In this document: positions 1 through 64,000 of the stretch, one piece after another | Layout of the letters: each line of letters opens with the position of its first letter | How positions within the stretch are numbered: position 1 is the stretch's first letter | NCBI GenBank assembly: GCA_010093815.1 | Contig: ML996574.1 | Source: Pseudovirgaria hyperparasitica | Lineage: Eukaryota | Direction: 5' to 3' (one strand) | DNA length: 64,000 bases | Notes under the pieces: generated by a model | Database searches by the model: none | What the model saw: the letters and a program-made list of their open reading frames with translations, nothing else | Told to the model about the DNA's origin: nothing | Made by a program: the position numbers and the translations under genes

Positions 1-46
1 TGGTATGTCAGATCCAAAGTCTCAGAATCGAGCGCTCGCAACCCAC

Positions 47-512
47 ATGAAGAGAACCAGGAAGATGTTATGCAAACGCGGATGGTGGAGGGTATCGAAT
101 ATCGACAGTAATATTATGCCCGCAGCACCGACAACTGCTGCAATAATGGAGAGAATGGAACAGATTTTTTGGAACAAAGAAGTATTAGGTGTGAGTCTGC
201 CCTTGTGCCTGAGCCAGCGTTCCGCAATGAACGCAAGATCTAAAGATACGACGGTGACGGCTGACATGGCGATGAATAACGGCTTGAGGCCTTGTGCGCC
301 CACATCGGAAATATATCTGTATCAGTGTAAGTTTGATTGGTATTCTACCATGCTTGAAAGGTGCCCTACGCGATTCTCTGGCTTTGGTTCATGGATGGAT
401 AATGCGGTGACCCTTGCACCAGCCATGTTATCAACATGGCCAGCAGCATGGCGAGCCACACGCAGGCCGAGAATATCGGAACCATCCAATACGAGATCAC
501 GCCGTGCAACAT
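47..512 (-). CDS. SFK1: Frag1/DRAM/Sfk1-family membrane protein, 5' part; gene continues beyond the left window edge
   Basis: Exon 512-370 MLHGVISYWMVPIFSACVWLAMLLAMLITW...; GTAGGG...CAG intron 369-317; exon 316-47 YISDVGAQGLKPLFI...ERWLRH...LLSIFDTLHHPRLH; next donor GTGGGT at 46. Confidence 0.85.
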
Positions 513-1799
513 CTTGGCAGATGGCTGTATTCGAGTTGTGGATAAAGGAATAAGGAAATGCGGATGCAGGAATTATCAATAACAACCCGACGACTACTAG
601 TGCCGTGGACGGCGCGTGTTGAAAATTGGATTTTCGCAAGTCGCGCGACCGACGTACAAGGATACAACCGTGAAAAGGCCTTGTAGTAGATCGCACGAAA
701 CCGTGGCAGGAGAGGGATGTCGACGAGGTGGTACGGCGGTGCGATCAAAGAGAAGCCTGCCTTGTGGACGGGAGGAGTATTTGATTCATAGTCCTGTAGG
801 AAGGTAGTTTGGCAAGAAAATGACATCATCGCATTTCTCGGCACCCTGCATCCGGATCTGGTCGGAATCGCGCCTGAGCCACTCACGCAACTTCGCAAGG
901 CGTTATACGATTCGACACGCATCTCTCGCATCTCTCGCAACTCTCGCAAAGGCCGCGTGGCACAATAACGAGGGCTTTGTTCTATTACTGGGCCAGATCA
1001 TTTCTTGTCTTTTTTGCGCAGCGCGGGAGGCTGCACTGCAGCTTTTAATGGCCGATCATCCTAGTCGCAGATCTTGTGGTGTCGTACCTGTGCAAGACTA
1101 TTATAGTAACGCCTTTTGTGCTACTGTCTGTCTACTTGCGCAAAATCAGTGTCAGTAATCGCCAGTCGGGACCGAACTCCGGGTTCGGATCTTGTCTGCT
1201 ATTTCCGACAGGATGACCAAGCATACGCGTTCCGGCAAGGACTTGTTACTACTACTTTGACGATATTAGCTAGAAGGCATGAAGCAGTTCTTTCTTATAG
1301 TTCCAACCCGTCTACGTATATGCGTTGATTCGTGGTGAATTTGCAGGCGTTTTGCTGAATAAGTAAATTCTCAATAGCGAAAGGCATTGGTGCATGTTTG
1401 GTTCTTCGCAGTCAGGCGTATTCTCTATCTAGACAATTATCTTCTTCTGGACGACTGAACTGCATAACGAATGATATTACATGGGCTGTTGAGAAGGTAG
1501 TGCAATGATGGTCACAGATGCCATGGCCACTTTTCAAGAAAAGAGCCAAAGAAAGCGGGTGGAACGTTTTATGCACCCACGCCTTGACCAAGTTAGGTCT
1601 AGCTTGACAAGGCTCCACGGAATAATCTACCCCACACGCAAGCGCGTCGCGAATCGCGACAAGGTCCCTATTATCTACTGCTCCTCAGATGAACTCTCTC
1701 AGCACTGTTGCATGCAATTCCAACCCTCATCGCCTCACCACCACACATCGCTATATCTGCTTCCCTTATAAATTCCGCTCTTCTAGGTTGAAGACCGCC

Positions 1800-4700
1800 A
1801 TGTTTTCTTGCCATGCAAGCGTAAAAATTACACAATGCGATGGCTCCTCCTGTGGCGTTGATGATCATGCCGCAGCGCAATCGCCCCGAAAGCTCACGAA
1901 CAGCATGCGCAAATTCTACGAACAAGGTGTGAAGGGTCTTGATGTCTGCACCGAGTCTCCTCCTGCGCCTGCTATCAATAAGCGCAAGAGGCGGTTTGTC
2001 GCTGGATCTGATTCGGATGACAGTGGTCGGCCGCGTAAGAGAGCACGCTCAAGCACAACAAGTAGCACGGGACAGACGGATGAGATAGAGTCGGACATCG
2101 CCACACCTGCTTCCAACCTCGTGCTGGCTGCTGTCACATTTCATATCGTATGTCATCTACGGTAGCTAGTACAAGTCAATCTGCTAATCATACGCCAGGA
2201 CGAGCCAGGGCAGATACAGCATCACGATCCTGCTTGCGTCCTTCCAGTGAGCCTCGACGACAATATATATCTACAACTTGGAACAGAGGGCTCCAGTCGC
2301 AGGTCTGCTGGCCGTCGTAGAATGACTCCTGCACACGCGACCGAGCACGTCGAACTCGATTTCGACTTCTCCATCTCGATCCCGCGCAGCACCGCAGATG
2401 CTCCTTGCTCGTCAGAACTCAGAATCTATGGTAGTCACGTAGAAACACATGTCGATGCATATGAGGTATTGAAAGATGTCCAGGTATGCTTGAAACGCTC
2501 GCGAAAGGGAAGATCGAATCGGGTTGGGACACAGTGCACACTCTTGCCACCAAGCACGACACGCCGAACGTGGGATCTAGTCATCAGCCTTACGTGGGAG
2601 CTCCAGCGGCCTGGTATCGAGGATGAGCGGACGGATGACATTCTGTGGGGGCTGTCTTGCTTGAAGAAGTATACCTGCATCGATGGAGTAGATGCAGCGT
2701 CTGGCTCTGCAGCAGCAAACGTATCAGGAAGTCTGACATGGAAGCCAGAAGATTTCTACAATTACGTGCACACAACTTCGCCGGATGATGAGGTTTCCTC
2801 TAAAATACAGACGAAGATGCTCGAAAGTGAACTGTATCCCTTTCAGCGAAGAGCAGTAAATTGGCTTCTACGACGAGAAGGTGTTGGCTTTAGCAACGGG
2901 GAACTCGTACCGCTGCAGCCTCAATACTCGAGGGACAATTTACCTCCTTCTTTCACCAAGATGCGTGCGAAACATGGGGTGGATACACGTGATGTGTACG
3001 TCAGCAAGGAAATGGCAATGGTAACGCTCGACCCGGCAGCCTGTCGTATACCTCAAGAGGTGAAGGGTGGCATACTGGCCGAGGAGATGGGTCTCGGCAA
3101 GACTGTTGAGCTGGTCGCACTCATTGCACTTCACAAGAGAGCCCAAAGCGGCAAGCAATGGGACGCATACAGTATGACAGAAGTGACACGTTCCGGCGCA
3201 ACACTGATAGTCACTCCGTCCTCGCTCATACAGCAGTGGAAGTCGGAAATCAACAGACATGCGCCATCACTCAGGGTGCACGAATTCAAAGGCACGACGA
3301 CTGCGTCTCACGCACCAAAGGCCAGATACGCTGCCGCATCGACGGAAACTCTGTTGAAGTTCGACATCGTGCTGACCACCTACGCCGTGCTTCGGCGAGA
3401 GGTGCACTTCGCACGCCCGCCGCCGGATCGGAGCACGCGGCACGGCACAGCAAAGGAGGCGCGGCGCAGAAGTCCGCTGGTCGAGATCCACTGGTGGAGG
3501 GTCTGTCTAGACGAAGCGCAGATGGTAGAGAACGGGGTGAGCAAGGCGGCAGAAGTTGCGCGTCTGATCCCGCGTGTAAACGCCTGGGCAGTCTCGGGCA
3601 CGCCGCTGCGCAAGAATGTGCAGGATCTGCGCGGCCTGCTGGCGTTCCTGCGCTACGAGCCGTATTGCAGGCACGAGAAGCTGTTTTCGGGCATGGAGAG
3701 GCGGGTGTTTAGAGAGCTTTTTGGCAGGATCGCGCTGCGGCATACGAAGGCCGGTGTGCGACATGAGCTCTCGCTACCTCCGCAGAAGCGTGTCGTCATA
3801 ACGGTGCCGTTCACGCCGGTCGAGGAGCAGAACTATGCCAATCTCTTCGCCGAGATGTGTGGCGCCATTCAGATGACGCCCGAGGGCAACCCGGCCGTCG
3901 ATGACTGGGATCCCAAAGACTATACCGAGCAGATGAGGCGGTATCTCATTCGGCTGCGGCAAACATGCCTACACCCGCAAGTAGGGGGTCGAAATCGCAA
4001 AGCACTCGGACGCAGGAACGTCCCGTTGCGGACGGTGGCAGACGTGCTGGAAGTCATGATTGGGCAGAATGAGACGTCCATTCGCAATGCAGAGTGCGAT
4101 TTTATCGCCGAAACACTGACTCGTGGGCATATTTACGCGCACGCAAAGGATATACCTCATCGAGCAAAGAAGGCACTCGAGATATATGATAATGCGCTCC
4201 AACTAGCTAACGAGTTTGTCGAAGACTGTCGACGGGAGCTTGTCGAGGAGATGGCAAAAGCAAAGGCCAAGGCGAAAGCAGGGTCGGAGGACAAAGAGCA
4301 CGAGGAAGATTCGCAGGACGAAGAGGGCAAGGACGAGGAACAGGCCGAGAAGGATGATCGGGTTCGTGCAGGCAGGAATATACTACGGCGGGCACTGGAA
4401 GCGCAGCATGCTTGCTTGTTTTACACTGGAACGGCGTACTATCAAATGAAGTCCAACGCAGACATAGTTGAGCCCGAGAGCGAAGAATTCCAGCGACTGG
4501 AGAAGCTCGAGACTGAGTTTTACGACAGGGCCAAAGTGGTACGGAAGGAGCTTCTGCAGGAAAACCGCACCAGAGCCGAAAAGAGCATGGCAATACTCAA
4601 CAGGAAGGTCAAAAATCAGGGTCTTGCTCCTCTACAGCCGCTGCAAGATATCGACGATGTCGGGGGGATTGAAAACAGGAAAACACTGGAGCGGATAGAC

Positions 4701-6524
4701 CAGCTCATAGACACACTCAACGAGCAGGGCGAATTGCTCTCCAAATGGCGCGCCAAGGCTGTAGACATCCTACAGCTTCCTCTGGTTGACACGGATGAGA
4801 CGGAGACTACAGGAGACGAATATGAGAATTCAACTAAGCAGCAGGACGACCTTGTCATTTACATGACGGCTCTCCGCGCCATCCAAGCCGACCGACATTT
4901 CACTCTCACCGGACAGGAGAACTTTCGAGTCGACGACGAGATCAGGACGGCGATACGGCAAGCCAGGAATGGGGAAGGTCATGCGCCGCAGCTGATGCTG
5001 CAGCTGATGGAACGGAGAAACGCGCTCAAATCGAAGCCGATGGATCCAAATCTGAGAGGGGTCCTTTGCGAACTACGACATCTTGAGACCAGCATTCAGT
5101 GGCAAGTTGAAATGGGTAGACCGCGAGCAGCCATGGAGCTTAGTATTATTCAGCAACAAATGAAGCGGCTACAAGGTATCCAGAGTACGGAGACGAAGAC
5201 ATTGAGTTCGTTGGAGTTGGAGCATAACCAATACCACCAGACAATGAATCGACGTATCGCTTTTTACGCGCAGCTACAGCAGATTAGTGACACAGTCGCT
5301 CCGTACAAGGAGGAAATGGACGAAAGGCTCGACCGGCAAGCGCTTGGAGAACACGAGAAAAAGGAAGAAAAGATTACTAAACAGCTTGCAAGTCTGAGGA
5401 CTCGTCGTCGATTTCTGCATCATTTGAAACATGAATCGAACACCGAGGATGGGCCAAGGAGTTGCGCGATATGCACGGGGCTAATAGAGATTGGCTCCCT
5501 GACATCCTGTGGGCATGTTTTCTGCAAGGAGTGTTTGCGGATGTGGTACAGAAGTCATAGGAGCTGTCCGCAATGCCGGAAGCACCTGACAATTGAAGAC
5601 TTTCAAGACATCACATATCGTCCACAAGAACTACAGGCTATACAGGAGGACATGGGACAGTTGGAGCAGGCATCGTCGTCAGCGAGCGGCACGCCAATGT
5701 CGAACCTGTCATCACTATACTCGGACATGTCTGGCACGACGATGCAAGAAATCAAGGGCGTGGAGCTGAATGGGTCGTATGGCACCAAAATTGACACCAT
5801 GTCGAGGCATGTTCTCTGGCTTCGACAGAACGATCCCGGCTCCAAGTGCATCATATTCTCGCAGTACAGCGACTTTTTGGGTGTGTTGGCGGAAGCGTTT
5901 ACCAAGTTCAAGATTGGACATACGAGCATCACGGCTAGGGACGGGATCGAGAAGTTCAAGAACAGTGCGAGCGTGGAGTGCTTCCTGCTGGACGCGAAGA
6001 GCAATGCAAGCGGGCTGAACCTGACGAATGCGACACACGTGTTTCTGGCAGAGCCAATGATCAACTCTGCGCTGGAGCTCCAGGCGATAGCACGAGTGCA
6101 CCGCATCGGACAGCAGCGCGAGACGGCCGTGTACATGTACCTGGTCAGCGACACGGTGGAGGAAGCAATCTACGACATCAGCGTGAATCGACGGATCAAG
6201 CATATGGGCAGCCAGAGCAGCACCGTCACGTCACGGGTGGTGTCGCGCGCGGCGACTCCTGGGGCGGCAGCGCAGGAAAAGGCCATGGATGACGCGAACA
6301 ACAGGGAGATTGAGAGGGCGCCGCTGTCGATGCTGCTGGACAAGAAGAAGGGCCGGGGCGAGTTTGTTGACGAGGGTGATTTGTGGAATTGTCTGTTCAG
6401 CCAGGCCCAGCGCAGGCCGGTGTCGCCAGACCTCCAGCGGACGGTGGATCGTCATCTGCGAGCTGAGGCGGCGCAGCAGAGGTTGTTGCAAGGCTCGGAC
6501 GAGTCAGATGGCATCAATCCGTGA
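1800..6524 (+). CDS. IRC20: SNF2-family helicase / RING E3 ligase, IRC20/SHPRH-like
   Basis: GGILAEEMGLGKT, CLDEAQMV, SGTP, RING CAIC..CGHVFCKEC..CPQC, C-terminal GLNL...QAIARVHRIGQ. ATG 1800 joins the long ORF in frame through a GTATGT...CTAAT...CAG intron at 2148-2198. Confidence 0.9.
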
Positions 6525-7247
6525 GCTGCCGGACCAGGAACTTACTGGTATGGCCGCCCTTGTTTCATACGAAGGCAGCATCTGGTAGATTGGTGGTGTA
6601 CGTACGAATCCTCTGGTGATGATGACGACGATGAAGATGCTGGTGGTGGTCGGCTATGCAAGCCCAGCACCTGCGGAGGGCCAGACTCTGAAGCAAGGCG
6701 CAAAGGCGAATGCAAGCCTGTACGAATGAGGAAGCTCATCAGGTTGACGGGCGAAATGCAAGGATTGGACAGTCGAGTGATGTACACGACGTACATGGCT
6801 GTAGAGACGACATGACATGGATGGATGGACAGCAGCGTCCGGGAAGGAATGAATATAAGCTTTGACTAAAAGGCTTGATGAGCTTGATCGGTCCCGTAGT
6901 TGACCCGTGACTAGGTAGGTACCAGAGTAACAGTCAGTCAAGATATATAAAAAGTAGACAGAGGTAGCCTGACAGTGACAGCAGCCCAGCTCCAGGCCAG
7001 CTAAAAACCCCCCGGTGCCAGCTGAAAGGGAGGCCTGATTGGCGGGGGGAGGGGCGGGGCAGGGGTGTGTCAGGCTGCTAGAGACGTGGAGAAGCCTGGC
7101 TTGGGGTCTGGACCATTTTTGTGGTCGGCAAGGGTCTTGTCCGGCTGTCCTCTCCAATGCTAGCGGCCCATAAGTCAAGACCAAAATGTATGCAATTGGA
7201 TCTGATGTGTGTAGGTTGCAGTGCCTTTTGACGATGCGAGATGCATG

Positions 7248-7292
7248 GCATGGACATGGACATGGACATGGACGTGGACGTGGACGTGGACA
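7248..7292. repeat. (TGGACA/TGGACG)n hexamer microsatellite
   Basis: About 7 tandem copies; further GAC, CATC/CAGC and CA short repeats occur at 7740-7930. Confidence 0.9.
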
Positions 7293-9105
7293 CGAAAACG
7301 AATTCACCACGTAATTATTCATGTACGTCCAGCCAGTGGAAGCGAAAAGCGAAAGCGGAGGGAGACAAACAGGAGACTGTATCAGGTAGGGATAAGAGGT
7401 GTCGAGTGTCAATTTGTTGCTTTCAATGTCGCTCTCTTGCTTGCTTGGTTGATGCAGCGTGGATAATATCGCATCGCATCGTATCGAAGGGCGATGCGGC
7501 GTAGTGCAGTGCATTGCAGTGGAGTCACCCGGGACACGGACGTGGACAGTAAGTAGTAATTAGCAGGTAGGCAGATGGATTTTATGTGAGGTAGTTATTA
7601 CTGGAGGTACTTTGATGAACTGTCATGTCAGCAAGCCTGCCTTTTCACGCTGATTCGGTTTCTCTTCTTCTTCTTCTCATCATCCTTCTTTCTCTTACAC
7701 ACGTCTTGCTCAACAGCAGCAACGATAACACTCACCATAACGACGACGACGACGACGACGACGACACTGACGACGAGGAATCCAGCAACAGTACAGCAGT
7801 GACTGTCATTCTCATCACAGCGACGAAGACGACCAACCAAGCCTCCTATCCCGTCTCATCCATCCATCCATCCATCCAGCCAGCCAGCCAGCAAGCTACA
7901 GTACAAGCAGCAGTCATATACACACACACACAGCAGAACGCTCAACGTCGTTACAACAAGCACAACAAGCACAAAGAAGAAGCAGATCAGCCGTTACCCG
8001 TTGGTCTTGGCTGTCTGGGCAGTGGGAGCTTGTACCTTACCTGTACTCGAGCCTGAGCTTGACCAGATTCCTTGTCTTTCATCACTTGTCGCTGTCAGTC
8101 AGCGTCAAGCTGTGTCAGTCAGCCTCGTCGCCCCACCAGCGCCCGCCAGCCAGCATCATCCCCTAAAGCGGCGAGCAGCGAGGGTGCAGGTGCAGTACCC
8201 GGGCTGTGGGCAGTGAGCAGTGAGCAGCGGGCACCTAGTGGGCTGCAAGTTTGCTTCACCAGCTCCACCAAGTAAGCTTTTCCCCCTCCATCCTCATCCT
8301 CCACGCACACACCCTTTCTCTCTCTTCTTATCTTCCTCCACAAATCCTACACAAACACATTCTGGCTATTATTGCATCACCCACAACTGCACCACCACTG
8401 CCACAACTCTGCAGGCCACTCAACGTGTCATCACCATGGACAGATGCTCCAAGCTGTATACTACTACCAATGGCTACCAGTTACCAGCTACCAGCTACCA
8501 GCAACACGCTTGGGACGACCTAATAGACTGGCCCCACGTTCTCTCCAGCAGAGATACGGCACAGCCCCCAATCGCCGACTCCCGATCCCTCCCAAAGTCC
8601 CCTACGGCCCACCATCAAATCACCAGCTCCACCACCTTCACCACATTCACCACCTTTCCGTCATCCGCTCCGCTAATAATGCTAATTAGTTAATTACTCC
8701 TCCGGCACTCGCTGGACCTTCTCTCCTTCTCGCCTTCTCTCTCTTTCGCTCTCGCATCCTTCTACCCAACAATCCGACTACACGCAGTCGTACCGTCCCT
8801 GTGCACCTCCACAGCCCCTGGCTCGGCGTCATCCCTCTTGCGCGTCACGTCGTCCCAGGACTAAATCCGCCCGACCACTCTGCCGATCACTCGGGCCCTT
8901 GCTCAAAGGAATACACTTGAAACTGCCTCGTTCCTCTCTTCTATTCTAAGACCGACACTTCACCTTCCATTCCCCCCTTTGCGCCTCCAACACAAAACCT
9001 GCTCCTCTCTCCTGCTTCTCCCGACCTCGTGCCGTGTGTTACGCGACCCGTCACGTCTTCAGGGTCTCGTGGGCCGCCAAATGATGCAACCATAAACTAC
9101 AGACT

Positions 9106-11715
9106 ATGCCAACCAGTTCGATTCGCAATTCCTCGACCTCCACCTCGTCCCCCGTCTCATCTACTCCGCGCTCCTTCCTCTCCCGCCTTGCGCCCTCGTT
9201 TGCCTCCAAGACTCGCTCCTCCGCCGAATTCGATATCCAGCTAGACGATCCACATCGCCAATATGCCCCCGGTGACGCCGTGACAGGGACTGTGACCCTG
9301 AAGGTCTTGAAGCCATTGCGCATAACACATCTGGTCATATCGCTACATGGCTATGTGCAGGTGTACAAAAATCCGAATACCCCGGGGGACGGCTACCGGG
9401 CCCACAACCCGTCGATAGGCTCCGGCAAGGGTCCGAAGAAGGCGGGATACTACGGGAATGGGTTCGCGACCCTGTTTGAGGAAGAGACTGTCCTGTGTGG
9501 CGATGGCAGCATGCAAAAGGGCATCTTCAAGTTCCAATTCTCACTCGACTTTCCCTCCAAAACCTTGCCCAGCAGTATCGATGTAGGTGCTTGTCGCCAT
9601 TTATATTCTGGGAAACTGTGGTTGCTGATGCTTGGCTAGTTCGAACGTGGGACCATATCATACATGCTGACTGCAACCCTCACACGACCAACAAGCATAT
9701 CGCCGACCAGCACGAGGGAGCTGAGGGTATTTCTGATTGAGAACATTGATATTGGGCCCATCAGCGAGCCGAAGCCGCGAAAGATATCCCTGGAACCGCG
9801 AGCTGCCAAGTCGAAACCAAGGCAGCCTAAGAAAAGACCCCCGGCCGCCAAAGCACCAGAGACTGGAGACGCAGCATCCACTTCAAAGGATAGTCGTGTG
9901 GGCGAGTTGAATATTGGTGCGAAAGAAGACCTGGAGTCGCCTCGCAGTCCGGCGGCAAGCGATGTCAGTTTTGAGACCCAGCCAAGCACGACAACAGGCT
10001 CAGGGGAAGATCCTGGCACTTCATCTGGCTCCGGGTGGCAGGGCAGTGGGGAGTTGAAGAGTGCAGGACTGACACCTATCAAGAAGCAACCAATCACTGC
10101 GACAATCACCTTGCTCAAAGCTGGATTCTTGCGCGGCGATACAATACAACTCACAGTGAACGTGACGCACACAAAATATATGAAGAGTCTCCACGGGATA
10201 ATCGTGACGCTCTATCGGCAAGCTCGGGTCGACATGCATCCAGCGCTCCCAGTCATCACTACAAAGGACGGCAAGATGAAGGCTGAAGAATACTTTCCGC
10301 GTTCAAAGACTGGACTTGGTGGCCTGTCATTGTCGAATTCCGGATCAACTCACGTGTTTCGCAAAGACTTGTCGCAGTCGTTTGCGCCCTTGATCATTGA
10401 CCCCAAGACTCTGACTGCTGATGTAAAGGCGTCTGTCCGGGTGCCCGAGGAAGCCTTTCCCTCGATAACGAATGTTCCCGGTGCTATGATCACGTTCAAA
10501 TACTACGTCGAGGTTGTCGTTGATCTACAGGCAAAACTGGCGAGCCTGGGGCGCTTTCTTCCAAACTCGGGAATGATGAATATTCCAAATGGTTACGAGG
10601 ACAATTCTGGTATCCGGCCCGAGGTCAACGGACCTGGCATGTTCTCTGCTTGGGGTGGGAATTTTATTGATACCACCCAGGTCCGGAGAGACAAGAGCGT
10701 CGTGGCCTGTGTGTTTGGGATCATTGTCGGCACAAGGGACAGCGAAAGGAGGAAGAATAAGGGGAAACAGCCCACTGTTCAGCCTCCTGTAGTGGACGGA
10801 CCACAAGCTCAACCTGTTCAGAATGGCAACGGGTATGAGCAGGGAGAGTATCACCACTATGATGAGTCTCAATATTACGACTACGGGCATCCCCCGGACC
10901 GAAACATCGATCATCACGATCACTATTACGGGTTCGAGAATCAGTATGACGGGCACGAGAATCATCAGTATGATGCGCGATATGGTTACTACCCCGAGCA
11001 CCAATACGACATGTCGCATCCTCACGGGTATCGTCTTCCACATCTTGCTGTACAAGACGAGTCCCACCTTACAGACAAGGAGCGGATACGCAGAGCTGAG
11101 CAACGGCTGCTGCCTTCTGAACCGCCAGCGGAAGGTAACGGTGAATCTGCAGCTTGTGCACACGCTCCATCGGCACCGCTTCTGACGGAAGACGAAGACC
11201 TCCTTTTTGCGCCTGCCCCTCGTACAAGGTCGCACGCAAACAGTAATGCCTCCACTATCCCACCTCCCTCTCCCTCGTTTCTCAGCGCAGGTCTATCCGC
11301 TCCACCCGTGCCGTCGGCACCCCTTCCATCACCACGTCCTTTGCGGGCCCCTGCGCCAGTGTATACGTCGTCACCCGCACATGATGAGGCGTCCTCGTCA
11401 CGTGTGCTCGCCGCAGGTCCGGCTGCATCAGACGACAAGCAAGAGCTCCAGCGCCGGCGACTACAAGCCGAGCAGAGCGCTCCCCCGGCTTTCGACCCGA
11501 ACTCGTCCAACGGTCCCGACGCCTCCGCCATGACGGAGGAGGACGAACAGGACGCGATTCCCACTGCACCTGATCTCGCAGACTTGCAGCTCGGGGACGA
11601 TGCGCATGATACCGGACTACCGTATGGCGAAGGAGCATCGTCACACCACGATCCACGGGCTCATGTGCAGACTACTCCGCTGCTGCCTGCCTACAGGGAG
11701 ACACGGGCTTCTTGA
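9106..11715 (+). CDS. palF: pH-response arrestin-like protein PalF/Rim8
   Basis: FDIQLDDPHRQY..GD.V.G, LPSSID|FERGTISYMLTATLTRPT across intron 9583-9639, EEYFPRSKTGLGGLSLS, DDKQELQRRRL, C-terminal LPAY. Confidence 0.93.
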
Positions 11716-12169
11716 CGCGCCAGATTAGCATTCTGATTTCGCACGCATGCATGCATTGTACAGCATTTGGGACAGGGGGCGAGCGGGCGTTTTGTATATT
11801 GATGTACTTGGGGGCGGCAGCATGTGTCTGATGAGCCATGATTGAGAGAATTTGTCAGCGTAGCCTAGCGTGTGCTTTGGAGGGACTTGTTGTGCATCTG
11901 AGATAGATGTATACCTGATTTGGCGTGGTCCATGTAATTGAGTCGTCTTTTGTGAGATTGAGAATGATGATGCATGTAGCATATTGTATAGCATAGTGTA
12001 TAGCGTCGCATATAGCCGCGACAACACGACGACCGAGCCTGAGCTCCGTCGCCGTAGACAGTCGAATGAATATAGAATCTAGGTTCAGTCTAGTAATGCA
12101 CCGCCTATCTCTATCAACCATCATATTCGCTTCGGGAGAACGTGTGATTGTCGGATAGTTAGTCTACTT

Positions 12170-12841
12170 AGTATTAGATAGGTATACGATAGGGCAAGAG
12201 ATGATGATAATAATGATAATGATAATGCCATGGTAGATTATTTATTTTTAGGTGCCCTTATTCTTTCTTACGCATGCCTACCTACTTACCTATCTACCTA
12301 CCTACCTAACTAACTAACTAACTAAGTTTTAAGAGACTATTATAATTATTAAGAAATTTAAGAGCTATAGTAGAAGAGCTTTAGATAAGTAAATAAGGTC
12401 GACCGCGACGCAGTGTATACAAGGACATGAACCCGCGACCGTCCAAGCGTCGCGCATAGTGCCACTGAGGGCAGTGGCGGTCTTTTTTAAAAATCGGGCA
12501 CTTTGTTACGGCTACGGCAGTAGCAAACAACATGTATAATTAATGTAGGCAGTAGCTACGCACCGGTCGGGTGTATATATACAACCGACCGTACACGTAC
12601 ATAGAAAATGGCATGCTTTTATGACCAATATTACAACTTGAACTGTCAAGGAACTTAATAAAGAGCTTTAAGTAGTTTATTAAACTAATAAAAATAGAAA
12701 TTCTAATAGCTAGAAGAGCTTTAAATAAATAATAGCTCTTAGAGATATAGAGATTCTAATAGCTAGAAGAGCTTAAAGTAATTTATTAATCTAATAGCTA
12801 TAGAAGTTTTAATAGCTAGAAGAGCTTTAAATAAGTATTTA
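12170..12841. mobile_element. AT-rich RIP-like repeat relic at the left edge of the island, including a 53-bp tandem array
   Basis: TpA-rich sequence; (ATA)n, (CTAC)n and (CTAA)n runs; AAGAGC core at 12661, 12714, 12767 and 12820 (53-bp period). Confidence 0.7.
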
Positions 12842-13040
12842 TGTTAAGGGTGAACCCTGGGTATTCTTGACGTAGGCGCACCTACGCCTGCGCTATCCCT
12901 GTTCTACTAAGCGAGGCTAAGCGAGCCCCTTCTTACTAGCGCGCACTCCGCCCTTTACCTTAAGGAAGCCGAGTAGACTTCTACTCCCTCCCTTATCGAA
13001 CTTACTATATCCTATAAATACTCTTACGTCTGTGTATACG

Positions 13041-14275
13041 TGCCGCCAAGTTCAATTCAGAAGAGGGACCAGACCTTGCCTTGTAAGCGCATCACACGAT
13101 GGCGAGGGGCGTACCCCTCGCCATTCTAACTCTGGCACAGCTTCGCATTACAAGCCTTGAAGGATGAACGTAATTGTTAGCCGTATCGTCGCAAGTGGGG
13201 CACTTATCTACACTTTATCATCTGCGAGGATCGCGCATTTGTATACGGTGGGCAGTCGGTCGACTTACTACATAGGATCCACGAGCACCATGCGGTACTA
13301 GGCCGTCTATAACTGAAAGGGGATACTGGCCGAGAGCCACACTATGCCAAGTGGAGTGAAGCACAGAGTAAACCTGGATTTACGCATTTCTGGGTCGTCA
13401 TTGCAGTCCAGAAGCTCACAGGATACCACGAAATCGATAGACGCGCCTTGAATGTACTCGAGCATCTAACTATCCTATATGTACAAGGCTACCAACAAAC
13501 ATACCTTGATAAAGACTGGCCAGTTGACATGTCCCGTATCGCGCCATGCGGTCTAAACGTCAAAATCGCCTTAGGGCAGAATCTCTGGCCTACTAATTTT
13601 TCGCATATCCCGAAAGAGGCCGACAACGCAAAGTTTCAAGAATGGAAAAGAAACGCAGCTCAAGGTGGGAAGAGCACCGCAGAGAGGAAACGGCAGGCCA
13701 TTGCAGAAAGGTTCGGATATCACGAACCGGTGAAGCTTGCCGTTAAGTCTGGGCACAACAAGCATACGAAAGTAATGAACCATGCAAGCCTCCGGCTTAT
13801 ATTCTTTACTGCTGAGCATGAAGATCTTGCCAACGAAGAGTTCATTGATGTGTTCTTTGAGACTACAAACCAGGGTGAAGTGCACCCGAATAGCATCGCC
13901 CCAAATGCTATAGTAGGCACGGATATCGCTGCTCGTCTAGCGATAAGACTCCCGGATCGAATCCATGATGACGGCACTACGGAAGCTCGATACATCAAAG
14001 ACAGTAACAGCGGCGAAGCATTTACAAAAACGTGTAATTCTCTCGCAGATATACTGACGGGAGAAGGTGACCCGAGTAAGTATATCGAAGAGAAGGTTCC
14101 ACGTCGCAGGGTCCCGGCAAACAGACTATTACAAGTCGGGGATTCAACCTACACTAACGATGATGGAAATCTTATACCCAAGGTGGTACAGAATAAGAAG
14201 GGCGAAGGTAGAAAGAGAGATAATCTCGTGCTCGCGAGGAAGGAGGAAAAAGAAGCATCTAAGAGTAACACATAG
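13041..14275 (+). pseudogene. GIY-YIG-type endonuclease-domain gene, 5' truncated, two in-frame stops (copy 1)
   Basis: Intron 13083-13140 (GTAAGC...CTAAC...CAG); frame from 13142 reads KWGTYLHFIICEDRAFVYGGQSVDLLHRIHEH...HY...LNVLE...GLNV; stops TAG 13178 and TAA 13310. Confidence 0.72.
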
Positions 14276-14689
14276 ATTGCAATTGAAACGGCTTCATTAT
14301 GGGAAGGCGCGTATGTGTTTATCTAATGAAGATGCTTTTAAGGCTACAGAATCTACAGTATATATGCACTAGTCTAACATTTTCGCCACCTTTCTACTTG
14401 TAACCAATTAATACCTTGTGTACGGGCGACTCGGCCACGACCATCAAGGCATTGTTCGCTATTGTGACGTGCTAGATAATATGATTATCCTATAAGTTAT
14501 ATAAGAAATATCTATCTAGTAATATATCTATTAAGTTAATTAATAGTTCGAAGAAGAGTTGGTCATGAAGCATATTATTTACTATCTAGTCTACGGTTAG
14601 TTATCTTATATTAACCGACCGCCTAGTAGCTATCATCTATATTATATATACAGAGTCCTTGTAGTAATCTCAATCTAGGTCACGACCTT

Positions 14690-16520
14690 CGCGAGCAAAT
14701 AACAGAGCCCCTTCCTTGCAAGCAACTTCGATCCTGAGTATAGGAATGTTGCCGCTCGGTATATTTGGATGTGAACTTCTTCAAAGAGCAAAACCAAGGT
14801 CTTCCAAAGGCTGAGAATGAAGGTCCAGCGACCAGTACGCACCTATTCGAGGTGTTGGACCAGCCTAAGTATGGCTCCGAACTCTTTGTCACCTTACGGT
14901 ATCAGTACGTCTGGGTGGACGGTGATTGGGAATTTGAGACCCGTCACCACGTTCTCCAGCATTCAATTGAGCCGTGACAATATCATTACTGGAGATGATG
15001 GAATTAGCATAGGATACAAAATCGTTGACAATGACAGTTGCGAACAATACACACACATTTATTCCCATCTATACTGGAACTGGTCAGAGCCGAGCAGGCC
15101 CATGCGGAAGAAGTGAGGGAAGATACTATATTCAACTACCAAGCGCCTTCAATACATCTTCTTCAAATCGCCTACAACGGCCACTTTTGCGGATACAATG
15201 TCATGGTTGATCAGGATTTGAGTCCTGAACATGCACAGCTGAAGGCTCTTCTCAGCGGGCCATGCAAGCTTTACATCCTTAATCTCGGGTTCGAGTTGGA
15301 CAAAGAACTCCAGAAGATCGATATGGAGCTTGGCCAACGCTTCAACCCCCTTGATGCTTGGTACCCCAATGGAGAAACGCTTGAGGCTGTAGCAATGCAG
15401 CATACGATTCCCGAAAACAAATGGCCCAAGTATGTACGGGGCCTATAGCCCATCGTGGAACAACAGATTTGCCAACAATACATTTTTATGGGTTTCGGCT
15501 TTGCAGGAGGCTCAGCTGGAAAAACATCAAATCTGAATACGCCGCGGTCCAGCTCTCGATCATCAAACTCTCGGGAGACAGCCACACTTCCTACCTGGGT
15601 ATCTTGTACCCGTCCAAAACCAATCTCCGATACCTACCCAGTGAACATCTCCGTCTGAAGATGAATCCGGACGAGGTATATCCCGAGAATGATTGGGTAT
15701 GTGAGGTTTTGGCAATTCCACCAACATTTGTTCCAGTCGCGGCTGTTGCTATTAAACTTATCCGTCCCCCGAATGAACCCGATATAGATGACTTGGCGCT
15801 GCATGAACTACTCACTATAGATCTGGACCAAGCGCCAAAGACGGTTGACGATGTTTTTGCAACTGTCGAGCGCTCTATCCAGTCTAATGCATCGTTGCAA
15901 AAAGCGTCAATCGAGACCAGAGTAGACGTTAGCGATGGTGTCGGCCAGCAACGCATGCAAAACGGTCCAGAAGTTCACGTTGCGACTTTCACGTTCGAAG
16001 GAAATGTTTTTTTCACGCTAGATCCTGATATCGAGCGTCTTATCCTGGGAAAGGATTCGCATAACCTCCGCCCATGAGACGTCTACGACACGCTGACGGA
16101 AGATAAGCGCCTTCTCGACGAAATGCTTATCAAGGTTCATGGTAAACTAAGCAAAGAGCAAGCAGACGTTCTAACGCAAAGTCTAAAGGTGCCAGCAGGC
16201 CATGTCGTCATCCAGGACTATGTTGGTGCAGGAAAGACATTCCTGTTTCAGATGCTCATGGCTGCCACTCTTGAGATTTCCCGAAAGGTACGGCGCAGCA
16301 GTCCCAGCCCATCCACCGAAGCAACGAGTCCCAAACAGAGCATGGGAAGCAAAAGCAACACCGTATGGTGAGGCGCGAACATCAGCACCTCTACGTTGCA
16401 CCTACCAATGCCTTGGTGGACGACGCCATCAAGTCGACTTACGAGTTCATCGGTTTCCTATCCAGGGGGCACAGAATCAAGCGAGAACCCTGTGTTATCC
16501 GCCTGCTCAACCCTAATTAC
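14690..16520 (+). pseudogene. Upf1/NAM7/DNA2-like SF1 helicase, N-terminal half, with frameshifts and stops
   Basis: LSKEQ (Q motif), VIQDYVGAGKT (Walker A, 16225-16239), LYVAPTNALVD (motif Ia), VIRLL (Ib-like); 5' limit is approximate. Confidence 0.75.
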
Positions 16521-16578
16521 AGATTGCCTTCTTCTTTTACTAACGATCTCTATAATACCAAATGGTATTCCTACTTCA

Positions 16579-17412
16579 CTAAGAGTGTGCTCCGCTTTCC
16601 AATTCCATCTCTGGTGGAAGCGAAAATGGAACGCGATGAATGCCATAACTACAGTCCTCAAGCTGCGCCAGCTCCTTAGGATTATTATAAATACGCGGTA
16701 GAAGTAGCCGGGAGAACGATTTGAACTTTACTTGGTGCTTCACAGCAGCAGCCTCGAATATTGGAGGATAAAATCCAGTACAACCCCAATCGATTAGCCA
16801 AACCTGGTTGCGCGTGTCCAAAATAAGATTTCGAGGGCTAAGATCTCCATGAACGAGGACGAAGTAGGGACACTGTAGTGGTAGAGTATCCGGTAAGGCC
16901 TGCTTAAAATATTTACTTAGGCAGAGTTTCCATTTAATCCACTTCTGGAATATTTCTCTCGTCGGAAACGGTCCTGCGCCATAGTCACTAAACACTATGC
17001 CACAAGATGCTCCTCCACCAATAACGCCTGGATGGTCATTATGTATGGATTGAAGCTGGTTAATCATAGCCGCAACCTGGTCAACCACACTGTCCTGAAG
17101 ACCGGAATTGAGTTCGTCCCAACATGTATCCAGGGAGACACCGTCTATGTAGTCCATGACTATGTAGCCTTCGACTCCAGAATCAGAATATGACGAAGGT
17201 TGATTAATATCAAAGTAACGGTAAACACGAGGTAGTCTCACGTCCGGAAACTTCGTCGTGACATATCTCATCGTCTCGCCTTCTGAGGCTAGAACAGTGG
17301 GCCCAAACTTCATCACCAGCGTTTTAGACAGTCGTACAACTTTCAAACCCCCAAGTGAGTGAAGGACTGGAGCATCTTGGCCATATGCCATGAGTTCCTC
17401 CTTTGGCATCAA
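16579..17412 (-). CDS. Aminoglycoside phosphotransferase (APH)/choline-kinase-like protein
   Basis: Intact 277-aa ORF: VVRLS..LVMK.G, EGETMRYV, IVMDYIDG, HGDLSPRN, IDWG; true start uncertain. Confidence 0.85.
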   Translation of the reverse strand: MMPKEELMAYGQDAPVLHSLGGLKVVRLSKTLVMKFGPTVLASEGETMRYVTTKFPDVRLPRVYRYFDINQPSSYSDSGVEGYIVMDYIDGVSLDTCWDELNSGLQDSVVDQVAAMINQLQSIHNDHPGVIGGGASCGIVFSDYGAGPFPTREIFQKWIKWKLCLSKYFKQALPDTLPLQCPYFVLVHGDLSPRNLILDTRNQVWLIDWGCTGFYPPIFEAAAVKHQVKFKSFSRLLLPRIYNNPKELAQLEDCSYGIHRVPFSLPPEMELESGAHS

Positions 17413-17899
17413 AGCAATATCAAAAGTTGCGCCATCTAGCGGGCATAGAGTCGAACGACTTCGAGCGGCCGGCTATGTTCTTTAGCGTTTTTTTTTTATC
17501 TCAAGCGGTGATCGGGTACTCACATCGACATAGGGAACCCAGGGATCTGGCATTATGCTCGGGCGAGGACTGGACATTGCTCACAGGTATAGAAGTGATA
17601 GGAAACTATGACATGGACCGAATTAAATGGAGGCGTTACTACCCACGAGGCAGCTGGCTAGCGAAGCCTTCGGCCCTTCGCCAGGACTTGACAAGGCTGT
17701 ACACCGAAGTATTAGCGAGCGGCAAAACCGCACAGACCTTGAATCGCCTTCTCGACTACCAGTGCCATGCACTGCGAAGTAGATCTTACGGTATTTCAAA
17801 TATCTGAGATTGCCTAGACGTTACCTCTGCATTTCCTCTGAGGGAATATGAGGCACAGAGATTGCCTGTGCGACGAACCCTCCCCACTTCGATTGGTAG

Positions 17900-18640
17900 A
17901 TACCCAATTAGGTATCTTATACCAGAGTTCCTATAAATTATATATAGCTATCCTATTAGAATAGATAGTAAGTAGGTACTTCTAATAAATATAATAGAAC
18001 AAAAGAATCCTTCGGAAGTACTTAGAAGTACTTAGAAGTGCTATATCTTTTTTAATGTATATTGTCAGGCACGTGGCCTGCTAGTTGATTCTACATGTGT
18101 GCAGCAGTCGTATATAAGCAGTGTGCTCCACCCTTGAAGCAGTAGCTTCAAGATTCGGTCCTTTTGGTGTAGTTGGTTGGTGCGTGGAGCCCGCCTTCTT
18201 ACATATATTATTTATTAGAAGTAGATATATCTATTACAGTTTCTATATATTTATAGTTAGAGTCTATCTATATCTAGCTTAGGCGGTAGTATTATATTCT
18301 ATAGCTTATATATTTAGTAGTAAGGGTAAGATTAAGCATAGACCTATCTTTATTCTATTTATACTTTCTCTAAGTAATTTACTCTATATATATAAGAAGA
18401 TATAGAAAGTTATAGTACTATATATATAGTTCCCTTACTTAGAGTTCTTCTTTTATAATAGTTAGACCTCTCTACTATCTATAGTAGAGGTTAAAGTTAC
18501 TAAGGAGAATATATTATTCTAGTATTATAGTACTCTTAAGTATATTATCTAGTATTATAGTACTCTTAAGTATATTATCTAGTATAAGTAATTACTATTA
18601 GTTATAGATATTATAGATATAAAGAGAATCTATACGTAAG
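17900..18640. mobile_element. AT-rich RIP-like relic with a 30-bp tandem repeat (about 18510-18587)
   Basis: Extreme TpA enrichment; TATATTATCTAGTATTATAGTACTCTTAAG repeated about 2.5 times. Confidence 0.7.
18063..18203 (+). mobile_element. Solo LTR (141 bp) with 5-bp target-site duplication
   Basis: TGTCAG...CTTACA termini, internal TATATAAG, TATAT on both sides (18058-18062 and 18204-18208). Confidence 0.75.
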
Positions 18641-18801
18641 CAGAGATGAAGCGATCTTGTAGCCTTACTAACATGATTCATCGTAGTAGCGATGACCGCT
18701 TCGCCCAACCTATGAATGGTAGTATAGACGTTAGAGTCAGAATCAGGGGAACCAGGAGCGATTTGCGTTTGAAAAGGACGATGTGGCGGAAAATGGAGAG
18801 C

Positions 18802-19578
18802 TTATCCGTAGCTACTACAAGGCATTAGTGATAGATGCGGAATCAACGATTCTAAAAATATACCTTCTAGCTTTATGTCTTGGAGCGCTTCACTGATAGT
18901 CTCATAATCCTGACTCCAACATTTCAGGATCGTATTACGAAGGGCGGGAATAACTGTCACATCCGGGAAGCGGCTTGCCTCGAAATAGGCACTTATTTGG
19001 TCGTCACTCACACTCGCATAAGGCTTCGATCCGGTCATCAACTCATACACCGTAGAGCCAAGGGCGAACAGCTCAGTCTTCGCGGAGATGTCTGTCCCAG
19101 GAAGTTCATGACTAGTCTCATAACAGACAAGCGGTGGGCACCCATCAATCGACGAACCAGCAAAGTCGCCTAGCTTGACGTTCAGATTATGGTCGAGGAA
19201 TACGTTATTACACGAGATGTCGCCATGGAGCACTCCTCTTGAGTGGACATATTGCACAGCATCGAAGATCTGCTCCGCCCATCGAAGCTTCAAGTGAAGC
19301 GGAATCCGCGTCTGTCGTCCGATATATTGCCGGATGGATGTTTCTCGTGCAAATTGTAGGACAATCGCATTGTCCAGCACGCCAAAATAGCGAACGATGC
19401 CTTGATGGTCGTGGCCGAGTCGCTCGTAGACAAGCTTCTCCCGGTCTAAAAAATGCGAATCCCAGGGTTGGCAGAACTTTATGACGGCATCGAGACGTGC
19501 AACGATCGCTGTTGTTCCGGCGCCAACTAAGTCTCCGCCACCGAGACCCCTTGGCCATTGTATATCACACTGTTGCAT
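18802..19578 (-). CDS. Small Ser/Thr protein kinase-like protein
   Basis: VGAGTTAIV, VIKF, REKLVYERLG, HGDISCNNVFLD, KLGDFAGS; a 3' intron after DIKLE is possible. Confidence 0.85.
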   Translation of the reverse strand: MQQCDIQWPRGLGGGDLVGAGTTAIVARLDAVIKFCQPWDSHFLDREKLVYERLGHDHQGIVRYFGVLDNAIVLQFARETSIRQYIGRQTRIPLHLKLRWAEQIFDAVQYVHSRGVLHGDISCNNVFLDHNLNVKLGDFAGSSIDGCPPLVCYETSHELPGTDISAKTELFALGSTVYELMTGSKPYASVSDDQISAYFEASRFPDVTVIPALRNTILKCWSQDYETISEALQDIKLEGIFLESLIPHLSLMPCSSYG

Positions 19579-19891
19579 TTTCTTCCAACAAGGGTTTCAC
19601 GTAAGATGGATAGGTGAAGGAGGATGGTATCGGTAAATTGTGACAGTGTGCTTGTGGGAGGGAGAGGGGTCGCAAGGAGCGGGAAGTACCCTAGAACCCA
19701 ACAATCTTGGCGTTTCCCATTTTACGCGTGTATCCTTACCTTTATACAAGAGACTACATATTAGATTACTTATATGGACTTGTAGAGGATAATAAGATAT
19801 ACTAGATCCTAAATACTTTTTAAGCTATAAAATCTCTCATTTAGTCTTCTTATATCGACCAAGTTCACGGACGCAAGGCAATCACCAAGAC

Positions 19892-20504
19892 TTAAAGGAC
19901 TTGAGAAGCCGTTTCTCTTTCAATCACCAAACTGTTTATCAGTCTGCGATCCTGCGTACCTTTCTTATGCTGACAACATCTTGGTACTGCAAGAACTTTC
20001 TTCCCCGCATAATCCCGTGGGTTCACAGGAAACAGGAGCACTTCGTTCGCGTACGTCTCTCCATCAGCAAATGGACCTTCATCTTCCTCAAGCTCGACAA
20101 TGTTTATTACGAGTACTTCTGGGTCGAGATCGCCGGCAGGAACAAGATGGTCAAACGTCACCCCATAGTAATCGATATACCTGAGCGCCACCGTAGATCA
20201 GCCTCAAGCTCCTGAACAAGGTGCTTCCACCCACTCTAGCGGTTTTACCCAAGCTAGGTACTCGTCTCGTACTATCGCAATATCGTCGGTTGCTCCATAC
20301 AGAGTCTGGTGTGTAAGGTTTGCTAGCGCTAAACCCCCTTGCTGTGGGAAAGGCGTAATTTTTTCCCACGAAGAGCCCGGTAGCAGCTTTTGTATGGATA
20401 CAAGGACCTTGGATCCGGATTCTCAAAGGCTTTGCAGCGGGGGGCGGATGTAACGGGTGTTGAGGATGGTTGACGCAAGGATGGATATAGAGCTGAAGTG
20501 ACAT
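19892..20504 (-). pseudogene. Fungal hypothetical protein with one frameshift
   Basis: MSLQLYIHPC...RIQGP, frameshift near 20405 to LVSIQKLLP...VRDEYLAWV, intron 20234-20181, then YIDYYGVTFDHLVP...GKKVLAVPRCCQ. Confidence 0.6.
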
Positions 20505-20522
20505 TATGTAGTTTAACTCGAC

Positions 20523-20900
20523 AGTCAGGCTATACCCGTACCACGCACTTTAGTAATTGAACAGATCCAAATATACTTAGGAAGGGCGTTTCTATATTTA
20601 CTTTTAGTACTATTTACTACTTCTATTACTATTATCTCTAATCACTAACCTTTTCTTCTATTTTTTAACTTATTAGCTTCTAGTTTAATAGACTTAGTAT
20701 AAGAGGCCGGGCACTACGTACTAACTTGCTTATAAAGGACTGAACCACAGGTGAGCCACGTGCCGAGCACGTGACTTCTTACAAATAGTTAGTCAGTTAG
20801 TCTAGGAGTAATCTACTTTCTATCTATTATATTAATTATTTTCTTAGCGAGTTTCTTATAAGGCTAGAAACTATAGTTATAAGTAGAGAAGGGGAGGGAG
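20523..20900. mobile_element. Degenerate LTR-like relic plus AT-rich RIP-like DNA
   Basis: Minus strand TGTAAGAAG..GGCACGTGGC..TATAAG..GTGCGTGG shares motifs with the 18063 solo LTR; no TSD visible. Confidence 0.45.
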
Positions 20901-21110
20901 AGTTACTATGCTAAAAAGGGGGTGTTCTTATAGAGGGGGAGGAGAGTTGGATTTAGGGGGGCGGAATTCCAGGGAGGCGGATTTCTTATCTATGATCTGT
21001 TTCCTCTATTTCATCTATTTATATATGCTTCTGTACCATGTTACTTATCTATGCTACATAGGTCCTATACAACAGCCAAGCAAAGCAAAACTAAGAGGCA
21101 TTCAAATGGA

Positions 21111-22455
21111 TCAAAGCTCCGCCAGCCCAGCGATCTGCTGCATATCAAACTCCACCACAGCCCCCGCGCACTTCCGCCCATAGTTTAGCACAGAGAGCGA
21201 ATGACGGCCGCGAAAAGCCCCACTGCGCAATAAATGCGACATATTCCCGACAACAACGAGGCCGTACTGCGTGCGCGTCGGCGCAACGATGATCCGGCTG
21301 TGCTCCTTCATGAAGCCTGGCCGGTCGAATGCGACGATGGTGGTGGCCTGGAGGCGCGGGTCTAGACGCTGGAATGTCTTGCTGGCGAGGGCTTTGTGTG
21401 CAGCGTAGGGGCTGATATGCAGGATGTCGGCGGCGCTGATGCCGGTGCTAAAGCCGGCCGTGGTACTGCGGAGGAGGGCTTTGGCAATGGAGAGCTCGAT
21501 GCGGAGGGAGTCGGTGTTGAGCAGGCTTTTGCTAACGAGTGTCGCGGGGGATGTGGCGGCGTTGATGAAGACGACGTTGTGCGGGCTCGGCAGGTTGAAT
21601 ACGTGCTGAAGGAGGGCGACGTAGCATGGGCCGTTGGGGTCCTTGGGAGGGTCACGCCGGCCAGATGCTTTCATGAGGCCGCCGTAGCAGGCTTTACTGA
21701 TGGGTTTCACAATGGCTTCGCAGGAGCGTTCGGAGGTAAGGAGTTGAGAGTATGCGAAACCGCAGTCCATGAGGCGGGCCATCATCGAGTGGGCTGCGTT
21801 TTCGGCGAAGTTTGCGTTGTCGCGCGTTTGCTTGGTTGAGACGCCTGTCTGGTGCTTGTCGCCGACCATGTAGACAAAGGGCTGCCACTGCGGCGTGAAC
21901 TAGTTCGCATAGATGCCCATCTGGTCTACTTCGGAGAGCTTGTACCCTTCATCGAGGAATATCATGACGGGGAAGATTGTTTCGGCAACTTTTGGCGTGT
22001 TCATGACGTACGGTGTGCCGGCGAGGAACTGGGCGCGGCTCTTGATTTCCATGTATAGGAGGGCGCATCTGTGGTTAAACTCTGCCCAGGAGGCAGGTGT
22101 GGCGGTACCAGCTAGGATTTGATTGCGCAAGGCGCAAAGTCTTTCGTGCCTGGTACCGAATTCAGGAGCCTGCCATTCGAATCGGGGTGGTCCATTTGGA
22201 CAAAGTCCAAGGCTTCAAGAGCGATAAAGTCAATGGTATGCTTGATCATCTTGGCCCGGCATTCCATTGTCTTTAAGCCCAAGGGCCCGCTCTGGCTGTC
22301 TTGGAACGCCTTCTCGACCAGATGCCCGCCTTCGCCGAGCAGATAGCGGTACGCCATATCACCGCTAAGTGCAGCCATTGCGAATGAAGCCATTATTGCC
22401 GACCTAGATGCCTTTTGTGCCTCCAGTCTTTTCTCGAATTTCTGAAATAGCTAAT
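21111..22455 (-). pseudogene. Upf1/NAM7-like SF1 helicase, C-terminal half, degenerate
   Basis: AQFLAGTP, IFLDEG (II), VGDKHQT (III), SMMARL, ISKACYGG, ISPYAAH, GFM..SRIIVAPTRTQYGLVVVGN (VI); one frameshift, one stop, motif V partly deleted. Confidence 0.8.
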
Positions 22456-22606
22456 CTATGGCGATAGAATTCCTTGTCCTTCAGCGCCTTGTCCAAACGC
22501 CGCTCGAGATCTACTATAGTTAACTGAGCAGCCTCCACTTCTCTGGAGACAGCATTCAAATTTAATGCAAGTTCCACCTCTCTGCTCGTGATGAGCCTTA
22601 GTTAGA

Positions 22607-23371
22607 TTACGGTCGCTGCCATCGAGTAATAGCTTGATGGCATACCAGTTCAAGGCTGTAAGACTGAGGAAAGATTTGTCTTGCCCGATTCTTCCAGTCT
22701 ACATGTTTCGAAGGTCTGTCGAAAAGTTTGATATATTCCCAGTGCTCAGGATACCAACCGGCATATTCCCAATCAAGCAAGCCTGTAATCTTCCCATTCT
22801 TTACTAAAATATTATGCTGTGAGAGGTCGCAATGTGAAAAAACGATGCGATGATCAGTGCGAAGTTGTTGGTGTAATGCTTCGAGCACGGGACTCGGGGT
22901 CGTCTGAACAAGGTCACAGTAGAATAGGTTAAAGCTTGCTTCGTCCAAAAAAGGTCCTCCGCTATAATCAGAGTATTGACGTAAATCTCGTGCGGATCCG
23001 TCTGAGCAGGATCCAATACGTCTATTAGTCGATGGAGCAGATCGCATTGTCTCAAGGATTTCTCGTAACTGATTACAAATATGATCTTTCTCGCATTCTG
23101 TCATACTCGGCCATACAAGGTCAAGTCTATCGCCATGAATGTACTCCATCCATAAGCTAGTTTCTCCTTCCCCAGAATCTTTCTGTGCATTATATACCTG
23201 GGGAACAGGTAGGTTAATGTGTGCTGCAAATTCGAGAGCATACTTTTCATCTAATTTAAGTCGTCTGCCCTTCTTTAAAACGACAGATCCAGAATAAAGC
23301 GTAACGGTCCGATCTTGTATCGCGTGGAGTATCGAACTCTCTAGAATTGGATTAGATCTGCCACATTCCAT
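22607..23371 (-). CDS. APH/choline-kinase-like protein
   Basis: Intact 254-aa ORF: EKYALEF..LPVPQVY, MEYIHG, FSHCDLSQHNILV, LLDWEYAGWYPEHWEY. Confidence 0.88.
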   Translation of the reverse strand: MECGRSNPILESSILHAIQDRTVTLYSGSVVLKKGRRLKLDEKYALEFAAHINLPVPQVYNAQKDSGEGETSLWMEYIHGDRLDLVWPSMTECEKDHICNQLREILETMRSAPSTNRRIGSCSDGSARDLRQYSDYSGGPFLDEASFNLFYCDLVQTTPSPVLEALHQQLRTDHRIVFSHCDLSQHNILVKNGKITGLLDWEYAGWYPEHWEYIKLFDRPSKHVDWKNRARQIFPQSYSLELVCHQAITRWQRP

Positions 23372-23690
23372 AACATTCCTATGACGGACTCACTTTGTCC
23401 GCCCACAGCATCATGTCCTTCATCCTGTGCTAGCGCTAGCATATCTTCAACTCAAATTTCCAAGTTTGCGCCGAAATGCCAAATGAATTGGTCAAGGTTC
23501 TCAAGTCAGGGTCTCTCAACTGACTACATTGCAATTGGGTGGATACATACGAGGGGAGCTTGATTCGCGGATGACGTGAGACGATTACGTTATCAGCGCC
23601 GCTACACTATTTCAGGCAAAACCACCTCTCTGCAACGTGACCTCTGCAAGTGCAGCCCGGTCAAAATACAAGTCAAATTTTACCACTTCG

Positions 23691-23915
23691 TTATTTGAGA
23701 CTGCAGGCCAGGGTGAAGTGCACCCAAATAGCATCGCCCCGAATGCAATAGTAGGCACGGATATTACTACTCATTTAGCTATAAGAATCCCGGATCGAAT
23801 TAATGATGACGGCACTAATACTATGGAGGCTCGATATATTAAGGATAGTAACCGCGGCGAAGCTTTTACGAAAACATATAATTCCCTCGCGGACGTACTA
23901 ATGAGAGAAGGTACT
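23691..23915 (+). pseudogene. Fragment (copy 3) of the GIY-YIG gene, C-terminal region
   Basis: FETAGQGEVHPNSIAPNAIVGTDI...EARYIKDSNRGEAFTKTYNSLADVL closely matches 13857-14065. Confidence 0.85.
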
Positions 23916-24180
23916 TAGTTATAATGATGGTCGAAGGAAAGATCCGGGAAAGAGCATGCAGTGAGGAAGGAAGCGAGGGGCTCCTGACAACTCCCCATTG
24001 CTACAACGATTTCTATCCAAGTCACCATCCTGGACGAAGCAGTGCTATTCGAATGCAGCAAGATTCCAAACTTCGTTGTATAGGCTCACATGGTATGGCG
24101 CTCAACGTGCATCAAATTGTCCTTCGTCCTATCAACCTATAATCATTACCTGAGAGGTTGGTATATAAATAGACATCGTA

Positions 24181-25130
24181 CGCTTTCTGCGGTCTTCTTC
24201 CCACCATGAGCTGCGTTCTTCTTCCCACCATGAGCTGCGTTCTTCTTCCCACCATGAGCTGCGTTCTTCTTCCCACCGTGAGCTGCGTTCTTCTTCCCAC
24301 CGTGAGCTGCGTTCTTCTTCCCACCGTGAGCTGCGTTCTTCTTCCCACCGTGAGCTGCGTTCTTCTTCCATTCTTGAAACTTGGGGTCGTCGGGCTCTTT
24401 TGGCATGTGCGGGAAATTGGTGGGCCAGATTCTCTGGCCCAAGGCGATTTTGACGTTCAGCCCGCAGGGTGCGATTTCAAAGCTTGTGATGCGAAGCTGT
24501 GCCAGAGTTAGAATGGCGAGGGGTAACACACCATCGTGTGATGCGCTTACAAGGCAAGGTCTGGTCACTCTTCTGAATTGAACTTAGCGGCAATATCCTC
24601 TCTGAAATGCTGTATGATCACATTAGGGTCACATTGACCAGGCAAAATTGACCCGTATCGCTATTGAGCAGGTTGAATTTTGTCATGGCGCTTTTGCATG
24701 CGAGTAAGCATGTACGTATTGACGTCAACTAGCTTAGGTAGCGCTTTGTCTGGCCAAGGCGGGGTACCCAGTGGAATGTGTGGGTTCATGCTTTGATAAT
24801 CGAGAAGGTTGGGATTTGGCTTCACGATACCGTCGATTGATACATCAGCTCTTAACTCTTCGAATGTGTCTTCGTCATCATCGGCATGAATTGCCAGAAG
24901 CTCTGACGTGGTATTTCCGGTTAGGTATTGGTTAACGGTTAGAGAGCTGTTCGTAATCCGATGTTGGTTGATAGTAGAAGACTGGTCGATAGCAAAACCC
25001 GAATTCACATCAGGAGAGCAGGCAGTTGCGGAAAAAGTGGCTGAGTGGAGAGTAGAGGATATATTCGCCGTAGATGTAGCAAAGCTAGACTTGTCTGATT
25101 TCTTGAGCCCTGACCTCGTTCGTCATGGTC
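24181..25130 (-). pseudogene. Fragment (copy 2) of the GIY-YIG gene: N-terminus, same intron, catalytic core deleted
   Basis: AAKFNSEE.PDLAF|FASQALK with intron 24550-24497 matches 13041-13160, then jumps to IAPCGLNVKIALGQ.WPTNF.H.PKE. Confidence 0.8.
24193..24369. repeat. 24-bp minisatellite, 7 full units (KKNAAHGG on the minus strand)
   Basis: TCTTCTTCCCACCRTGAGCTGCGT x7; three A-variant units followed by four G-variant units. Confidence 0.97.
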
Positions 25131-25247
25131 ATCCCCAGAGTTAGGGATTACCCGTCTTTATTCGAAGAAGTGTGAATGATGTATTTGAAGGCATTCAAAT
25201 GTATTGTAAAGTGTGTAGAGAACTAAGTCTGTGAGACTCAGTCGAAG

Positions 25248-26450
25248 CTATTTAACCGTGGGGACACTAGTCCCCTTTAGGAAGTCGTGTCCCTCACTGT
25301 TAAGGGTGAACCCTGGGTATACTATTGGGTCAATGACCCGGAAGTATCCTCCCGGCGGCAACATGTTCCACCCCTCTCCCTCCCCATACCACAATGTGTG
25401 TGGCCAGGCCCCGTCCGCGCCTCCCTCCTCTCCCATCCTTGCGACGTCGAAGGCCTTGAGCGCTATCGACCACACCTTTGTATAGTCCAAGCAACCAGTC
25501 GCCCACTCCTCCACCCTAGATATCTTTCCCTGGTCCTCCATCCCCTCCACCATCGATCTCATCGACGGGAATCTCAACGGCTGATGTGCCCAATGGCACC
25601 AAACCATGTTCGAGTCTTGTGAGAAAAACGCGAACAGGCCAGCTCCATTGGTGAAAACACCATCGGCGAACAGGAAGGTACCGGCGCCGCTGAGTGCGCG
25701 AATCGGCGGAACAATCAGTGGTACTGTTGTGTATGTGACGTGCGTCATGTTGCAGTGCTCTAGGAGCGCAGCACGGAGCTCGGTGTAGGTATGAATGGGA
25801 TCTGGAGCGGTGTAGACTCGGATTGAAGTTTCCCATTCCATCCAGTGTCTGAGCTCAAGGATATTGTCGGATTCCTCGTCCGTCTCCTCCGACTCAGGGG
25901 TGGTAGCCTCCGGAATGGGTAAGGGGCCAGGAACGAAAGGTGCAAACTCAGCTGTGGTGGGCGTTACCGGACGGTTTTCATTTATAGTGAGAGTTGAGAA
26001 GCTAAGCCGGGGTGCCGTGGGAGTATCTGGGGTGTCTGTAGCTTCTTCGGGCTGCGAGACCGGCTGATCTGAGCTCGTGTCTGAGGGCTCTACTCTCTGG
26101 TTTTGGGGTGGATGCTGGGCCCAGATTGTTCTTGCTTCTGCATGTGATATCGCTTGAACTTGTGGGATAGAGTCGAAGTGTGCGCCTGAGGCTTGAAGAA
26201 GAACGAAGAGACGTTGAGCCACCTGTTCAACCTGCATTGCATGCACAAGCCCTGTGGCCCGCAGAAGTGATGCTTGTTGGGTGGCCATATGCCACCGGGT
26301 CTGACGCAAATCAACAGCGTCCACTGCTACACGGGGAAAGGGAGGCGGAAATGATCGAACAGGGGCTCCAGATCTTGAATATCTTGAGGACAAGCCGGTT
26401 AAAGGTACTGCTTGATTGGGAAACTGTCTGAAAGGAAGTTGGCGATCCAT
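25248..26450 (-). CDS. Hypothetical 400-aa protein of unknown function
   Basis: Uninterrupted ORF; Pro/Thr/Glu-rich middle, then a Trp-rich, globular-looking C-terminal half; no recognised motif. Confidence 0.6.
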   Translation of the reverse strand: MDRQLPFRQFPNQAVPLTGLSSRYSRSGAPVRSFPPPFPRVAVDAVDLRQTRWHMATQQASLLRATGLVHAMQVEQVAQRLFVLLQASGAHFDSIPQVQAISHAEARTIWAQHPPQNQRVEPSDTSSDQPVSQPEEATDTPDTPTAPRLSFSTLTINENRPVTPTTAEFAPFVPGPLPIPEATTPESEETDEESDNILELRHWMEWETSIRVYTAPDPIHTYTELRAALLEHCNMTHVTYTTVPLIVPPIRALSGAGTFLFADGVFTNGAGLFAFFSQDSNMVWCHWAHQPLRFPSMRSMVEGMEDQGKISRVEEWATGCLDYTKVWSIALKAFDVARMGEEGGADGAWPHTLWYGEGEGWNMLPPGGYFRVIDPIVYPGFTLNSEGHDFLKGTSVPTVK

Positions 26451-29400
26451 CTTGTGAGAGATTTAGTCGATGAACAACAGTGTCAAAAGTGTTCGAGGTC
26501 TCCGATGGTGATATGTGAGCTTAGAAAGTGATGCAGCTTGCGCGAAGCTAAGAGACGGCCGGAGGATTGCGGTTGCGACGTTTTCGCGGAGGTCAGTGTT
26601 ACGTGAAATCGTTCTCGAGTAAATGTCAATCTAGGAAACCCCCTAGCGGGTCATAGCTCGCAGTTGGAGCTGCATTATATGCGGCTCGTTACTATGCGAC
26701 CCTGAAGGCATAAATCTATTGCGAGATAGTAGCCTGATAGCTACTTTAAGCTTTTCAACTCTTCGACTTCCTCGATTTTCCAGTCGAATTCATCTAAAAG
26801 GGAGGTTCCGACTTTGCGGCTGTGGATGCTAGAAGTCCACTTTGATGGGAAGGGTCTACATGACACGCTTCCTCTCGTCGAAGTAGAAGAATACATACTC
26901 AATTTTCACGAAGAACCGTGGATACCTCGATAACATCTAGGCATGACCTTCTAAATGTGAGTTGTAAGATGATAGCCAATAAGTGTCTCCAACTGATGAA
27001 AATAGAGGAACTGCAAAGGGATTTTGCACAGAGACTAGAATTGTTCAGAGCTACGAGGGACGTCATTGTCATCCAGATGAAAAGAAGAGTGGATAATAAG
27101 CTCAGATAATGAAAGACGAACGTAACAATGAATGAAAAAGACCCTACAAAGAAATGTTCAAGACCAGTGGATCTGCGAATATATTCTCCAAGCAGATATC
27201 CCCCAGCCGGAACAACAGTCTTTACCTGCTCACAAGGATAGGCATTGCGAGGGAAGTCAGGAGCAGAAAGACAATATCGTTATGAAACACAGGTGAGACT
27301 CGATTCAAGAAAGAAAGGGAAGGCCATTACCAACAGCAGCAAAGTCGACCCGATCTTATCCCAGAAAAAGAATGAAGATATATCTCAGTTCGAAGTACAT
27401 ACAGGCGAAGAGAACACTAGGCATATTTGTACTAGCAATAAGGTACAAGTCGCGCTTTCTATAGCAATAAATCCTCGCACGAAACTGAACTAAGAAATCG
27501 AAGACGAGGTTTACTTACGTGGCGACCGTATTCCTCCCAAGGCACGAAAGAAGATGACCGAGGCCATGGTTTTAGCCAAGAGCTAAGAAGGAGAACAGTA
27601 CGACTTTATGTTCAGCGTCACTGTAGGATGAGATAGCTGAACGATTTGAATACCCAATATGAGTCACTGCTGTCACTCGCACAGCCTACTGTCATACGCG
27701 AATATTGCGTTGCGCTGAGCTGGACTCATGCATACAAACGCAACGTTAGGGAATTATAAAACGGGGACGAACGTATCAGAAGAAGGAAATATGGGTATGT
27801 TGCGCTTGATAAATTACGAATCCCGCCCTTCAATTCGACGGGCCCGTACTCAAAGATCGTCGCGGTCGCTCTTGTCTCTTACGATCCTGGCCGCAAACGG
27901 ACAGGTGCATCCAGCTCGAAGTCAACGCATGGAAGCAGGAGACTGAGCGAGGCATGAGACTGCAATTAGTACTTCTCCCAAGATAGAGATATACAAGAAG
28001 TGATGTTTCAAGTAAGGTGCTTGTAGGCTGCGAGCTCGAATGAACATATTTAGGTGCTTGTCACCTCACGAAGTAGAGTTGTTTGCTCTAGAGTTTATGA
28101 GGCAGTCGATACACATATGGTACGTCTGAACATAGTAATATGAATAATTGACACTTATATCGTGATCTAGTGTGTAAACAAAGGAAAGCATGAAGCTGTT
28201 AATCGCGACAAGAGATTTCCATTACAGTGGAGAATTTGAGGCTGAGTCATAACCACGTGATACCGCAATTTACAACGTCCAGAATGCCTCAGGCACTCAA
28301 ACACAAACATTTTATGACCAATGTCCGACAACTGTCCTCTTCTCCTCAATGAGCAGGCAACCCCCTTGCAACGTTTAGGATCGCTCAGCCATCATATCGA
28401 CCTGACTCGTCGAGCCGAGTCCATGACTCGTGACGTCGCTGCCTCGTGGACGATTCCTCAGCATACTTAAGCTACGATCGTCTTACATAGGCAAGCAAAT
28501 GGACCCGGAGCAATAATATAACGAGCGATGTGTAAATTTAGTGCTGAGATGATGCATCATGCATACACACCTAGACAATACGACGCTCAAAGTACCCTGC
28601 AAACTCGGATTTCTGGAGAGCAAAATGATCTAAATATGTATGCCTGCATTCTTCAAATATACAGAGCATTCGAGAGGCGTGTTCTAGTTTCTTCCAAGAC
28701 CATGAAGCGCTCATGCCAACGAAGGTATTATCTTTAGCAGCAGGGGTCCAATTGTGGCGCCATAGTGATTAGGCTATTAGCATAGAATGTATCTTGATCA
28801 TCGTTGTCGTTGAATGGCCTTAGGAGTGAGCGCTAGGTGACCCGATACTGGCTAGAAGCAACGAGATAGTGTCCAGTGTTATCATAAACCGCATCGAAAA
28901 CTAGAAAGTAAGCAGTTGTGGGAGATGACAACGACGGAAGTGCATTGGGAAAGAATTGATAGTCCATCAGATCTTACTCTGTTTGGTTATAGATGCGGCG
29001 GAGCTAGGCTTGACCAAGGTTCCGTAAATTAGTTTCATGGAAGCTAGGCCTCGAGACGACCTAGAAGCCCTATCGCAACTAGTGAGACAGAAGATTATAC
29101 ACTTATTGTCGTTGTAGTGAAGAAGAGAAGATGTTTCTATACAATGACTAGATTGTGGTTAGAGTTCGGTGTGTTAGGAACAAGTATAGACATGCTAAGC
29201 GTTCACTCATGTAGATTTGGCATAAGAAAAGATGAATACATTTTCTTCGAGAATTCTAGTTCTATAGTGTCCTATTTTCCAATCTGTCCAGATCCTTTGC
29301 AGCTTCCGACCTATACCAGAAAATATCCATGTATGATGTCCCTGTCAATCCGAATACATCCCTAACGGCATTTCTTAGCGTGCTGACAGGAAGTTCCATC

Positions 29401-29866
29401 TGAATGATCCCTTGCTTGAGACTTCTGGGCTCCATGGCAGGATCGTGAGCTGGGCGGTGACGTTGCCTATTGGGCACGGACTTCCGTAAAGTGAACAGAG
29501 AGTGACGCACACGCACCGATGGCTGCCTGGCACTCAGAAAAGCAGCTAGGCAACAGGGAGAAACCTTGTTCCTGATGATGGAAGCGAAGTGAAGGATCCG
29601 TGCCAGCATTTGGACAGCCACGGAGACGATGGTTGAAGCCAAACACTCCTTTAGCAATATAGGTGTAGGTGCAAGCCTAACGAGAGCATACCAGCAATAG
29701 GTACGATGAGGAACATGACCGATGGCAGAGCGTGTGTCGCATAGAGGACTGAACCTTAGAGGGTGTGGAAGGAATGATACGCTTGCTACGCTTGAAACTT
29801 ATGTTCGCTTTGTCTTCGGCGACGACGTCGCTCAGGCTCATCGCCATGCTATATGTGATGTCAACG

Positions 29867-31629
29867 TCATGAAAGGCCGATATCATCACCATCTTCATCA
29901 TCATAACCATCGTCGTCATCAAATCCCCCTTCCAGTTCTCCATCATCGCTCAACCCTTCAAAGCGCATGAACTTCTCATCTTTACTCTCTGTCCCCCATT
30001 CTACTACAAACCCGTCCTGCACCTCACAATCTTTCAGCACAGTCTTCTCATCAGCCTTTGCAGGCCCGCCCTCGACCTTGCATCTTCGTCCGAGGATACA
30101 CCCCGTGAGCTGGCAGTTCTCGCCTACCTCAGCCCCATCCATCAGCAAGCATCGCATCAATCGCGCGCCGGACCCGATCTTACACCCGGCACCGATAACG
30201 CTCTCTTTGACATTGCATTTCTCTTCGACGGTGACGTTCTCCGCGACAAGACATGTCTCGCGCGCAACTGTGCATCGCTGCGGGATTGCCTCTTCGTGTG
30301 CAATCTTGGCGATATGCGCGAAGGGCGACGCGTCCTTACCTGCCTCCGCAATCGAGGGTAGTTTCGCAAGGCGGAGGGAGATGCTGAGGAGTAGGTGCGC
30401 AGTGTCTACACGGCGGATCAGGGGCAAAGCGGAGTCTTGCGGCTGAACGTAGGCAAGGATAGGGGGGATTGTTACTGAGGACTTTTGTAGTGTCTGAGGG
30501 GCGCCAGAGACGCGGGATGCAAAAGATTTCGGAGCGACAGGGGCGTCTTGGGAAGGGATCCAGGTACTGATGAGGTTCGTGAGGTCGACCTGTTCAGAAA
30601 TCGGGCCGCCGGCGCCGAAGCTTTCTTCTCCATCAGCGCTGCTGGGACGGTGGAATATGTTGTCCAAACCGAGCTTCTCACTTAGACCATCTTGCCATCC
30701 CGCTTTAGCCCACCAGCCGAGAACGTCTTCAGCGATACTGTCAAACTTCTCGTTGTTTTTAATCATTTCAAGGACCCAAAAGGGGAGGAAGTAAATGTGG
30801 GCGTCACGGTAGGTCGTGAGCATTCGTGTTTTGGCGTGTTTCTTGACGAGAGCATGCCTTATCGGGAGGCATTTCTTTTCTTCTATAATGTCTTTGAGGG
30901 TATCTGTCGGAAGGGTATAGACTAAATTCGCGAGATCTTGCCGGAGAGATGCTGACGGTGATGCTACAAGGGGCTTCGGTAGCGGGGCAGTTGCTATGAA
31001 GTCTGTCTCCTCCCCTTTGATGCTTCCTTCTCCTTTAGTGTTATACCATACCCCTAGACCCCCTCTTCTGCCATGTTTCTCACCACCATAGCCCATTGGC
31101 ATTCCTGACCCTCCAGTCGCGGCGCCTAGTCCGGCCTCTTGGACCATCCATTGCTCCACAAGATCGCTCCCATCAAGCTCACATACCAAGTCGCATGGGA
31201 GTACTATGAAGTCGCTTGTTATGGCAGCTTGTACCTCAGGTAGCCGAAACATCTCAGCGGTTCCAGTAGTCAGTGTCAGGTCCTTGGGTGCTAGTATATC
31301 GGGCTTATGCGATATGAGAGAGGTGAGGTGAGGGTTTTGCGAAAGAGCCGCGCTTATGGCAGCTTCAGACTCGGGTGGGGTTACAAGAGTGATATCTGAG
31401 AATCACGTCAGCGTTCTTCGGCCAGAGAAGTTCTTCAGGTCCATATTGCACCTGTAACCCCCATGCGTATGCACCATTCTATGGAGTACCACACCATGGG
31501 CCGATTCGCGACTGGCACCAAGGCCTTGGGAAAGTCTTCTGGACTTGAAGTGAAGGTATTAAGGGAAGCACCTGGTCCGCATAATATCAAAGCCTGGAAG
31601 CCCGGCGAGGGCAGAGTCGCATGCGGCAT
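29867..31629 (-). CDS. GCD1: Translation initiation factor eIF2B gamma subunit
   Basis: FQALILCGPG..PKALVPVANRPMVWY, intron 31451-31396, LPCDL, DAHIYF, C-terminal hexapeptide beta-helix and acidic tail. Confidence 0.92.
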
Positions 31630-32919
31630 GTCTGCGGACTTGAACTGATGGAAGAGCACTAAGATGTGGTCGGGGAAGTGAGGAGATCTGCTACGCAAAC
31701 GTAATCTGAGTAATTTACCAGTTATGAATATTGGTACTGAACAGAATGGACCTGCTCACGGTTTGGAGAGTGCTTACACGAAAAAGATGAAGCTTGACTC
31801 GAAATTAGAGCCCCACATGAACAGAATGGAGTCATCTAATCTAATCTGATCTAATCTTCTAGGCTTTTAATCGGCGATATTTCGGCTAAATGGCCAGCCA
31901 CCAACTACCGTCCCTGCAGATAGACAGCCAACAAGCAACAGATATCCCTGACCCTCTTATTCGGATTAGCATGAAACCGCGAACGTCACGAACGCCGAAT
32001 CGGTCCCAATCATTACATATAGATCCTTTGGGTGCCTGTGCTTCGATAGATCCAGATAGCAGATAGCAAAGGCACTACGGATTCTCCGATCAGAGCTACA
32101 GCAGCAACACACAGCGCGCAACGCACTGAATACCTGCAGTCTGATCAATATTTGGTTAATAGGGTGTTCTCAACAGACTGAAACCTACTGCTGTCATGCG
32201 GCACAGCAACAGGGGAGGACGCTATATCACTCTCCTGTTCCCGCGCTGCACCCCGCAAAGCCACAGCATCACGACTCGTATTCCCCTAGCATGGAACAAT
32301 ATCCGACCCCAGCTGCGCTCACGAGTCACGTCTTGGGTTTTAGCCAGAGCGTCACGAAGAGTCGGTTTCTCTTGAACGTTGGCTTCGATGTGCTGAACGA
32401 ATGTAGCAAGATCATGATGAGGAACGATTGTTGTTCTATTGTGTTCTTGGAATACCAACCAACATGTTCCATGACTGCATCCTGCATTACCGCGCCAGGA
32501 TTACGGGCCGATATTATAGCGGCATTTTCGTGGTTGACATTCACACAATCGGGGTTTGATTGGGCGGGATGTCAGCATTCTTTCGTCTTAGCCGCTTTAG
32601 TCGTCAGCGACCGTCAAAAAGGAACCGAAGATATGCTATGAATGGGCTCCGGCTCCAGGTAAATCCACTCAACAGGTCAGGGTAATGTCCACGTGTGGGG
32701 AACGGCACTGAACTACCTGGATCGTACGCCAAGGAACAATAAACTCTGCCTTGCTCAACGCTGTATTAAGTCGTCGTTCGTCTCAGCGACTTCATACCGT
32801 ACGTATCTCGCCTTTCTACCCAGCTACATCTTCTGACGCCATCAACTGTATATCTTGTTGAATAAACCGCAGAGTAATTAATCTTCGTCTGTAGCCAGCC
32901 CAGGTGGATTCGCGCCACT

Positions 32920-34530
32920 ATGGCTGCCTCCAACAGCTCACCCATTCTACGAGGGTCGAGCGAAATAGACGGCAAGTTTGTCCAAGAGGTCTCTCACGCA
33001 GAAACAGCCATCAAGCCGGACAGAGGCATGGAGGCACCACCACTGGTGCGAGATCTTACCCCAGAAGGCCGCATTGCTCTGGAAAAGAAGCTGAAGCGCA
33101 AAATTGATCTTCGTCTCATGCCAATGGCTATTCTCATGTACATCATGAACTATCTCGACCGCAATAACATCGCCGCAGTACGACTTGCAGGCCTGCAGAC
33201 CGAGCTAAGACTTACCAGTGTTCAATACCAAACAACTGTCAGCATATTGTTTGTGGGTTACATCCTCATGCAGATTCCGTCAAATCTTCTTCTCAATAAG
33301 ATTGGTCTTCCCGCCGTCTATCTCCCATCTTGCATGGTTGTCTGGGGCATCGTATCGGGCGCTACAGCCGGATGCCATAACTATGGCGGCCTTCTTGCCA
33401 TTCGTTTCTTCTTGGGTTTCGTCGAGGCCGCGTACTTTCCTGGTTGTCTCTTTTACCTCAGTTCCTGGTACACGCGCAAGGAACTCGGCTTCCGCACTGC
33501 AATCTTGTATTCTGGATCCTTGCTATCGGGGGCCTTTGGCGGTCTCATCACTGCCGGCATCACCGGTAACATGGACGGCACCGCTGGTCTCCGGGCCTGG
33601 CGCTGGGTGTTTATCATCGAAGGTGCCATCACCGTCGTCATTGCCTCGGCCGCTTTCTTCATCCTACCCAATTTCCCGCGAACAACCAAGTGGCTCACCG
33701 AAGAAGAGCGCCAACTCGCCGTCTGGCGCCTACAGGAAGACATTGGGGAGGATGACTGGGTGTCTAGCTCCGATCAAAGCTTCTTCCACGGACTCAAGCT
33801 CGCTGTCCTCGACATCAAGGTCTGGATCCTGATGGTCATGCTCCTTGGCACCGTGTCCTCAGCTTCTGTGACGAATTTCTTCCCAACCGTTGTCGCGACT
33901 CTCGGCTACGGTCGTGTGGAAACGCTTCTTCTTACATCGCCTCCTTATGTTCTGGCGGTCATCTGTACATTTGTCAACGCGTGGCATGCCGACCGGACCG
34001 GCGAGCGATTCTACCACGTTATTCTACCCGCGTTTGTTGGCATCGCAGCGTTCATCATTGCAGCGGCGACTACCAATACCGCTGCTCGATATCTAAGCAT
34101 GATGCTCATGTTACCTGGTGTATACACAGGATACGTAGTCCAACTGGCATGGATATCGAACTGTATCCCACGACCGCCAGACAAACGTGCTGCATCACTA
34201 GCATTGGTCAACGCAGTTTCGAACGCCAGTAGTATCTATGCGAGTTATATGTATCCACAGCCAATGAGTGGCGAGCGTAAGTTATCCGTCTCGTCTTGGT
34301 GGCTCGGAGAAGCAAAGTTAATCATATGCACAGCAATTGACCTTGTAGTTCCAATGAGCGTGGACTGCGCGACGCTATTTTTAGCCGTTTGTATGGCAGT
34401 GCTACTGAGATTTATCCTTGTTCGGTTGAATAAGAGATTGGATCGCGGGGAACATGTCGAGGGTGCTATCAATTCTGGTGCAGCTATCCCGGGTGAGGCA
34501 GCGAGCAAAGGATTCAGATTCTTGCTGTGA
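32920..34530 (+). CDS. MFS transporter, DAL5/TNA1 (anion:cation symporter) family
   Basis: KIDLRLMP, YLDRNNI, LSSWYTRKEL, WRWVFIIEG; probable in-frame intron 34277-34333. Confidence 0.92.
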   Translation: MAASNSSPILRGSSEIDGKFVQEVSHAETAIKPDRGMEAPPLVRDLTPEGRIALEKKLKRKIDLRLMPMAILMYIMNYLDRNNIAAVRLAGLQTELRLTSVQYQTTVSILFVGYILMQIPSNLLLNKIGLPAVYLPSCMVVWGIVSGATAGCHNYGGLLAIRFFLGFVEAAYFPGCLFYLSSWYTRKELGFRTAILYSGSLLSGAFGGLITAGITGNMDGTAGLRAWRWVFIIEGAITVVIASAAFFILPNFPRTTKWLTEEERQLAVWRLQEDIGEDDWVSSSDQSFFHGLKLAVLDIKVWILMVMLLGTVSSASVTNFFPTVVATLGYGRVETLLLTSPPYVLAVICTFVNAWHADRTGERFYHVILPAFVGIAAFIIAAATTNTAARYLSMMLMLPGVYTGYVVQLAWISNCIPRPPDKRAASLALVNAVSNASSIYASYMYPQPMSGERKLSVSSWWLGEAKLIICTAIDLVVPMSVDCATLFLAVCMAVLLRFILVRLNKRLDRGEHVEGAINSGAAIPGEAASKGFRFLL

Positions 34531-34901
34531 TCATGTAGATCGAGGTACCGATTCAATTGCACCCGATTGTGATAGGTATAACCATTGTATATACTTTTGA
34601 AAGAGCTGGAAAACTGGACATGGTTAGATAATTGATCTCAATAGCACATCGTTCTGTTCCTTCTCAAGACATGTACAGTTTCAGTGTATAAGAGACGCTG
34701 TCGAAATCACAAACAAAACTCACAGTCGACCTCCAATTCCGTCTTTTACTGATGCCTCAGGCAGCAACAAGCTTTGACCCATAAACCTCGAAAGCACTTT
34801 ACGGCCTCACCCATCGAGCTGATCATCTTTGTCGCAATGTAGTATTACACAGCCACTAGCCTAGCCCACTACATCCCCATATATCTCCCTATCGAGGCAG
34901 A

Positions 34902-35629
34902 ATGTACCACCTCTTCAAAGGCCTCTACCTCTACGCAACAAGCAAAGAAGGTTAAGCCACTAAACACCACGTCGCATCCCAACCAACCCGCTAACGTCAA
35001 CCACACCAGAATACTCAATCCTTCTCCTCGGTCTCGATAACGCCGGCAAAACTACCCTACTCGAACAAATCAAAGCGCACCACTCCAACTCCCTGCATCC
35101 CAACCTCAAGACCGTCCCGACGGTCGGTCAGAACGTCGCAACCGTGACACGCCCGGAGCTATACCTCAAGATCTGGGACGTCGGCGGGCAGCACTCGCTG
35201 CGCGGGCTATGGCAGAGTTACTATTCTTCGTGCCACGCAATCGTGTTCGTCATCGACAGCACCGATGTCGGCGACGCAGACGTCACGAAGCTGGCCTCGC
35301 TAAGTCCCGTCGAGGCGGATAGCGAGGCGGTCGGGAGGCTGGACGAGTGTCGGATGGTACTGGAAGATGTGCTACAGAATGAGGATGCAGAGGGGGTGCC
35401 GGTGTTAGTGTTGGCGAACAAGCAGGACCGTGAGGACTGTGTCGAGGTGGTGAGGATTAAGGAGGGGCTGGTGAGGAAGGTGTTTGAGGGGGAGAAGGGG
35501 GGCAATGTGAGGGATAGTAGGGTATTGCCATGTAGTGCATTGACGGGCACAGGCGTTCAGGAGGCTGTGGAGTGGTTGTGTAGTAGGGTGAAGTGGAATA
35601 AAGAGAGTCGGCCGCCGGTTATGAGGTGA
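34902..35629 (+). CDS. ARL3: ARF-like GTPase Arl3/ARFRP1
   Basis: MYHLFKGLY..SKE|EYSILLLGLDNAGKTT (intron 34951-35009), WDVGGQ, ANKQD, CSALTG. Confidence 0.92.
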
Positions 35630-38629
35630 GAAGATCATATAGGGAAGCATGGAGTTTCGGCGTGTCTGGACATGGCCATTCAAATGTAAGCGCGCATATC
35701 ATAAGGTATTTCTGAATCTAATGACTGATGCTCGGAATGAAGATTATATGCTGAACATGTGACGGACCAAATCGCTCAGGCGTAGAATATATTCACGCTT
35801 CAGGCTTCTTGGTGGCCATATCGGTAGCTCTCATTCTTCCAGTAATATTAGGTTCACTTAAGCAAGTATTTTGAACAATATACTGACAACAACAGGAAAA
35901 CGCGAGTACTAATAAGCGAATTAGATGGGTCGGAGTTGATGAATGACCAGTCGGACAAGTGAACAAGGTAATCACCGCCTTCATGTAACATGTCTGCAGC
36001 TTTAGTGTCTGTCTTTGACCGCTACCTGTATGTATGAGCACCTGCTTGGTCAGTGGCTTTAGACACTGGGCAAATGAACCTGGCAAGCAGGCCCTTCTCG
36101 GCCGTGCCTAGAACATTGAGAGGCAACAGACGTATAAACAAAGCAATTAAAGGACTAAAGCATATTTCATATATCTGCTGTACTTCCACACCGACGACTT
36201 ATATCTTATATTTGACGCATTCACGATACCTGCTGTTTCATTGATTTCAACCTTTGTCTAATGTAGCCCACAACACGGAGCGCAGTCCGTGGACCTGCCT
36301 AGATTGACGCCATCCTTCTCGAGTATTTGAATAGTGGCAGCCACGTGTACATTCACATATAAAGGTTCCGGTCCGCCACGTCTTCAGGGGTCTCCTACAT
36401 CGACAGCTGAACTGTGTGTGTAAAGCTTTCGAGATCCAGTGCAAGTTGAATGCAGTGCAGCGCATGAGGTCATCTCGGGAGAGGCGATGGCGATCTGGAG
36501 CCTCCTTCAATGCACTCGGCCGAGGCATTCCTGGAATGTCAGCTCTTCATGTTTGAGGCTTTTGGCTCAAGCTCGGCGCGATCGATTGTCTTGATGGCTA
36601 TCAAATGTTGTGAAATGGTGGCCGAGTCGATAAAACACATAGGGGCGGTAAAGACATATATGGCATGCCTATGAATATCAAACATTACTACTTCGGACCG
36701 CTAGTAACACTAGTTGCTGGCGCATTTCCCACAAATGGAAAGACATTCTACATTACAACGGCGCTACCGACGATAGATGCCCTGAAGATTGCTACAGAAG
36801 TTTAGTGAGAATTAGAGTTGCGATTCGATGCTTGAGGTGCAAGTATGCCAAGCCAAGATTGGGTGGGTACTGAAGGGGTTCGGCCGTCTGCATTGTGATA
36901 ATAAACCTCTTCCGACTACGCACGCAACAAGCAATGATGTGTTTCGGAGAAAAACCCCATGTGGGTTGATTACTGCCCTGATCTACCAAACGAATCCACA
37001 GCGGATGAATGGCTATATCTGGGAAGCCAGTGGGCCTAAATCGTAGGAAGGTTCTGTGGCTTGCCTGGTATTATGTGGATTTGATTGGCTACAACGCTCC
37101 CTACCATGGTTTGCCCGAGAGAAAAGTCTAGATTAAAGCCACGGAAAGGAATCTCCGCGCTGAAATGATAGATTTTTCCGGAAGCCACAAAAACAAGACT
37201 CCGAATCGCGGGCACTAACTGACGGCTGACGCGCGCTAATGACTCGATGCTCTACAGCGTTCGTGAAAAGGGATCGGAGATCATTCCGCATTTTCCTTGT
37301 GCGCGGAGCAACTTGAGGAGGAATGAAAATAAGTGATCCGGGGGCTGGACAATGCCATGAGAGGGCACACTTGTGAACACGTTAGATAACATGCAATACA
37401 AGGTCGTATAGGTTTGAAACAAAGCGCAACAATCAAGAAATGGATGAACAAAAACATGAAGTTTCGAACTCAAGGGTCTGAATGATGGCCCAAGTTTTGA
37501 GGCTAGGTCGCCCCGAGGAAGCACGAGCATGTTTCCCGAAAGAGAAGGTCGCGGAGAACGAAGGATTGGTTGTTGATAATTCTTTGACCTGACCAGAATA
37601 TATTCATCTCAAAGGAAAGTGATAATATCACCAGGATCCTTATAGAAAATGCTGCTAGCAAGATCCGTGGCGACGCGTTCTCCGGATTTCGGCAGAGGCG
37701 CCGTGGTATTGCGCGTCTTCAGCTTGATATGTTCGGACCCTGTGAGTTAGCAAGGATGTGCACAAGGTACAGATTTCATGGCGGCGTTTCGTAGGAAAAT
37801 GCGGTTCAATCCTAGATATACTTGATAGTAGGCAGCAGAAAGCCGCCTGGTTGCCGTTGGCTTGCGGCGGTATATTGGATCGCCCATGTGGCGTGAGCGG
37901 GAGCTGAATGATCGTGCTGCTAGAACCCGGCTGCTTCACGATAGTCAACAGTCGGTCACGAAGTGGAGGACTGGAGCTGATGCAGTTTACATGATCGATC
38001 AATAGTCAGCTGGATCCTGCCCGAAACCGTTCTGTCGGTCCTGGCGGTGGCTTTTGTCTAGACAAGTTCTCTCCCACCAGCATTCGGCTATTCCGTGGGT
38101 ATAGACGAGATGTCATCAAACGAACGAGTCTGAAAACAAGCAAGGTACACACGAGTAGCGGATTGGACGCACGATGGTGTCGAGGACTTGTGAGGCAATG
38201 AGCGTTGTAAACGGGCGCGGGCGAGAAGCATGTTGGATGTAATGGATGTTGGATGTTGGATGTTGATGATCAATTACTAAATTGGAGCATACTGGGTCTC
38301 GGTCTCGCCGGAGACGCTAGTAGCTATCAAGTCTAGCCTCGATATATACACCAATGACAGCTGTACGACGCTGGGCCAGATCTGGCTTGGCCATGCACAC
38401 TTTGCCGACGCTGGGCCCTCTCGCTGCATCAGCATCAGCATCAGCACAACAATCCTATGGCGATCGACATGCCTGTCTCCAAGACGCGTGGTATCCATGT
38501 CTCACTTGAGCCAAGCAAAATCCACTGTCTGAAGTCAGGAGTATACCTGCAACTTTCCTCGGTAGGCTTGCCACTACCCGCAGGCACGTCCGCAATGGCT
38601 GCTTTGGTGGACCGGGCCATTCTATATGA

Positions 38630-39871
38630 ATGTCCATCGTGTCCAGCTGGGTCTCGATGAGGTGGCGGAGGATGCTCTCTGACTTCATCTTGGATCTTCA
38701 AGAAGAGGAGCGTACAAGTAATACGATCATTGCTCCGTCCAATCGTTCAATGCACGCCACTTCGAATCTGACAAGCCACCCCACAGCCGTGGACAGTACG
38801 TCCCTTGTGTACTACGACTATCTGAAAAATCTGATTCCTTCTTCGGAGTCTGAAGTGATTATCAAGAAGGAGAAGAGTCACGAATGTCCTGTTTGCCACA
38901 AGTCTTTTACACGGAAGGCCATATACCTCGACCACTATCGCAGCCAACACTCCGATGAACGCATTCTTTGCAGTATCTGCAGCAAACCATTTAAGCGACA
39001 GAACGACCGCCGAAGGCACGAAAAACTGCATTCCGACGAACGCGCTTTCCGATGTCAAGGAGAGAATGAGAATGCGCATCTTGGTTGTGGCAAGCGCTTT
39101 GCTCGCCTGCACTCGCTAAGAGAGCACCAACGGCGAAAACCCGAAACATCTTGCTATGAGCTCATTTCGAAGATACAATCAAGGCGGTCGTCTGCAACTA
39201 CATCGATTCCATCAGAACCTGATTCGTTAAGCGAAGATGACGGGGACGTCGACGAGGAAGATTTGGTCATGCAGAGTATCGAACCAATCGAAATCATTGA
39301 TTCGCCCACCGAATACGATATGGAGTATATTGAAGACACGAAACCTGTCACATCGACGCCACCAGTACCTCATATCTCCATCCAATCCGCTCACATATCA
39401 TGGCCCTCTGTAATAGAGGCCAAGATTCGGCAACAGGCAGGACGTGCTCTCGCCGCTACCCACCACGAGCAGGTCCAACGGAACGTCGACGTCAAGAATT
39501 CAGTACCATCGCCATCTAATGGATCGGCATACCACTGCTGGCTATGTCCCAGTAGGTATACGCGGAAAGAGTCGTTCGAATTTCACCTACAGCATCACTT
39601 CCACGAATTGGAACAACGGCCGTATCACTGCTCCCAGTGTGGAGGGGATTTCTCTCTCATCGGCCATCTCAATACTCATATGTCAAACTGTACAGCTGCA
39701 TTTGGCTTATTCCGGTGTAATTACGGCTGTGGTCGTGCCTTTCCATCGAAAGAGGACATGATTCAACATTGTAACGCTCCAGATGATACTGGATGCTTCG
39801 AGAAAGTCGGAAGATATGAACAGCATGTGAAGGCAATAATTCTAAATCGCTTGGCACAGCTCAAGGTGTAA
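38630..39871 (+). CDS. C2H2 zinc-finger protein; start uncertain
   Basis: CPVCHKSF..H..H, CSICSKPF..RHEKLH, GCGKRFAR..H, and a second finger cluster CWLC/CSQC/CNYGC. Confidence 0.82.
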   Translation: MSIVSSWVSMRWRRMLSDFILDLQEEERTSNTIIAPSNRSMHATSNLTSHPTAVDSTSLVYYDYLKNLIPSSESEVIIKKEKSHECPVCHKSFTRKAIYLDHYRSQHSDERILCSICSKPFKRQNDRRRHEKLHSDERAFRCQGENENAHLGCGKRFARLHSLREHQRRKPETSCYELISKIQSRRSSATTSIPSEPDSLSEDDGDVDEEDLVMQSIEPIEIIDSPTEYDMEYIEDTKPVTSTPPVPHISIQSAHISWPSVIEAKIRQQAGRALAATHHEQVQRNVDVKNSVPSPSNGSAYHCWLCPSRYTRKESFEFHLQHHFHELEQRPYHCSQCGGDFSLIGHLNTHMSNCTAAFGLFRCNYGCGRAFPSKEDMIQHCNAPDDTGCFEKVGRYEQHVKAIILNRLAQLKV

Positions 39872-41038
39872 CAAATGAAGCACACCCAGAGAGCTATTAG
39901 ACATCATTGATTAGCGCATTTTAGACGGGGTTTGGGCATACACATTATGAAGTCACGAGTTTACGAATAGCTGTTAGATACAAACACAATGGCAAAATTA
40001 AAAACCAACTATAATCATTTAACTAGCCCCTTTGACCGTATTAGTCTTGCATTGATGCCAGGTCATGGCCAAATGTATACATTTCGAATGATTCGACATA
40101 GTTCAAGGGGATTGATTCGTGCTGTCGATAATCCTATCGTAAGACATAATCTCACATCACATAAGCGGTTTTCACATTGTCATGATCGACCGGTGAACGA
40201 TAAACGCCAGTCACGGCTCGATCTTGGCATTACTTATATCTCTGGGTTGTCAAATCCTGAGATTCCTTCAGTCTAATACCTTTCGCTAATATGTGCTCTA
40301 GACATCGCGGCACAGAAACCTTAATTTCGGCAAACTATGAATACACATGTCACAGGACTTGTTGGGGATTGACATGTAAACGCACATACCGGATTCGGAA
40401 AGGTGGTCCTATTGTGGCATTGGGGCGAAAAGGGAGGCAAGAGTGCTCATTCGGAGCTAATCAGCCCGAACTGGCTACCTTTCACCCTGAGCCGAGCCCC
40501 GAAGATCCGGAGAACAACCACCCAAAGTCGTTTTGCATATATAACCCGCCCTCGACCTCGGGATACCTACAAACTCTGACCACAGTGCGGATCATGATCA
40601 TCGCCGCAATGCAAGGCTACGCTATCCGTTAAGAAAAAGGTTTCTTCCACGAGTAAGCTGTGCGCCCGCTCAGACAGGCTGCGTGCAACATTCACCGAGA
40701 TGTTCTACCCACCGGACGCACGCGTCCGACATTGCCAGGCGCGCGTGGCCCAGGAAGCGTTCTTGATGAGCCTTAGATGAACGGACGAAAGGCATCTCTG
40801 CCTCGTGGCACAAGAAAGTCGTTGCGTAATATACTTGCAACCTGTACGCTTCTACACGTGGCTATCTGCTTGTAACACTGCCATGCAAGCTTATATTGCA
40901 CTCCACTATAGGTGGTATTGTGGGGTACAGTATATGAGTTTATATATGACTTGACAGTAGCGATTTCTTTCTTTTCCGTATCGCTGGGTCGTTTTCTTCT
41001 TTTCCCGTCTTCAGGTGAAACTTGTCTCATCAGCAGAT

Positions 41039-41984
41039 ATGAGGTCGTCGACGCTTTTCGTTGCAGCCGTCATGGCTCTCGAGTCTCTGGCCGCGCCGGG
41101 CGGGTCTCTTGAGAAGCGTGCCCCTGTTGTGTATCTGGCGGGAGACTCGACTATGGCGGAGAATGGCGGTGGTAGCGGCACTCAAGGCTGGGGCCATTAC
41201 TTACCCTACTCGCTCTCCATATCTGTTGTAAACAGTGCTATTGGCGGTCGGTCTGCGCGTAGCTACACCGTTGAGAGTCGCTTCCAGGCCATTGCCGACA
41301 AGGTCAAGTCCGGTGACATTGTCATTATCGGTGCGTATACTATCCGTTCCAGCCATTCAATTCCATTCCTTCATCACTGCGATCAACGACTGTCCACAAA
41401 TGGGTTGAGGGCATCACTTGTTTTCGCCAATCATCTCGTCTCCAAGTCCTCTACCTCCCTAACCCTACCCACCAGAATTTGGCCACAACGACGGCGGCTC
41501 CCTCACCCCAACCGACAACGGCCGCACCGACTGCCCGGGCGCCGGCTCGGAAACATGCACCTCGACCTACAACGGCGCAACCGTCACCGTGCTGACATAT
41601 CCCGCATACCTCCAGAACGCCGCCAAACTACTCATCTCCAAAGGCGCCAAGGTAATCATCTCGTCTCCCACGCCCAACAACCCCTGGGAAAGTGGCAGCT
41701 TCTCCTACAGCGCGAGCCGCTTCACAACATACTCCAAAGCCGCCGCATCGGCGACCAAGAGCAGCTTTGTCGATCACGGCCAGTACACGGCGAATATCTG
41801 GCAGAGTCAGGGGAAGAGTGTGGTCGATGCGTTTTTCCCGAACGATCATACTCATACGAGTGGACCGGGGGCGGATACGGTTGCAAAGGCGTTTGTGAAA
41901 GGGGTTGCGTGTGTAGGAAGTGCGAATCCATTAGCAGCATATGTGAAGAATTCGACGGCGAGTATTCCGGGGTCGTGTATTTGA
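41039..41984 (+). CDS. Secreted rhamnogalacturonan acetylesterase (CE12, SGNH hydrolase)
   Basis: Signal peptide, KR site, [20 protein letters not shown], intron 41331-41475 giving [14 protein letters not shown]. Confidence 0.93.
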
Positions 41985-42354
41985 TATGAATCAAACAATG
42001 GACGCCGATTTGTATATATGAGAATTGCAATTCCGAATAAACAATCTATGTTTACAGAACTATCATCTCTTAGCCTGGCGTTGTGGAGTAATTAATCATA
42101 CATATGTTGAGTAGCGTTGTGCTTGGTAGGTGAGGATTTTGCATCAGTTTAGAAGACAGATGAGACGGTACCAAAGCCCGATGAAAATTTCTGCAAAAGT
42201 AATAAATGATAGTTACAAGAAGATAAAAAATTCACCACTGTCGTTCGCCAGGAATCTGACCCCCCCCCTTTCTTTTCTTGCGCCCCCATCTCGAACCCTA
42301 CCATCTTGAAACCTGACAGTCTCATCGTACCCAATCCTTCTGTTATTCTCCACT

Positions 42355-43221
42355 CTAACAAGCTGACATCGACTCCTTGTAGATGCAAGCATCACTCGGC
42401 CCGTCACTGACCTCCGTCGGCTCATTGCCGGGTGTCGTGCCTTTGTACTCCACGCACACTTTCTTGACACTGCTGACGCAAGTATTTGCGTCGATGGTAG
42501 ATGTGTCGCCAAAGTTGCTGTTGATGCCGGTGAGCACCTTGCCCGACGTTGCAGAGACATTCTTCAATACGACATGGCGCTCGGCGGACTTCTTGCAGTT
42601 GCCACAGCTGCGGTACAGCTTTCCAAAGTCCACGGCCGTGAAGCCGTCGATGGTGACGGTACCGGCGCCATTGTGCTGGATCACCTTGTCCGAGGCTCCG
42701 GTTGCGCCGCCGCCGGTGATGGTAGCGTTGCCGTCGCCTTTGAGGGAAAGGGCATCTGTAGACACGGGTGAGTATATAGCTTGGCACGGAAGGATGATGG
42801 GAGAGGAGATAGTATGGTAAGGGGGAGAGGGAGGTGTACCTTCACACACGGCCGCCCACCAAACGTTCTCGATAGTGCAGCTGCCCTCGCAGTGCACGCC
42901 CTCAATCTGATCGCTGCCGATGATGGCATTCTTGAGTGTGGCCCCGTCGGCGAGGATGAAGACAGCGTCGGAGTCGTCGCCTTCGTCCTGGCCAGTGCAG
43001 GTCACGCCGCGGCCATATGTCTTCAGGCCACCATCAAACGTGCCCGAGATCTCCTTAGCCGCATCGTAGGTGACGCTGCCCTTGGAGGCAGGGATGGGGA
43101 AGGATGCGCGCTTCTGAAAGACAGAGTGGGTGTTTGCAGTGATGCCGGCTTTGCCAGAAGAGGGGATGGCAAGCACAATGGCAGAAAGGGAGAGAATGAG
43201 AGTGGCGAGTCTGGAGTTCAT
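42355..43221 (-). CDS. Secreted pectate lyase, family PL3
   Basis: Signal peptide, [32 protein letters not shown] (intron 42839-42756), [18 protein letters not shown]. Confidence 0.93.
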
Positions 43222-45153
43222 GATGGCTATGTTGGATATAAGATAAGACTTAATGCTTCCTCTGAGTTGAAATGTGAAGTGAAGGATTGGTCAGACCGCT
43301 AGGGTACAATAATGAATGAATTGAAGACGAAACTCAATTGAAATGTAGAAAGAGTGTGATGGTTGCTGAGTAGAGAAAAGCGAATGTCACGAAGATCAGA
43401 AGCTCCTTTATACTTCGCGATCCTCAGTATGCCACATCATCTCCTTTGTTCCACAAACATGACTTAATCAACAAAAGTGGTCCTTAAACAAAGTAAAAAG
43501 ATGACGGAGATTCCATGTAGCAGCCACATGGGATGCAAGGAGCCGCACTCCACGGCTGTCTGCAGGCGTCGCAATATCCAAGGCAATAAGGATCAGAGCA
43601 GATTCCATCTGTTACCAAGTTAGATGAATGTGGCGTAACAATGAAAACTGGGCTAATCTTTTCACGGCGGAGATATCGCATATATTCGGAAATTCCAGAC
43701 TCGTGAATCCACTCGAACTAGATTGGTAGAGAGACTCATGACTGTCCATAAGGCTCCATCTGACAGACATCAAAGCAAAGACCGACGACAGTGGCGGAGA
43801 CAAGAGGTTTTGCCAAGACCGGTAATGCTTCTGCATCAAGGAATTTACCGGAGACACATGAAACAGTCTGGGACCACAACTTCCAAGCCAGATCAATCTA
43901 TACGAGAACGCCAGCAGCGGCACTGCAGTGGGAACACGATTCGAACAACAGCCGTAGGCAAGAGACTTAGTCCTAAATTTTCCTTGGGTCGAATTGTGAG
44001 GTGTACGCACATAGCGACGCAGGATATATTGTCGGACATGCACACTGGCAAGAGTCGTGGAGATGCGACGATAGTGACTGACCAACACGACAACAAGGGC
44101 ACGTCTTGCAGTGACAAGTGATACCACGAAATCCAGATTCGTGGCCATACGGTGTCTTCACCCCGCAGGTGCAGGTTATTCTTGCTATATTCGATCATAG
44201 GCATGTAGCTACAAACAGCTCGGGTGTATCTGTCATAGTTGTAGTGCTTAGTAGTCATCGGGCATTGAATGTTCGAATAAAGCAATATCGATTAGAAGAA
44301 CCTATGCGTAATGAGCGATCAGAAGTCTGCGCACATGTGTCAGACATAATCAAATAGAGTCGGCAGTGGAGTCGACACTCAAGTCCCGATTCGCGACGGC
44401 TAGTGCTCAAATTGTGGGGAGAGTGATACTGGACTCAGATATGTCGTGAGGAGTGGATTCTACGATACAACCACGTACCTCTGGTGCCGGTGCCTTGTGC
44501 ATTGTGACTCGTGAGTAGAGGATCTGAGTCGCAAAAGCAGAGAACAGTACTTCTACACCAACAACTCGACAACTGTACCTACGCAAGCTATCACGATTGG
44601 TGGGATCTTGCGCCCCACGAACCAGGTGCCTGGACCAAGGAATACAATCCCTGATAGGTGCACCTGAAGGGGGTTCCTGGGGGACTAACGATTCATTGAG
44701 CTTTGATACTACTTTCTGTAAAGCAGTTCCCACTATCAGAGTGGTGTTCTTAGCTCTGATGATAAGTCACCTCAGTGCCTAGGGGCTGGTCGTGCTTTCA
44801 ACAGGCACCTGCATGATTGTGTTACCTAATCCGTCAGCTGAGAGGTACGAGGCTCTGTGCATGGACCCCGTTCATTTGTTTCCACTGCGGTCCAAAATTC
44901 CCTGTACGTAGGGCTCGGAGAAGCTGCTTCGTCGAGGAGTAGCCGAAACGTGGAATGAGTAGTCATTGGTACCGGAGACATTCAGAGGTACGGTGAAACT
45001 TGGAAGTACGTACTTCTCCGGCTTATTTACTTATTCAGATCATAACGCGATAACGATGAGTCGCTCTGCAATGATAGTGGTCGCAGCGCTTGCTTCCACG
45101 AGGAAGACTCCAGTAAATCAGTATAAATAGACACAAATATCAAGGTCCAGGCC

Positions 45154-46335
45154 TCAGTAGCCATCTCCCGGTTTCCACTTCCGACCGGAGTCTAAAGCTC
45201 TGGCTTGTGGGTCTTGACCTCTGGTCTTCGCTTCGGCAACTTGTGCCCATACAACTCTGGAGGCCTCCTTGATCTTTCTTTCAAGCTGGTCCTTTACTCC
45301 GATTGCCGGTTTGCTCATCTCATCTTTCGATTCTTCAAACTCTTTGGTCCAGGAGCTCAGAGATATCTGCATCAGCCGCATATCATTCCAACGATCGGTG
45401 AAATTCTTATATGCTTCATCACCACCAAAGCACACGCCGTAGCCGTCACAGTAACATTTGTCCATGGCCTGACACACTACGGGAGTGTATTCCGTGAATA
45501 TGTAGTGCCAGAGATATTCCCAAACTCTCCCAGACACCAGATCGTGAAGTGGTGTATTGATGATCCATTGTCGGTAAGCTTCGAGCCTCTCGATGGGAAC
45601 CTTCAAGACAGCCTCCTTGGACAGAGCGAACTGTGCACAGCATGGTGTCGCTATAGTCTCAGGAACGTCTCTGTTTGGGAATATTTGCTTGAAAGCTAGT
45701 GCAAGTTCGCGTTCTTCGGGCTTCGAGATGTCTGTACGATTCGATGGGTCATAGGGATGCATCCAGTCAGGACAACCTGTGGAGGCAACTTAGACGTGTC
45801 TTCAGCAATCAAGATGTAATATCAACGCACCTGGATCCCAATGACAGCGCATGTTGAAGTAACCCTGACGCTTTACGTGTGGTGCACTGAGAGCACGGAG
45901 CATTTGAGCTGCGTCGGAAGCGAAGAGATCATTGTTATGCCATGCAATCTTGTGTGCATGCATGAATGCCATGACATCCGGTAGATTGTCATAGTTGTCG
46001 ATCAGGTATGTCAGATAGACCATACCCTCGTGGCCCTTGTTCATGGGAACTGTAAATTCTGCAGTTGGGTCATCGACTTTGTATATCACACTCTTGACAT
46101 CTGGAACGTCTTTCTCCAGCCAGCTTGTGTCTTCGTCCTTTGTACTTGCTATGACAACGACTTTGGATAGGTTGTCTGGTGGTAGGTTGCTTGGTGGTGC
46201 TGGTATACCAGATATGCCTCCTGTAAGCGGGCCATTGGCATTAATAGGAGTCGCAAGAAAGATACGCGTCTGGAAAAGGACGAGGAATATAAAGACAAAG
46301 ACGACGACAATGACAGGCCGTCTAGATGAGATCAT
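45154..46335 (-). CDS. DUF3431-family membrane-anchored protein
   Basis: N-terminal TM segment, NKGHEGMVYLTYLIDNYD.LPD..F.HAH..WHN, RCHWDP|GCPDW (intron 45830-45777), PCCAQFA, GRVWEYLWH. Confidence 0.85.
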
Positions 46336-47794
46336 TGCAGATTGGGCAGGATTATCCCGCAGTGTGTAATTATGTAAAAAGACACGGACGCGTTGTTTTC
46401 TGAGTTCTCTGGGGATAATGAAACTTGGTGGTCGGGGCTTTCACCGGGAGTTGGTGGGGAAGAGGGAAGAGAAGAGGGAAGAGCCGCAGGAGTCCAGACT
46501 GCACGGGCGGACGAACGACGCGCGCTTCGGATCGCCAGCCCCAGCTGGTTGGTTCTAGCGGTCTATTAATTATAGTTTAGGGATCCCTCCATCTTTAAGC
46601 AACGAGAAGGATGACTTGGCTGCTAGGCGTCTCTCTGTTGTGCATACGACAAACAAACTCCCCACTGCCATGGTGCTTGTTCAAGAGCTCAGACATGAAC
46701 ACGAACCACCTACTGGGTGAGCAAGGAGAGGAAAAGCTATTTCATGCCTGATTGCCACATCGTCCAATCTTCCATCACTGTCAAGTGCCATCTCACTCTC
46801 ATTGATCATCAGCAATCTCACCTAAGGCTGCGCATTTGACCTGGATCCTTTTTCCAATTCCCTTCTTTTGCACTCTGCGATGGAAGAGCAGATACACGAC
46901 TCGTCATCACGCGCGCCTGCTCGATGATCCCTCGTCTTGAAGCCTCAGGCAAACAACTACAAGCAACTGAAACGTCTGTCCGGGAAGAGATTCCTTCGTC
47001 CAGGGATTCCAAACAGCGGAAAATGTCAGAAATCATGCCTTTTACAGAATTTGCCAGTCTGTACCAAGGTACGTTTGAGCCCCATGGTGGACAATGGCTA
47101 TGGAATTATGGCTCTCCGATACTGATCGTCGACTCGCACAGCGGTGGCTGTGTTGATCTTATGAAAAGTGGAAACATTACCCTAATTTGCCTTCAGGCGT
47201 TCGCCGTTTTTTTTGGCTCGGTCCCTCATCCTTTGTGACAACACAAGCAGTATTCGAGCAGCGAGTCTTTGAACGTCTCGATCTGATGACACTTGGCTTG
47301 AGGCTTCAACACGCTCGTGGCTGTGTCTCTATCTATACTGTGATCGGCTCGCATAACACTGTCCTGGCTGCGCAGAGCAGTAGGGGTCATATGCTAACAT
47401 ATGTCACACCCATTTCAGCCCCAGTCTCGACCACTCATAGTCTAGAGCCTCAACCGTTTGAGTTATAGTATCACTAACTAACAGCCCTCGCGCTCTCTGA
47501 GTGGCTGAAATAGACTATGATGCTAGTCTCCGTAGGTCCTCCAAATATGTTTCAAAGCATACAAGCTGGGCATAGAAGGGGGCCAGAAAAGCAATACCAG
47601 ACTCCCGTCATCCAACATTCCCTTTTATCTCGATTTGCCCCTTCTTCCTCCGCATCACAGCGACATATCAACCAAGCCAATGTTGTTCTGATACAGCAAC
47701 AGTGGTCACGCCGTAACCACAAGCAATACCAAATTCTCGACCATCCGTCGCTTCCAATCACTTTGCGTCGTTCTTTCCTCTACTGCGATTCTTC

Positions 47795-48800
47795 ATGATC
47801 ACGATGTATTCGTCACATCTCCCACGGATTTTTGTTCTCTCCCTAACGATCTATGGCGTAGTCTATGGGCAAACATGCTATCGTCCGGATGGTAGTGAGT
47901 CTGGAGACACGCCCTGTCAGTCAGGCGACGGCTTGACAGTATTTTGTTGCCCATCTGGCTCAACATGTGTTGCCGACCCAGGACCGATCTGTCTAATGTC
48001 AAACGGAGGGTACCTCCGTGGTAGCTGTACGGCGCAAGACTGGACCACTGACGATTCTACTGCGTGCCCGAAGTTCTGCTTAGGTGCGTACCAAGAAAGG
48101 ACCCATTACCAACAACCTACATGCTAATACACACGCAGCGAAAGATTCAAACCAAGAGGTTGAACGATGTGGATCTTCCAACAACTTCTGCTGTGGTTAC
48201 GACTCGGACCAGAACCTCTGCGACTGTAATCCCAGAAACAATACGTTCGCTCTCGATTCATACGCACCGATCCAAATCGTCAGCTCGATGACCTTGCATC
48301 CAAGTTTCACCTCAGAAGCCCCCTCACAGTCATCGACTCTACCGCCCTCATCAACACCCACTGCAGCCAGCGAAACACCCACCGCAGGGAGCGAAACACC
48401 CGGTGCACAAACGACTGGCTCCAGTGCACCTACAGGATCGCCAACACCCGAAGCGTCTGCGTCTTCTGGCCTGAGCACAGGCGCCAAAGTCGGGCTGGGC
48501 GTCGGCATTCCGATAGGCGTCGCTTTCATTGCTGTACTCGGCTGGCTTGCCTGGAGACAGCGCAAGAAGACCCACAGCGCACCAATCAGTGAGCTCCAGG
48601 GTCAAACCCAACAACCGCAATTCTCTCCGTATCCGGTGGAGCAGAAGCCCGAGTGGATGCAACACCAGGGCGCGTATGGCCAAAACAACTCCTATGCGAA
48701 GACAGCGCCGGTGGAGGTAGATGGAAGTTCCGCGCCGCTGCCGTATGGTGCTCAGGGACCGCCGGCGCCGGTGCATGAGATGCCCACGCAGCAGAGGTGA
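47795..48800 (+). CDS. Cys-rich, Ser/Thr-stalk single-pass membrane protein (Mid2-like architecture)
   Basis: Signal peptide, TCYRPDG..CC..RGSCT..W...CPKFC, intron 48084-48138, GLSTGAKVGLGVGI TM segment followed by RQRKK. Confidence 0.8.
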
Positions 48801-49745
48801 AGAGAGGGACACAACTTTATTGATGTTATAATTAGCGAACATTGCTGTAAAGTTGAACTGGCAAGCCTTTAAGCTATCCTTTCGGCTAAAAGGAACCTTT
48901 CTTAGCGTCTTTTGACAGAACTGCCATTGCAGACTTCTCTTTCCTCAATATACCAATCTCACGATACGAAATATGCCGACTGATTTCGTCGACATTGATG
49001 TTCTACTTAGCCCTGACAAGTGTTCTCCGGGCGTGTGGCCACGCTCACACTGATTAGTGCTCACATATTGATTATAGTCGATCTCGCCATATGTTTCTTC
49101 GTGCCAGTGCCCAACACCTGCGAAGGATGAAGACGCAGCGACTATCAACGAGAAAGCAAATTCAAACATAACCTCTCCCCTAATCATTGCAACCTGTCCA
49201 CATGTCATATCCTCTCCCAGATAAAAAAACCTCTCTCCATAGTAACGCACTACAACAAACAGCATAGCGAGCTAGCACACTTCAAGCACGGTACATCATC
49301 TCTCATAGAAATACAGCTCTGGAACGGCTATACTCTTTAGTCTATAACACTTGATTGACACACACGCGTCTTAGTTGAATTTCCCCGTTTTCAAGACCCT
49401 ATCAGTTTCTGTAGATAGATGTGCGTGGACCTAGAGATGCTCGAGGAGGTTTCTCGGAGAGCCCGCAGGTGGTCACTATTATATCTCCTTGGGCGGAGAA
49501 GGATTTTATTAATCTTGAAAGCATAGAAAGTCGATAGCTAGAAGAGCTTCAAGCTATTTATTATACTAATACATATAAATATTATAACGACTAGACGGAT
49601 TCTAGTTGATATAGTAAGTAAGTATATACTAGAAGAATGGACTCTTAGAGTGTGTTCACTTCGCTGACTTGAGGTGCAAGTGGCTACGTGACTATTATGC
49701 ACGTGCATAGTTCAAATCAGCCGCGAAAAAAAATGGAAAAGGAAA

Positions 49746-49827
49746 TGCCAAACAGCGGAATTGAACCGCTGATCTTATCATCTCGTGGTAGTACAAGTGA
49801 TACGCGTTACCACTGCGCCAGTCTGGC
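49746..49827 (-). tRNA. tRNA-Thr(UGU) with a 10-nt intron
   Basis: Acceptor stem GCCAGAC/GTTTGGC, anticodon stem TATCA/TGATA, TGT at 49795-49793, intron 49791-49782, T-arm AGCGG TTCAATT CCGCT, downstream T-run. Confidence 0.93.
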
Positions 49828-50166
49828 TTTAATTGACAAGATTTGAATTAGATTAAATATACAGTTATGTCAAGCTTGTGATATAAGATTGGAAGAAGAC
49901 TGCAGAAAGAGTCCTAGCTGGGTATGGTGACTATGGTGACGTAGCGGCCTAGACTACCTAATTGGGACTAGCAGCTGGCCTAGCCGACCCCACTTCTCCT
50001 AGTCTCTATTTTATTCCTACGGGTTCTCATAAAAAGATACTAGTCCCCGCTAGCGTCCTCACCAAAACCACGACTAAAAAACCACCTTTTCCCTCATAAT
50101 AAATTAACCACGCCCTTAATCAAAAATCTGTTCCGATAAATCGTGCTCCTAGCTACGCCGAGTAAT

Positions 50167-50352
50167 TCTATATACTTTTTATAACTTGTAGGCGCGGCGT
50201 CGCAGACGAGTTCCAGTTACAAGCCTCTGGTGTCGCGTTTAGTAGCAGCTTGAAAATTCGCACGTCTTAGCCGTGGATTTTCCGGCGTGCCTTAGTGCCT
50301 TAGTGCCTTAAATTAAGACTGCACGCAGTCTGCCGGCCGCAGGCCACCCTAG
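50167..50352 (+). mobile_element. Putative short non-autonomous Helitron-like element
   Basis: 5' TCTATATAC, internal (GTGCCTTA)x3, hairpins AGACTGC-AC-GCAGTCT and GGCC-GCA-GGCC, terminal CTAG followed by T. Confidence 0.5.
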
Positions 50353-50414
50353 TCTTTCATATATACTTCTACATCCGATCGATGAGCTCACAACTCTAAT
50401 TATCTAATCTGCAA

Positions 50415-50721
50415 GAACCATGAAACCGGCACTGCTTGACGTCAAAGTGGAGCATACAACAAGCACAGGAAAACAATGCATTACGCGAGCCTCCGGCTTG
50501 TATTCTCTGCTATTAAGCACGATCATCTCACGAGTGAAGAATTCATCGACGTGCTATTTGAAACAGCAGACAAGGGTGGTGATTCAACATACACCGACGA
50601 CGCGGGCAACTTGATTCTAAAGGTCGCCCAGGAGTCAGAGGATGAGGGGAGAAAGCGGGATAACGATGTACTTGCAATGAACTTTGCGCGAGAACGCTGC
50701 ACTCGCGAAAGAAGGAGGTGA
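50415..50721 (+). pseudogene. Fragment (copy 4) of the GIY-YIG gene, C-terminal region with an internal in-frame deletion
   Basis: ASLRLVF...EEFIDVLFET|GDSTYTDDAGNLI.KV....EGRKRDN matches about 13720-13875 and 14138-14240. Confidence 0.8.
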
Positions 50722-51098
50722 GACAGCAACAGACATAGACTATTCTGGTTAGGCGGGCGAACAGCTTCAAAATGGCAACTCCTTCGCGCCACATAGCGTC
50801 GATCCGGCTCCCACAAGTTCTATACACGTTAGTTACGATCGACACGTCCAAGACACAAGTCTGTATTAGCTACGATCGATAAATGAAAGGCTGGCTGAAA
50901 GTTCGACTATTGTCGGCAATCACAACAACAATGACTTCATTACGACGGCAAAGACTATCCTCAGGACAAAACTTTATATCGTTAGCACAGTTGTACCAAG
51001 TACTTAATGGAAGGCAGTCTCGCCCCGTAGAAGAGAAGTTTCAACCACGATTTCTACTGAAACGTTGATCAGAACCTCATCCTCCAGATTCTTTCACA

Positions 51099-51483
51099 AT
51101 GCAATACCAATCTGTTCTCACGCTCGTCCTCGCTCTTGCATCGCTGGGCGCCGCCCAAGGTGCTATCTGCCCAGATAACCGTGTTCCTCAATGTTGTGCC
51201 ACTACGATAGTGGATGTCTTGGGAGTCGTAGACCTCGAATGCCAGCAACGTAAGTGGAAACTTCTCAATCTGCATCTGCTGCCTTGCTAAAGTAGTTCAG
51301 CACCTGCAACACCGACTAGTGCTGCTGATCTGCAGAGCATGTGTGTCATGAGCGGAAGAAGAGCGAGATGCTGTGCTGTACCTGTTGTAAGTTTCGATAT
51401 CACAAATTTCGCACTCTCATATAGATAGAAGCTGACCTGACTCTTTTCAGGCGGGGCAAAGTTTGGTTTGCGCAGACCCTTGA
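51099..51483 (+). CDS. Class II hydrophobin
   Basis: Three exons (introns 51250-51300 and 51387-51450): signal peptide, ICP..PQCCAT..LEC..SMC..ARCCAVPV|AGQSLVC; 8-Cys pattern. Confidence 0.9.
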
Positions 51484-52250
51484 GCTCAAGCGTAATAGAA
51501 CAGTTATACTCTGGGCGGGACATTGTAATTTAGAACAATAGAAAATATTCATTGAATGCGCTTCACACAAGATCAGGGAGATCATGTAAAACTTATCATT
51601 CTTTGCAGAACAGGTGGCGGTTGGATCGTTGAACCTTGATAATATTGCATACAATGCGCCATGAGTACTACGCCACACACTGCCATGAATATCTCATGAT
51701 ATCATGATGCTAGAAGAGTTTATTTTCTCTTGTCTCATGTGAGAAGAGCAGGATATGCACCATATACTTTGTTTCGAGCTCCAGCCAATGAGCTTCATTC
51801 TGCATAGTAGCCACCCCAACTAATTGGTGGACGGTCACGAGTCTGGGAATCAGATTTTCCGTATCCCCAGGTTTCTCCACATCTGAACTGATCATGTAGC
51901 CTCGAATATATTGACCTATGTAATGGCCTGCATAGGTTTTTGAACCATGGAGACGATACTACAGGTCCTTTGTGGGGTATCGGTGGATCCATGACCAGAT
52001 GGCTGTACTTAGCAGATGATGGCACCCGTTTTAAATGTTCTAGTGGCTTTGCATTTAATATAATGAGGTACAGCGCCGGGAAGAAAGGGCCGTGGAGGAC
52101 ACCTTTTTCCCGCAATGCAGTTGCTTTGGTCGCAAACGTTGCATTGTGCGCTGTTATAGCTGGCGAAATTCCTAAATCTTTGCATGCTATTTGCCCAGAT
52201 CGAAGAGTTACACCCGCATCAAATCCAACGTGAACTCCAGCATTGACAAG

Positions 52251-53105
52251 ATGAAGTATTCAACCTTCGTGCTACTCGCGACAGCAGCTTGCGGTGCATT
52301 GGCAGCACCAACGACGCCTGTACCATCAAAGACTCTCGAGAAGAGAGCAGACTACTGCGGACAATGGGACTCCAAGGTAACAGGGACCTATACGATATAC
52401 AATGTAAGAGGATGATGAATCAACATTGTGTCGAAGCTAATGTTTTCAAGAACCTCTGGGGCATGAGCGCAGCAACCTCTGGCTCACAGTGTACTGGCGT
52501 CGACAGTCTGAGCGGTTCTACAGTCGCTTGGCATACAAAGTGGTCGTGGGCTGGAGGTCCTTACAGCGTCAAATCATATGCCAACGCTGTGGTCAAAATG
52601 ACAGCTACTCAACTATCAAAGTTGACTTCGTTGGCCACCACATGGAAGTACTCGTACAGCGGTTCCTCACTCATTGCCAACGTAGCGTATGATCTGTTCA
52701 CCAGTAGCTCGACTGGTGGCTCTGCAGAGTACGAGGTCATGATCTGGCTGAATGCTCTGGGTGGTGCTGGCCCAATCTCGTCGACTGGAACTAATATCGC
52801 TACACCCAGCGTTGCCGGTAAAAGCTGGAAGCTCTACTACGGCCTGAACGGGTCAATGAAGGTGTATAGTTTCGTGGCGAGCAGCGCCATTACAAGCTTT
52901 TCAGGCGATCTTATGGACTTTATCAAGTATCTGGAAAGCAGCCAGGGTCTTCCAAGCAGCCAGTATCTCCAGAGCATCGGTGCCGGAACTGAGCCTTTCA
53001 CGTATGTTCACATTTTGTATCATTCATTGTAGCTCGACTAATACGATCTGCAGAGGGTCCAACGGCGTCTTGAGTACAACAGCGTATAGCGTTGTGGTGA
53101 AATGA
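52251..53105 (+). CDS. Secreted GH12 xyloglucan-specific endoglucanase
   Basis: DYCGQWD..YN|NLWG, VKSYAN, NVAYDLFT, YEVMIWL..LGGAGPIS, AGTEPFT; introns 52404-52450 and 53002-53053. Confidence 0.93.
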
Positions 53106-56100
53106 ATGGAATTTTTAGTCAAAAGCCCTGTCCAATCGTCGAAGGAGTAGCCTTTTAGTAGTATTAGTATGGTGTGTTTGTGCATTAAGCGATGTATACT
53201 TACACACTTCTATAGTTTCTCACATCCAAATCTAAAGAAATGATCAATAAGAACTTGCCTGATAGCCTTGATACAGGAAGACAGATTGACCGAAAAGTGA
53301 AGTCTCTTGAAGAATGAATACATTAGACTCAGTTCATTGTACCCTAATCACGTAGGGGGACTTTTCGGGGGAGTAACCTTCATTTTGATCCACGAGGAAT
53401 GCACCAATAGCAACCATATGAGTCCGTATATATATGTTTCCATCTAGATCGCATCTATTTTTGTATTTTGTCGTACTGGAATAGGCCCTTGCGACCGCGC
53501 ATTTGTCCAAAAACGTCGTCAGATTCTATGCAAGATCTGTCCAAATAGGACCATGGTTTAACACTAGTTCCGGAGCGGTATTATCAGAAGAAGCTTGTCT
53601 GAAGATTTTCCTGCTTCCACAAGTCTTCTAGACGCTATCACTAGCTATATTCGGTAATGTGTATGTCGTAGTAAGCAAGGCTGTCCAGTTTAGTCTCCAT
53701 AATTTTCAGCGACTTGAGCTGTTGTGGGCTGCTGTGACTAAGCACCTTATCCTTACGTGGCGGCTCTCAAGAAGACTTAGTGACCCTGCGAGACTGTAAT
53801 TTTGGAACTGATGTCAGCTTTGAAGTGATCCCCTCGTCGAGGTCAGCTTGTCTTCCAGATTACTGCGAGAACGAAGAAAAGCGGACGTAATGCGCGAGAC
53901 GGGGCCGTATCTTGCCAGTCGTTTGTGATTTATCGGTGATAGGAAGTCATTGCCCGGCTGGGTCACTCCAGTATCTCACGTTAAGACCGGTGACTTTTCA
54001 GACCGTCGGGTGAGCCGGAAGTGCAGATGGAAACGAATATTATATCTGGTCAACAGGTGGTTAGTGGGAAATGAGAGTGGGTGGTTGCCAAGTGTTGTGC
54101 TTTTCCGTAGTCTTCTCGTCACACTAAGGCGAGTGGAGCTGTTTAAAGCGGATATGAACATTAGTGCGTGATGTCGTCACTGGTAGGCCGTATAAGCGTT
54201 GAAAGAAGAAAGTGTGTGTTGGTGGAAAGGAATGGCGAAGAAGCATGCGAGTGGAAGTTCACGGATTCGCTGTGCTTATGCGATCATTGTTCAGTAGCTG
54301 GATGCCAGTCCTGTTAAGGTTTAGTACATCTCACTAGCGGCTCGGCCCAATCTCAACACCTCATGGCTTCTATCTACATCTATTTTTGCATATTGGTAAA
54401 TATCCTGCGTATATTGAACGAAGCGGTGTGAAAGTCAGAGTATCACAAAAGCCTTACCAATCCTTCCGCTACTCAAGATACCTGTTTATCAATAGTACTA
54501 CATTGGAGTAGTGATCATACTATGTCAGGACTACAGAAGCTGCTGGAATCGCCAACGCAGGTATCTCTTCGAGGTCGAAATGGCTTATATCATCAGGCTC
54601 CTCTGCCTATCTCCCAAAGAAGATGATGACTTGATGGGTAGTAAGCAAGACCGTAAAGAGCCCGGGGAAATAGCAGGCTACGAAGCATTAGCTTGCCAAG
54701 TTCTAGAGAATATACTTCATGTTCGGAAACGGTCGAATATAGGAGCGCCTAATGACAATTGTCATCTTAAACAACAACTGCGGACCTAATAGAGCGATCT
54801 GGACCAGACCTGCATACTCGTTATCGGCAACGCCGTGATGCAGATACACAGGAAACTTATGACATACAATCGGGAAGCAAGTCGTAGCGGAGCCGAAGTA
54901 TCTGGACCATTCCGAGCATTTTATGACACCTTAGTTGGACTCAAGATTCTGACCTCACCCCAGTTACCATAGCATTACAGACTCATCATCTGAATCCTAT
55001 GTCTCGTGATATATCGTAAGCAGAGTATCGGCATTCATCTCATTCCTAGTATAAAGAGAGGTTGTCGATCGCTATCAATGATCTCACTAACACTAACATA
55101 TCAATATCACATCCATTCAATATTCCAAACGCAATACCGATACAGCCCTTCATCCCCGGGTCTCCACTCGATTGACGATACCGTCAAAACGAAGCAGACG
55201 CAGCATTCACGTAGTCTTTCAACTGGCCCCGACAGCCGCGAAGATACCGCCCACGAGGGTCTTGTCGAAGATCACCAGTCTCTCACGAAAGCCAACATTC
55301 AAACCAGCAACAGAGAGACTAGAGAGTCTGACCAGCAATTAGTTGCATCCCAACACTTCAGAACCCACCAGAATACTCGTGAACCAACGCGAACTCCGTC
55401 TCAAAACCAGTCCGAAGAAAAAGGGAAGACAAGTCCTGTGAACACCATTTATCAGAGCACCGAAACTTCGCGCCATACCGGAAAGCAAAATACCAGGAGC
55501 AGCATGCCTCAATCATCCTCTTCTTCAGGTTCCTCGGGTAGTTCTTCGTCGAGCCAATACCCGCTACCATATGCTCCATTTCCTTTCCCTATTCCTCCAG
55601 GCCAGGGGCAAGGACAACAGGGTGGACAAGGACGCTAGTCTTCTTCCCAGACTCTGTATGTCACGAAATATGTAGGATTATATGGTGTCCATCAATTGGA
55701 ACACTTTCATGATGCGATAAAAGAATGTTAAAGCATGAATAAGTATTAGAAAGATGCTTGGGCCCACGTCTGTGTATGACTACCGATGAAAAAGAGATGC
55801 GTCGATAGGCTCTTATAGTCCTGTCTCATTTTATTACTGTACATTAGATACACTCATTTATAGATAGACTTCCCTTGATATATCTAGTTTGTTAGACAGC
55901 TATATCAATACAGCCCACCAGAGCGATGTGACCGATACCTATGACACGATTCTGCTTTTTCTGGTTTTAACCACTTGCCATGAGTCATGGAATACAAAGT
56001 TAAATCCTTTCGAACGCCATATACTATTGATACACACGCAAGCTGCTTATATGCTGGGGATACAACTAATAACACATGTCAGTCTAAATTAAGTCTTATT

Positions 56101-56166
56101 CTCCAAAACTCCATTCTGCTGCGTATGCTGAAGCTATATGTAAATTCGATCCTATCGAAATTGTGC

Positions 56167-57332
56167 CTAGACTGCGCTGTACCCGCCTCTGCTGCTAGAG
56201 AGAGACCCAGTAGCCCGTCGTGCCCAATCTTTCAGAAGGTACGGCAGATCTCGGATCGTGTCACCATGAGGTAACAGATCCCAGCCGCGGGCGCCATAAC
56301 GGCTGTAGTTTAGCCAAGAGCCAAAGACGAGATATGCGGCGACACTAAGAAATAGGCTGATAGGTCACGTCAGTCGAGGTCAGGCAGTGGCGAAGACGGG
56401 TGTTCGATACTTACACCACGATGAACCAAGTGAAGAAGCCCCAAGATCCATTGGACTTCTTAGGCACGTCACGTTCAGCATTTTCGCAGGCATACTTGGT
56501 GTGCCACTCAAGACGCAGAACGTCCATCTTTTTTCCCCCTGGCAGCTCTCGCTCGTAGCTCTTGTACTTCAGAGGCCTGCTGTCGTCTTGCTGGTCACCA
56601 TCGTCGCTATCATCATCCCCGTCGTTGTCGCCGCCATTGTTTTCGTTATCGTTATTGTCGTCGTCGCCCCCATCGTCATCGCGTCTATTTTTCGCCTTGG
56701 GTGACTTAAAGTGAGGATCAGTCTCGCCTAAACCGTCGAGGCCGTCAACATCCGGATCGCAGATAAATTCGATCAGAGCTCGTTGGGGTGTGCCTCCGCT
56801 TCCTTCCATTGGATGACGACCGCCATTCATTTCCAACCTTAGCCCATCCTTCTTAGAGTCTTCGTGTGAGTCCGAATCTTTTAGTCGTGTCCATTTCGCG
56901 TCCTGATGGCCACCGTATGAGCTCGCGAACTGCCCGGCAACAGATACGACTTCGTCTACAATGGCACCTGATGGGTTGATCAGATATTTCACGCCACAAA
57001 CTAACATTGGTTAGGAAATGGTTCGTCATATATGATTACACTAATAATGGTGACTTACTATTAGCACCCTGTTTGCATTGGCTCAAGTCATCATCGGATT
57101 TCTCTTTTATAAGGGGACTGCATAAGTCCAAAGTGAAAGTCTGGTTGTGAATACTTTCGCCTGGGATCTTCTGTTCCCTGAATACAGTATGCGCGCCCTT
57201 CAGTGCCGATAGATCGTAGGGAACATCGTTTATACGGATGTTTGGGCAGTCTATGCTACTTGCGGCCGATACAAGGGTCGGAAGAAATAATAGAGCAGAT
57301 AATGGAAGGTAGTCTTCTCGCGTAAATCGCAT
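56167..57332 (-). CDS. ATG27: Autophagy protein Atg27
   Basis: Signal peptide, MRH-like Cys domain, W.TKYACE, WGFFTWFI, YLVFGSWLNYSRYGARGWDLLPHGD, C-terminal YSAV; two introns. Confidence 0.88.
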
Positions 57333-58293
57333 AGCTGGCGATGCGATATGGTGAGGCTTGAGAAGAAGCTGGGCAAGTAAGGGTGATCCGGATCAGCCCA
57401 CGGTGAGGTTAATGGCAGAGGGAGATAGATGTTGGCTTTGAAAGGCTTTGACAGGCTTGAGGACAGTGGCAGGGAAAGCTACGACGATGTAGATGACTCG
57501 GAAAGAAATGTAGATGATGTTGCGTGTTTGGCAGGGTACTTACTAGCATTTCATCGTGCGGACGCGCGATTCGACGAGGCTGGTGCCAAGCTTTAGCAGA
57601 TCTGATGACGCACGGCTACCTAGGTTGGATCTGTTCTCATATCCCACATTTTACGCACGGCATCGAACCAGGCTTATGGTCCTTGCTACGAGCAAACAAT
57701 CGATGGACCACTCGGCAATTGTTAGATGTGCGTCTTTCATGCTCCCCGTGTGGGCTGTAAATTGGACTATTCATGGTCCATCTTGGATCTGTAGACAAAA
57801 CAATAGATGCATCATGTCCTTTTGGCCCCAAGCAACCGTTATTGAGATCAAAGGATATGTACAAATACTACTGGATACAATAAATAGAAGTTCGTTCGAG
57901 GAAGTAATGTTCAGAGCATCTGCTAGATACCCAATAATTAGGTCTTCTGGGCTGAAGAACTGCTAAAAGAATTCCTGTATACTTTGAAACAAAGCACGCT
58001 TATAGTACAGTACCTTCGTACGTTCAAGAAGCCTGAGAGATGGCATGCCTTGGTTAAGCACCTATTCAGTTGTTTATAAACTTGTTGATTATGATGCTGT
58101 GTAATTATAGTCACAGGGACAAGCTTCATGGAGATGTCAAAGTAAGCCAGCTGTGTGATAAGTTACCGCACTCTCCGTTGTCGATAATGTATGCAGTATT
58201 TGGCATGAAGTACATGGGCACTTGGCTTGGTATCGCGGAGCCTGCAATAGTGAAGCAGATTTCTACGGACGAAAGGTTTGCTGGCGACCTCAT

Positions 58294-59141
58294 TTATCTT
58301 CTAAATGTGGGCTTTGCACCGTGCCCGAATCTTAGATTCAGCTTCAGCTTTCTATCTCTTGTCACTTCTACTGGCGTCGTAACTTCGCCAATTTCTTCAT
58401 CGGCTTCAGAAGAACTTCCTATAACCTCATCATCGGCCTTTGGATCGTGCGACTTGTCTTGTTCATCAGTTCTATCTGCCGCAGTGTCGACCATTCCGTG
58501 GTCGCCCTCTGTGTCTGTTGTCTTGGACGCTATAGCAGATTTGGAGGGTTTCAGGCCTTTTGGCAAAAATCCTTTTGGTGTACCCCATTTGATCACCCAG
58601 AAGTCATAGTCCCTAGGAAAGTGATGGGCATCGATGACATGTAAGCGGCGCTTTTGTGGCGTTGAACATACGCGAATGCAATTTTCGACCAAGCAACCAT
58701 ACTGCGTGCATGTATTAGAAAGCAGCTCATTCGGGAAGAGGGGGAGCTGATATTCCGGTGATACAGGCCACAATCAAGCTTACATACCGTCTTTTCTCCT
58801 CTGTTTCTTTTCTCGTCCATGATGGGATTATGGTGTTCGGAAAAGTGTAGGTTGAGATATAAGTCGGACGGGAAAGTGCGGTTACATTCATTACAATGAT
58901 GTGAATGTACTTCGTGATGATGTACTTCGTAGTCCTCGTATGAATAGAAGTTATGTGCCTTCTTGTGGGGGGCCAATGTGCATTGAATAATGGGTTGATT
59001 CTCGATATCCTGATGTGTGGTCTCTGAATCGCTGTGTTGATATTTTGCCGGACTTGGCTGATCAGCCACGCCGGAAGAGTCGATGGATAATCCAGATACT
59101 CCATCCAGAACGTTGTCATCTGAGTATCGTCTTTTCATCAT
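58294..59141 (-). CDS. ZNF511-like C2H2 zinc-finger protein
   Basis: C.LAPH..F.SYEDYEVH, CNEC.RTFPS..L.LH..E.H, intron 58787-58702, YGCLVENC...KRRLH.ID.H.FP. Confidence 0.82.
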
Positions 59142-59563
59142 TGTAGATCGAGTGTGTAGATATGTTTCGTATTTACACGTGACAAGTGAAAAGGAGCGTG
59201 CGATGTTACTCCATGACAAGTGTGAGATATTATATAGTAAGTGTGGGTGCCTTGCAAGGCACAAATAATTGTGGCCTGACGCATGAGCTCCGCTCCGATG
59301 GTACTGGAATGATCACCAACTCCATAGAGTACCACCGTTACATCTTTTCTCCTCCAAAACACGGCACGCGTCGAAGCCGTTCACGCGTAGCTGCCACACG
59401 AATCGCTTCTTACGATATACCCTGCCTCGCACTTCTCATTCCTGGGAATCTGCTGCCATCCATGGATCGCAACAGCAGCTTCGGTTGCACGCAGTCCCGC
59501 TCGCACGTCTGACGCCCACACGGCCTTGAAAGAACGGCCTAATGAACTTACACGTCGTCTATC

Positions 59564-62381
59564 ATGACAGATTCCCGCGAACCTCCATTTGAGGAGGTGT
59601 TTCTGTTAGTAGCTTTCTGGTATAAGCCTTGCACCACTGACCTCTGCTATAGGCTTGTGCGCAATGCCCAAAAGAACCTTGTTACAAAATGCGCCGACCG
59701 GACCGTAACGAACTCGGATTTGACGGCTCTGTTATCAAAGTGAGCTCCGCAGTCGGTTTACACTATTGTGTTCTCACTTACGCCTTCAGATATCGCGTCG
59801 ATTGTGAGAAAATCATATTCAGCAATTTCGTCCTCGCGACCGAATATAATATCGAGGTGCAGCTCTGGAACACACATATCTCGGTCAATGACCGCTTCAG
59901 AAAGCAGGTGAAAAGGGTAAGCTAGCTATATACGGGAAACTATGTCGCTCGGCTTATCTACCATCAGCTACGAGAAAGCGGAAACAACCTCATCGTGGAG
60001 AGACGTAAACTGCTTAAGGAATATCTGGAATTCATCAAATCCAGCCAGTTGTTCTACCGCTCATACATACTTCGCTTGGACCAGATATATGGTGGCATCC
60101 CAGCTATTCGGAAAGAGGCGCAAAACTGGAAGCATGCAGGTGGGGGATTGTCTTGCACTGTGCCCGTTATCAGTCTGCTGACAGTACTTAGATGTCAAGG
60201 CTACCTCCCTGGGAGCGCCATCCGCAGAACTCCGAAGATCTTTAAGGAGATCATGTTACTTCACGCTCATACGCCTCGGAGACCTATCCCGGTATCGAGC
60301 ATCTGACATAGATCAGAAGCCGAACTGGAGCCCAGCTGTTGGATATTATAATTTAGCAATTGAGGTCAACCCTGATGCCCCCAATGCGCACAACCAGCAG
60401 GCTATCATATCTCGCTCCGAGAACGACCATTTCAGAACTTTGTATTACCTCTACCGATCTGTATCCACCAAGGATGGTCCCGATGCTGCCGGCAATATGG
60501 CTGGCAATCTTACATTAGTTTTCAAAAAATTCCGAACTGCATGGGAAAAAAGGGAGCCGATACATAGTCGAACAACACGAGACGGTAACCCGGCTGTTCG
60601 CGCTTTAGTGGCTTGGTTCATCCATTTGCACAGCAAATGTTACGCTGGCGAGGACTTCAATGAACACGATGAGTTAGAGAGTGAAGTGACGAGCCAGCTT
60701 GCGGTCCAGATCAAAGAGAGACCGCTAGAGGGCAATTTACACAAAATGGTACTTATTAACATGTCCGCGGAATACTTTGCGACCACAAAACTCAAGGAGT
60801 CAAGTCCATCTATCTATAAGGCATATTTTCTGTTTCTTCGACTCAACGTCAAGACCTTCTTCACTCTACTGCAGACACTACAGTCAGAATTAGAACGTCT
60901 GAACGAGGGCAGTGGGCGCCAAGACGTCAAGAGTCACAATAGCTCAGGTCAACAGAGGCTATCCGACAGAATCACGGTCGTTGCGAAAAGGATCCTGCCT
61001 GCTGTCCGCCTTTATAGCGTATGGTTTCGTCGGAATTGGGCGATCTTAGAAACAAGGATTGCGGACTTTTCTAATTCTACACTGACTGAGGTCGACGTAA
61101 GAGAGCTGTTCAAAGCCTACACTAGCACATTGACCCTCTTAACGTCCGCATTCCCGGTCGAGGAGCTGCCCGGCGCTGCAGAAGATTACCTCCTTGAAGA
61201 AGACGCCGACACGATTGGATATGCACCTTTGATTTCCACTAAGACCAGCAGAAACTGGTACAAGAACGACGAATTGAAGAAGAAGTGGTCCGATTCAGGG
61301 GTTGAGCGACATCATCCAAATCAAGAAATGTTGACAAGGATCCGTGATCTACTTATTGACGGCCTTGAACTGGCACAGGAAAAGGTCAGTATTCTAGCTC
61401 TTCTTGATCCTCATTTTCCTCTGCTGCCGTAAATGCTGACAAGAATTTTAGAACGCGCCTATAGATGTCGTCGATCGAAGATTTGTTTACCGTGAGGCTG
61501 GTGTTCCCTCAGAACAGCTTGCCAGCCCTCATAGCAAAGCTGCGACTTCCCCTGACATAATGATCGACATCAATGACATTCCGCGACCCTTGGGAGGACC
61601 GGTGTTAGCGGACGACCAAGCGTCTCAAAGCGTAGCTCCTTCAGAGACCACTTCCGCGGTTTTGTCAAAAGATACTGCAATGAATCGGATGGTGGATAAT
61701 CTAGTGGGTAGTGGCGTCGGTGATGATACTCTAGAATCGCTTCAGGAGATTGATGAGAATTTGCCTCCAACCCCACCGGCGCAAACCTTCCAGGACACGT
61801 CGCTCGTGAACAGCCATAGTTACGGCATGACGCCAATCACAGCCCGCGATTTAGTAAACACTGGAGACAGTTATTCGCGTCTTCACGCCGGTACCGACCC
61901 TGTACAATTGTCGACCATAAAGAAGACACCAGGCTCCCCGTCAGTTCGTCAAGTTCATGCTCTTCCTTCGCTTCCAGACCAGTCTGGAATCTGGAACCCC
62001 ACCTACCCGATGTCCAATCCTGGCTCTCCGTATCTTGGAAATGCTACTGGTCTTACGTCTCGTAATTCGACGACAAGCTTGAATGCGTTCCACCGTAGTT
62101 CGCATTCTCGCAACCCGTCAACGAACTCCAACGCGTACGGCCCTGCTTATGACCCCTGGAGCAGCTCCGTCACTTTACCCCAGACTTCTAGTACTGCGAA
62201 GCTAAATGGTGGGAACCAGCAATTTGGCAATTATGCTAATGGCTCCCCAAATCCCCAGTATGATCCTGCTATGGCGAGTTCATTCCTGTTTGGACATTCA
62301 GCCTGGAGCAGTCCGGCATCTGGTGCCGAGCGACAGAGAAGATCGCTTGGACGGACACCTCCGAATGGCCAAGGCGGGTGA
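59564..62381 (+). CDS. EST1/SMG6/SMG7 (Ebs1)-family protein, multi-exon
   Basis: FIKSSQLFYRSYI, LGDLSRYR, YYNLA...P...HNQ.A, YYLYRS, YLLEED.DTIG, HPNQEML.RI; several canonical introns; start inferred. Confidence 0.82.
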
Positions 62382-63182
62382 GAAGCTTCGTATCGAATGT
62401 GTGTTGAACATCATAAGCTATATAGCCTCGCGCCGCCATGCTCTCGTGTACTCTGGTTCGACTATCGTGCTCATGACACACCAGCCTGTCGTATCTCCGA
62501 GCAACGATTCTATCTGTGGCTGTGTTTTATGGGCCACTTCCAAGACCTACCTCGTGTCTGCGGATTAAATATTCGAGATACTGAAGCTTCGGGGAGCCAT
62601 TGGCATGCGACGCCGCGATCGAATTTTATGATCGTCCGAGGTCGTTCCTTGGGATATCCGACCATGTCGCAAGCAATCATCGTATTGAACCTAAGGTCAG
62701 CCTGTACAGCGGGAATCCTATACTGTCTCACATCAATTTGTCCAAAATAGTTTTTTCACGTCTTCGGTCTGACTACAGCAGTGTCGTGGCATATCAGCCG
62801 TTTGCTGCCTGAAGTACACCTCTGGTTTTTTTACTTCATCTTTCACACCGTCTTTCTTCGATGGAGTCGTTAGATATAAGTGCAGGTCTACAAGATCGTG
62901 ATTATATCATACGAGCCTTCGTAAAGTTAGTCCAATAGAATGCTTTACGCCTGAGCTGATGCATGATGTTTATCGTAAGGTACTGTTTACGTAGTAATAC
63001 TCAGGCACCTTTCTAGCTTAGTACGAACTACGTCAGCCATCCCCGCGCCATGGATGTCTGTGCACCTTGATCGGCCTCCGAAAGCAAAATTCCGTTCAAC
63101 CCCGCGAAAAGTGTCTCCCACCATCAATTCACCATTCGAAATCCAGAATCCTCCTTCCTTCGCACCACATAATACCGACAAT

Positions 63183-64000
63183 ATGACCACCGGAAACTTC
63201 GAATTGCTCTGCTTGGAGAACCCTCTCCTGGATATCCAGGGTGTTGGGTATGTAACGACTATCTACTGATCTGCTGAGCACTATGCTGATGCCACACCAG
63301 GGATGAAGAGATGCTCAAGAAATACGACCTCAAGGCAAACGATGCTATTCTTGCCGAAGAGAAGCACATGGGTCTATATGAGGACCTGATCCAGAACCGC
63401 AATGCGAAGCTCATCCCCGGTGGTGCCGCGCAGAACACGGCTCGTGGTGCAGCAGTAAGTTTTTGACCCTCGAACACCGATCCGAGCCCGACTGATCGTG
63501 GCTCTCAGTACATCCTCCCCAAGGACTCCGTCGTATACATCGGATGTGTAGGCAAGGACAAGTACGCAGAGATTCTCGAGAAGGCCTCGTCAGAGCAAGG
63601 CGTCAAGACAGCATACCGCTACGACGAGACCACCCCGACCGGCCGCTGTGGCGTCGTCATCACCGGCCACGACCGCTCCATGTGCACCGATCTCGCCGCC
63701 GCAAACCTCTACAAACTCGACCACCTCAAGAGCCCCGAGATCTGGCCGCTCGTCGAGCAGGCCAAGTTCTACTTCGTCGGCGGCTACCACTTGACCGTCT
63801 GCGTGCCCGCAATCATGGCCCTCGCAGAGGAAGCAGAGGCCAAGAACAAGCCCTTCACCCTCTCTCTCTCCGCCCCCTTCATCCCGCAGTTCTTCAAGGA
63901 CCCGCTCGACCAGGTCCTCCCGTACTGCGACTACATCATCGGCAACGAAACCGAAGCCGCCGCCTACGCCGAGTCGCACGGCCTCGACGCAAAGGACATC
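63183..64000 (+). CDS. ADO1: Adenosine kinase, 5' part; gene runs off the right edge
   Basis: LLCLENPLLDI, KYDLKANDAILAE, GGAAQNTARGAQ, PTGRCGV.ITG.DRSMCTDL.AAN, SLSAPFI, GNETEA; two introns. Confidence 0.95.

Follow-up and report, generated by a model that had tools for sequence, protein, structure and literature searches.

The encoding of a kinase, an Upf1-like helicase and a nuclease side by side is known from the bacterial Mokosh type I system, which (bioRxiv 10.1101/2022.05.11.491447) consists of MkoA (a Ser/Thr kinase together with a COG1112/Upf1-like helicase) and MkoB (a PLD nuclease). Among the Pezizomycotina, an accessory block with helicase and kinase genes can also be likened to the Starship giant transposons and the Helitrons. 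In the 64-kb stretch of DNA analysed here (the window), genes of these three kinds lie together in a block of ~12-15 kb with core genes on either side. Our best reading, to which we give a probability of about 0.55, is that of an accessory gene cluster changed by local duplication, inversion and, in part, RIP mutation, in which three live-looking kinase genes accompany a wrecked nuclease and a wrecked helicase, and which is no mobile element now.

The block sits between the 3' ends of two convergent genes, an arrestin-domain (PalF-like) ORF ending at 11715 (+) on the left and an eIF2B-gamma-like (GCD1-like) ORF at 29867-31402 (-) on the right, in agreement with the two conserved flanking genes named in the initial annotation. 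That annotation had set the island at 12170..29000, and its right boundary proved too far right: the H/ACA snoRNA snR36 (Rfam RF01242, E 3.5e-7, its 51.4 bits exceeding the gathering score of 43), a conserved core gene, is inside this span, so the right third of it is probably core DNA. All of the genes that it listed are present, with corrections to the nuclease copies, the helicase and the right end. The features are the following:

12001-13000, no strand: AT-rich RIP-like patch (RIP indices, tandem repeats)
13041-14275 (+): GIY-YIG-like copy 1, pseudogene (motifs, Pfam, alignment to the protein P0005)
14415-14528 (+): Ser/Thr kinase gene fragment of 114 nt, inverted duplicate of 19321-19434
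14775-16676 (+): putative N half of an Upf1-like SF1 helicase, pseudogene (motifs I and Ia)
16582-17647 (-): APH-like kinase 1 (Pfam APH, 53.9 bits)
17837-18640, no strand: AT-rich RIP-like patch with a high-copy dispersed repeat core
18556-19646 (-): Ser/Thr protein kinase, TKL-like (Pfam PK_Tyr_Ser-Thr 68.5 bits, Pkinase 64.9 bits)
19838-20800 (-): spliced transcript (introns 20179-20232 and 20592-20649)
21114-22598 (-): putative C half of the Upf1-like SF1 helicase, pseudogene (Pfam AAA_12, E 3e-11)
22610-23450 (-): APH-like kinase 2 (Pfam APH, 63.3 bits)
23674-23944 (+): GIY-YIG-like copy 2, C-terminal fragment (82% identity to 13852-14068)
24146-24641 (-): GIY-YIG-like copy 2, N-terminal fragment (blocks common to copy 1)
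24664-26462 (-): two orphan ORFs of 153 and 404 aa (contig 24551-28176 of run X4)
27795-27962 (-): H/ACA snoRNA snR36 (full model length)
50424-50718 (+): GIY-YIG-like copy 3, fragment (matches 13725-13877 and 14138-14241 of copy 1)

The three kinase genes look alive. As the initial annotation had it, there are two APH-like kinases and one Ser/Thr kinase; all three exceed the Pfam gathering scores with their catalytic motifs present, and contigs from another sample of this organism show, for each gene, a single minus-strand joint that removes a GT..AG intron. The runs concerned, X3 and X4, carry the label '?' rather than RNA, and we treat them as presumably RNA because of the intron-like joints in their contigs. 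Kinase 1 (Pfam-matched ORF 16582-17472, minus strand) has its intron at 17473-17523, with the joint in both X3 and X4, an intact spliced frame of 315 aa and the motifs HGDLSPRN (16828-16851) and IDWG (16783-16794). Kinase 2 (Pfam-matched ORF 22610-23389, minus strand), which is 24% identical to kinase 1, has an intron at 23341-23393, an intact spliced frame of 260 aa and the motifs HCDLSQHN (22811-22834) and LDWE (22766-22777). The Ser/Thr kinase (Pfam-matched ORF 18805-19596, minus strand; intron 18815-18863; intact spliced frame of 283 aa) contains VIKF (19474-19485), HGDISCNN (19204-19227) and GDFAG (19156-19170), its top PDB matches being EGFR, GCN2 and RAF. The fragment duplicated from this gene has four stops in 38 codons, and 17 of its 21 mismatches are T/A in the fragment and C/G in the gene.

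The nuclease gene family is dead, every copy being defective. Copy 1 has a GIY-YIG motif region (13199-13288: G-x-Y ... Y-G-G-Q ... R-x-x-x-H) followed by ~250 C-terminal residues without known family, and lies within contig 12977-14431 of run X4. The initial annotation's GIY-YIG-type gene is indeed there, as the ORF 13181-14275 (+) with its final stop codon at 14273-14275; it is interrupted by an in-frame TAA (13310-13312), and its Pfam GIY-YIG match (E 0.0057, 17.4 bits) is below the gathering score of 22.6. A second copy had been placed downstream of an orphan ORF of ~400 aa, and both are found: the ORF has 404 aa (25251-26462, minus strand), and copy 2 proved to be a fragment without the nuclease core, split over two strands, its C and N parts running in opposite directions. 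The N fragment matches copy 1 at 13041-13161 (91%), the 5' block common to the two copies, and at 13538-13686 (81%), and lacks, as an in-frame deletion, the intervening 376 nt (13162-13537) encoding the GIY-YIG core; it also has a 24-nt tandem repeat (7.6 copies, 24187-24369) and an intron at 24497-24550 spliced in X3 and X4. Copy 3, which lacks 13878-14137 of copy 1, directly precedes a class II hydrophobin gene, to which it is fused in the database gene model P0004. Because transitions and transversions are mixed among the copies (4:3, 13:13, 28:13, 26:8 and 16:16), these are old, or not mainly diverged by RIP.

The helicase is best explained as a single dead gene whose two halves complement each other, a reading based on its motifs. 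The initial annotation had a co-oriented SF1 helicase after the nuclease gene, which holds for the N half at 14775-16676 (+); the C half (22598-21114) is on the opposite strand. The N half contains the N-terminal region (for whose ~480 aa a family match was looked for and not found), Walker A GAGKT (16225-16239) and motif Ia (16398-16421), and the C half a coiled-coil-like stretch, motifs II (21942-21959) and III (21849-21866) and AAA_12, which exceeds the Pfam gathering score; in structure, the C-terminal ORF as modelled in the Atlas matches AAA_12 clusters with a TM of 0.77 (range 0.76-0.79). The motifs are thus divided without overlap, with only I and Ia in one half and only II, III and AAA_12 in the other. 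A tblastx comparison of the two halves gave no similarity, and phmmer against solved helicase structures gave no helicase match; since the search for a full-length relative found none, the complementarity of the halves is one of motif order, not of alignment. In total the gene has at least five frame changes and two stops: at least three frame changes and a TGA (16075-16077) in the N half, and a TAG (21900-21902) and two frame changes (22450-22115 being in another frame) in the C half, which lies within a contig (20990-23340) found once each in X3 and X4. The final ~95 nt of the N-half open frame overlap the kinase 1 gene on the opposite strand. Both junctions are bridged by Logan DNA contigs (13067-17297 and 18571-24221), possibly from the same sample as the window assembly.

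Positive RIP indices were obtained for three patches (12.0-13.0, 18.0-19.0 and 20.5-21.0 kb), as had been noticed initially. In the patch at 12001-13000, a 53-nt unit is repeated in tandem (12661-12834) and CCTA forms a microsatellite (12277-12324); the patch is related to an AT-rich repeat at 49499-49635. The core of the other listed patch (~140 nt, 18063-18201) is a high-copy dispersed repeat, with a word depth of ~24,000 in its bin and a peak of ~86,000 at 18129, over a baseline of ~300. The LTR relics of the initial annotation are not confirmed, this dispersed repeat being what was seen. For the spliced transcript at 19838-20800 there was no Pfam match and no ORF above 99 aa, and neither orphan ORF gave a family match (the Atlas model of the 404-aa one having a pLDDT of 0.33).

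The block is not a mobile element now. In accordance with the initial annotation, no transposase, reverse transcriptase, Rep, integrase or DUF3435 was found among the 111 ORFs between 11.8 and 29.9 kb (22 plus 89 of at least 62 aa) or among 65 scanned ORFs in the rest of the window (drawn from 75 of at least 110 aa); the six stop-read-through frames of 17800-18803 gave no protein domain, and the ORFs scanned across the 64-kb window no tyrosine recombinase. The search for terminal repeats and target-site duplications found none, the reported inverted repeats being the gene copies themselves. The word depth is single-copy (297-331) across all genes, which rules out only copies at least ~90% identical, and has spikes only at AT-rich repeats. 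A HMMER search with the nuclease through 1.84 billion representatives matched four proteins, three of which are encoded in the window (all three database proteins of this family from the source organism map there), the other being a fungal singleton, 28% identical; since this library is collapsed at 50% identity, close paralogues could hide in its clusters. The nuclease alignment was also run against collections in three scans, which gave no relatives. The recurrent cassette initially suggested has no support from the HMMER search, the collection scans or the word depth, and no finding marks the block as mobile or as a defence cassette that recurs. As for its decay, also part of the initial description, the stops, frameshifts, internal deletions and inversions of the nuclease family and the helicase bear it out, and the three kinases are not decaying; their intact frames, with introns spliced in RNA-like contigs, disfavour a whole dead cassette.

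We infer the following order of events. The nuclease gene would have been partly copied nearby at least twice, and an inversion of ~6 kb (~16.6 to 22.6 kb) would have cut the helicase gene between motifs Ia and II, after which the helicase would have decayed further through frameshifts and stops. One inversion, not two truncated copies, would thus lie behind the helicase halves, and a second, small one (~23.6-24.15 kb) may account for the two-strand nuclease copy 2. The rearrangements may have arisen through break repair at repeat insertions and RIP-mutated duplicates. The right breakpoint of the larger inversion would be within ~10 nt of the kinase 2 stop codon and the left one near that of kinase 1, an odd coincidence. 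The G+C content of the helicase halves is unequal (0.46-0.51 vs 0.53-0.58), which counts against a single inversion. Finally, the presence of three kinases, the nuclease and the helicase within 11 kb could reflect functional grouping, which counts against our best explanation.

Such a grouping is the substance of an alternative that we consider unlikely, namely that the locus is the relic of a two-gene conflict or defence module, in which a GIY-YIG nuclease and an Upf1-like helicase acted jointly on foreign or selfish nucleic acid under the regulation of one or more kinases, by analogy with the MOV10L1-PLD6 pair of animals or with Mokosh type I of bacteria, and in which the effectors died and the kinases survived. 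The helicase N half follows the nuclease gene in the same orientation at a distance of 430-500 nt, with the kinase fragment between them, and the Mokosh type I domain set is the same (kinase, Upf1-like helicase, nuclease); yet the nuclease is GIY-YIG-like, not PLD, and the order that would have preceded the inversion has the kinases as separate genes downstream of the helicase. Among the PADLOC models, those for MkoA hit the Ser/Thr kinase at E 5e-12 and, with weak E-values of 0.004-0.009, the C end of the helicase, but these matches reflect shared domains, the same kinase matching 33 PADLOC families. Additionally, the HMMER search and the three collection scans gave no second nuclease-helicase pairing, the two APH kinases have merely the low mutual identity given above, and the supposed regulators would have been kept although the effector genes are dead.

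Somewhat more doubtful is a reading in which the locus is what remains of a mobile element of no known class. The nuclease, perhaps with the helicase, would have spread this element, whose old insertions would be the three nuclease copies, with copy 2 (gene ends kept, catalytic core lost in frame) as a non-autonomous derivative. The three copies do lie within 38 kb, one of them past several core genes at 50.4 kb; a similar AT-rich repeat stands ~0.9-1.0 kb upstream of copies 1 and 3, and the 5' block of 121 nt is 91% identical (sub-blocks 96-97%) against 81-82% for the rest. This block holds the intron spliced in copy 2, which on its own would explain the pattern of conservation poorly or not at all. 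Besides the single-copy depth and the search for element ends described above, the protein library shows no family member of the source organism outside the window, the family is almost absent among the library's representatives, and no reverse transcriptase accompanies the nuclease, unlike in Penelope-like elements. Least probable of all, in our view, is that the helicase halves are two different genes truncated independently, for instance after nuclease and helicase had long ago been duplicated in inverted orientation, each arm keeping one half. Nuclease copies 1 and 2 are facing inverted repeats bracketing 13.0-24.6 kb, with a helicase half downstream of each, and the G+C difference fits two genes; however, the halves have no overlap or repeated motif, and two independent truncations at matching points would be needed. 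A large inverted duplication with two helicase copies is disfavoured because the duplicated nuclease part, ending inside the gene at 14068 in copy 1 and 23912 in copy 2, fails to reach either helicase half.

Set against the described systems, the rearranged cluster that we favour is related to Mokosh type I by analogy only, not by membership. Mokosh type I likewise encodes a kinase, an Upf1-like SF1 helicase and a nuclease adjacently, but it is bacterial, with a PLD nuclease and a kinase-helicase fusion, whereas the window has separate genes, a dead nuclease and helicase, and generic domain matches. The locus differs from Starships and Helitrons in that no DUF3435, Rep, Helitron_like_N or Pif1-type helicase was found among the scanned window ORFs, and in its size and position between core genes. 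The helicase resembles the eukaryotic Upf1-like (DNA2/NAM7, AAA_11/AAA_12) SF1 helicases in its AAA_12 domain and readable motifs I, Ia, II and III, and differs from them in being split and frameshifted, with an N-terminal region outside any family. Copy 1 of the nuclease shares the motif pattern of the GIY-YIG superfamily, and its nearest relative is P0005 of Lophiostoma macrostomum, a hypothetical protein 460 aa long with the UniRef name GIY-YIG domain protein, similar over its whole length (28% identity over ~320 residues, E 3.5e-5 library-wide) and itself under Pfam GIY-YIG detection at E 0.1; the window nuclease is not of the kind of the homing endonucleases of mitochondrial introns, and differs from that of Penelope-like elements in lacking their partner enzyme. 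Finally, whereas the nuclease copies, with their mixed substitutions, differ from the RIP-affected segmental duplications of Pezizomycotina, the locus is like these in its AT-rich patches with positive RIP indices and in the one-sided C/G-to-T/A bias of the kinase fragment relative to its parent.

The interval between the PalF-like and GCD1-like genes, both of which point into it (a convergent arrangement), is best read as a locally rearranged accessory cluster, a reading to which we assign a probability of about 0.55. The DNA is fungal and chromosomal, and the remaining genes of the window are ordinary (an SNF2/RING helicase, an MFS transporter, an Arf GTPase, a C2H2 factor, a pectate lyase, DUF3431, GH12, ATG27, EST1 and PfkB); the SNF2 gene, at 2166-6521 (+), is an unbroken 1452-aa ORF with SNF2, RING and Helicase_C domains (Rad5/Rad16-like), an ordinary core gene. 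The gene set described for the island in the initial annotation, in which a GIY-YIG-type nuclease and an SF1 helicase were accompanied by three kinases, is largely real, differing from that description in that the three kinases are live, the helicase is inverted and decayed, and the nucleases form a dying local family.

Features of the island, its flanking genes and the outlying nuclease copy
ends at 11715, + strand: PalF-like arrestin-domain ORF, left flank
13041-14275, + strand: nuclease copy 1
14775-16676, + strand: helicase N half, as ORFs in three frames
17473-17523, - strand: intron-like skip in X3/X4 contigs
18815-18863, - strand: intron-like skip in X3/X4 contigs
20179-20232, - strand: intron-like skip in X3/X4 contigs
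20592-20649, - strand: intron-like skip in X3/X4 contigs
22598-21114, - strand: helicase C half
23341-23393, - strand: intron-like skip in X3/X4 contigs
23674-23944, + strand: nuclease copy 2, C piece, matching 13852-14068 of copy 1
24497-24550, - strand: intron-like skip in X3/X4 contigs
24641-24146, - strand: nuclease copy 2, N piece, in common with 13041-13161 and 13538-13686 of copy 1
27795-27962, - strand: H/ACA snoRNA snR36 (RF01242), 51.4 bits against a gathering score of 43, model positions 1-180 of 180
29867-31402, - strand: GCD1-like (eIF2B-gamma-like) ORF, right flank
50424-50718, + strand: nuclease copy 3, a shorter fragment adjoining a class II hydrophobin gene

Four sequencing runs of one organism were found, two of them (X1 and X2) possibly the source DNA and two (X3 and X4) from a second sample whose kind is unrecorded; no RNA-labelled run is listed for this stretch. 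Over 10500-30499 the X3 and X4 contigs are mostly at least 99% identical to the window, and they carry six skips of 49-58 nt, all GT..AG on the minus strand, for which reason we read them as transcript assemblies. Nuclease copy 1 is covered unspliced by a contig spanning 12977-14431, and the helicase C half and kinase 2 are covered together (20990-23340 and on); 14502-15835, in the helicase N half, has no X3 or X4 contig, and this was not used as evidence. A further minus-strand transcript (19838-20800), flanked by the Ser/Thr kinase gene and the helicase C half, has canonical introns at 20179-20232 and 20592-20649; we found in it no ORF longer than 99 aa and no Pfam match.

The island had been drawn from 12170 to 29000. 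The snR36 gene, whose covariance score exceeds the gathering score across the full model, sits inside this span, so that its right third is probably core DNA and the proposed extent does not hold at that end. Downstream of snR36, inside the transcribed stretch, is a 404-aa orphan ORF for which no relatives were found, the Atlas search giving no usable match and the Atlas's own model having a pLDDT of 0.33. One X4 contig (24551-28176, 3.6 kb) covers snR36 and this ORF together, and could represent the precursor of the snoRNA or its host transcript. A tRNA scan of the island found none.

The kinases are the well-preserved part of the cluster, with intact frames of 315, 283 and 260 aa once the introns are removed. 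Both APH-like kinases match PF01636 (53.9 and 63.3 bits, against a cut-off of 23.2) and carry the catalytic H-x-D-x-x-x-x-N and D-W motifs, their mutual identity being only 24%. The third is a protein kinase, scoring above the Pfam cut-offs for PF00069 (64.9 bits) and PF07714 (68.5 bits), with VIKF (the VAIK Lys), HGDISCNN (catalytic loop) and GDFAG, where DFG reads DFA; its best solved-structure matches are EGFR, GCN2 and RAF. A 114-nt piece of this Ser/Thr kinase gene, inverted with respect to its parent, follows the nuclease gene and precedes the helicase; it has four stops in 38 codons, and 17 of its 21 mismatches to the parent are T or A in the fragment and C or G in the gene.

The Upf1-like SF1 helicase is present as two halves on opposite strands. 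In the N half, Walker A (GAGKT, 16225-16239) and motif Ia (16398-16421) are readable, with matches under the cut-off to AAA_30 (E 2e-4, 21.4 bits) and AAA_11 (E 0.05, 13.8 bits) respectively; the reading frame changes three times or more and meets a TGA at 16075. The C half, which changes frame twice and has a TAG at 21900, holds motif II (21942-21959), motif III (21849-21866) and AAA_12 as well as a coiled-coil-like stretch. RecA2 (AAA_12) is recognized at 43.6 bits against 27 (E 3e-11), and in structure the Atlas's model for the C-terminal ORF matched AAA_12 clusters at TM 0.76-0.79. RecA1, in which Walker A and motif II share one frame, is not assigned, Walker A being on the plus strand and motif II on the minus strand. 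No similarity was found between the two halves and no motif occurs twice; additionally, the nuclease duplication stops short of either half. Logan DNA contigs cross both helicase junctions, and these possibly come from the sample used to assemble the window.

The two halves would most simply stem from one helicase gene that was split when about 6 kb were inverted, the breakpoints falling near 16.55-16.68 kb and 22.60 kb. No full-length relative that would span the join was found: a word-index search with the C-half ORF against longer proteins returned none, and PDB sequence searches with the helicase pieces and the N region returned nothing. Three other accounts of the split were rejected. One is a large inverted duplication with two helicase copies, rejected because the similarity of the arms stops within the nuclease gene. 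The others invoke recombination, in one case of nuclease copies with each other and in the other of the kinase fragment with its parent gene, and the geometry fits neither. Three metagenome loci retrieved with the helicase ORF (L001-L003) were false matches, encoding bacterial serine recombinases, relaxases and ParB.

The nuclease is essentially an uncharacterised family, with one distant relative found. Copy 1 reads in one frame between 13181 and its stop at 14273-14275, interrupted once by a TAA at 13310-13312, and GTYLH (13199-13213), VYGGQ (13241-13255) and HRIHEH (13271-13288) are readable in it. The Pfam match to GIY-YIG is weak and comes from the first 43 residues (ORF 13181-13309, PF01541, 17.4 bits, E 0.0057, cut-off 22.6); the read-through of the copy (P0002) reaches 14.3 bits, under the same cut-off. 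An HMMER search of 1.84 billion representatives returned four proteins, three of which (P0001, P0003 and P0004, database gene models) are encoded within the window. The fourth, P0005, a hypothetical Lophiostoma macrostomum protein of 460 aa (named a GIY-YIG domain protein in UniRef), shares the three motifs and has no match to PF01541 at E 0.1; its identity to copy 1 is 28% across about 320 residues, which run from the motif region through the C terminus. A putative downstream Glu was assigned by eye from this two-sequence alignment, and an AlphaFold model of P0005 from the two-row alignment is unusable because of its pLDDT of 32. Word-index protein searches with the nuclease ORF and with P0005 each recovered only the query itself, and the nuclease alignment found no relative among metagenome, viral and prokaryote-genome contigs and nothing among PDB sequences.

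What had been taken for a second nuclease copy proved to be split over two strands and devoid of the nuclease core, its N piece being without the 376 nt between 13161 and 13538 of copy 1. All three copies are defective, since copy 1 carries the TAA, copy 2 has lost the core and copy 3 is a fragment; they differ from each other by a mix of transitions and transversions. Several local features accompany them. In copy 1, 19 nt (13162-13180) separate the upstream-exon frame from the GIY-YIG-core frame, and this junction begins precisely at the start point of the copy 2 deletion. Copy 2 contains a 24-nt tandem repeat (24187-24369, 7.6 copies, 98% identity), which gives an eight-residue repeat in P0003 and expands a motif single in copy 1. 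Copy 3 lies directly upstream of the class II hydrophobin gene (Hydrophobin_2, E 3e-19), the two together occupying 50424-51480 (+), and P0004 fuses both. Upstream of copy 1, a 53-nt tandem repeat (12661-12834, 3.3 copies) resembles, at 67-77% identity, AT-rich DNA at 49499-49635, which precedes copy 3 by a comparable interval.

Positive RIP indices mark 12.0-13.0, 18.0-19.0 and 20.5-21.0 kb, bearing out the RIP-like patches reported earlier. X1 DNA word depth is 297-331 over all genes and about 24,000 in the bin containing 18063-18201. This core of about 140 nt, not RIP-like itself and lying within an AT-rich patch, is an element dispersed in high copy, its word depth peaking at about 290 times that of single-copy DNA, and includes the stretch TATATAAG; contigs of all three runs end at both of its edges. 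The six read-through frames of 17800-18803 hold no Pfam domains.

The initial annotation had seen no transposase, reverse transcriptase, Rep or DUF3435 captain, and its observation stands: none of these, nor an integrase, occurs among the 111 island ORFs, and no transposase or DUF3435 recombinase was found elsewhere in the window in the 65 ORFs scanned out of the 75 with 110 aa or more. The only inverted repeats that came up are the gene copies. Descent from an unclassified element, of which the island would be a relic, appears quite improbable. That the nuclease and helicase are what is left of a former module is also unlikely. Copy 1 and the helicase N half follow one another on the plus strand. 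The literature searches yielded no fungal counterpart of a nuclease paired with an Upf1-like helicase. We regard with much doubt the further proposal that the two genes formed a working unit undescribed in fungi, either a kinase-controlled immune or conflict module or the core of a GIY-YIG selfish element; if true, the window would hold its decayed last copies, and the near absence of relatives among 1.84 billion representatives would point to a rare, fast-evolving, lineage-restricted system.

As a locally rearranged accessory cluster, the island is an ordinary feature of a Pezizomycotina chromosome, a small one that owes its form to duplication, inversion and RIP. It offers a worked example of an inversion that would have split one helicase gene, and of a nuclease family dying in place while the adjoining kinases stay intact, and a recurrence of the nuclease-helicase pair in other fungi would make it more important.

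Pairs of a nuclease and an Upf1-like helicase recur in the immunity of both bacteria and animals against mobile nucleic acids. On GIY-YIG domains with fungal helicases or transposons, Starships and Pezizomycotina, the literature, in the accessible part of its sources, offered only mitochondrial homing endonucleases and Penelope-like elements (PMC4522978). Among known elements, membership of Starships, Helitrons and Penelope-like elements each fails because a defining gene is absent: the DUF3435 captain of Starships (176 window ORFs searched), the Rep (Helitron_like_N)-Pif1 fusion of Helitrons, the helicase here being of the AAA_12 type, and the reverse transcriptase upstream of GIY-YIG in Penelope-like elements, RVT matches being absent from the island ORFs. 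As far as the available part of its description goes, bacterial Mokosh type I combines a kinase, an Upf1-like helicase and a nuclease (bioRxiv 10.1101/2022.05.11.491447), the same domain set as in the island, but its nuclease is of the PLD type, a domain absent from the island ORFs, and its kinase is fused to the helicase, whereas here it is a separate gene. The PADLOC MkoA profiles match the Ser/Thr kinase, and give a faint match to the helicase, as do dozens of generic kinase models, and PADLOC overall gave generic kinase and helicase domain matches only. In animals, MOV10L1 and PLD6 echo the helicase-nuclease logic, according to the part of the source available (bioRxiv 10.1101/2022.12.12.520048). 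Were the two genes indeed a working immune unit, they would be a eukaryotic counterpart of Mokosh in logic; the likeness to Mokosh, based on domain content, is one of analogy and not of membership.

Follow-up and report, generated by a model that had tools for sequence, protein, structure and literature searches.

The window, which is the whole stretch of 64,000 nucleotides from Pseudovirgaria hyperparasitica contig ML996574.1 that was analysed, carries at 13041-14275 a frame with motifs like those of a GIY-YIG nuclease, interrupted by stop codons. The question is whether these positions hold a hidden spliced endonuclease gene, as a reading made from the sequence alone had claimed, or the remains of one. 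The locus is probably a transcribed pseudogene from a small, lineage-restricted ascomycete nuclear family with a GIY-YIG-type domain, and is more complete than the two other decayed paralogues in the window.

Structure, stop codons and transcription of the locus

The gene copy lies on the plus strand and is truncated on its 5' side at 13041, which is the exact start of its similarity to a second copy in the window (copy 2). The last 14 codons of exon 1 remain (13041-13082); they are shared with copy 2 and contain no ATG. They are followed by a candidate spliceosomal intron of 58 nt in phase 2 (13083-13140) with the signals GTAAGC, CTAAC as branch site at 13126-13130 and CAG; the intron is conserved in copy 2. 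The strict form of this pattern is found four times in the window against 0.39 expected by chance (none of 100 shuffles); 13083-13140 and its paralogue at 24550-24497 account for two of these sites. The canonical intron claimed to precede the domain is thus real as a pattern. A perfect 9-bp hairpin is situated within it, at 13101-13122. The surrounding genes are ordinary chromosomal genes with spliceosomal introns, in agreement with the nuclear location claimed for the locus.

The domain core covers 13199-13288 and consists of G-T-Y (from 13199), V-Y-G-G-Q 12 residues on (Y-G-G-Q-S from 13244) and then R-I-H-E-H. It is followed by H-Y, L-N-V-L-E, of which the Glu is codon 13460-13462, and G-L-N. 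The second half of the domain (13340-13579) comprises F-W-V-V-I-A-V as a hydrophobic strand, L-N-V-L-E within a helix, and G-L-N-V; these are conserved in the Lophiostoma homologue described below, and the strand and helix are predicted from an AlphaFold model. All of the motifs are in the frame of the open reading frame 13313-14275 (320 codons), which also contains an uncharacterised C-terminal region. The last 248 aa of this frame, beginning with the ATG at 13529, make up the database gene call P0002. Two stops interrupt the frame, a TAG at 13178-13180, seven codons before G-T-Y, and a TAA at 13310-13312 within a 7-residue insertion relative to the homologue. The motif series and both stops were confirmed at the coordinates given by the sequence-only reading. 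That reading through the stops extends the frame also holds, but the extension is shorter than the roughly 100 codons claimed: 61 codons are in frame (13130-13312), bounded by a third stop at 13127-13129 within the candidate intron, and excision of the intron adds at most 21 further codons in a different frame, giving a total nearer 80. The 275-aa reading frame that had been the starting point is, by our count, a TTG-started bacterial-style frame at 13448-14275.

The TAG and the TAA show no other letter in the DNA runs (X1 and X2) or in the RNA-like contigs (X3 and X4), four runs from two samples, and they are therefore not assembly errors. The X3 contig covers 12977-14431 (1,455 nt, 0 other letters, 0 gaps) and X4 contigs cover 12991-14040 in two records, with neither strand nor expression level given by the contigs. 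X3 and X4 are regarded as RNA-derived solely by spliced joints missing from the DNA runs; they contain spliced forms of two neighbouring genes that X1 and X2 are without. At 13083-13140 the intron is retained unspliced, with no joint, in both X3 and X4. No spliced contig was seen there in either run, and a minor spliced form is still compatible with the contig data.

Without a start codon and with two nonsense codons in its nuclease domain, the copy cannot give rise to a nuclease. The claim of a hidden spliced gene, i.e. an intact but mis-annotated gene making a full GIY-YIG enzyme, is largely refuted and must be considered extremely improbable. The intron signals are canonical and exceed chance expectation, the locus is transcribed and in the first half every candidate catalytic residue is present, all as such a gene would have them, but DNA runs and RNA-like contigs alike carry both stops, exon 1 is down to 14 shared codons and the form seen is the unspliced one. 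In our own reading no GT..AG pair was found that removes both stops while keeping the motifs, and the sole alternative acceptor, at the TAG itself, shifts the phase and still lacks an upstream ATG.

The locus may not be wholly dead, as the long C-terminal frame is open and transcribed and the stops are clustered early. Both are placed within the first 57 of 377 codons, leaving 320 open, which by our own arithmetic has a chance of 0.023 for two random hits. One explanation is that the nuclease part is dead while the C-terminal frame of 248-320 codons survives as a functional, expressed, stand-alone protein. Transcription, the gene call P0002 made for this region by the source annotation, and purifying selection on the C-terminal region among the paralogues are consistent with this. 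However, a recent decay would leave few disabling hits anyway, in the transcript the first ATG of the C-terminal frame (13529) comes only after about 550 nt and many stops, a search for a stand-alone C-terminal homologue found none, and the contigs supporting transcription are without strand or level. We consider survival of the tail quite unlikely.

The two stops had been attributed to RIP changes of Gln codons. RIP as their cause is conceivable, but it is not demonstrable, since wherever CAA or CAG has turned into TAA or TAG the CpA context is given automatically, and the TAG could equally have arisen from TGG. The indices of the gene body (TA/AT 0.88-1.0, (CA+TG)/(AC+GT) 1.08-1.09) are near the window average, and the transition to transversion ratios among the copies (4:3, 16:14, 33:14, 25:8 and 20:19) are not transition-dominated. 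A clear RIP-like signature is limited to the flanks, 12850-13040 and 14415-14528. On the 5' side there is a repeat at 12842-13040 of strongly RIP-like composition, with TA/AT 2.88 and (CA+TG)/(AC+GT) 0.39 compared with 0.78 and 1.19 for the whole window. This repeat adjoins the truncation point of the gene copy, has a 26-nt match at 25298-25323, and is the site of contig loose ends at 12987 and 13039 that run into sequence absent from the window. The 3' flank is formed by a RIP-like degraded fragment (14415-14528, plus strand) of the gene at 18802-19596 (minus strand), which has a Pfam protein kinase match. The fragment and the kinase gene are 82% identical, and going from the kinase gene to the fragment, 17 of the 21 differences read as C>T or G>A. 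A segmental duplication as the source of two APH genes and helicase pieces in the window was rejected, as tblastx of 14601-18000 against 19501-23500 gave nothing at E<=1e-4.

Resemblance to GIY-YIG domains

Sequence comparison supports the GIY-YIG identification only in the first half of the domain. PF01541 was the sole Pfam family matched by the read-through protein at E<=10 (E 0.059, residues 23-57, profile positions 2-34), with a sub-threshold score of 14.1 bits against a gathering score of 22.6 bits. The cognate residues of the Lophiostoma homologue gave 12.8 bits (E 0.15). Scores in the same twilight range are obtained for PF01541 matches in T4, where three of eight are as low as 16.5-21.4 bits, and in E. 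coli K-12, where one of three is at 17.1 bits; the latter locus, which is also the best single match in hhalign, is presumably cho. With hhalign the two-sequence family profile aligned to five canonical GIY-YIG domains with a score of 27.3 (P 4.8e-4) and with GxY, YxG, Arg and His in register. The same register was obtained with each of the five canonical domains singly (P 0.0017-0.053), none of 200 column shuffles reached the score (mean 11.0, maximum 19.5) and the reversed control was also beaten. A small, independent HMM of five canonical N-terminal halves ranked 13181-13309 first among 1,611 six-frame ORF pieces of the window (E 0.12; next E 0.59).

The two halves of the GIY-YIG motif pair are 10-13 residues apart in the superfamily and form a beta hairpin; here V-Y-G-G is found 12 residues after G-T-Y, the pair is conserved in the homologue, and both AlphaFold models predict the hairpin at low confidence. 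On helix 1, GIY-YIG domains carry an Arg some 10 residues beyond the second Tyr and in many members a His four residues later (R27 and H31 of I-TevI, numbers checked against the translation of its locus). The Arg and the last His of R-I-H-E-H are paired with these by hhalign and are invariant in the homologue.

For the second half the assignments are tentative. The metal-binding catalytic Glu of the superfamily is carried on the helix after strand 3 (E75 of I-TevI, E76 of UvrC), and a conserved Asn follows 12-15 residues later (N90 and N88, respectively). The candidate Glu of L-N-V-L-E is common to both members of the window family, and is predicted to be on a helix after a hydrophobic strand. 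Position +12 after it is Gln in both members. The Asn of G-L-N, which had been included in the motif series, is at +32; it is conserved in both members and has no supporting alignment to canonical domains. Eight comparisons of the second half with canonical second halves (extended hhalign and Smith-Waterman) gave nothing significant, the score of the best, which lies in another register, being reached by 12 of 1000 shuffles. The assignments of the catalytic Glu and Asn are unproven.

The AlphaFold models of the window sequence are weak (pLDDT 32.8 and 61.9), and the better of them had no GIY-YIG match in Foldseek on PDB, VIA-align wide or BFVD. The ESM Atlas model of residues 140-275 of the homologue aligned to predicted GIY-YIG clusters with TM 0.61-0.70, and in seven of ten neighbour rows PF01541 is present in 95-100% of the members. 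The C-terminal region of about 240 aa had no Pfam family match and reached a TM of about 0.3 at best in the Atlas fold search. It is thus long and without a known family, as had been claimed.

If the resemblance were a chance motif match, the locus would be a pseudogene of a family with another fold and function. The sub-threshold Pfam score, the missing fold match of the window model in three libraries and a Glu and an Asn that cannot be aligned are in line with this. So are other searches: no match was found in PHROGs and no relevant one in NCBIfam, a PDB sequence search gave nothing from one family profile and only chance rows (E>=0.16) from the other, and hhalign against a T4-only alignment of eight domains gave Prob 0.08. 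A chance match is nevertheless unlikely given the in-register hhalign alignment that beats all shuffles and the reversed control, the first rank of the site with the small HMM, the Atlas neighbours of the homologue, which are overwhelmingly GIY-YIG, and the scores of PF01541 matches in T4 and E. coli K-12, which fall in the same twilight range.

Homologue and paralogous fragments

A single full-length homologue was found, the intact hypothetical protein K491DRAFT_685585 of Lophiostoma macrostomum (460 aa). It was retrieved with E 1.6e-5 from a library of 1.84 billion representatives and matches residues 21-342 of the read-through protein; the pairwise comparison gave E 1e-13 with 28% identity over about 320 residues. 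Its UniRef name is that of a 'GIY-YIG domain...' protein. The order is the same in both proteins, a GIY-YIG-like domain and then a C-terminal domain without a family match, the C-terminal region of the open frame being homologous to residues 250-460 of the Lophiostoma protein. Conserved residues here refer to a comparison of two sequences, the window copy and this homologue; they are G, Y, Y-x-G-Q, R-I-x-x-H, H-Y, F-W, L-N-x-x-E and L-N-V, and so include those of the first half. Unlike the window copy, the Lophiostoma protein has no stops. Its N-terminal 145 residues resemble neither copy 1 (13041-14275) nor copy 2, and it is itself uncharacterised. When exon 1 was spliced in, the similarity to the homologue was no better than in shuffles (395 of 500 and 401 of 1000 reached the score). 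Word-index searches with the read-through protein, the homologue and its residues 140-275 (E<=10) retrieved only the queries themselves, and of 229 pattern matches to the family alignment in a metagenome scan, not one was confirmed. Near the homologue in the ESM Atlas there are unnamed clusters from Ascomycota.

The family is represented in the window by three fragments, but to call it multi-copy overstates the case for the nuclease, since the nuclease domain is present in 13041-14275 only. In copy 2b (24331-24592, minus strand) the counterpart of 13041-13161 is fused directly to that of 13538-13682, and the whole nuclease domain, 376 nt, has been deleted. Upstream of it an exon of about 176 codons (24595-25122, minus strand) continues the frame of the exon-1 remnant and is interrupted by a TAG and a TGA. 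This exon is likely the N-terminal region of the family; it had no Pfam match, no other copy in the window and no counterpart in the homologue. Copy 2a (23679-23912, plus strand) matches residues 238-313 with 76% amino acid and 82% nucleotide identity, and is on the strand opposite to copy 2b. A 24-nt tandem array of 7.6 copies inside copy 2 (24187-24369, minus strand) repeats an 8-residue unit of the C-terminal region. Copy 3 (50452-50676, plus strand) consists of residues 208-249 fused to 337-369, without the nuclease domain. Gene models P0003 and P0004 are artefacts built on family fragments; in P0004 copy 3 has been joined to a hydrophobin.

Between copy 1 and the other fragments dN/dS is 0.17, 0.22 and 0.21 over 48, 76 and 42 codons (dS 0.58-1.17), which indicates former function; copy 3 against residues 337-369 was left out, as the synonymous differences are too many to correct. 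A further possibility is that the family is a selfish or mobile nuclear nuclease gene without reverse transcriptase (RT), duplicated locally and then silenced. It overlaps with the pseudogene explanation and adds mobility. Five of the eight self-matches of the window belong to the family and make up nearly all of its repeated DNA, the fragments are spread across 37 kb on either strand with RIP-like repeats in the flanks, the distribution is extremely patchy (one homologue in the whole library searched), and dN/dS values around 0.2 are also typical of active element lineages. Yet only coding pieces are common to the copies, with no terminal repeats, target-site duplications or shared flanks, a transposase or RT is found in none of 28 nearby ORFs, and the dS values of 0.6-1.2 are those of old paralogues, with no recent burst. 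The addition of mobility is quite improbable.

The decayed pseudogene thus remains the preferred explanation, and the ancestor may be pictured as follows. It would have encoded a protein of about 450-500 aa, with an N-terminal exon of poor conservation separated by a single short phase-2 intron from a second exon, which carried a GIY-YIG-type nuclease domain and then a conserved domain of about 240 aa without a known fold match. Intact members of the family would be active nucleases, and by analogy with modular GIY-YIG enzymes the C-terminal domain may serve in DNA binding or target choice. In the window copy exon 1 has been lost except for its last 14 codons, at the border of the RIP-like repeat, and the RNA made from the locus retains the intron and both stops.

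Relation to known GIY-YIG proteins

To our knowledge, GIY-YIG proteins in fungi are discussed almost only as mitochondrial homing endonucleases, endonucleases of Penelope-like elements or Slx1. In the portion of the literature available to us, a search on fungal GIY-YIG proteins turned up only the mitochondrial homing endonuclease and Penelope-like kinds. With the homing endonucleases (I-TevI, the Seg type and fungal mitochondrial HEGs) the locus shares the catalytic half in register (GxY, YxG, Arg and His) and the modular layout of a nuclease cartridge with a separate C-terminal region, and they are among the Atlas neighbours of the homologue. In contrast to them, the gene is nuclear and chromosomal, has its own spliceosomal intron and is not inside an intron. 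Pfam found no NUMOD, IENR1 or HTH modules in the read-through protein, and no homing site is evident.

UvrC and Cho are similar in that the best single-sequence hhalign match (P 0.0017) is the E. coli locus that we take to be cho, and in a strand followed by a helix, with L-E-H after the third strand, as judged by eye. The family differs from them by having no UvrB-binding, Endo V-like or HhH domains, by a second half without significant match and by the Gln at +12. Slx1 is likewise a eukaryotic nuclear GIY-YIG protein; it is a conserved protein from a single-copy gene, defined by the RING/PHD-type zinc finger at its C-terminus. The window gene matches no zinc-finger family at E<=10 and its C-terminal 248 aa contain no Cys/His-rich stretch; its family is, moreover, patchy in distribution.

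Penelope-like elements share with the locus a GIY-YIG domain in repeated nuclear sequence, and one Atlas neighbour cluster is of this kind. In these elements the endonuclease domain is C-terminal to the RT (PMC13159263), whereas the GIY-YIG-like domain of the window is followed by about 240 further residues and has no RT. The claim that an RT is missing was borne out for the read-through protein (no RVT in Pfam at E<=10) and its neighbourhood, where none was found at E<=0.001 in the copy 2 upstream exon or in the 28 neighbouring ORFs; the same 28 ORFs contained no transposase in Pfam.

As the window copy is dead, its value is that of a pointer and of an annotation correction: the 248-aa database gene call is the tail of a pseudogene. 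Together with the Lophiostoma homologue and the unnamed Ascomycota clusters of the Atlas, the locus points to a further, uncharacterised nuclear family with a GIY-YIG-like domain. A bolder and very doubtful suggestion is that these represent an undescribed class in ascomycete nuclear genomes, of RT-less, intron-bearing genes that combine a GIY-YIG-type nuclease with a private domain of about 240 aa and behave selfishly or duplicatively. Such genes would be patchy, locally duplicating and repeatedly inactivated specifically at the nuclease module, as seen in the nonsense codons of copy 1, the clean 376-nt deletion of copy 2 and the missing module of copy 3, with the C-terminal module left open and transcribed. 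If that were true, they would be mobile nuclease genes of a new, nuclear kind, or would show the ongoing domestication of a targeting domain.

Structure and transcription of copy 1

In copy 1, the gene copy under study (13041-14275, plus strand), a TAA (13310-12) and a TAG (13178-80) split the open reading frame 13313-14275 from 61 more in-frame codons upstream. With both stops read through as X the frame gives a protein of 381 amino acids, P0001, containing G-T-Y (13199), V-Y-G-G-Q-S (Y at 13244), R-I-H-E-H followed by H-Y and F-W, L-N-V-L-E (E at 13460) and G-L-N-V. The positions assigned by the sequence-only reading to G-T-Y, Y-G-G-Q-S, R-I-H-E-H, H-Y, L-N-V-L-E and G-L-N agree exactly with this frame. 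Its 275 amino acid ORF is the TTG-started ORF 13448-14275, while the database gene call P0002 is the 248 amino acid, ATG-started tail of the copy 1 ORF.

The next upstream stop (13127-29) falls within a 58 nt candidate intron (13083-13140, plus strand) with the full fungal consensus, GTAAGC and CTAAC 10 nt before CAG. The window contains the strict intron pattern four times (0.39 expected), a number reached in none of 100 shuffles, and two of the four are this candidate intron and its paralogue in copy 2; the canonical intron claimed to precede the domain is thus borne out as a pattern. A perfect 9 bp inverted repeat with a 4 nt loop is located inside the candidate intron (13101-13122), and in its copy 2 counterpart the 5' arm is broken by substitutions and a 4 nt gap. 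Contigs of the DNA run X1 join the copy 2 variant to copy 1 sequence at this hairpin, which is probably an assembly-graph path.

The similarity between copies 1 and 2 starts abruptly at 13041, and exon 1 of copy 1 is reduced to its last 14 codons without an ATG. Upstream is a RIP-like stretch of 200 bp with extreme composition (12842-13040), where loose contig ends run into sequence beyond the window. The exon 1 frame in copy 2 extends about 176 codons upstream, with one TAG and one TGA, and this supports a putative ancestral gene of two exons with a phase-2 intron. Nothing corresponding to the upstream exon of copy 2 was found near copy 1 or in P0005, the homologue from Lophiostoma macrostomum.

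Both nonsense codons are present in the DNA runs X1 and X2 and in X3 and X4, two contig sets from a second sample. The latter have no RNA label on record; we read them as RNA-derived because they leave intergenic DNA uncovered and contain GT..AG-type joints, absent from X1 and X2, which confirm one intron in an arrestin-like gene (intron 9583-9639, plus strand) and one in an APH-like gene (intron 17473-17523, minus strand). Over the locus X3 has one contig of 1,455 nt (12977-14431) with no differences and X4 covers 12991-14040, and both cross the candidate intron without a joint. The copy 1 locus is therefore transcribed and an unspliced form exists, the strand not being given by the contigs; a minor spliced form is conceivable. 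Of the spliced gene first proposed, the intron consensus stands but the contigs retain the intron.

Similarity to GIY-YIG domains

The only Pfam family reported for P0001 (E<=10) is PF01541, with residues 23-57 matching profile positions 2-34 at 14.1 bits (E 0.059). The Pfam check that had been suggested, made here with X at the stops, returned the expected family alone, but under its cut-off of 22.6 bits. In phage T4 three of eight PF01541 matches are also under the cut-off, down to 16.5-21.4 bits, and one of three in E. coli K-12 scores 17.1 bits (presumably cho, the others being uvrC and yhbQ). A canonical alignment was made of five domains, T4 L002 (which we take to be I-TevI), T4 L005 and the three E. 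coli loci. Compared by hhalign with A3, a two-sequence profile of the family, it gave a score of 27.3 (P 4.8e-4, probability 32%) with GxY, YxG, Arg and His paired in register, and the same register was found in all five single-sequence comparisons with A3 (P 0.0017-0.053). None of 200 column shuffles reached the score of 27.3 (mean 11.0, sd 2.0, max 19.5) and the reversed-profile control gave 11.8. When a small HMM built from the N-terminal halves of these five domains was run against all six-frame ORF pieces in the window (1,611), 13181-13309 came first (E 0.12; runner-up 0.59).

No relevant match to the protein or family was found in PHROGs, NCBIfam or sequence-profile searches of PDB, and a T4-only profile of eight domains did not match the family. 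The AlphaFold models are weak (full length pLDDT 32.8; domain only pLDDT 61.9, pTM 0.63), and with the domain-only model the proposed structural check was negative, no GIY-YIG fold being found in PDB (Foldseek), VIA-align wide or BFVD. The second half of the domain gave no significant alignment with canonical second halves, and the Glu in L-N-V-L-E is therefore given as the predicted catalytic residue. The Asn proposed earlier, in G-L-N, is 32 residues past this Glu; the canonical spacing is about 12-15 residues, and position +12 is Gln in both family members.

HMMER searches over 1.84 billion cluster representatives gave four proteins at E<=0.001, three of which (P0002, P0003 and P0004) are gene models on the window's own fragments. 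The fourth, P0005, is a hypothetical protein of 460 amino acids with a UniRef name that begins 'GIY-YIG domain'. It aligned over residues 21-342 with 28% identity (E 1.6e-5; pairwise BLASTP E 1e-13) and keeps G, Y, Y-x-G-Q, R-I-x-x-H, H-Y, F-W, L-N-x-x-E and L-N-V as well as several C-terminal motifs. The best ESM Atlas match to residues 140-275 of the Atlas's own P0005 model is an unnamed Ascomycota cluster (82 members, TM 0.83). Seven of the nine other rows are predicted-structure clusters with PF01541 in 95-100% of members (TM 0.61-0.70). Of the remaining two rows, one is a cluster in which 20% of members have PF01541 and one a cluster of Penelope-like reverse transcriptases. The nearest clusters by features are likewise unnamed and from Ascomycota, so that there is probably a wider, unannotated family in ascomycetes; no further relatives came from word-index searches or from a metagenome scan. 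The C-terminal region of about 240 amino acids, already described as long and unrecognised, matched no known family or fold.

Divergence and decay of the copies

A match to the nuclease domain of P0005 was found in copy 1 only. In copy 2b (24592-24331, minus strand) the equivalent of 13041-13161 is fused directly to that of 13538-13682, the nuclease domain being lost cleanly (376 nt), and the sequence then leads into a tandem array inside copy 2 (24187-24369, minus strand; 24 nt unit, 7.6 copies, 98% matches). The repeated unit corresponds to eight residues of the C-terminal region of the family, and the array is the basis of the gene model P0003. Copy 2a (23679-23912, strand opposite to copy 2b) is a C-terminal piece and copy 3 (50452-50676) two such pieces joined. 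The gene model P0004 (215 amino acids, 50452 onward) fuses the copy 3 fragment with the fungal hydrophobin domain located downstream of it (PF06766, E 2.9e-19) and is likely a chimeric gene call. Besides two internal tandem arrays, the repeated DNA of the window consists of family fragments and one kinase fragment.

The dN/dS of copy 1 against the fragments is 0.17-0.22 at dS 0.58-1.17 (48, 76 and 42 codons), indicating old paralogues with a history of protein-coding evolution that preceded their decay. The exon 1 remnant and intron (13041-13161 against 24592-24476) are 91% identical, and 97% over 13041-13102; in the adjoining coding segments 40-47% of synonymous sites differ (dS 0.58-0.74). 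Since an intron is expected to drift like synonymous sites, the far greater likeness of the 5' part points to a recent event of gene conversion or ectopic exchange, confined to this part of copies 1 and 2. The clean domain deletion in copy 2 may be linked to this exchange.

Both flanks of copy 1 are RIP-like. The 3' flank has a degraded protein-kinase piece (14415-14528), inverted relative to a kinase gene 5 kb away (18802-19596, minus strand), and C>T or G>A changes account for 17 of the 21 differences from the intact gene, so that RIP-like mutation has acted in the region. In the gene body RIP indices equal the window average, and transition:transversion counts among the copies are 4:3, 16:14, 33:14, 25:8 and 20:19. 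The proposed origin of both stops from Gln codons by RIP is no more than possible, since a CpA context is automatic for CAA>TAA or CAG>TAG and TAG can also derive from TGG. In P0005 the residue at the first stop is Arg, and the second stop falls opposite a gap. RIP leaking from the neighbouring repeat may have produced the two stops.

The window belongs to a nuclear chromosome of the fungus, as the sequence-only reading had it, with spliceosomal introns in two neighbours and ordinary eukaryotic ORFs (SNF2/RING helicase, arrestin, eIF2B-epsilon-like, MFS, Arf, C2H2, pectate lyase, GH12, ATG27, EST1). Copy 1 is preceded by an AT-rich 53 nt tandem repeat (12661-12834, 3.3 copies) and copy 3 by a related stretch (49499-49612); they may be what is left of an older flank common to both copies or of some unrelated repeat. 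Between the stretch 49499-49612 and copy 3 ARAGORN called a tRNA-like gene (49746-49827, minus strand) whose four-base anticodon it left undetermined; this is probably an intron-containing nuclear tRNA gene called under bacterial settings. An N-terminal AAA_30 helicase piece (16078-16368, plus strand) and a C-terminal AAA_12 helicase piece (21114-21899, minus strand) are about 5 kb apart, with two APH-type kinase genes and a protein kinase between and around them; a helicase gene may have been split by inversion. The two sides of this region have no protein-level similarity, and 14719-15922 is not covered by the RNA-like contigs.

Classification of the family

No reverse transcriptase was found, in agreement with the earlier reading, and copy 1 is therefore not a Penelope-like element; nor is it Slx1, since no zinc finger was found. 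Its nuclear context, its own spliceosomal intron and the lack of NUMOD/IENR1 modules set copy 1 outside the classical homing endonucleases. Mobility of the family is possible but unsupported in the window, where no ends, shared flanks or transposase were seen.

Full-text literature searches on GIY-YIG in fungi led to mitochondrial homing endonucleases and Penelope-like elements. Mitochondrial or phage-like genes are found in 10.1101/843698, PMC4511438 and PMC10512326, Penelope-like classes are described in PMC13159263, and the available text of PMC9410150 has GIY-YIG solely within a reference. That of the 2006 superfamily survey (PMC1564403) contains 'fungal' once, in the reference list, and no 'fungi', Neurospora, Aspergillus or Magnaporthe. 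Within this accessible literature, subscription journals and supplements aside, no description of the nuclear GIY-YIG-like family was found.

Copy 1 is best read as a pseudogene that is still transcribed and belongs to a sparse nuclear family of ascomycetes. Three different kinds of damage have disabled the nuclease module while 320 C-terminal codons are still open and transcribed, and this leaves room for a bolder reading. Intact members of the family are probably modular, putative GIY-YIG-type nucleases with a private C-terminal domain.

Follow-up and report, generated by a model that had tools for sequence, protein, structure and literature searches.

How does a Upf1-like helicase gene come to lie in two pieces on opposite strands, with other genes between them? 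The question is raised by a rearranged gene island of approximately 17 kb within the window (the whole 64-kb stretch of DNA analysed, which is ascomycete DNA). Besides the helicase, the island holds a kinase fragment at 14415-14528, a truncated bZIP gene, a second split gene and a Plavaka end. A preliminary description, made from the letters of the sequence alone, had proposed an inversion with a 5-bp microhomology. The gene is indeed split, but the junction proposed for it is wrong. The interval around the island runs from a putative arrestin gene (9106-11715) to a putative eIF2B-gamma-like gene (29867-31252). Among the titles and beginnings of abstracts listed by a literature search largely without subscription papers, none describes the locus. 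The features that bear on the question are the following.

14837 to about 16505, + strand: N-part of the Upf1-like SF1 helicase pseudogene, with N-terminal extension and motifs Q, I, Ia and Ib (family profile positions 95-481); the reading frame is shifted at least twice (near 15444 and 16367) and interrupted by a TGA at 16075
16506-16578: left-breakpoint interval, including AGATT at 16521-16525; the helicase is not continued, and the match to a kinase paralogue on C13 ends at 16593
16579-17647, - strand: APH-fold kinase 1, spliced (intron 17473-17523; PF01636 E 2.3e-14; CT..AC joint in X3 and X4)
17932-18059, - strand: copy of the left end (TIR) of a 22-kb Plavaka family, RIP-type mutated (80% nt over 128 nt to the C26 and C10 element ends)
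18060-18650: AT-rich repeat remnants with many genome copies (40 scored matches at 75-85%; GC 0.23 at 18200-18599)
18560-19646, - strand: protein kinase gene, spliced (intron 18815-18863; PF07714 E 6.8e-19; joint in X3 and X4)
19892-20650, - strand: small spliced gene, ORF19892 (joints 20178/20233 and 20591/20650)
21111-22345, - strand: C-part of the helicase pseudogene, motifs II-VI (AAA_12 42.4 bits, Pfam cut-off 27; family profile cE 3.1e-50); a frameshift near 22155, a TAG at 21902 and motif V shortened by about 15 residues
22346-22383 (about 22335-22384 at its widest): right-breakpoint interval, bounded by the bZIP homology on one side and the helicase homology on the other
22384-22583, - strand: 3'-terminal part of a bZIP transcription-factor gene, comprising the zipper, the stop codon and the beginning of the 3' UTR, with four paralogues in the same genome
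22607-23400, - strand: APH-fold kinase 2, spliced (intron 23341-23393; PF01636 E 3.5e-17; joint in X3 and X4)
23679-24592: second split gene, paralogue of the gene at 13041-14275, its N-part on the - strand (24592-24183) and its C-part on the + strand (23679-23940)

Both sets of motifs assigned by the preliminary description were found, I, Ia and Ib on the + strand and II-VI on the - strand, and so were its two APH kinases. The extent of the N-half had been set at 14690 to 16520. Its homology is traceable only from about 14837, where 14837-14910 matches the N-terminus of a transposon helicase in the same genome (equalled in 3 and 15 of 3000 null draws), and its motifs end at the VIRL(L) stretch, 16494-16508. 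The N-half matches the Upf1-like family profile with a cE of 1.2e-18 and residues 405-625 of the own-genome transposon helicase with an E of 5.4e-8; with Pfam, AAA_11 reached 13.2 bits for one piece and gave no match for P0002. The C-half aligns to residues 707-961 of the same element helicase. Its homology is sure up to approximately 22290 (p 5e-5) and weak to approximately 22335-22345 (p 0.049, uncorrected for three gap choices).

Frameshift-tolerant profile alignment of the re-inverted DNA was collinear over positions 95-923 of 969. In this alignment we found DYVGAGKT and FLDEG, which we take to be the Walker A motif and motif II, respectively. Across the whole gene there are at least three real frameshifts, two stops and the motif V deletion of about 15 residues, and there is no single open frame. 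An explanation of the frameshifts as introns was rejected: no + strand splice joints were seen in the contigs, and the insert after motif I is common to the N-half and the own-genome element helicase. Judged by its sequence the gene is dead, and it is predicted to encode no working helicase.

A Upf1-like helicase in two opposite-strand halves is borne out, both halves matching one fungal family collinearly and without overlap (405-625 versus 707-961 on the nearest relative). Of the 21 homologues retrieved with the C-half, 8 gave a second match, to the + strand N-half, at E<1, and 4 of these reached E<1e-3; P0005 is collinear with both halves over residues 75-499 and 597-905. The preliminary description had cautioned that the GC-richer C-half might come from a second paralogue. 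In separate trees both halves take the same place, each grouping as sister of the transposon helicases of this genome (with supports of 91/91 and 96/94 and end branches of 1.45 and 1.62), though the relatives are only 20-30% identical, the tree program carries a warning that RIP-biased rows may give long-branch joins, and close paralogues are beyond the resolution of these trees. The C-half is indeed GC-richer: GC3 amounts to 303 of 410 codons (0.74) compared with 245 of 465 (0.53) in the N-half, a difference (overall p 1e-10) that exceeds the rise along the transposon helicase (from 0.48 to 0.54). The change point, however, lies at approximately 16410 (95% set 16204-16425) and hence inside the N-half, whose last codons (33 of 47) are like the C-half (301 of 408, p 0.60) and unlike the upstream N-part (209 of 413, p 0.013). 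Since the shift precedes the break, the caveat is largely removed. Two paralogous genes truncated independently on opposite strands would fit the multi-copy state of the helicase family in this genome, two transposon families included, but they would have to be cut at nearly complementary sites with zero overlap. Neither a residual N-part upstream of the C-half nor a residual C-part downstream of the N-half was detected, and searches of the genome gave no second close copy of either half. We therefore consider this origin improbable. An assembly error, for which the repeats flanking the region are the sole argument we found, has a negligible probability: contigs from four runs of two studies cross both ends without a strand change. 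The X1 contigs 13067-17297 and 18571-24221, which may stem from the source sample, span both ends, as do the X3 contigs 16168-17297 and 20990-23340 of the other study with 0 differing letters; as DNA contigs and, from the second study, spliced contigs both cross the ends, the arrangement is no artefact of assembly. The uninverted allele was not seen in the four runs of the two samples, which are probably one strain because no differing letters are listed in the helicase.

Where, then, was the gene cut? The right breakpoint lies at approximately 22335-22384, because the bZIP homology runs through AATCT down to 22384. The bZIP fragment is about 78-84% identical to its paralogues in nucleotides (79-80% in one comparison with the four copies of this genome) and 57-65% in amino acids, with the same stop position. 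In an ungapped comparison with the paralogue L060, whose ORF matches bZIP_2 (E 2.7e-7), 102 of 126 nucleotides are identical upstream of the pentamer and 54 of 69 downstream, followed by 11 of 34. The preliminary description had invoked a clean, microhomology-driven inversion between AGATT at 16521-16525 and AATCT at 22453-22457. Both pentamers exist, the left one falls within the allowed interval, and the distant-homologue profile tolerates the resulting join (5.5 bits; best join 17.2). The right pentamer, however, is interior to the contiguous bZIP fragment, so that the 5-bp microhomology, the breakpoints and the VIRLLNPNY(x)ISYF join one base short of frame are wrong. The helicase does not start at 22455, as the end of the bZIP gene occupies 22583-22384, and the ISYFRKFE read there is not one frame: the frame that begins at 22455 gives ISYFRNSRKD, and KFE belongs to the following frame. 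Moreover, when 1000 pairs of 30-nt windows were drawn at random from the island, 382 had an inverted match of at least 5 bases, so that such a match is at chance level. This model is accordingly highly improbable. A breakpoint scan in which 2849 pairs were scored on a profile built from 15 distant homologues had its optimum at 16506-16509 / 22450-22447 (3-bp GCT match, 17.2 bits); this join was likewise rejected, because it runs through the bZIP fragment in the wrong frame. A short microhomology junction inferred from the letters alone can thus mislead on a breakpoint, and so can a profile scan that relies on distant homologues.

On the left side, no continuation of the helicase was detected in any frame of 16506-16590 (five registers, best p 0.13), and a shifted frame of 16506-16578 that places GIP where the family has GNP/GEP did not reach significance (p 0.13). 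The inverted match of 6 bp, CTGCTC, at the edges of the allowed intervals (16503-16508 / 22342-22337) is at chance level for such windows, brings no gain against the two element helicases or the bZIP 3' UTR, needs a deletion of approximately 27 codons and is unproven. On the bZIP 3' UTR, a test for the reciprocal junction came out negative (102 observed, against 104-130 in 40 null draws). Compared with the nearest relatives, the join is short of about 30-45 codons.

The split is most simply explained by an inversion of about 5.8 kb. We infer, with a probability of roughly 0.6, that one Upf1-like gene was cut just behind motif Ib and that the block from approximately 16.5 kb to 22.35 kb was inverted, likely by end joining. 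Two double-strand breaks repaired in this way would be the most likely cause; the missing codons would have been lost or have decayed at the join, and the decay of the gene may have come before or after. The flip would have made the bZIP fragment the neighbour of the C-half and brought the 3' end of APH kinase 1 up to the N-half. Upon re-inversion the two APH kinases would converge, as had been proposed, with the bZIP fragment in between. The data require the turning of the C-half only. One gene may have been rearranged in several steps: the flip would then have involved the 1.3-kb C-half alone, or a smaller block, and the kinases, the repeats and the bZIP piece would have arrived by separate insertion or shuffling, for which transposons may have been responsible. 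The other rearranged pieces (the second split gene, the kinase fragment at 14415-14528, the truncated bZIP and the Plavaka end inside the block) and the failure to rebuild the reciprocal junction speak for such a course. Against it, more events are required, all four genes within the block are co-oriented with the C-half, and the transposon end, the one TIR-like match in the 64-kb window, lies at neither breakpoint, being interior to the block; we consider it rather unlikely. The second split gene is split in the same manner as the helicase; it matches 12901-14450 at 81-91% by blastn and also by tblastx. For 19895-20191, in the small spliced gene, no Pfam family was found, and the C13 paralogue of APH kinase 1 is 73% identical in nucleotides.

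The spliced contigs weakly suggest that the C-half now rides as a long 3' tail of the APH kinase 2 transcript and that the APH kinase 1 transcript runs antisense into the N-half, weakly because contigs reveal neither strand nor single transcripts. X3 and X4 were judged to be spliced RNA solely from the CT..AC joints, and their lack of coverage over 14670-15937 is no evidence on expression.

Taken alone, the locus is an ordinary pseudogene rearrangement, a dead accessory gene broken locally, and of little weight. As a low-copy relative unscrambled by RIP, it helps to place the helicase cargo of giant Plavaka elements among the fungal Upf1-like helicases. We tentatively propose, as a possibility that we ourselves consider doubtful, that the split gene comes from a helicase lineage that moves between host chromosomes and giant Plavaka transposons, of which it would be a relic untouched by RIP, and that the 17-kb island is a decayed block of mobile cargo in which short inversions have broken genes repeatedly (two cases lie within 10 kb), making chimeric transcripts such as APH kinase, bZIP piece and helicase C-half.

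The gene resembles fungal Upf1-like SF1B helicases (AAA_11, AAA_12) such as KAK7538279.1 (Phyllosticta) and KAI9846082.1 (Sclerophora amabilis) in domain order, motifs and long N-terminal extension, but is only 21-34% identical to them and differs in being split and frameshifted, with stops and the motif V deletion. The CH (zinc-binding) and 1B domains of the UPF1/NAM7 orthologues of nonsense-mediated decay were not detected, no Pfam family being found at E 0.1 in 15038-15445 or P0002. Word-index searches of longer proteins yielded nothing at E 0.001 for the C-half (2522 candidates) or the N-half (3352 candidates), and in metagenomes the C-half picked out 3 loci among 32 candidates (34-35% over 74-92 residues), none of which matched the family profile.

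Both halves have as their nearest relative in the trees the helicase carried by the 22-kb, RIP-killed Plavaka transposon of the same genome. It has the insert behind motif I in common with the window gene, as well as the stretches DDAI and TPYVMN, but is only approximately 25% identical, and the window gene is single copy and bears no RIP signature. The element encodes a Plavaka transposase and has CA..TG ends, with TA flanking both sides of one copy. These ends and flanks fit PlavakaB of the CMCT clade, for which PMC12730594 gives CATCA..TGATG ends and a 2-3 bp TSD. TET/JBP cargo is also named in PMC12730594. The island is unlike such an element, holding only the 128-nt end: no transposase or other element gene was found in it and no TIR pair around the helicase. 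Island frames of at least 50 aa compared with five element stretches matched only at the helicase, a repeat end and one marginal site (E 0.008), and among the 12 island frames scanned with Pfam none matched the DUF3435 tyrosine recombinase of Starships.

Gene-breaking inversions occur in fungal accessory regions; our literature search listed no paper on such a case. In contrast to such inversions, the breakpoints described here carry neither a repeat pair nor a proven microhomology, but the locus is like them in being a pseudogene split by a probable short inversion amid repeats and gene fragments.

The features discussed here lie in the window as follows:

13041-14275, plus strand: gene with a split paralogue
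about 14837-16505, plus strand: N-half of the helicase
16579-17647, minus strand: APH-fold kinase APH-1
17932-18059: Plavaka transposon end
about 22345-21111, minus strand: C-half of the helicase
22384-22583, minus strand: 3′ end of a bZIP gene
22607-23400, minus strand: APH-fold kinase APH-2
24592-24183 (minus strand) and 23679-23940 (plus strand): the split paralogue

A full-library protein search with the C-half yielded 22 proteins, one of them the window's own; the remaining 21 share 23-34% identity with it, and all 21 contain AAA_11 and AAA_12. When searched against the window, all 21 matched the minus-strand half, and 8 also matched the N-half at E<1, four of these at E<1e-3. On a profile from 15 homologues the plus strand occupies positions 182-481 and the minus strand positions 570-909, and the re-inverted DNA, aligned with frameshift tolerance as the preliminary description had proposed, is collinear over positions 95 to 923 of 969. 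As that description held, parts of one Upf1-like helicase lie on opposite strands; judged by homology, both are real members of one family. The gene is assigned on the same grounds to the fungal Upf1-like SF1B helicases, in whose manner it once worked; the assignment does not extend to UPF1 orthology. The alignment also indicates frameshifts near 15444, 16367, and 22155, stop codons at 16075 and 21902, and, in the C-half, a motif V shortened by about 15 residues. The helicase gene is dead, whichever its orientation.

In the genome assembly, which comprises 35.4 Mb in 122 contigs, the window corresponds to C10:968509-1032508. It contains GT-AG introns, and among three repeat copies 2088 of the 2105 variable columns are C/T or A/G, other differences being almost absent, a combination that we take to be the mark of an ascomycete with RIP. 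The split helicase sits in an island of kinases, gene fragments, and repeat remnants at approximately 12.3-29 kb. Near both island ends there is a 26-bp direct repeat (25/26; 12842-12867 and 25298-25323), which contains the near-palindrome AGGGTGAACCCT and shows higher read depth at both sites. A kinase fragment (14415-14528), 82% identical to 19434-19321, ends at a repeat (14528-14654) with copies on C21 and C9. A 400-codon ORF without Pfam match (25248-26450, minus strand) is covered by spliced-sample contigs.

Four sequencing runs cover the stretch, X1 and X2 possibly representing the source sample, and X3 and X4, with six CT..AC joints corresponding to minus-strand introns, another study. 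Assembly error is excluded as the cause of the arrangement, since contigs of X1, X2, and also X3 (16168-17297 and 20990-23340, with zero differing letters) span both ends. As no strand change was among the joints listed for the four runs, no uninverted allele was seen in them. One spliced-sample contig, 20990-23340, begins in APH-2, crosses the bZIP piece and the entire C-half, and ends 120 nt beyond the stop codon of the latter; it is possibly a read-through transcript.

The proposed junction, a 5-bp microhomology between AGATT (16521-16525) and AATCT (22453-22457), has to be abandoned. The minus-strand frame across 22453-22457 has four paralogues in the same genome, one of them a bZIP gene, with 79-80% DNA identity over 164-200 nt. 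Two of these, L060 and L061, align ungapped through the pentamer (102/126 and 67/85 nt before it, 54/69 and 57/69 after). The stop codon position is equal in fragment and paralogues, and past 22384 identity drops to 11-12 of 34. Because the paralogues match across the pentamer with the same stop, the supposed C-half start ISYFRKFE consists of off-frame readings of the bZIP end, 'ISYF' and, in the next frame, 'KFE'. The breakpoint from our own homologue-profile scan was wrong likewise, having read the bZIP end off-frame. Moreover, when 1000 pairs of windows were drawn at random for each length, inverted matches of at least 5 bases occurred in 182 pairs at 20 nt, 382 at 30 nt, and 897 at 60 nt. 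The four paralogues (L058-L061) lie on the small contigs C36, C43, C49, and C116; two seem cut 5′ close to the cut point of the window's copy, and L058 adjoins what by eye appears to be a Tc1/IS630-type transposase.

Compared with the Plavaka-element helicase, the N-half ends at the motif Ib arginine (16502); it is continued by no frame of 16506-16590 (best p 0.13), where APH-1 reaches its end at 16579. The homology of the C-half is sure as far as about 22290 (p 5e-5); from there to 22335-22345 it is weak (p 0.049, uncorrected). Together with the bZIP end, these limits place the breakpoints within 16506-16578 and about 22335-22384. The halves share no overlapping part, and of the 57 columns between the two anchor arginines approximately 30-45 are accounted for by neither. 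Joining the sequences at the reciprocal junction did not restore a bZIP 3′ UTR.

The GC-richer C-half had raised the possibility of two paralogues, and GC3 is indeed unequal between the halves (p 1e-10). However, the shift falls inside the N-half: the best change point, about 16410 (95% set 16204-16425), surpasses the break by 3.6 log-likelihood units, and the final 47 N-half codons resemble the C-half. Separate 17-row trees, for which homologues possessing both parts were limited to the 12 longest, place each half as sister of the transposon helicases (support 91/91 and 96/94) with end branches of similar length; earlier trees with 13 such homologues and one element copy gave 99 and 90. According to a tool warning, long, RIP-biased rows may join falsely in such trees. 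The two halves very probably represent one gene.

The simplest account of this one gene on opposite strands would be that a block of about 5.8 kb was inverted once, to which we assign a probability of roughly 60%; this part of the preliminary description stood without its junction. All four genes of the block are oriented as the C-half. Since nothing but the C-half must have turned, a multi-step history is a less likely alternative. Neither a repeat pair nor a transposon end was found at the breakpoints, the Plavaka end lying within the block, away from them; the single inversion is therefore best put down to two breaks repaired by end joining, during which sequence would have been lost. The island is unstable, as the gene at 13041-14275 has a paralogue that is likewise split across opposite strands, with 120-135 nt gone at the join. 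Within this paralogue there are a 24-bp tandem array (24187-24369) and a spliced intron (24497-24550). The whole finding is an ordinary pseudogene rearrangement, its junction now corrected.

A literature search including PMC12730594 and PMC5751038 gave no account of the locus in the texts covered. The nearest relatives of the helicase are 17 mutated copies in the same genome (21-31% identity to the C-half). Most of those examined are part of a 22-kb repeat, 92-93% identical between copies, which encodes a Plavaka transposase (E 1.7e-35) and bears terminal inverted repeats:

C26:65408-87520, C10:460553-482727, C4:1122974-1144622, and others: 22-kb RIP-mutated Plavaka transposon with Upf1-like helicase and terminal inverted repeats

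C4 and C15 also carry a second helicase family with about 65% similarity at the DNA level. The split helicase of the window does not lie inside an intact Plavaka element.
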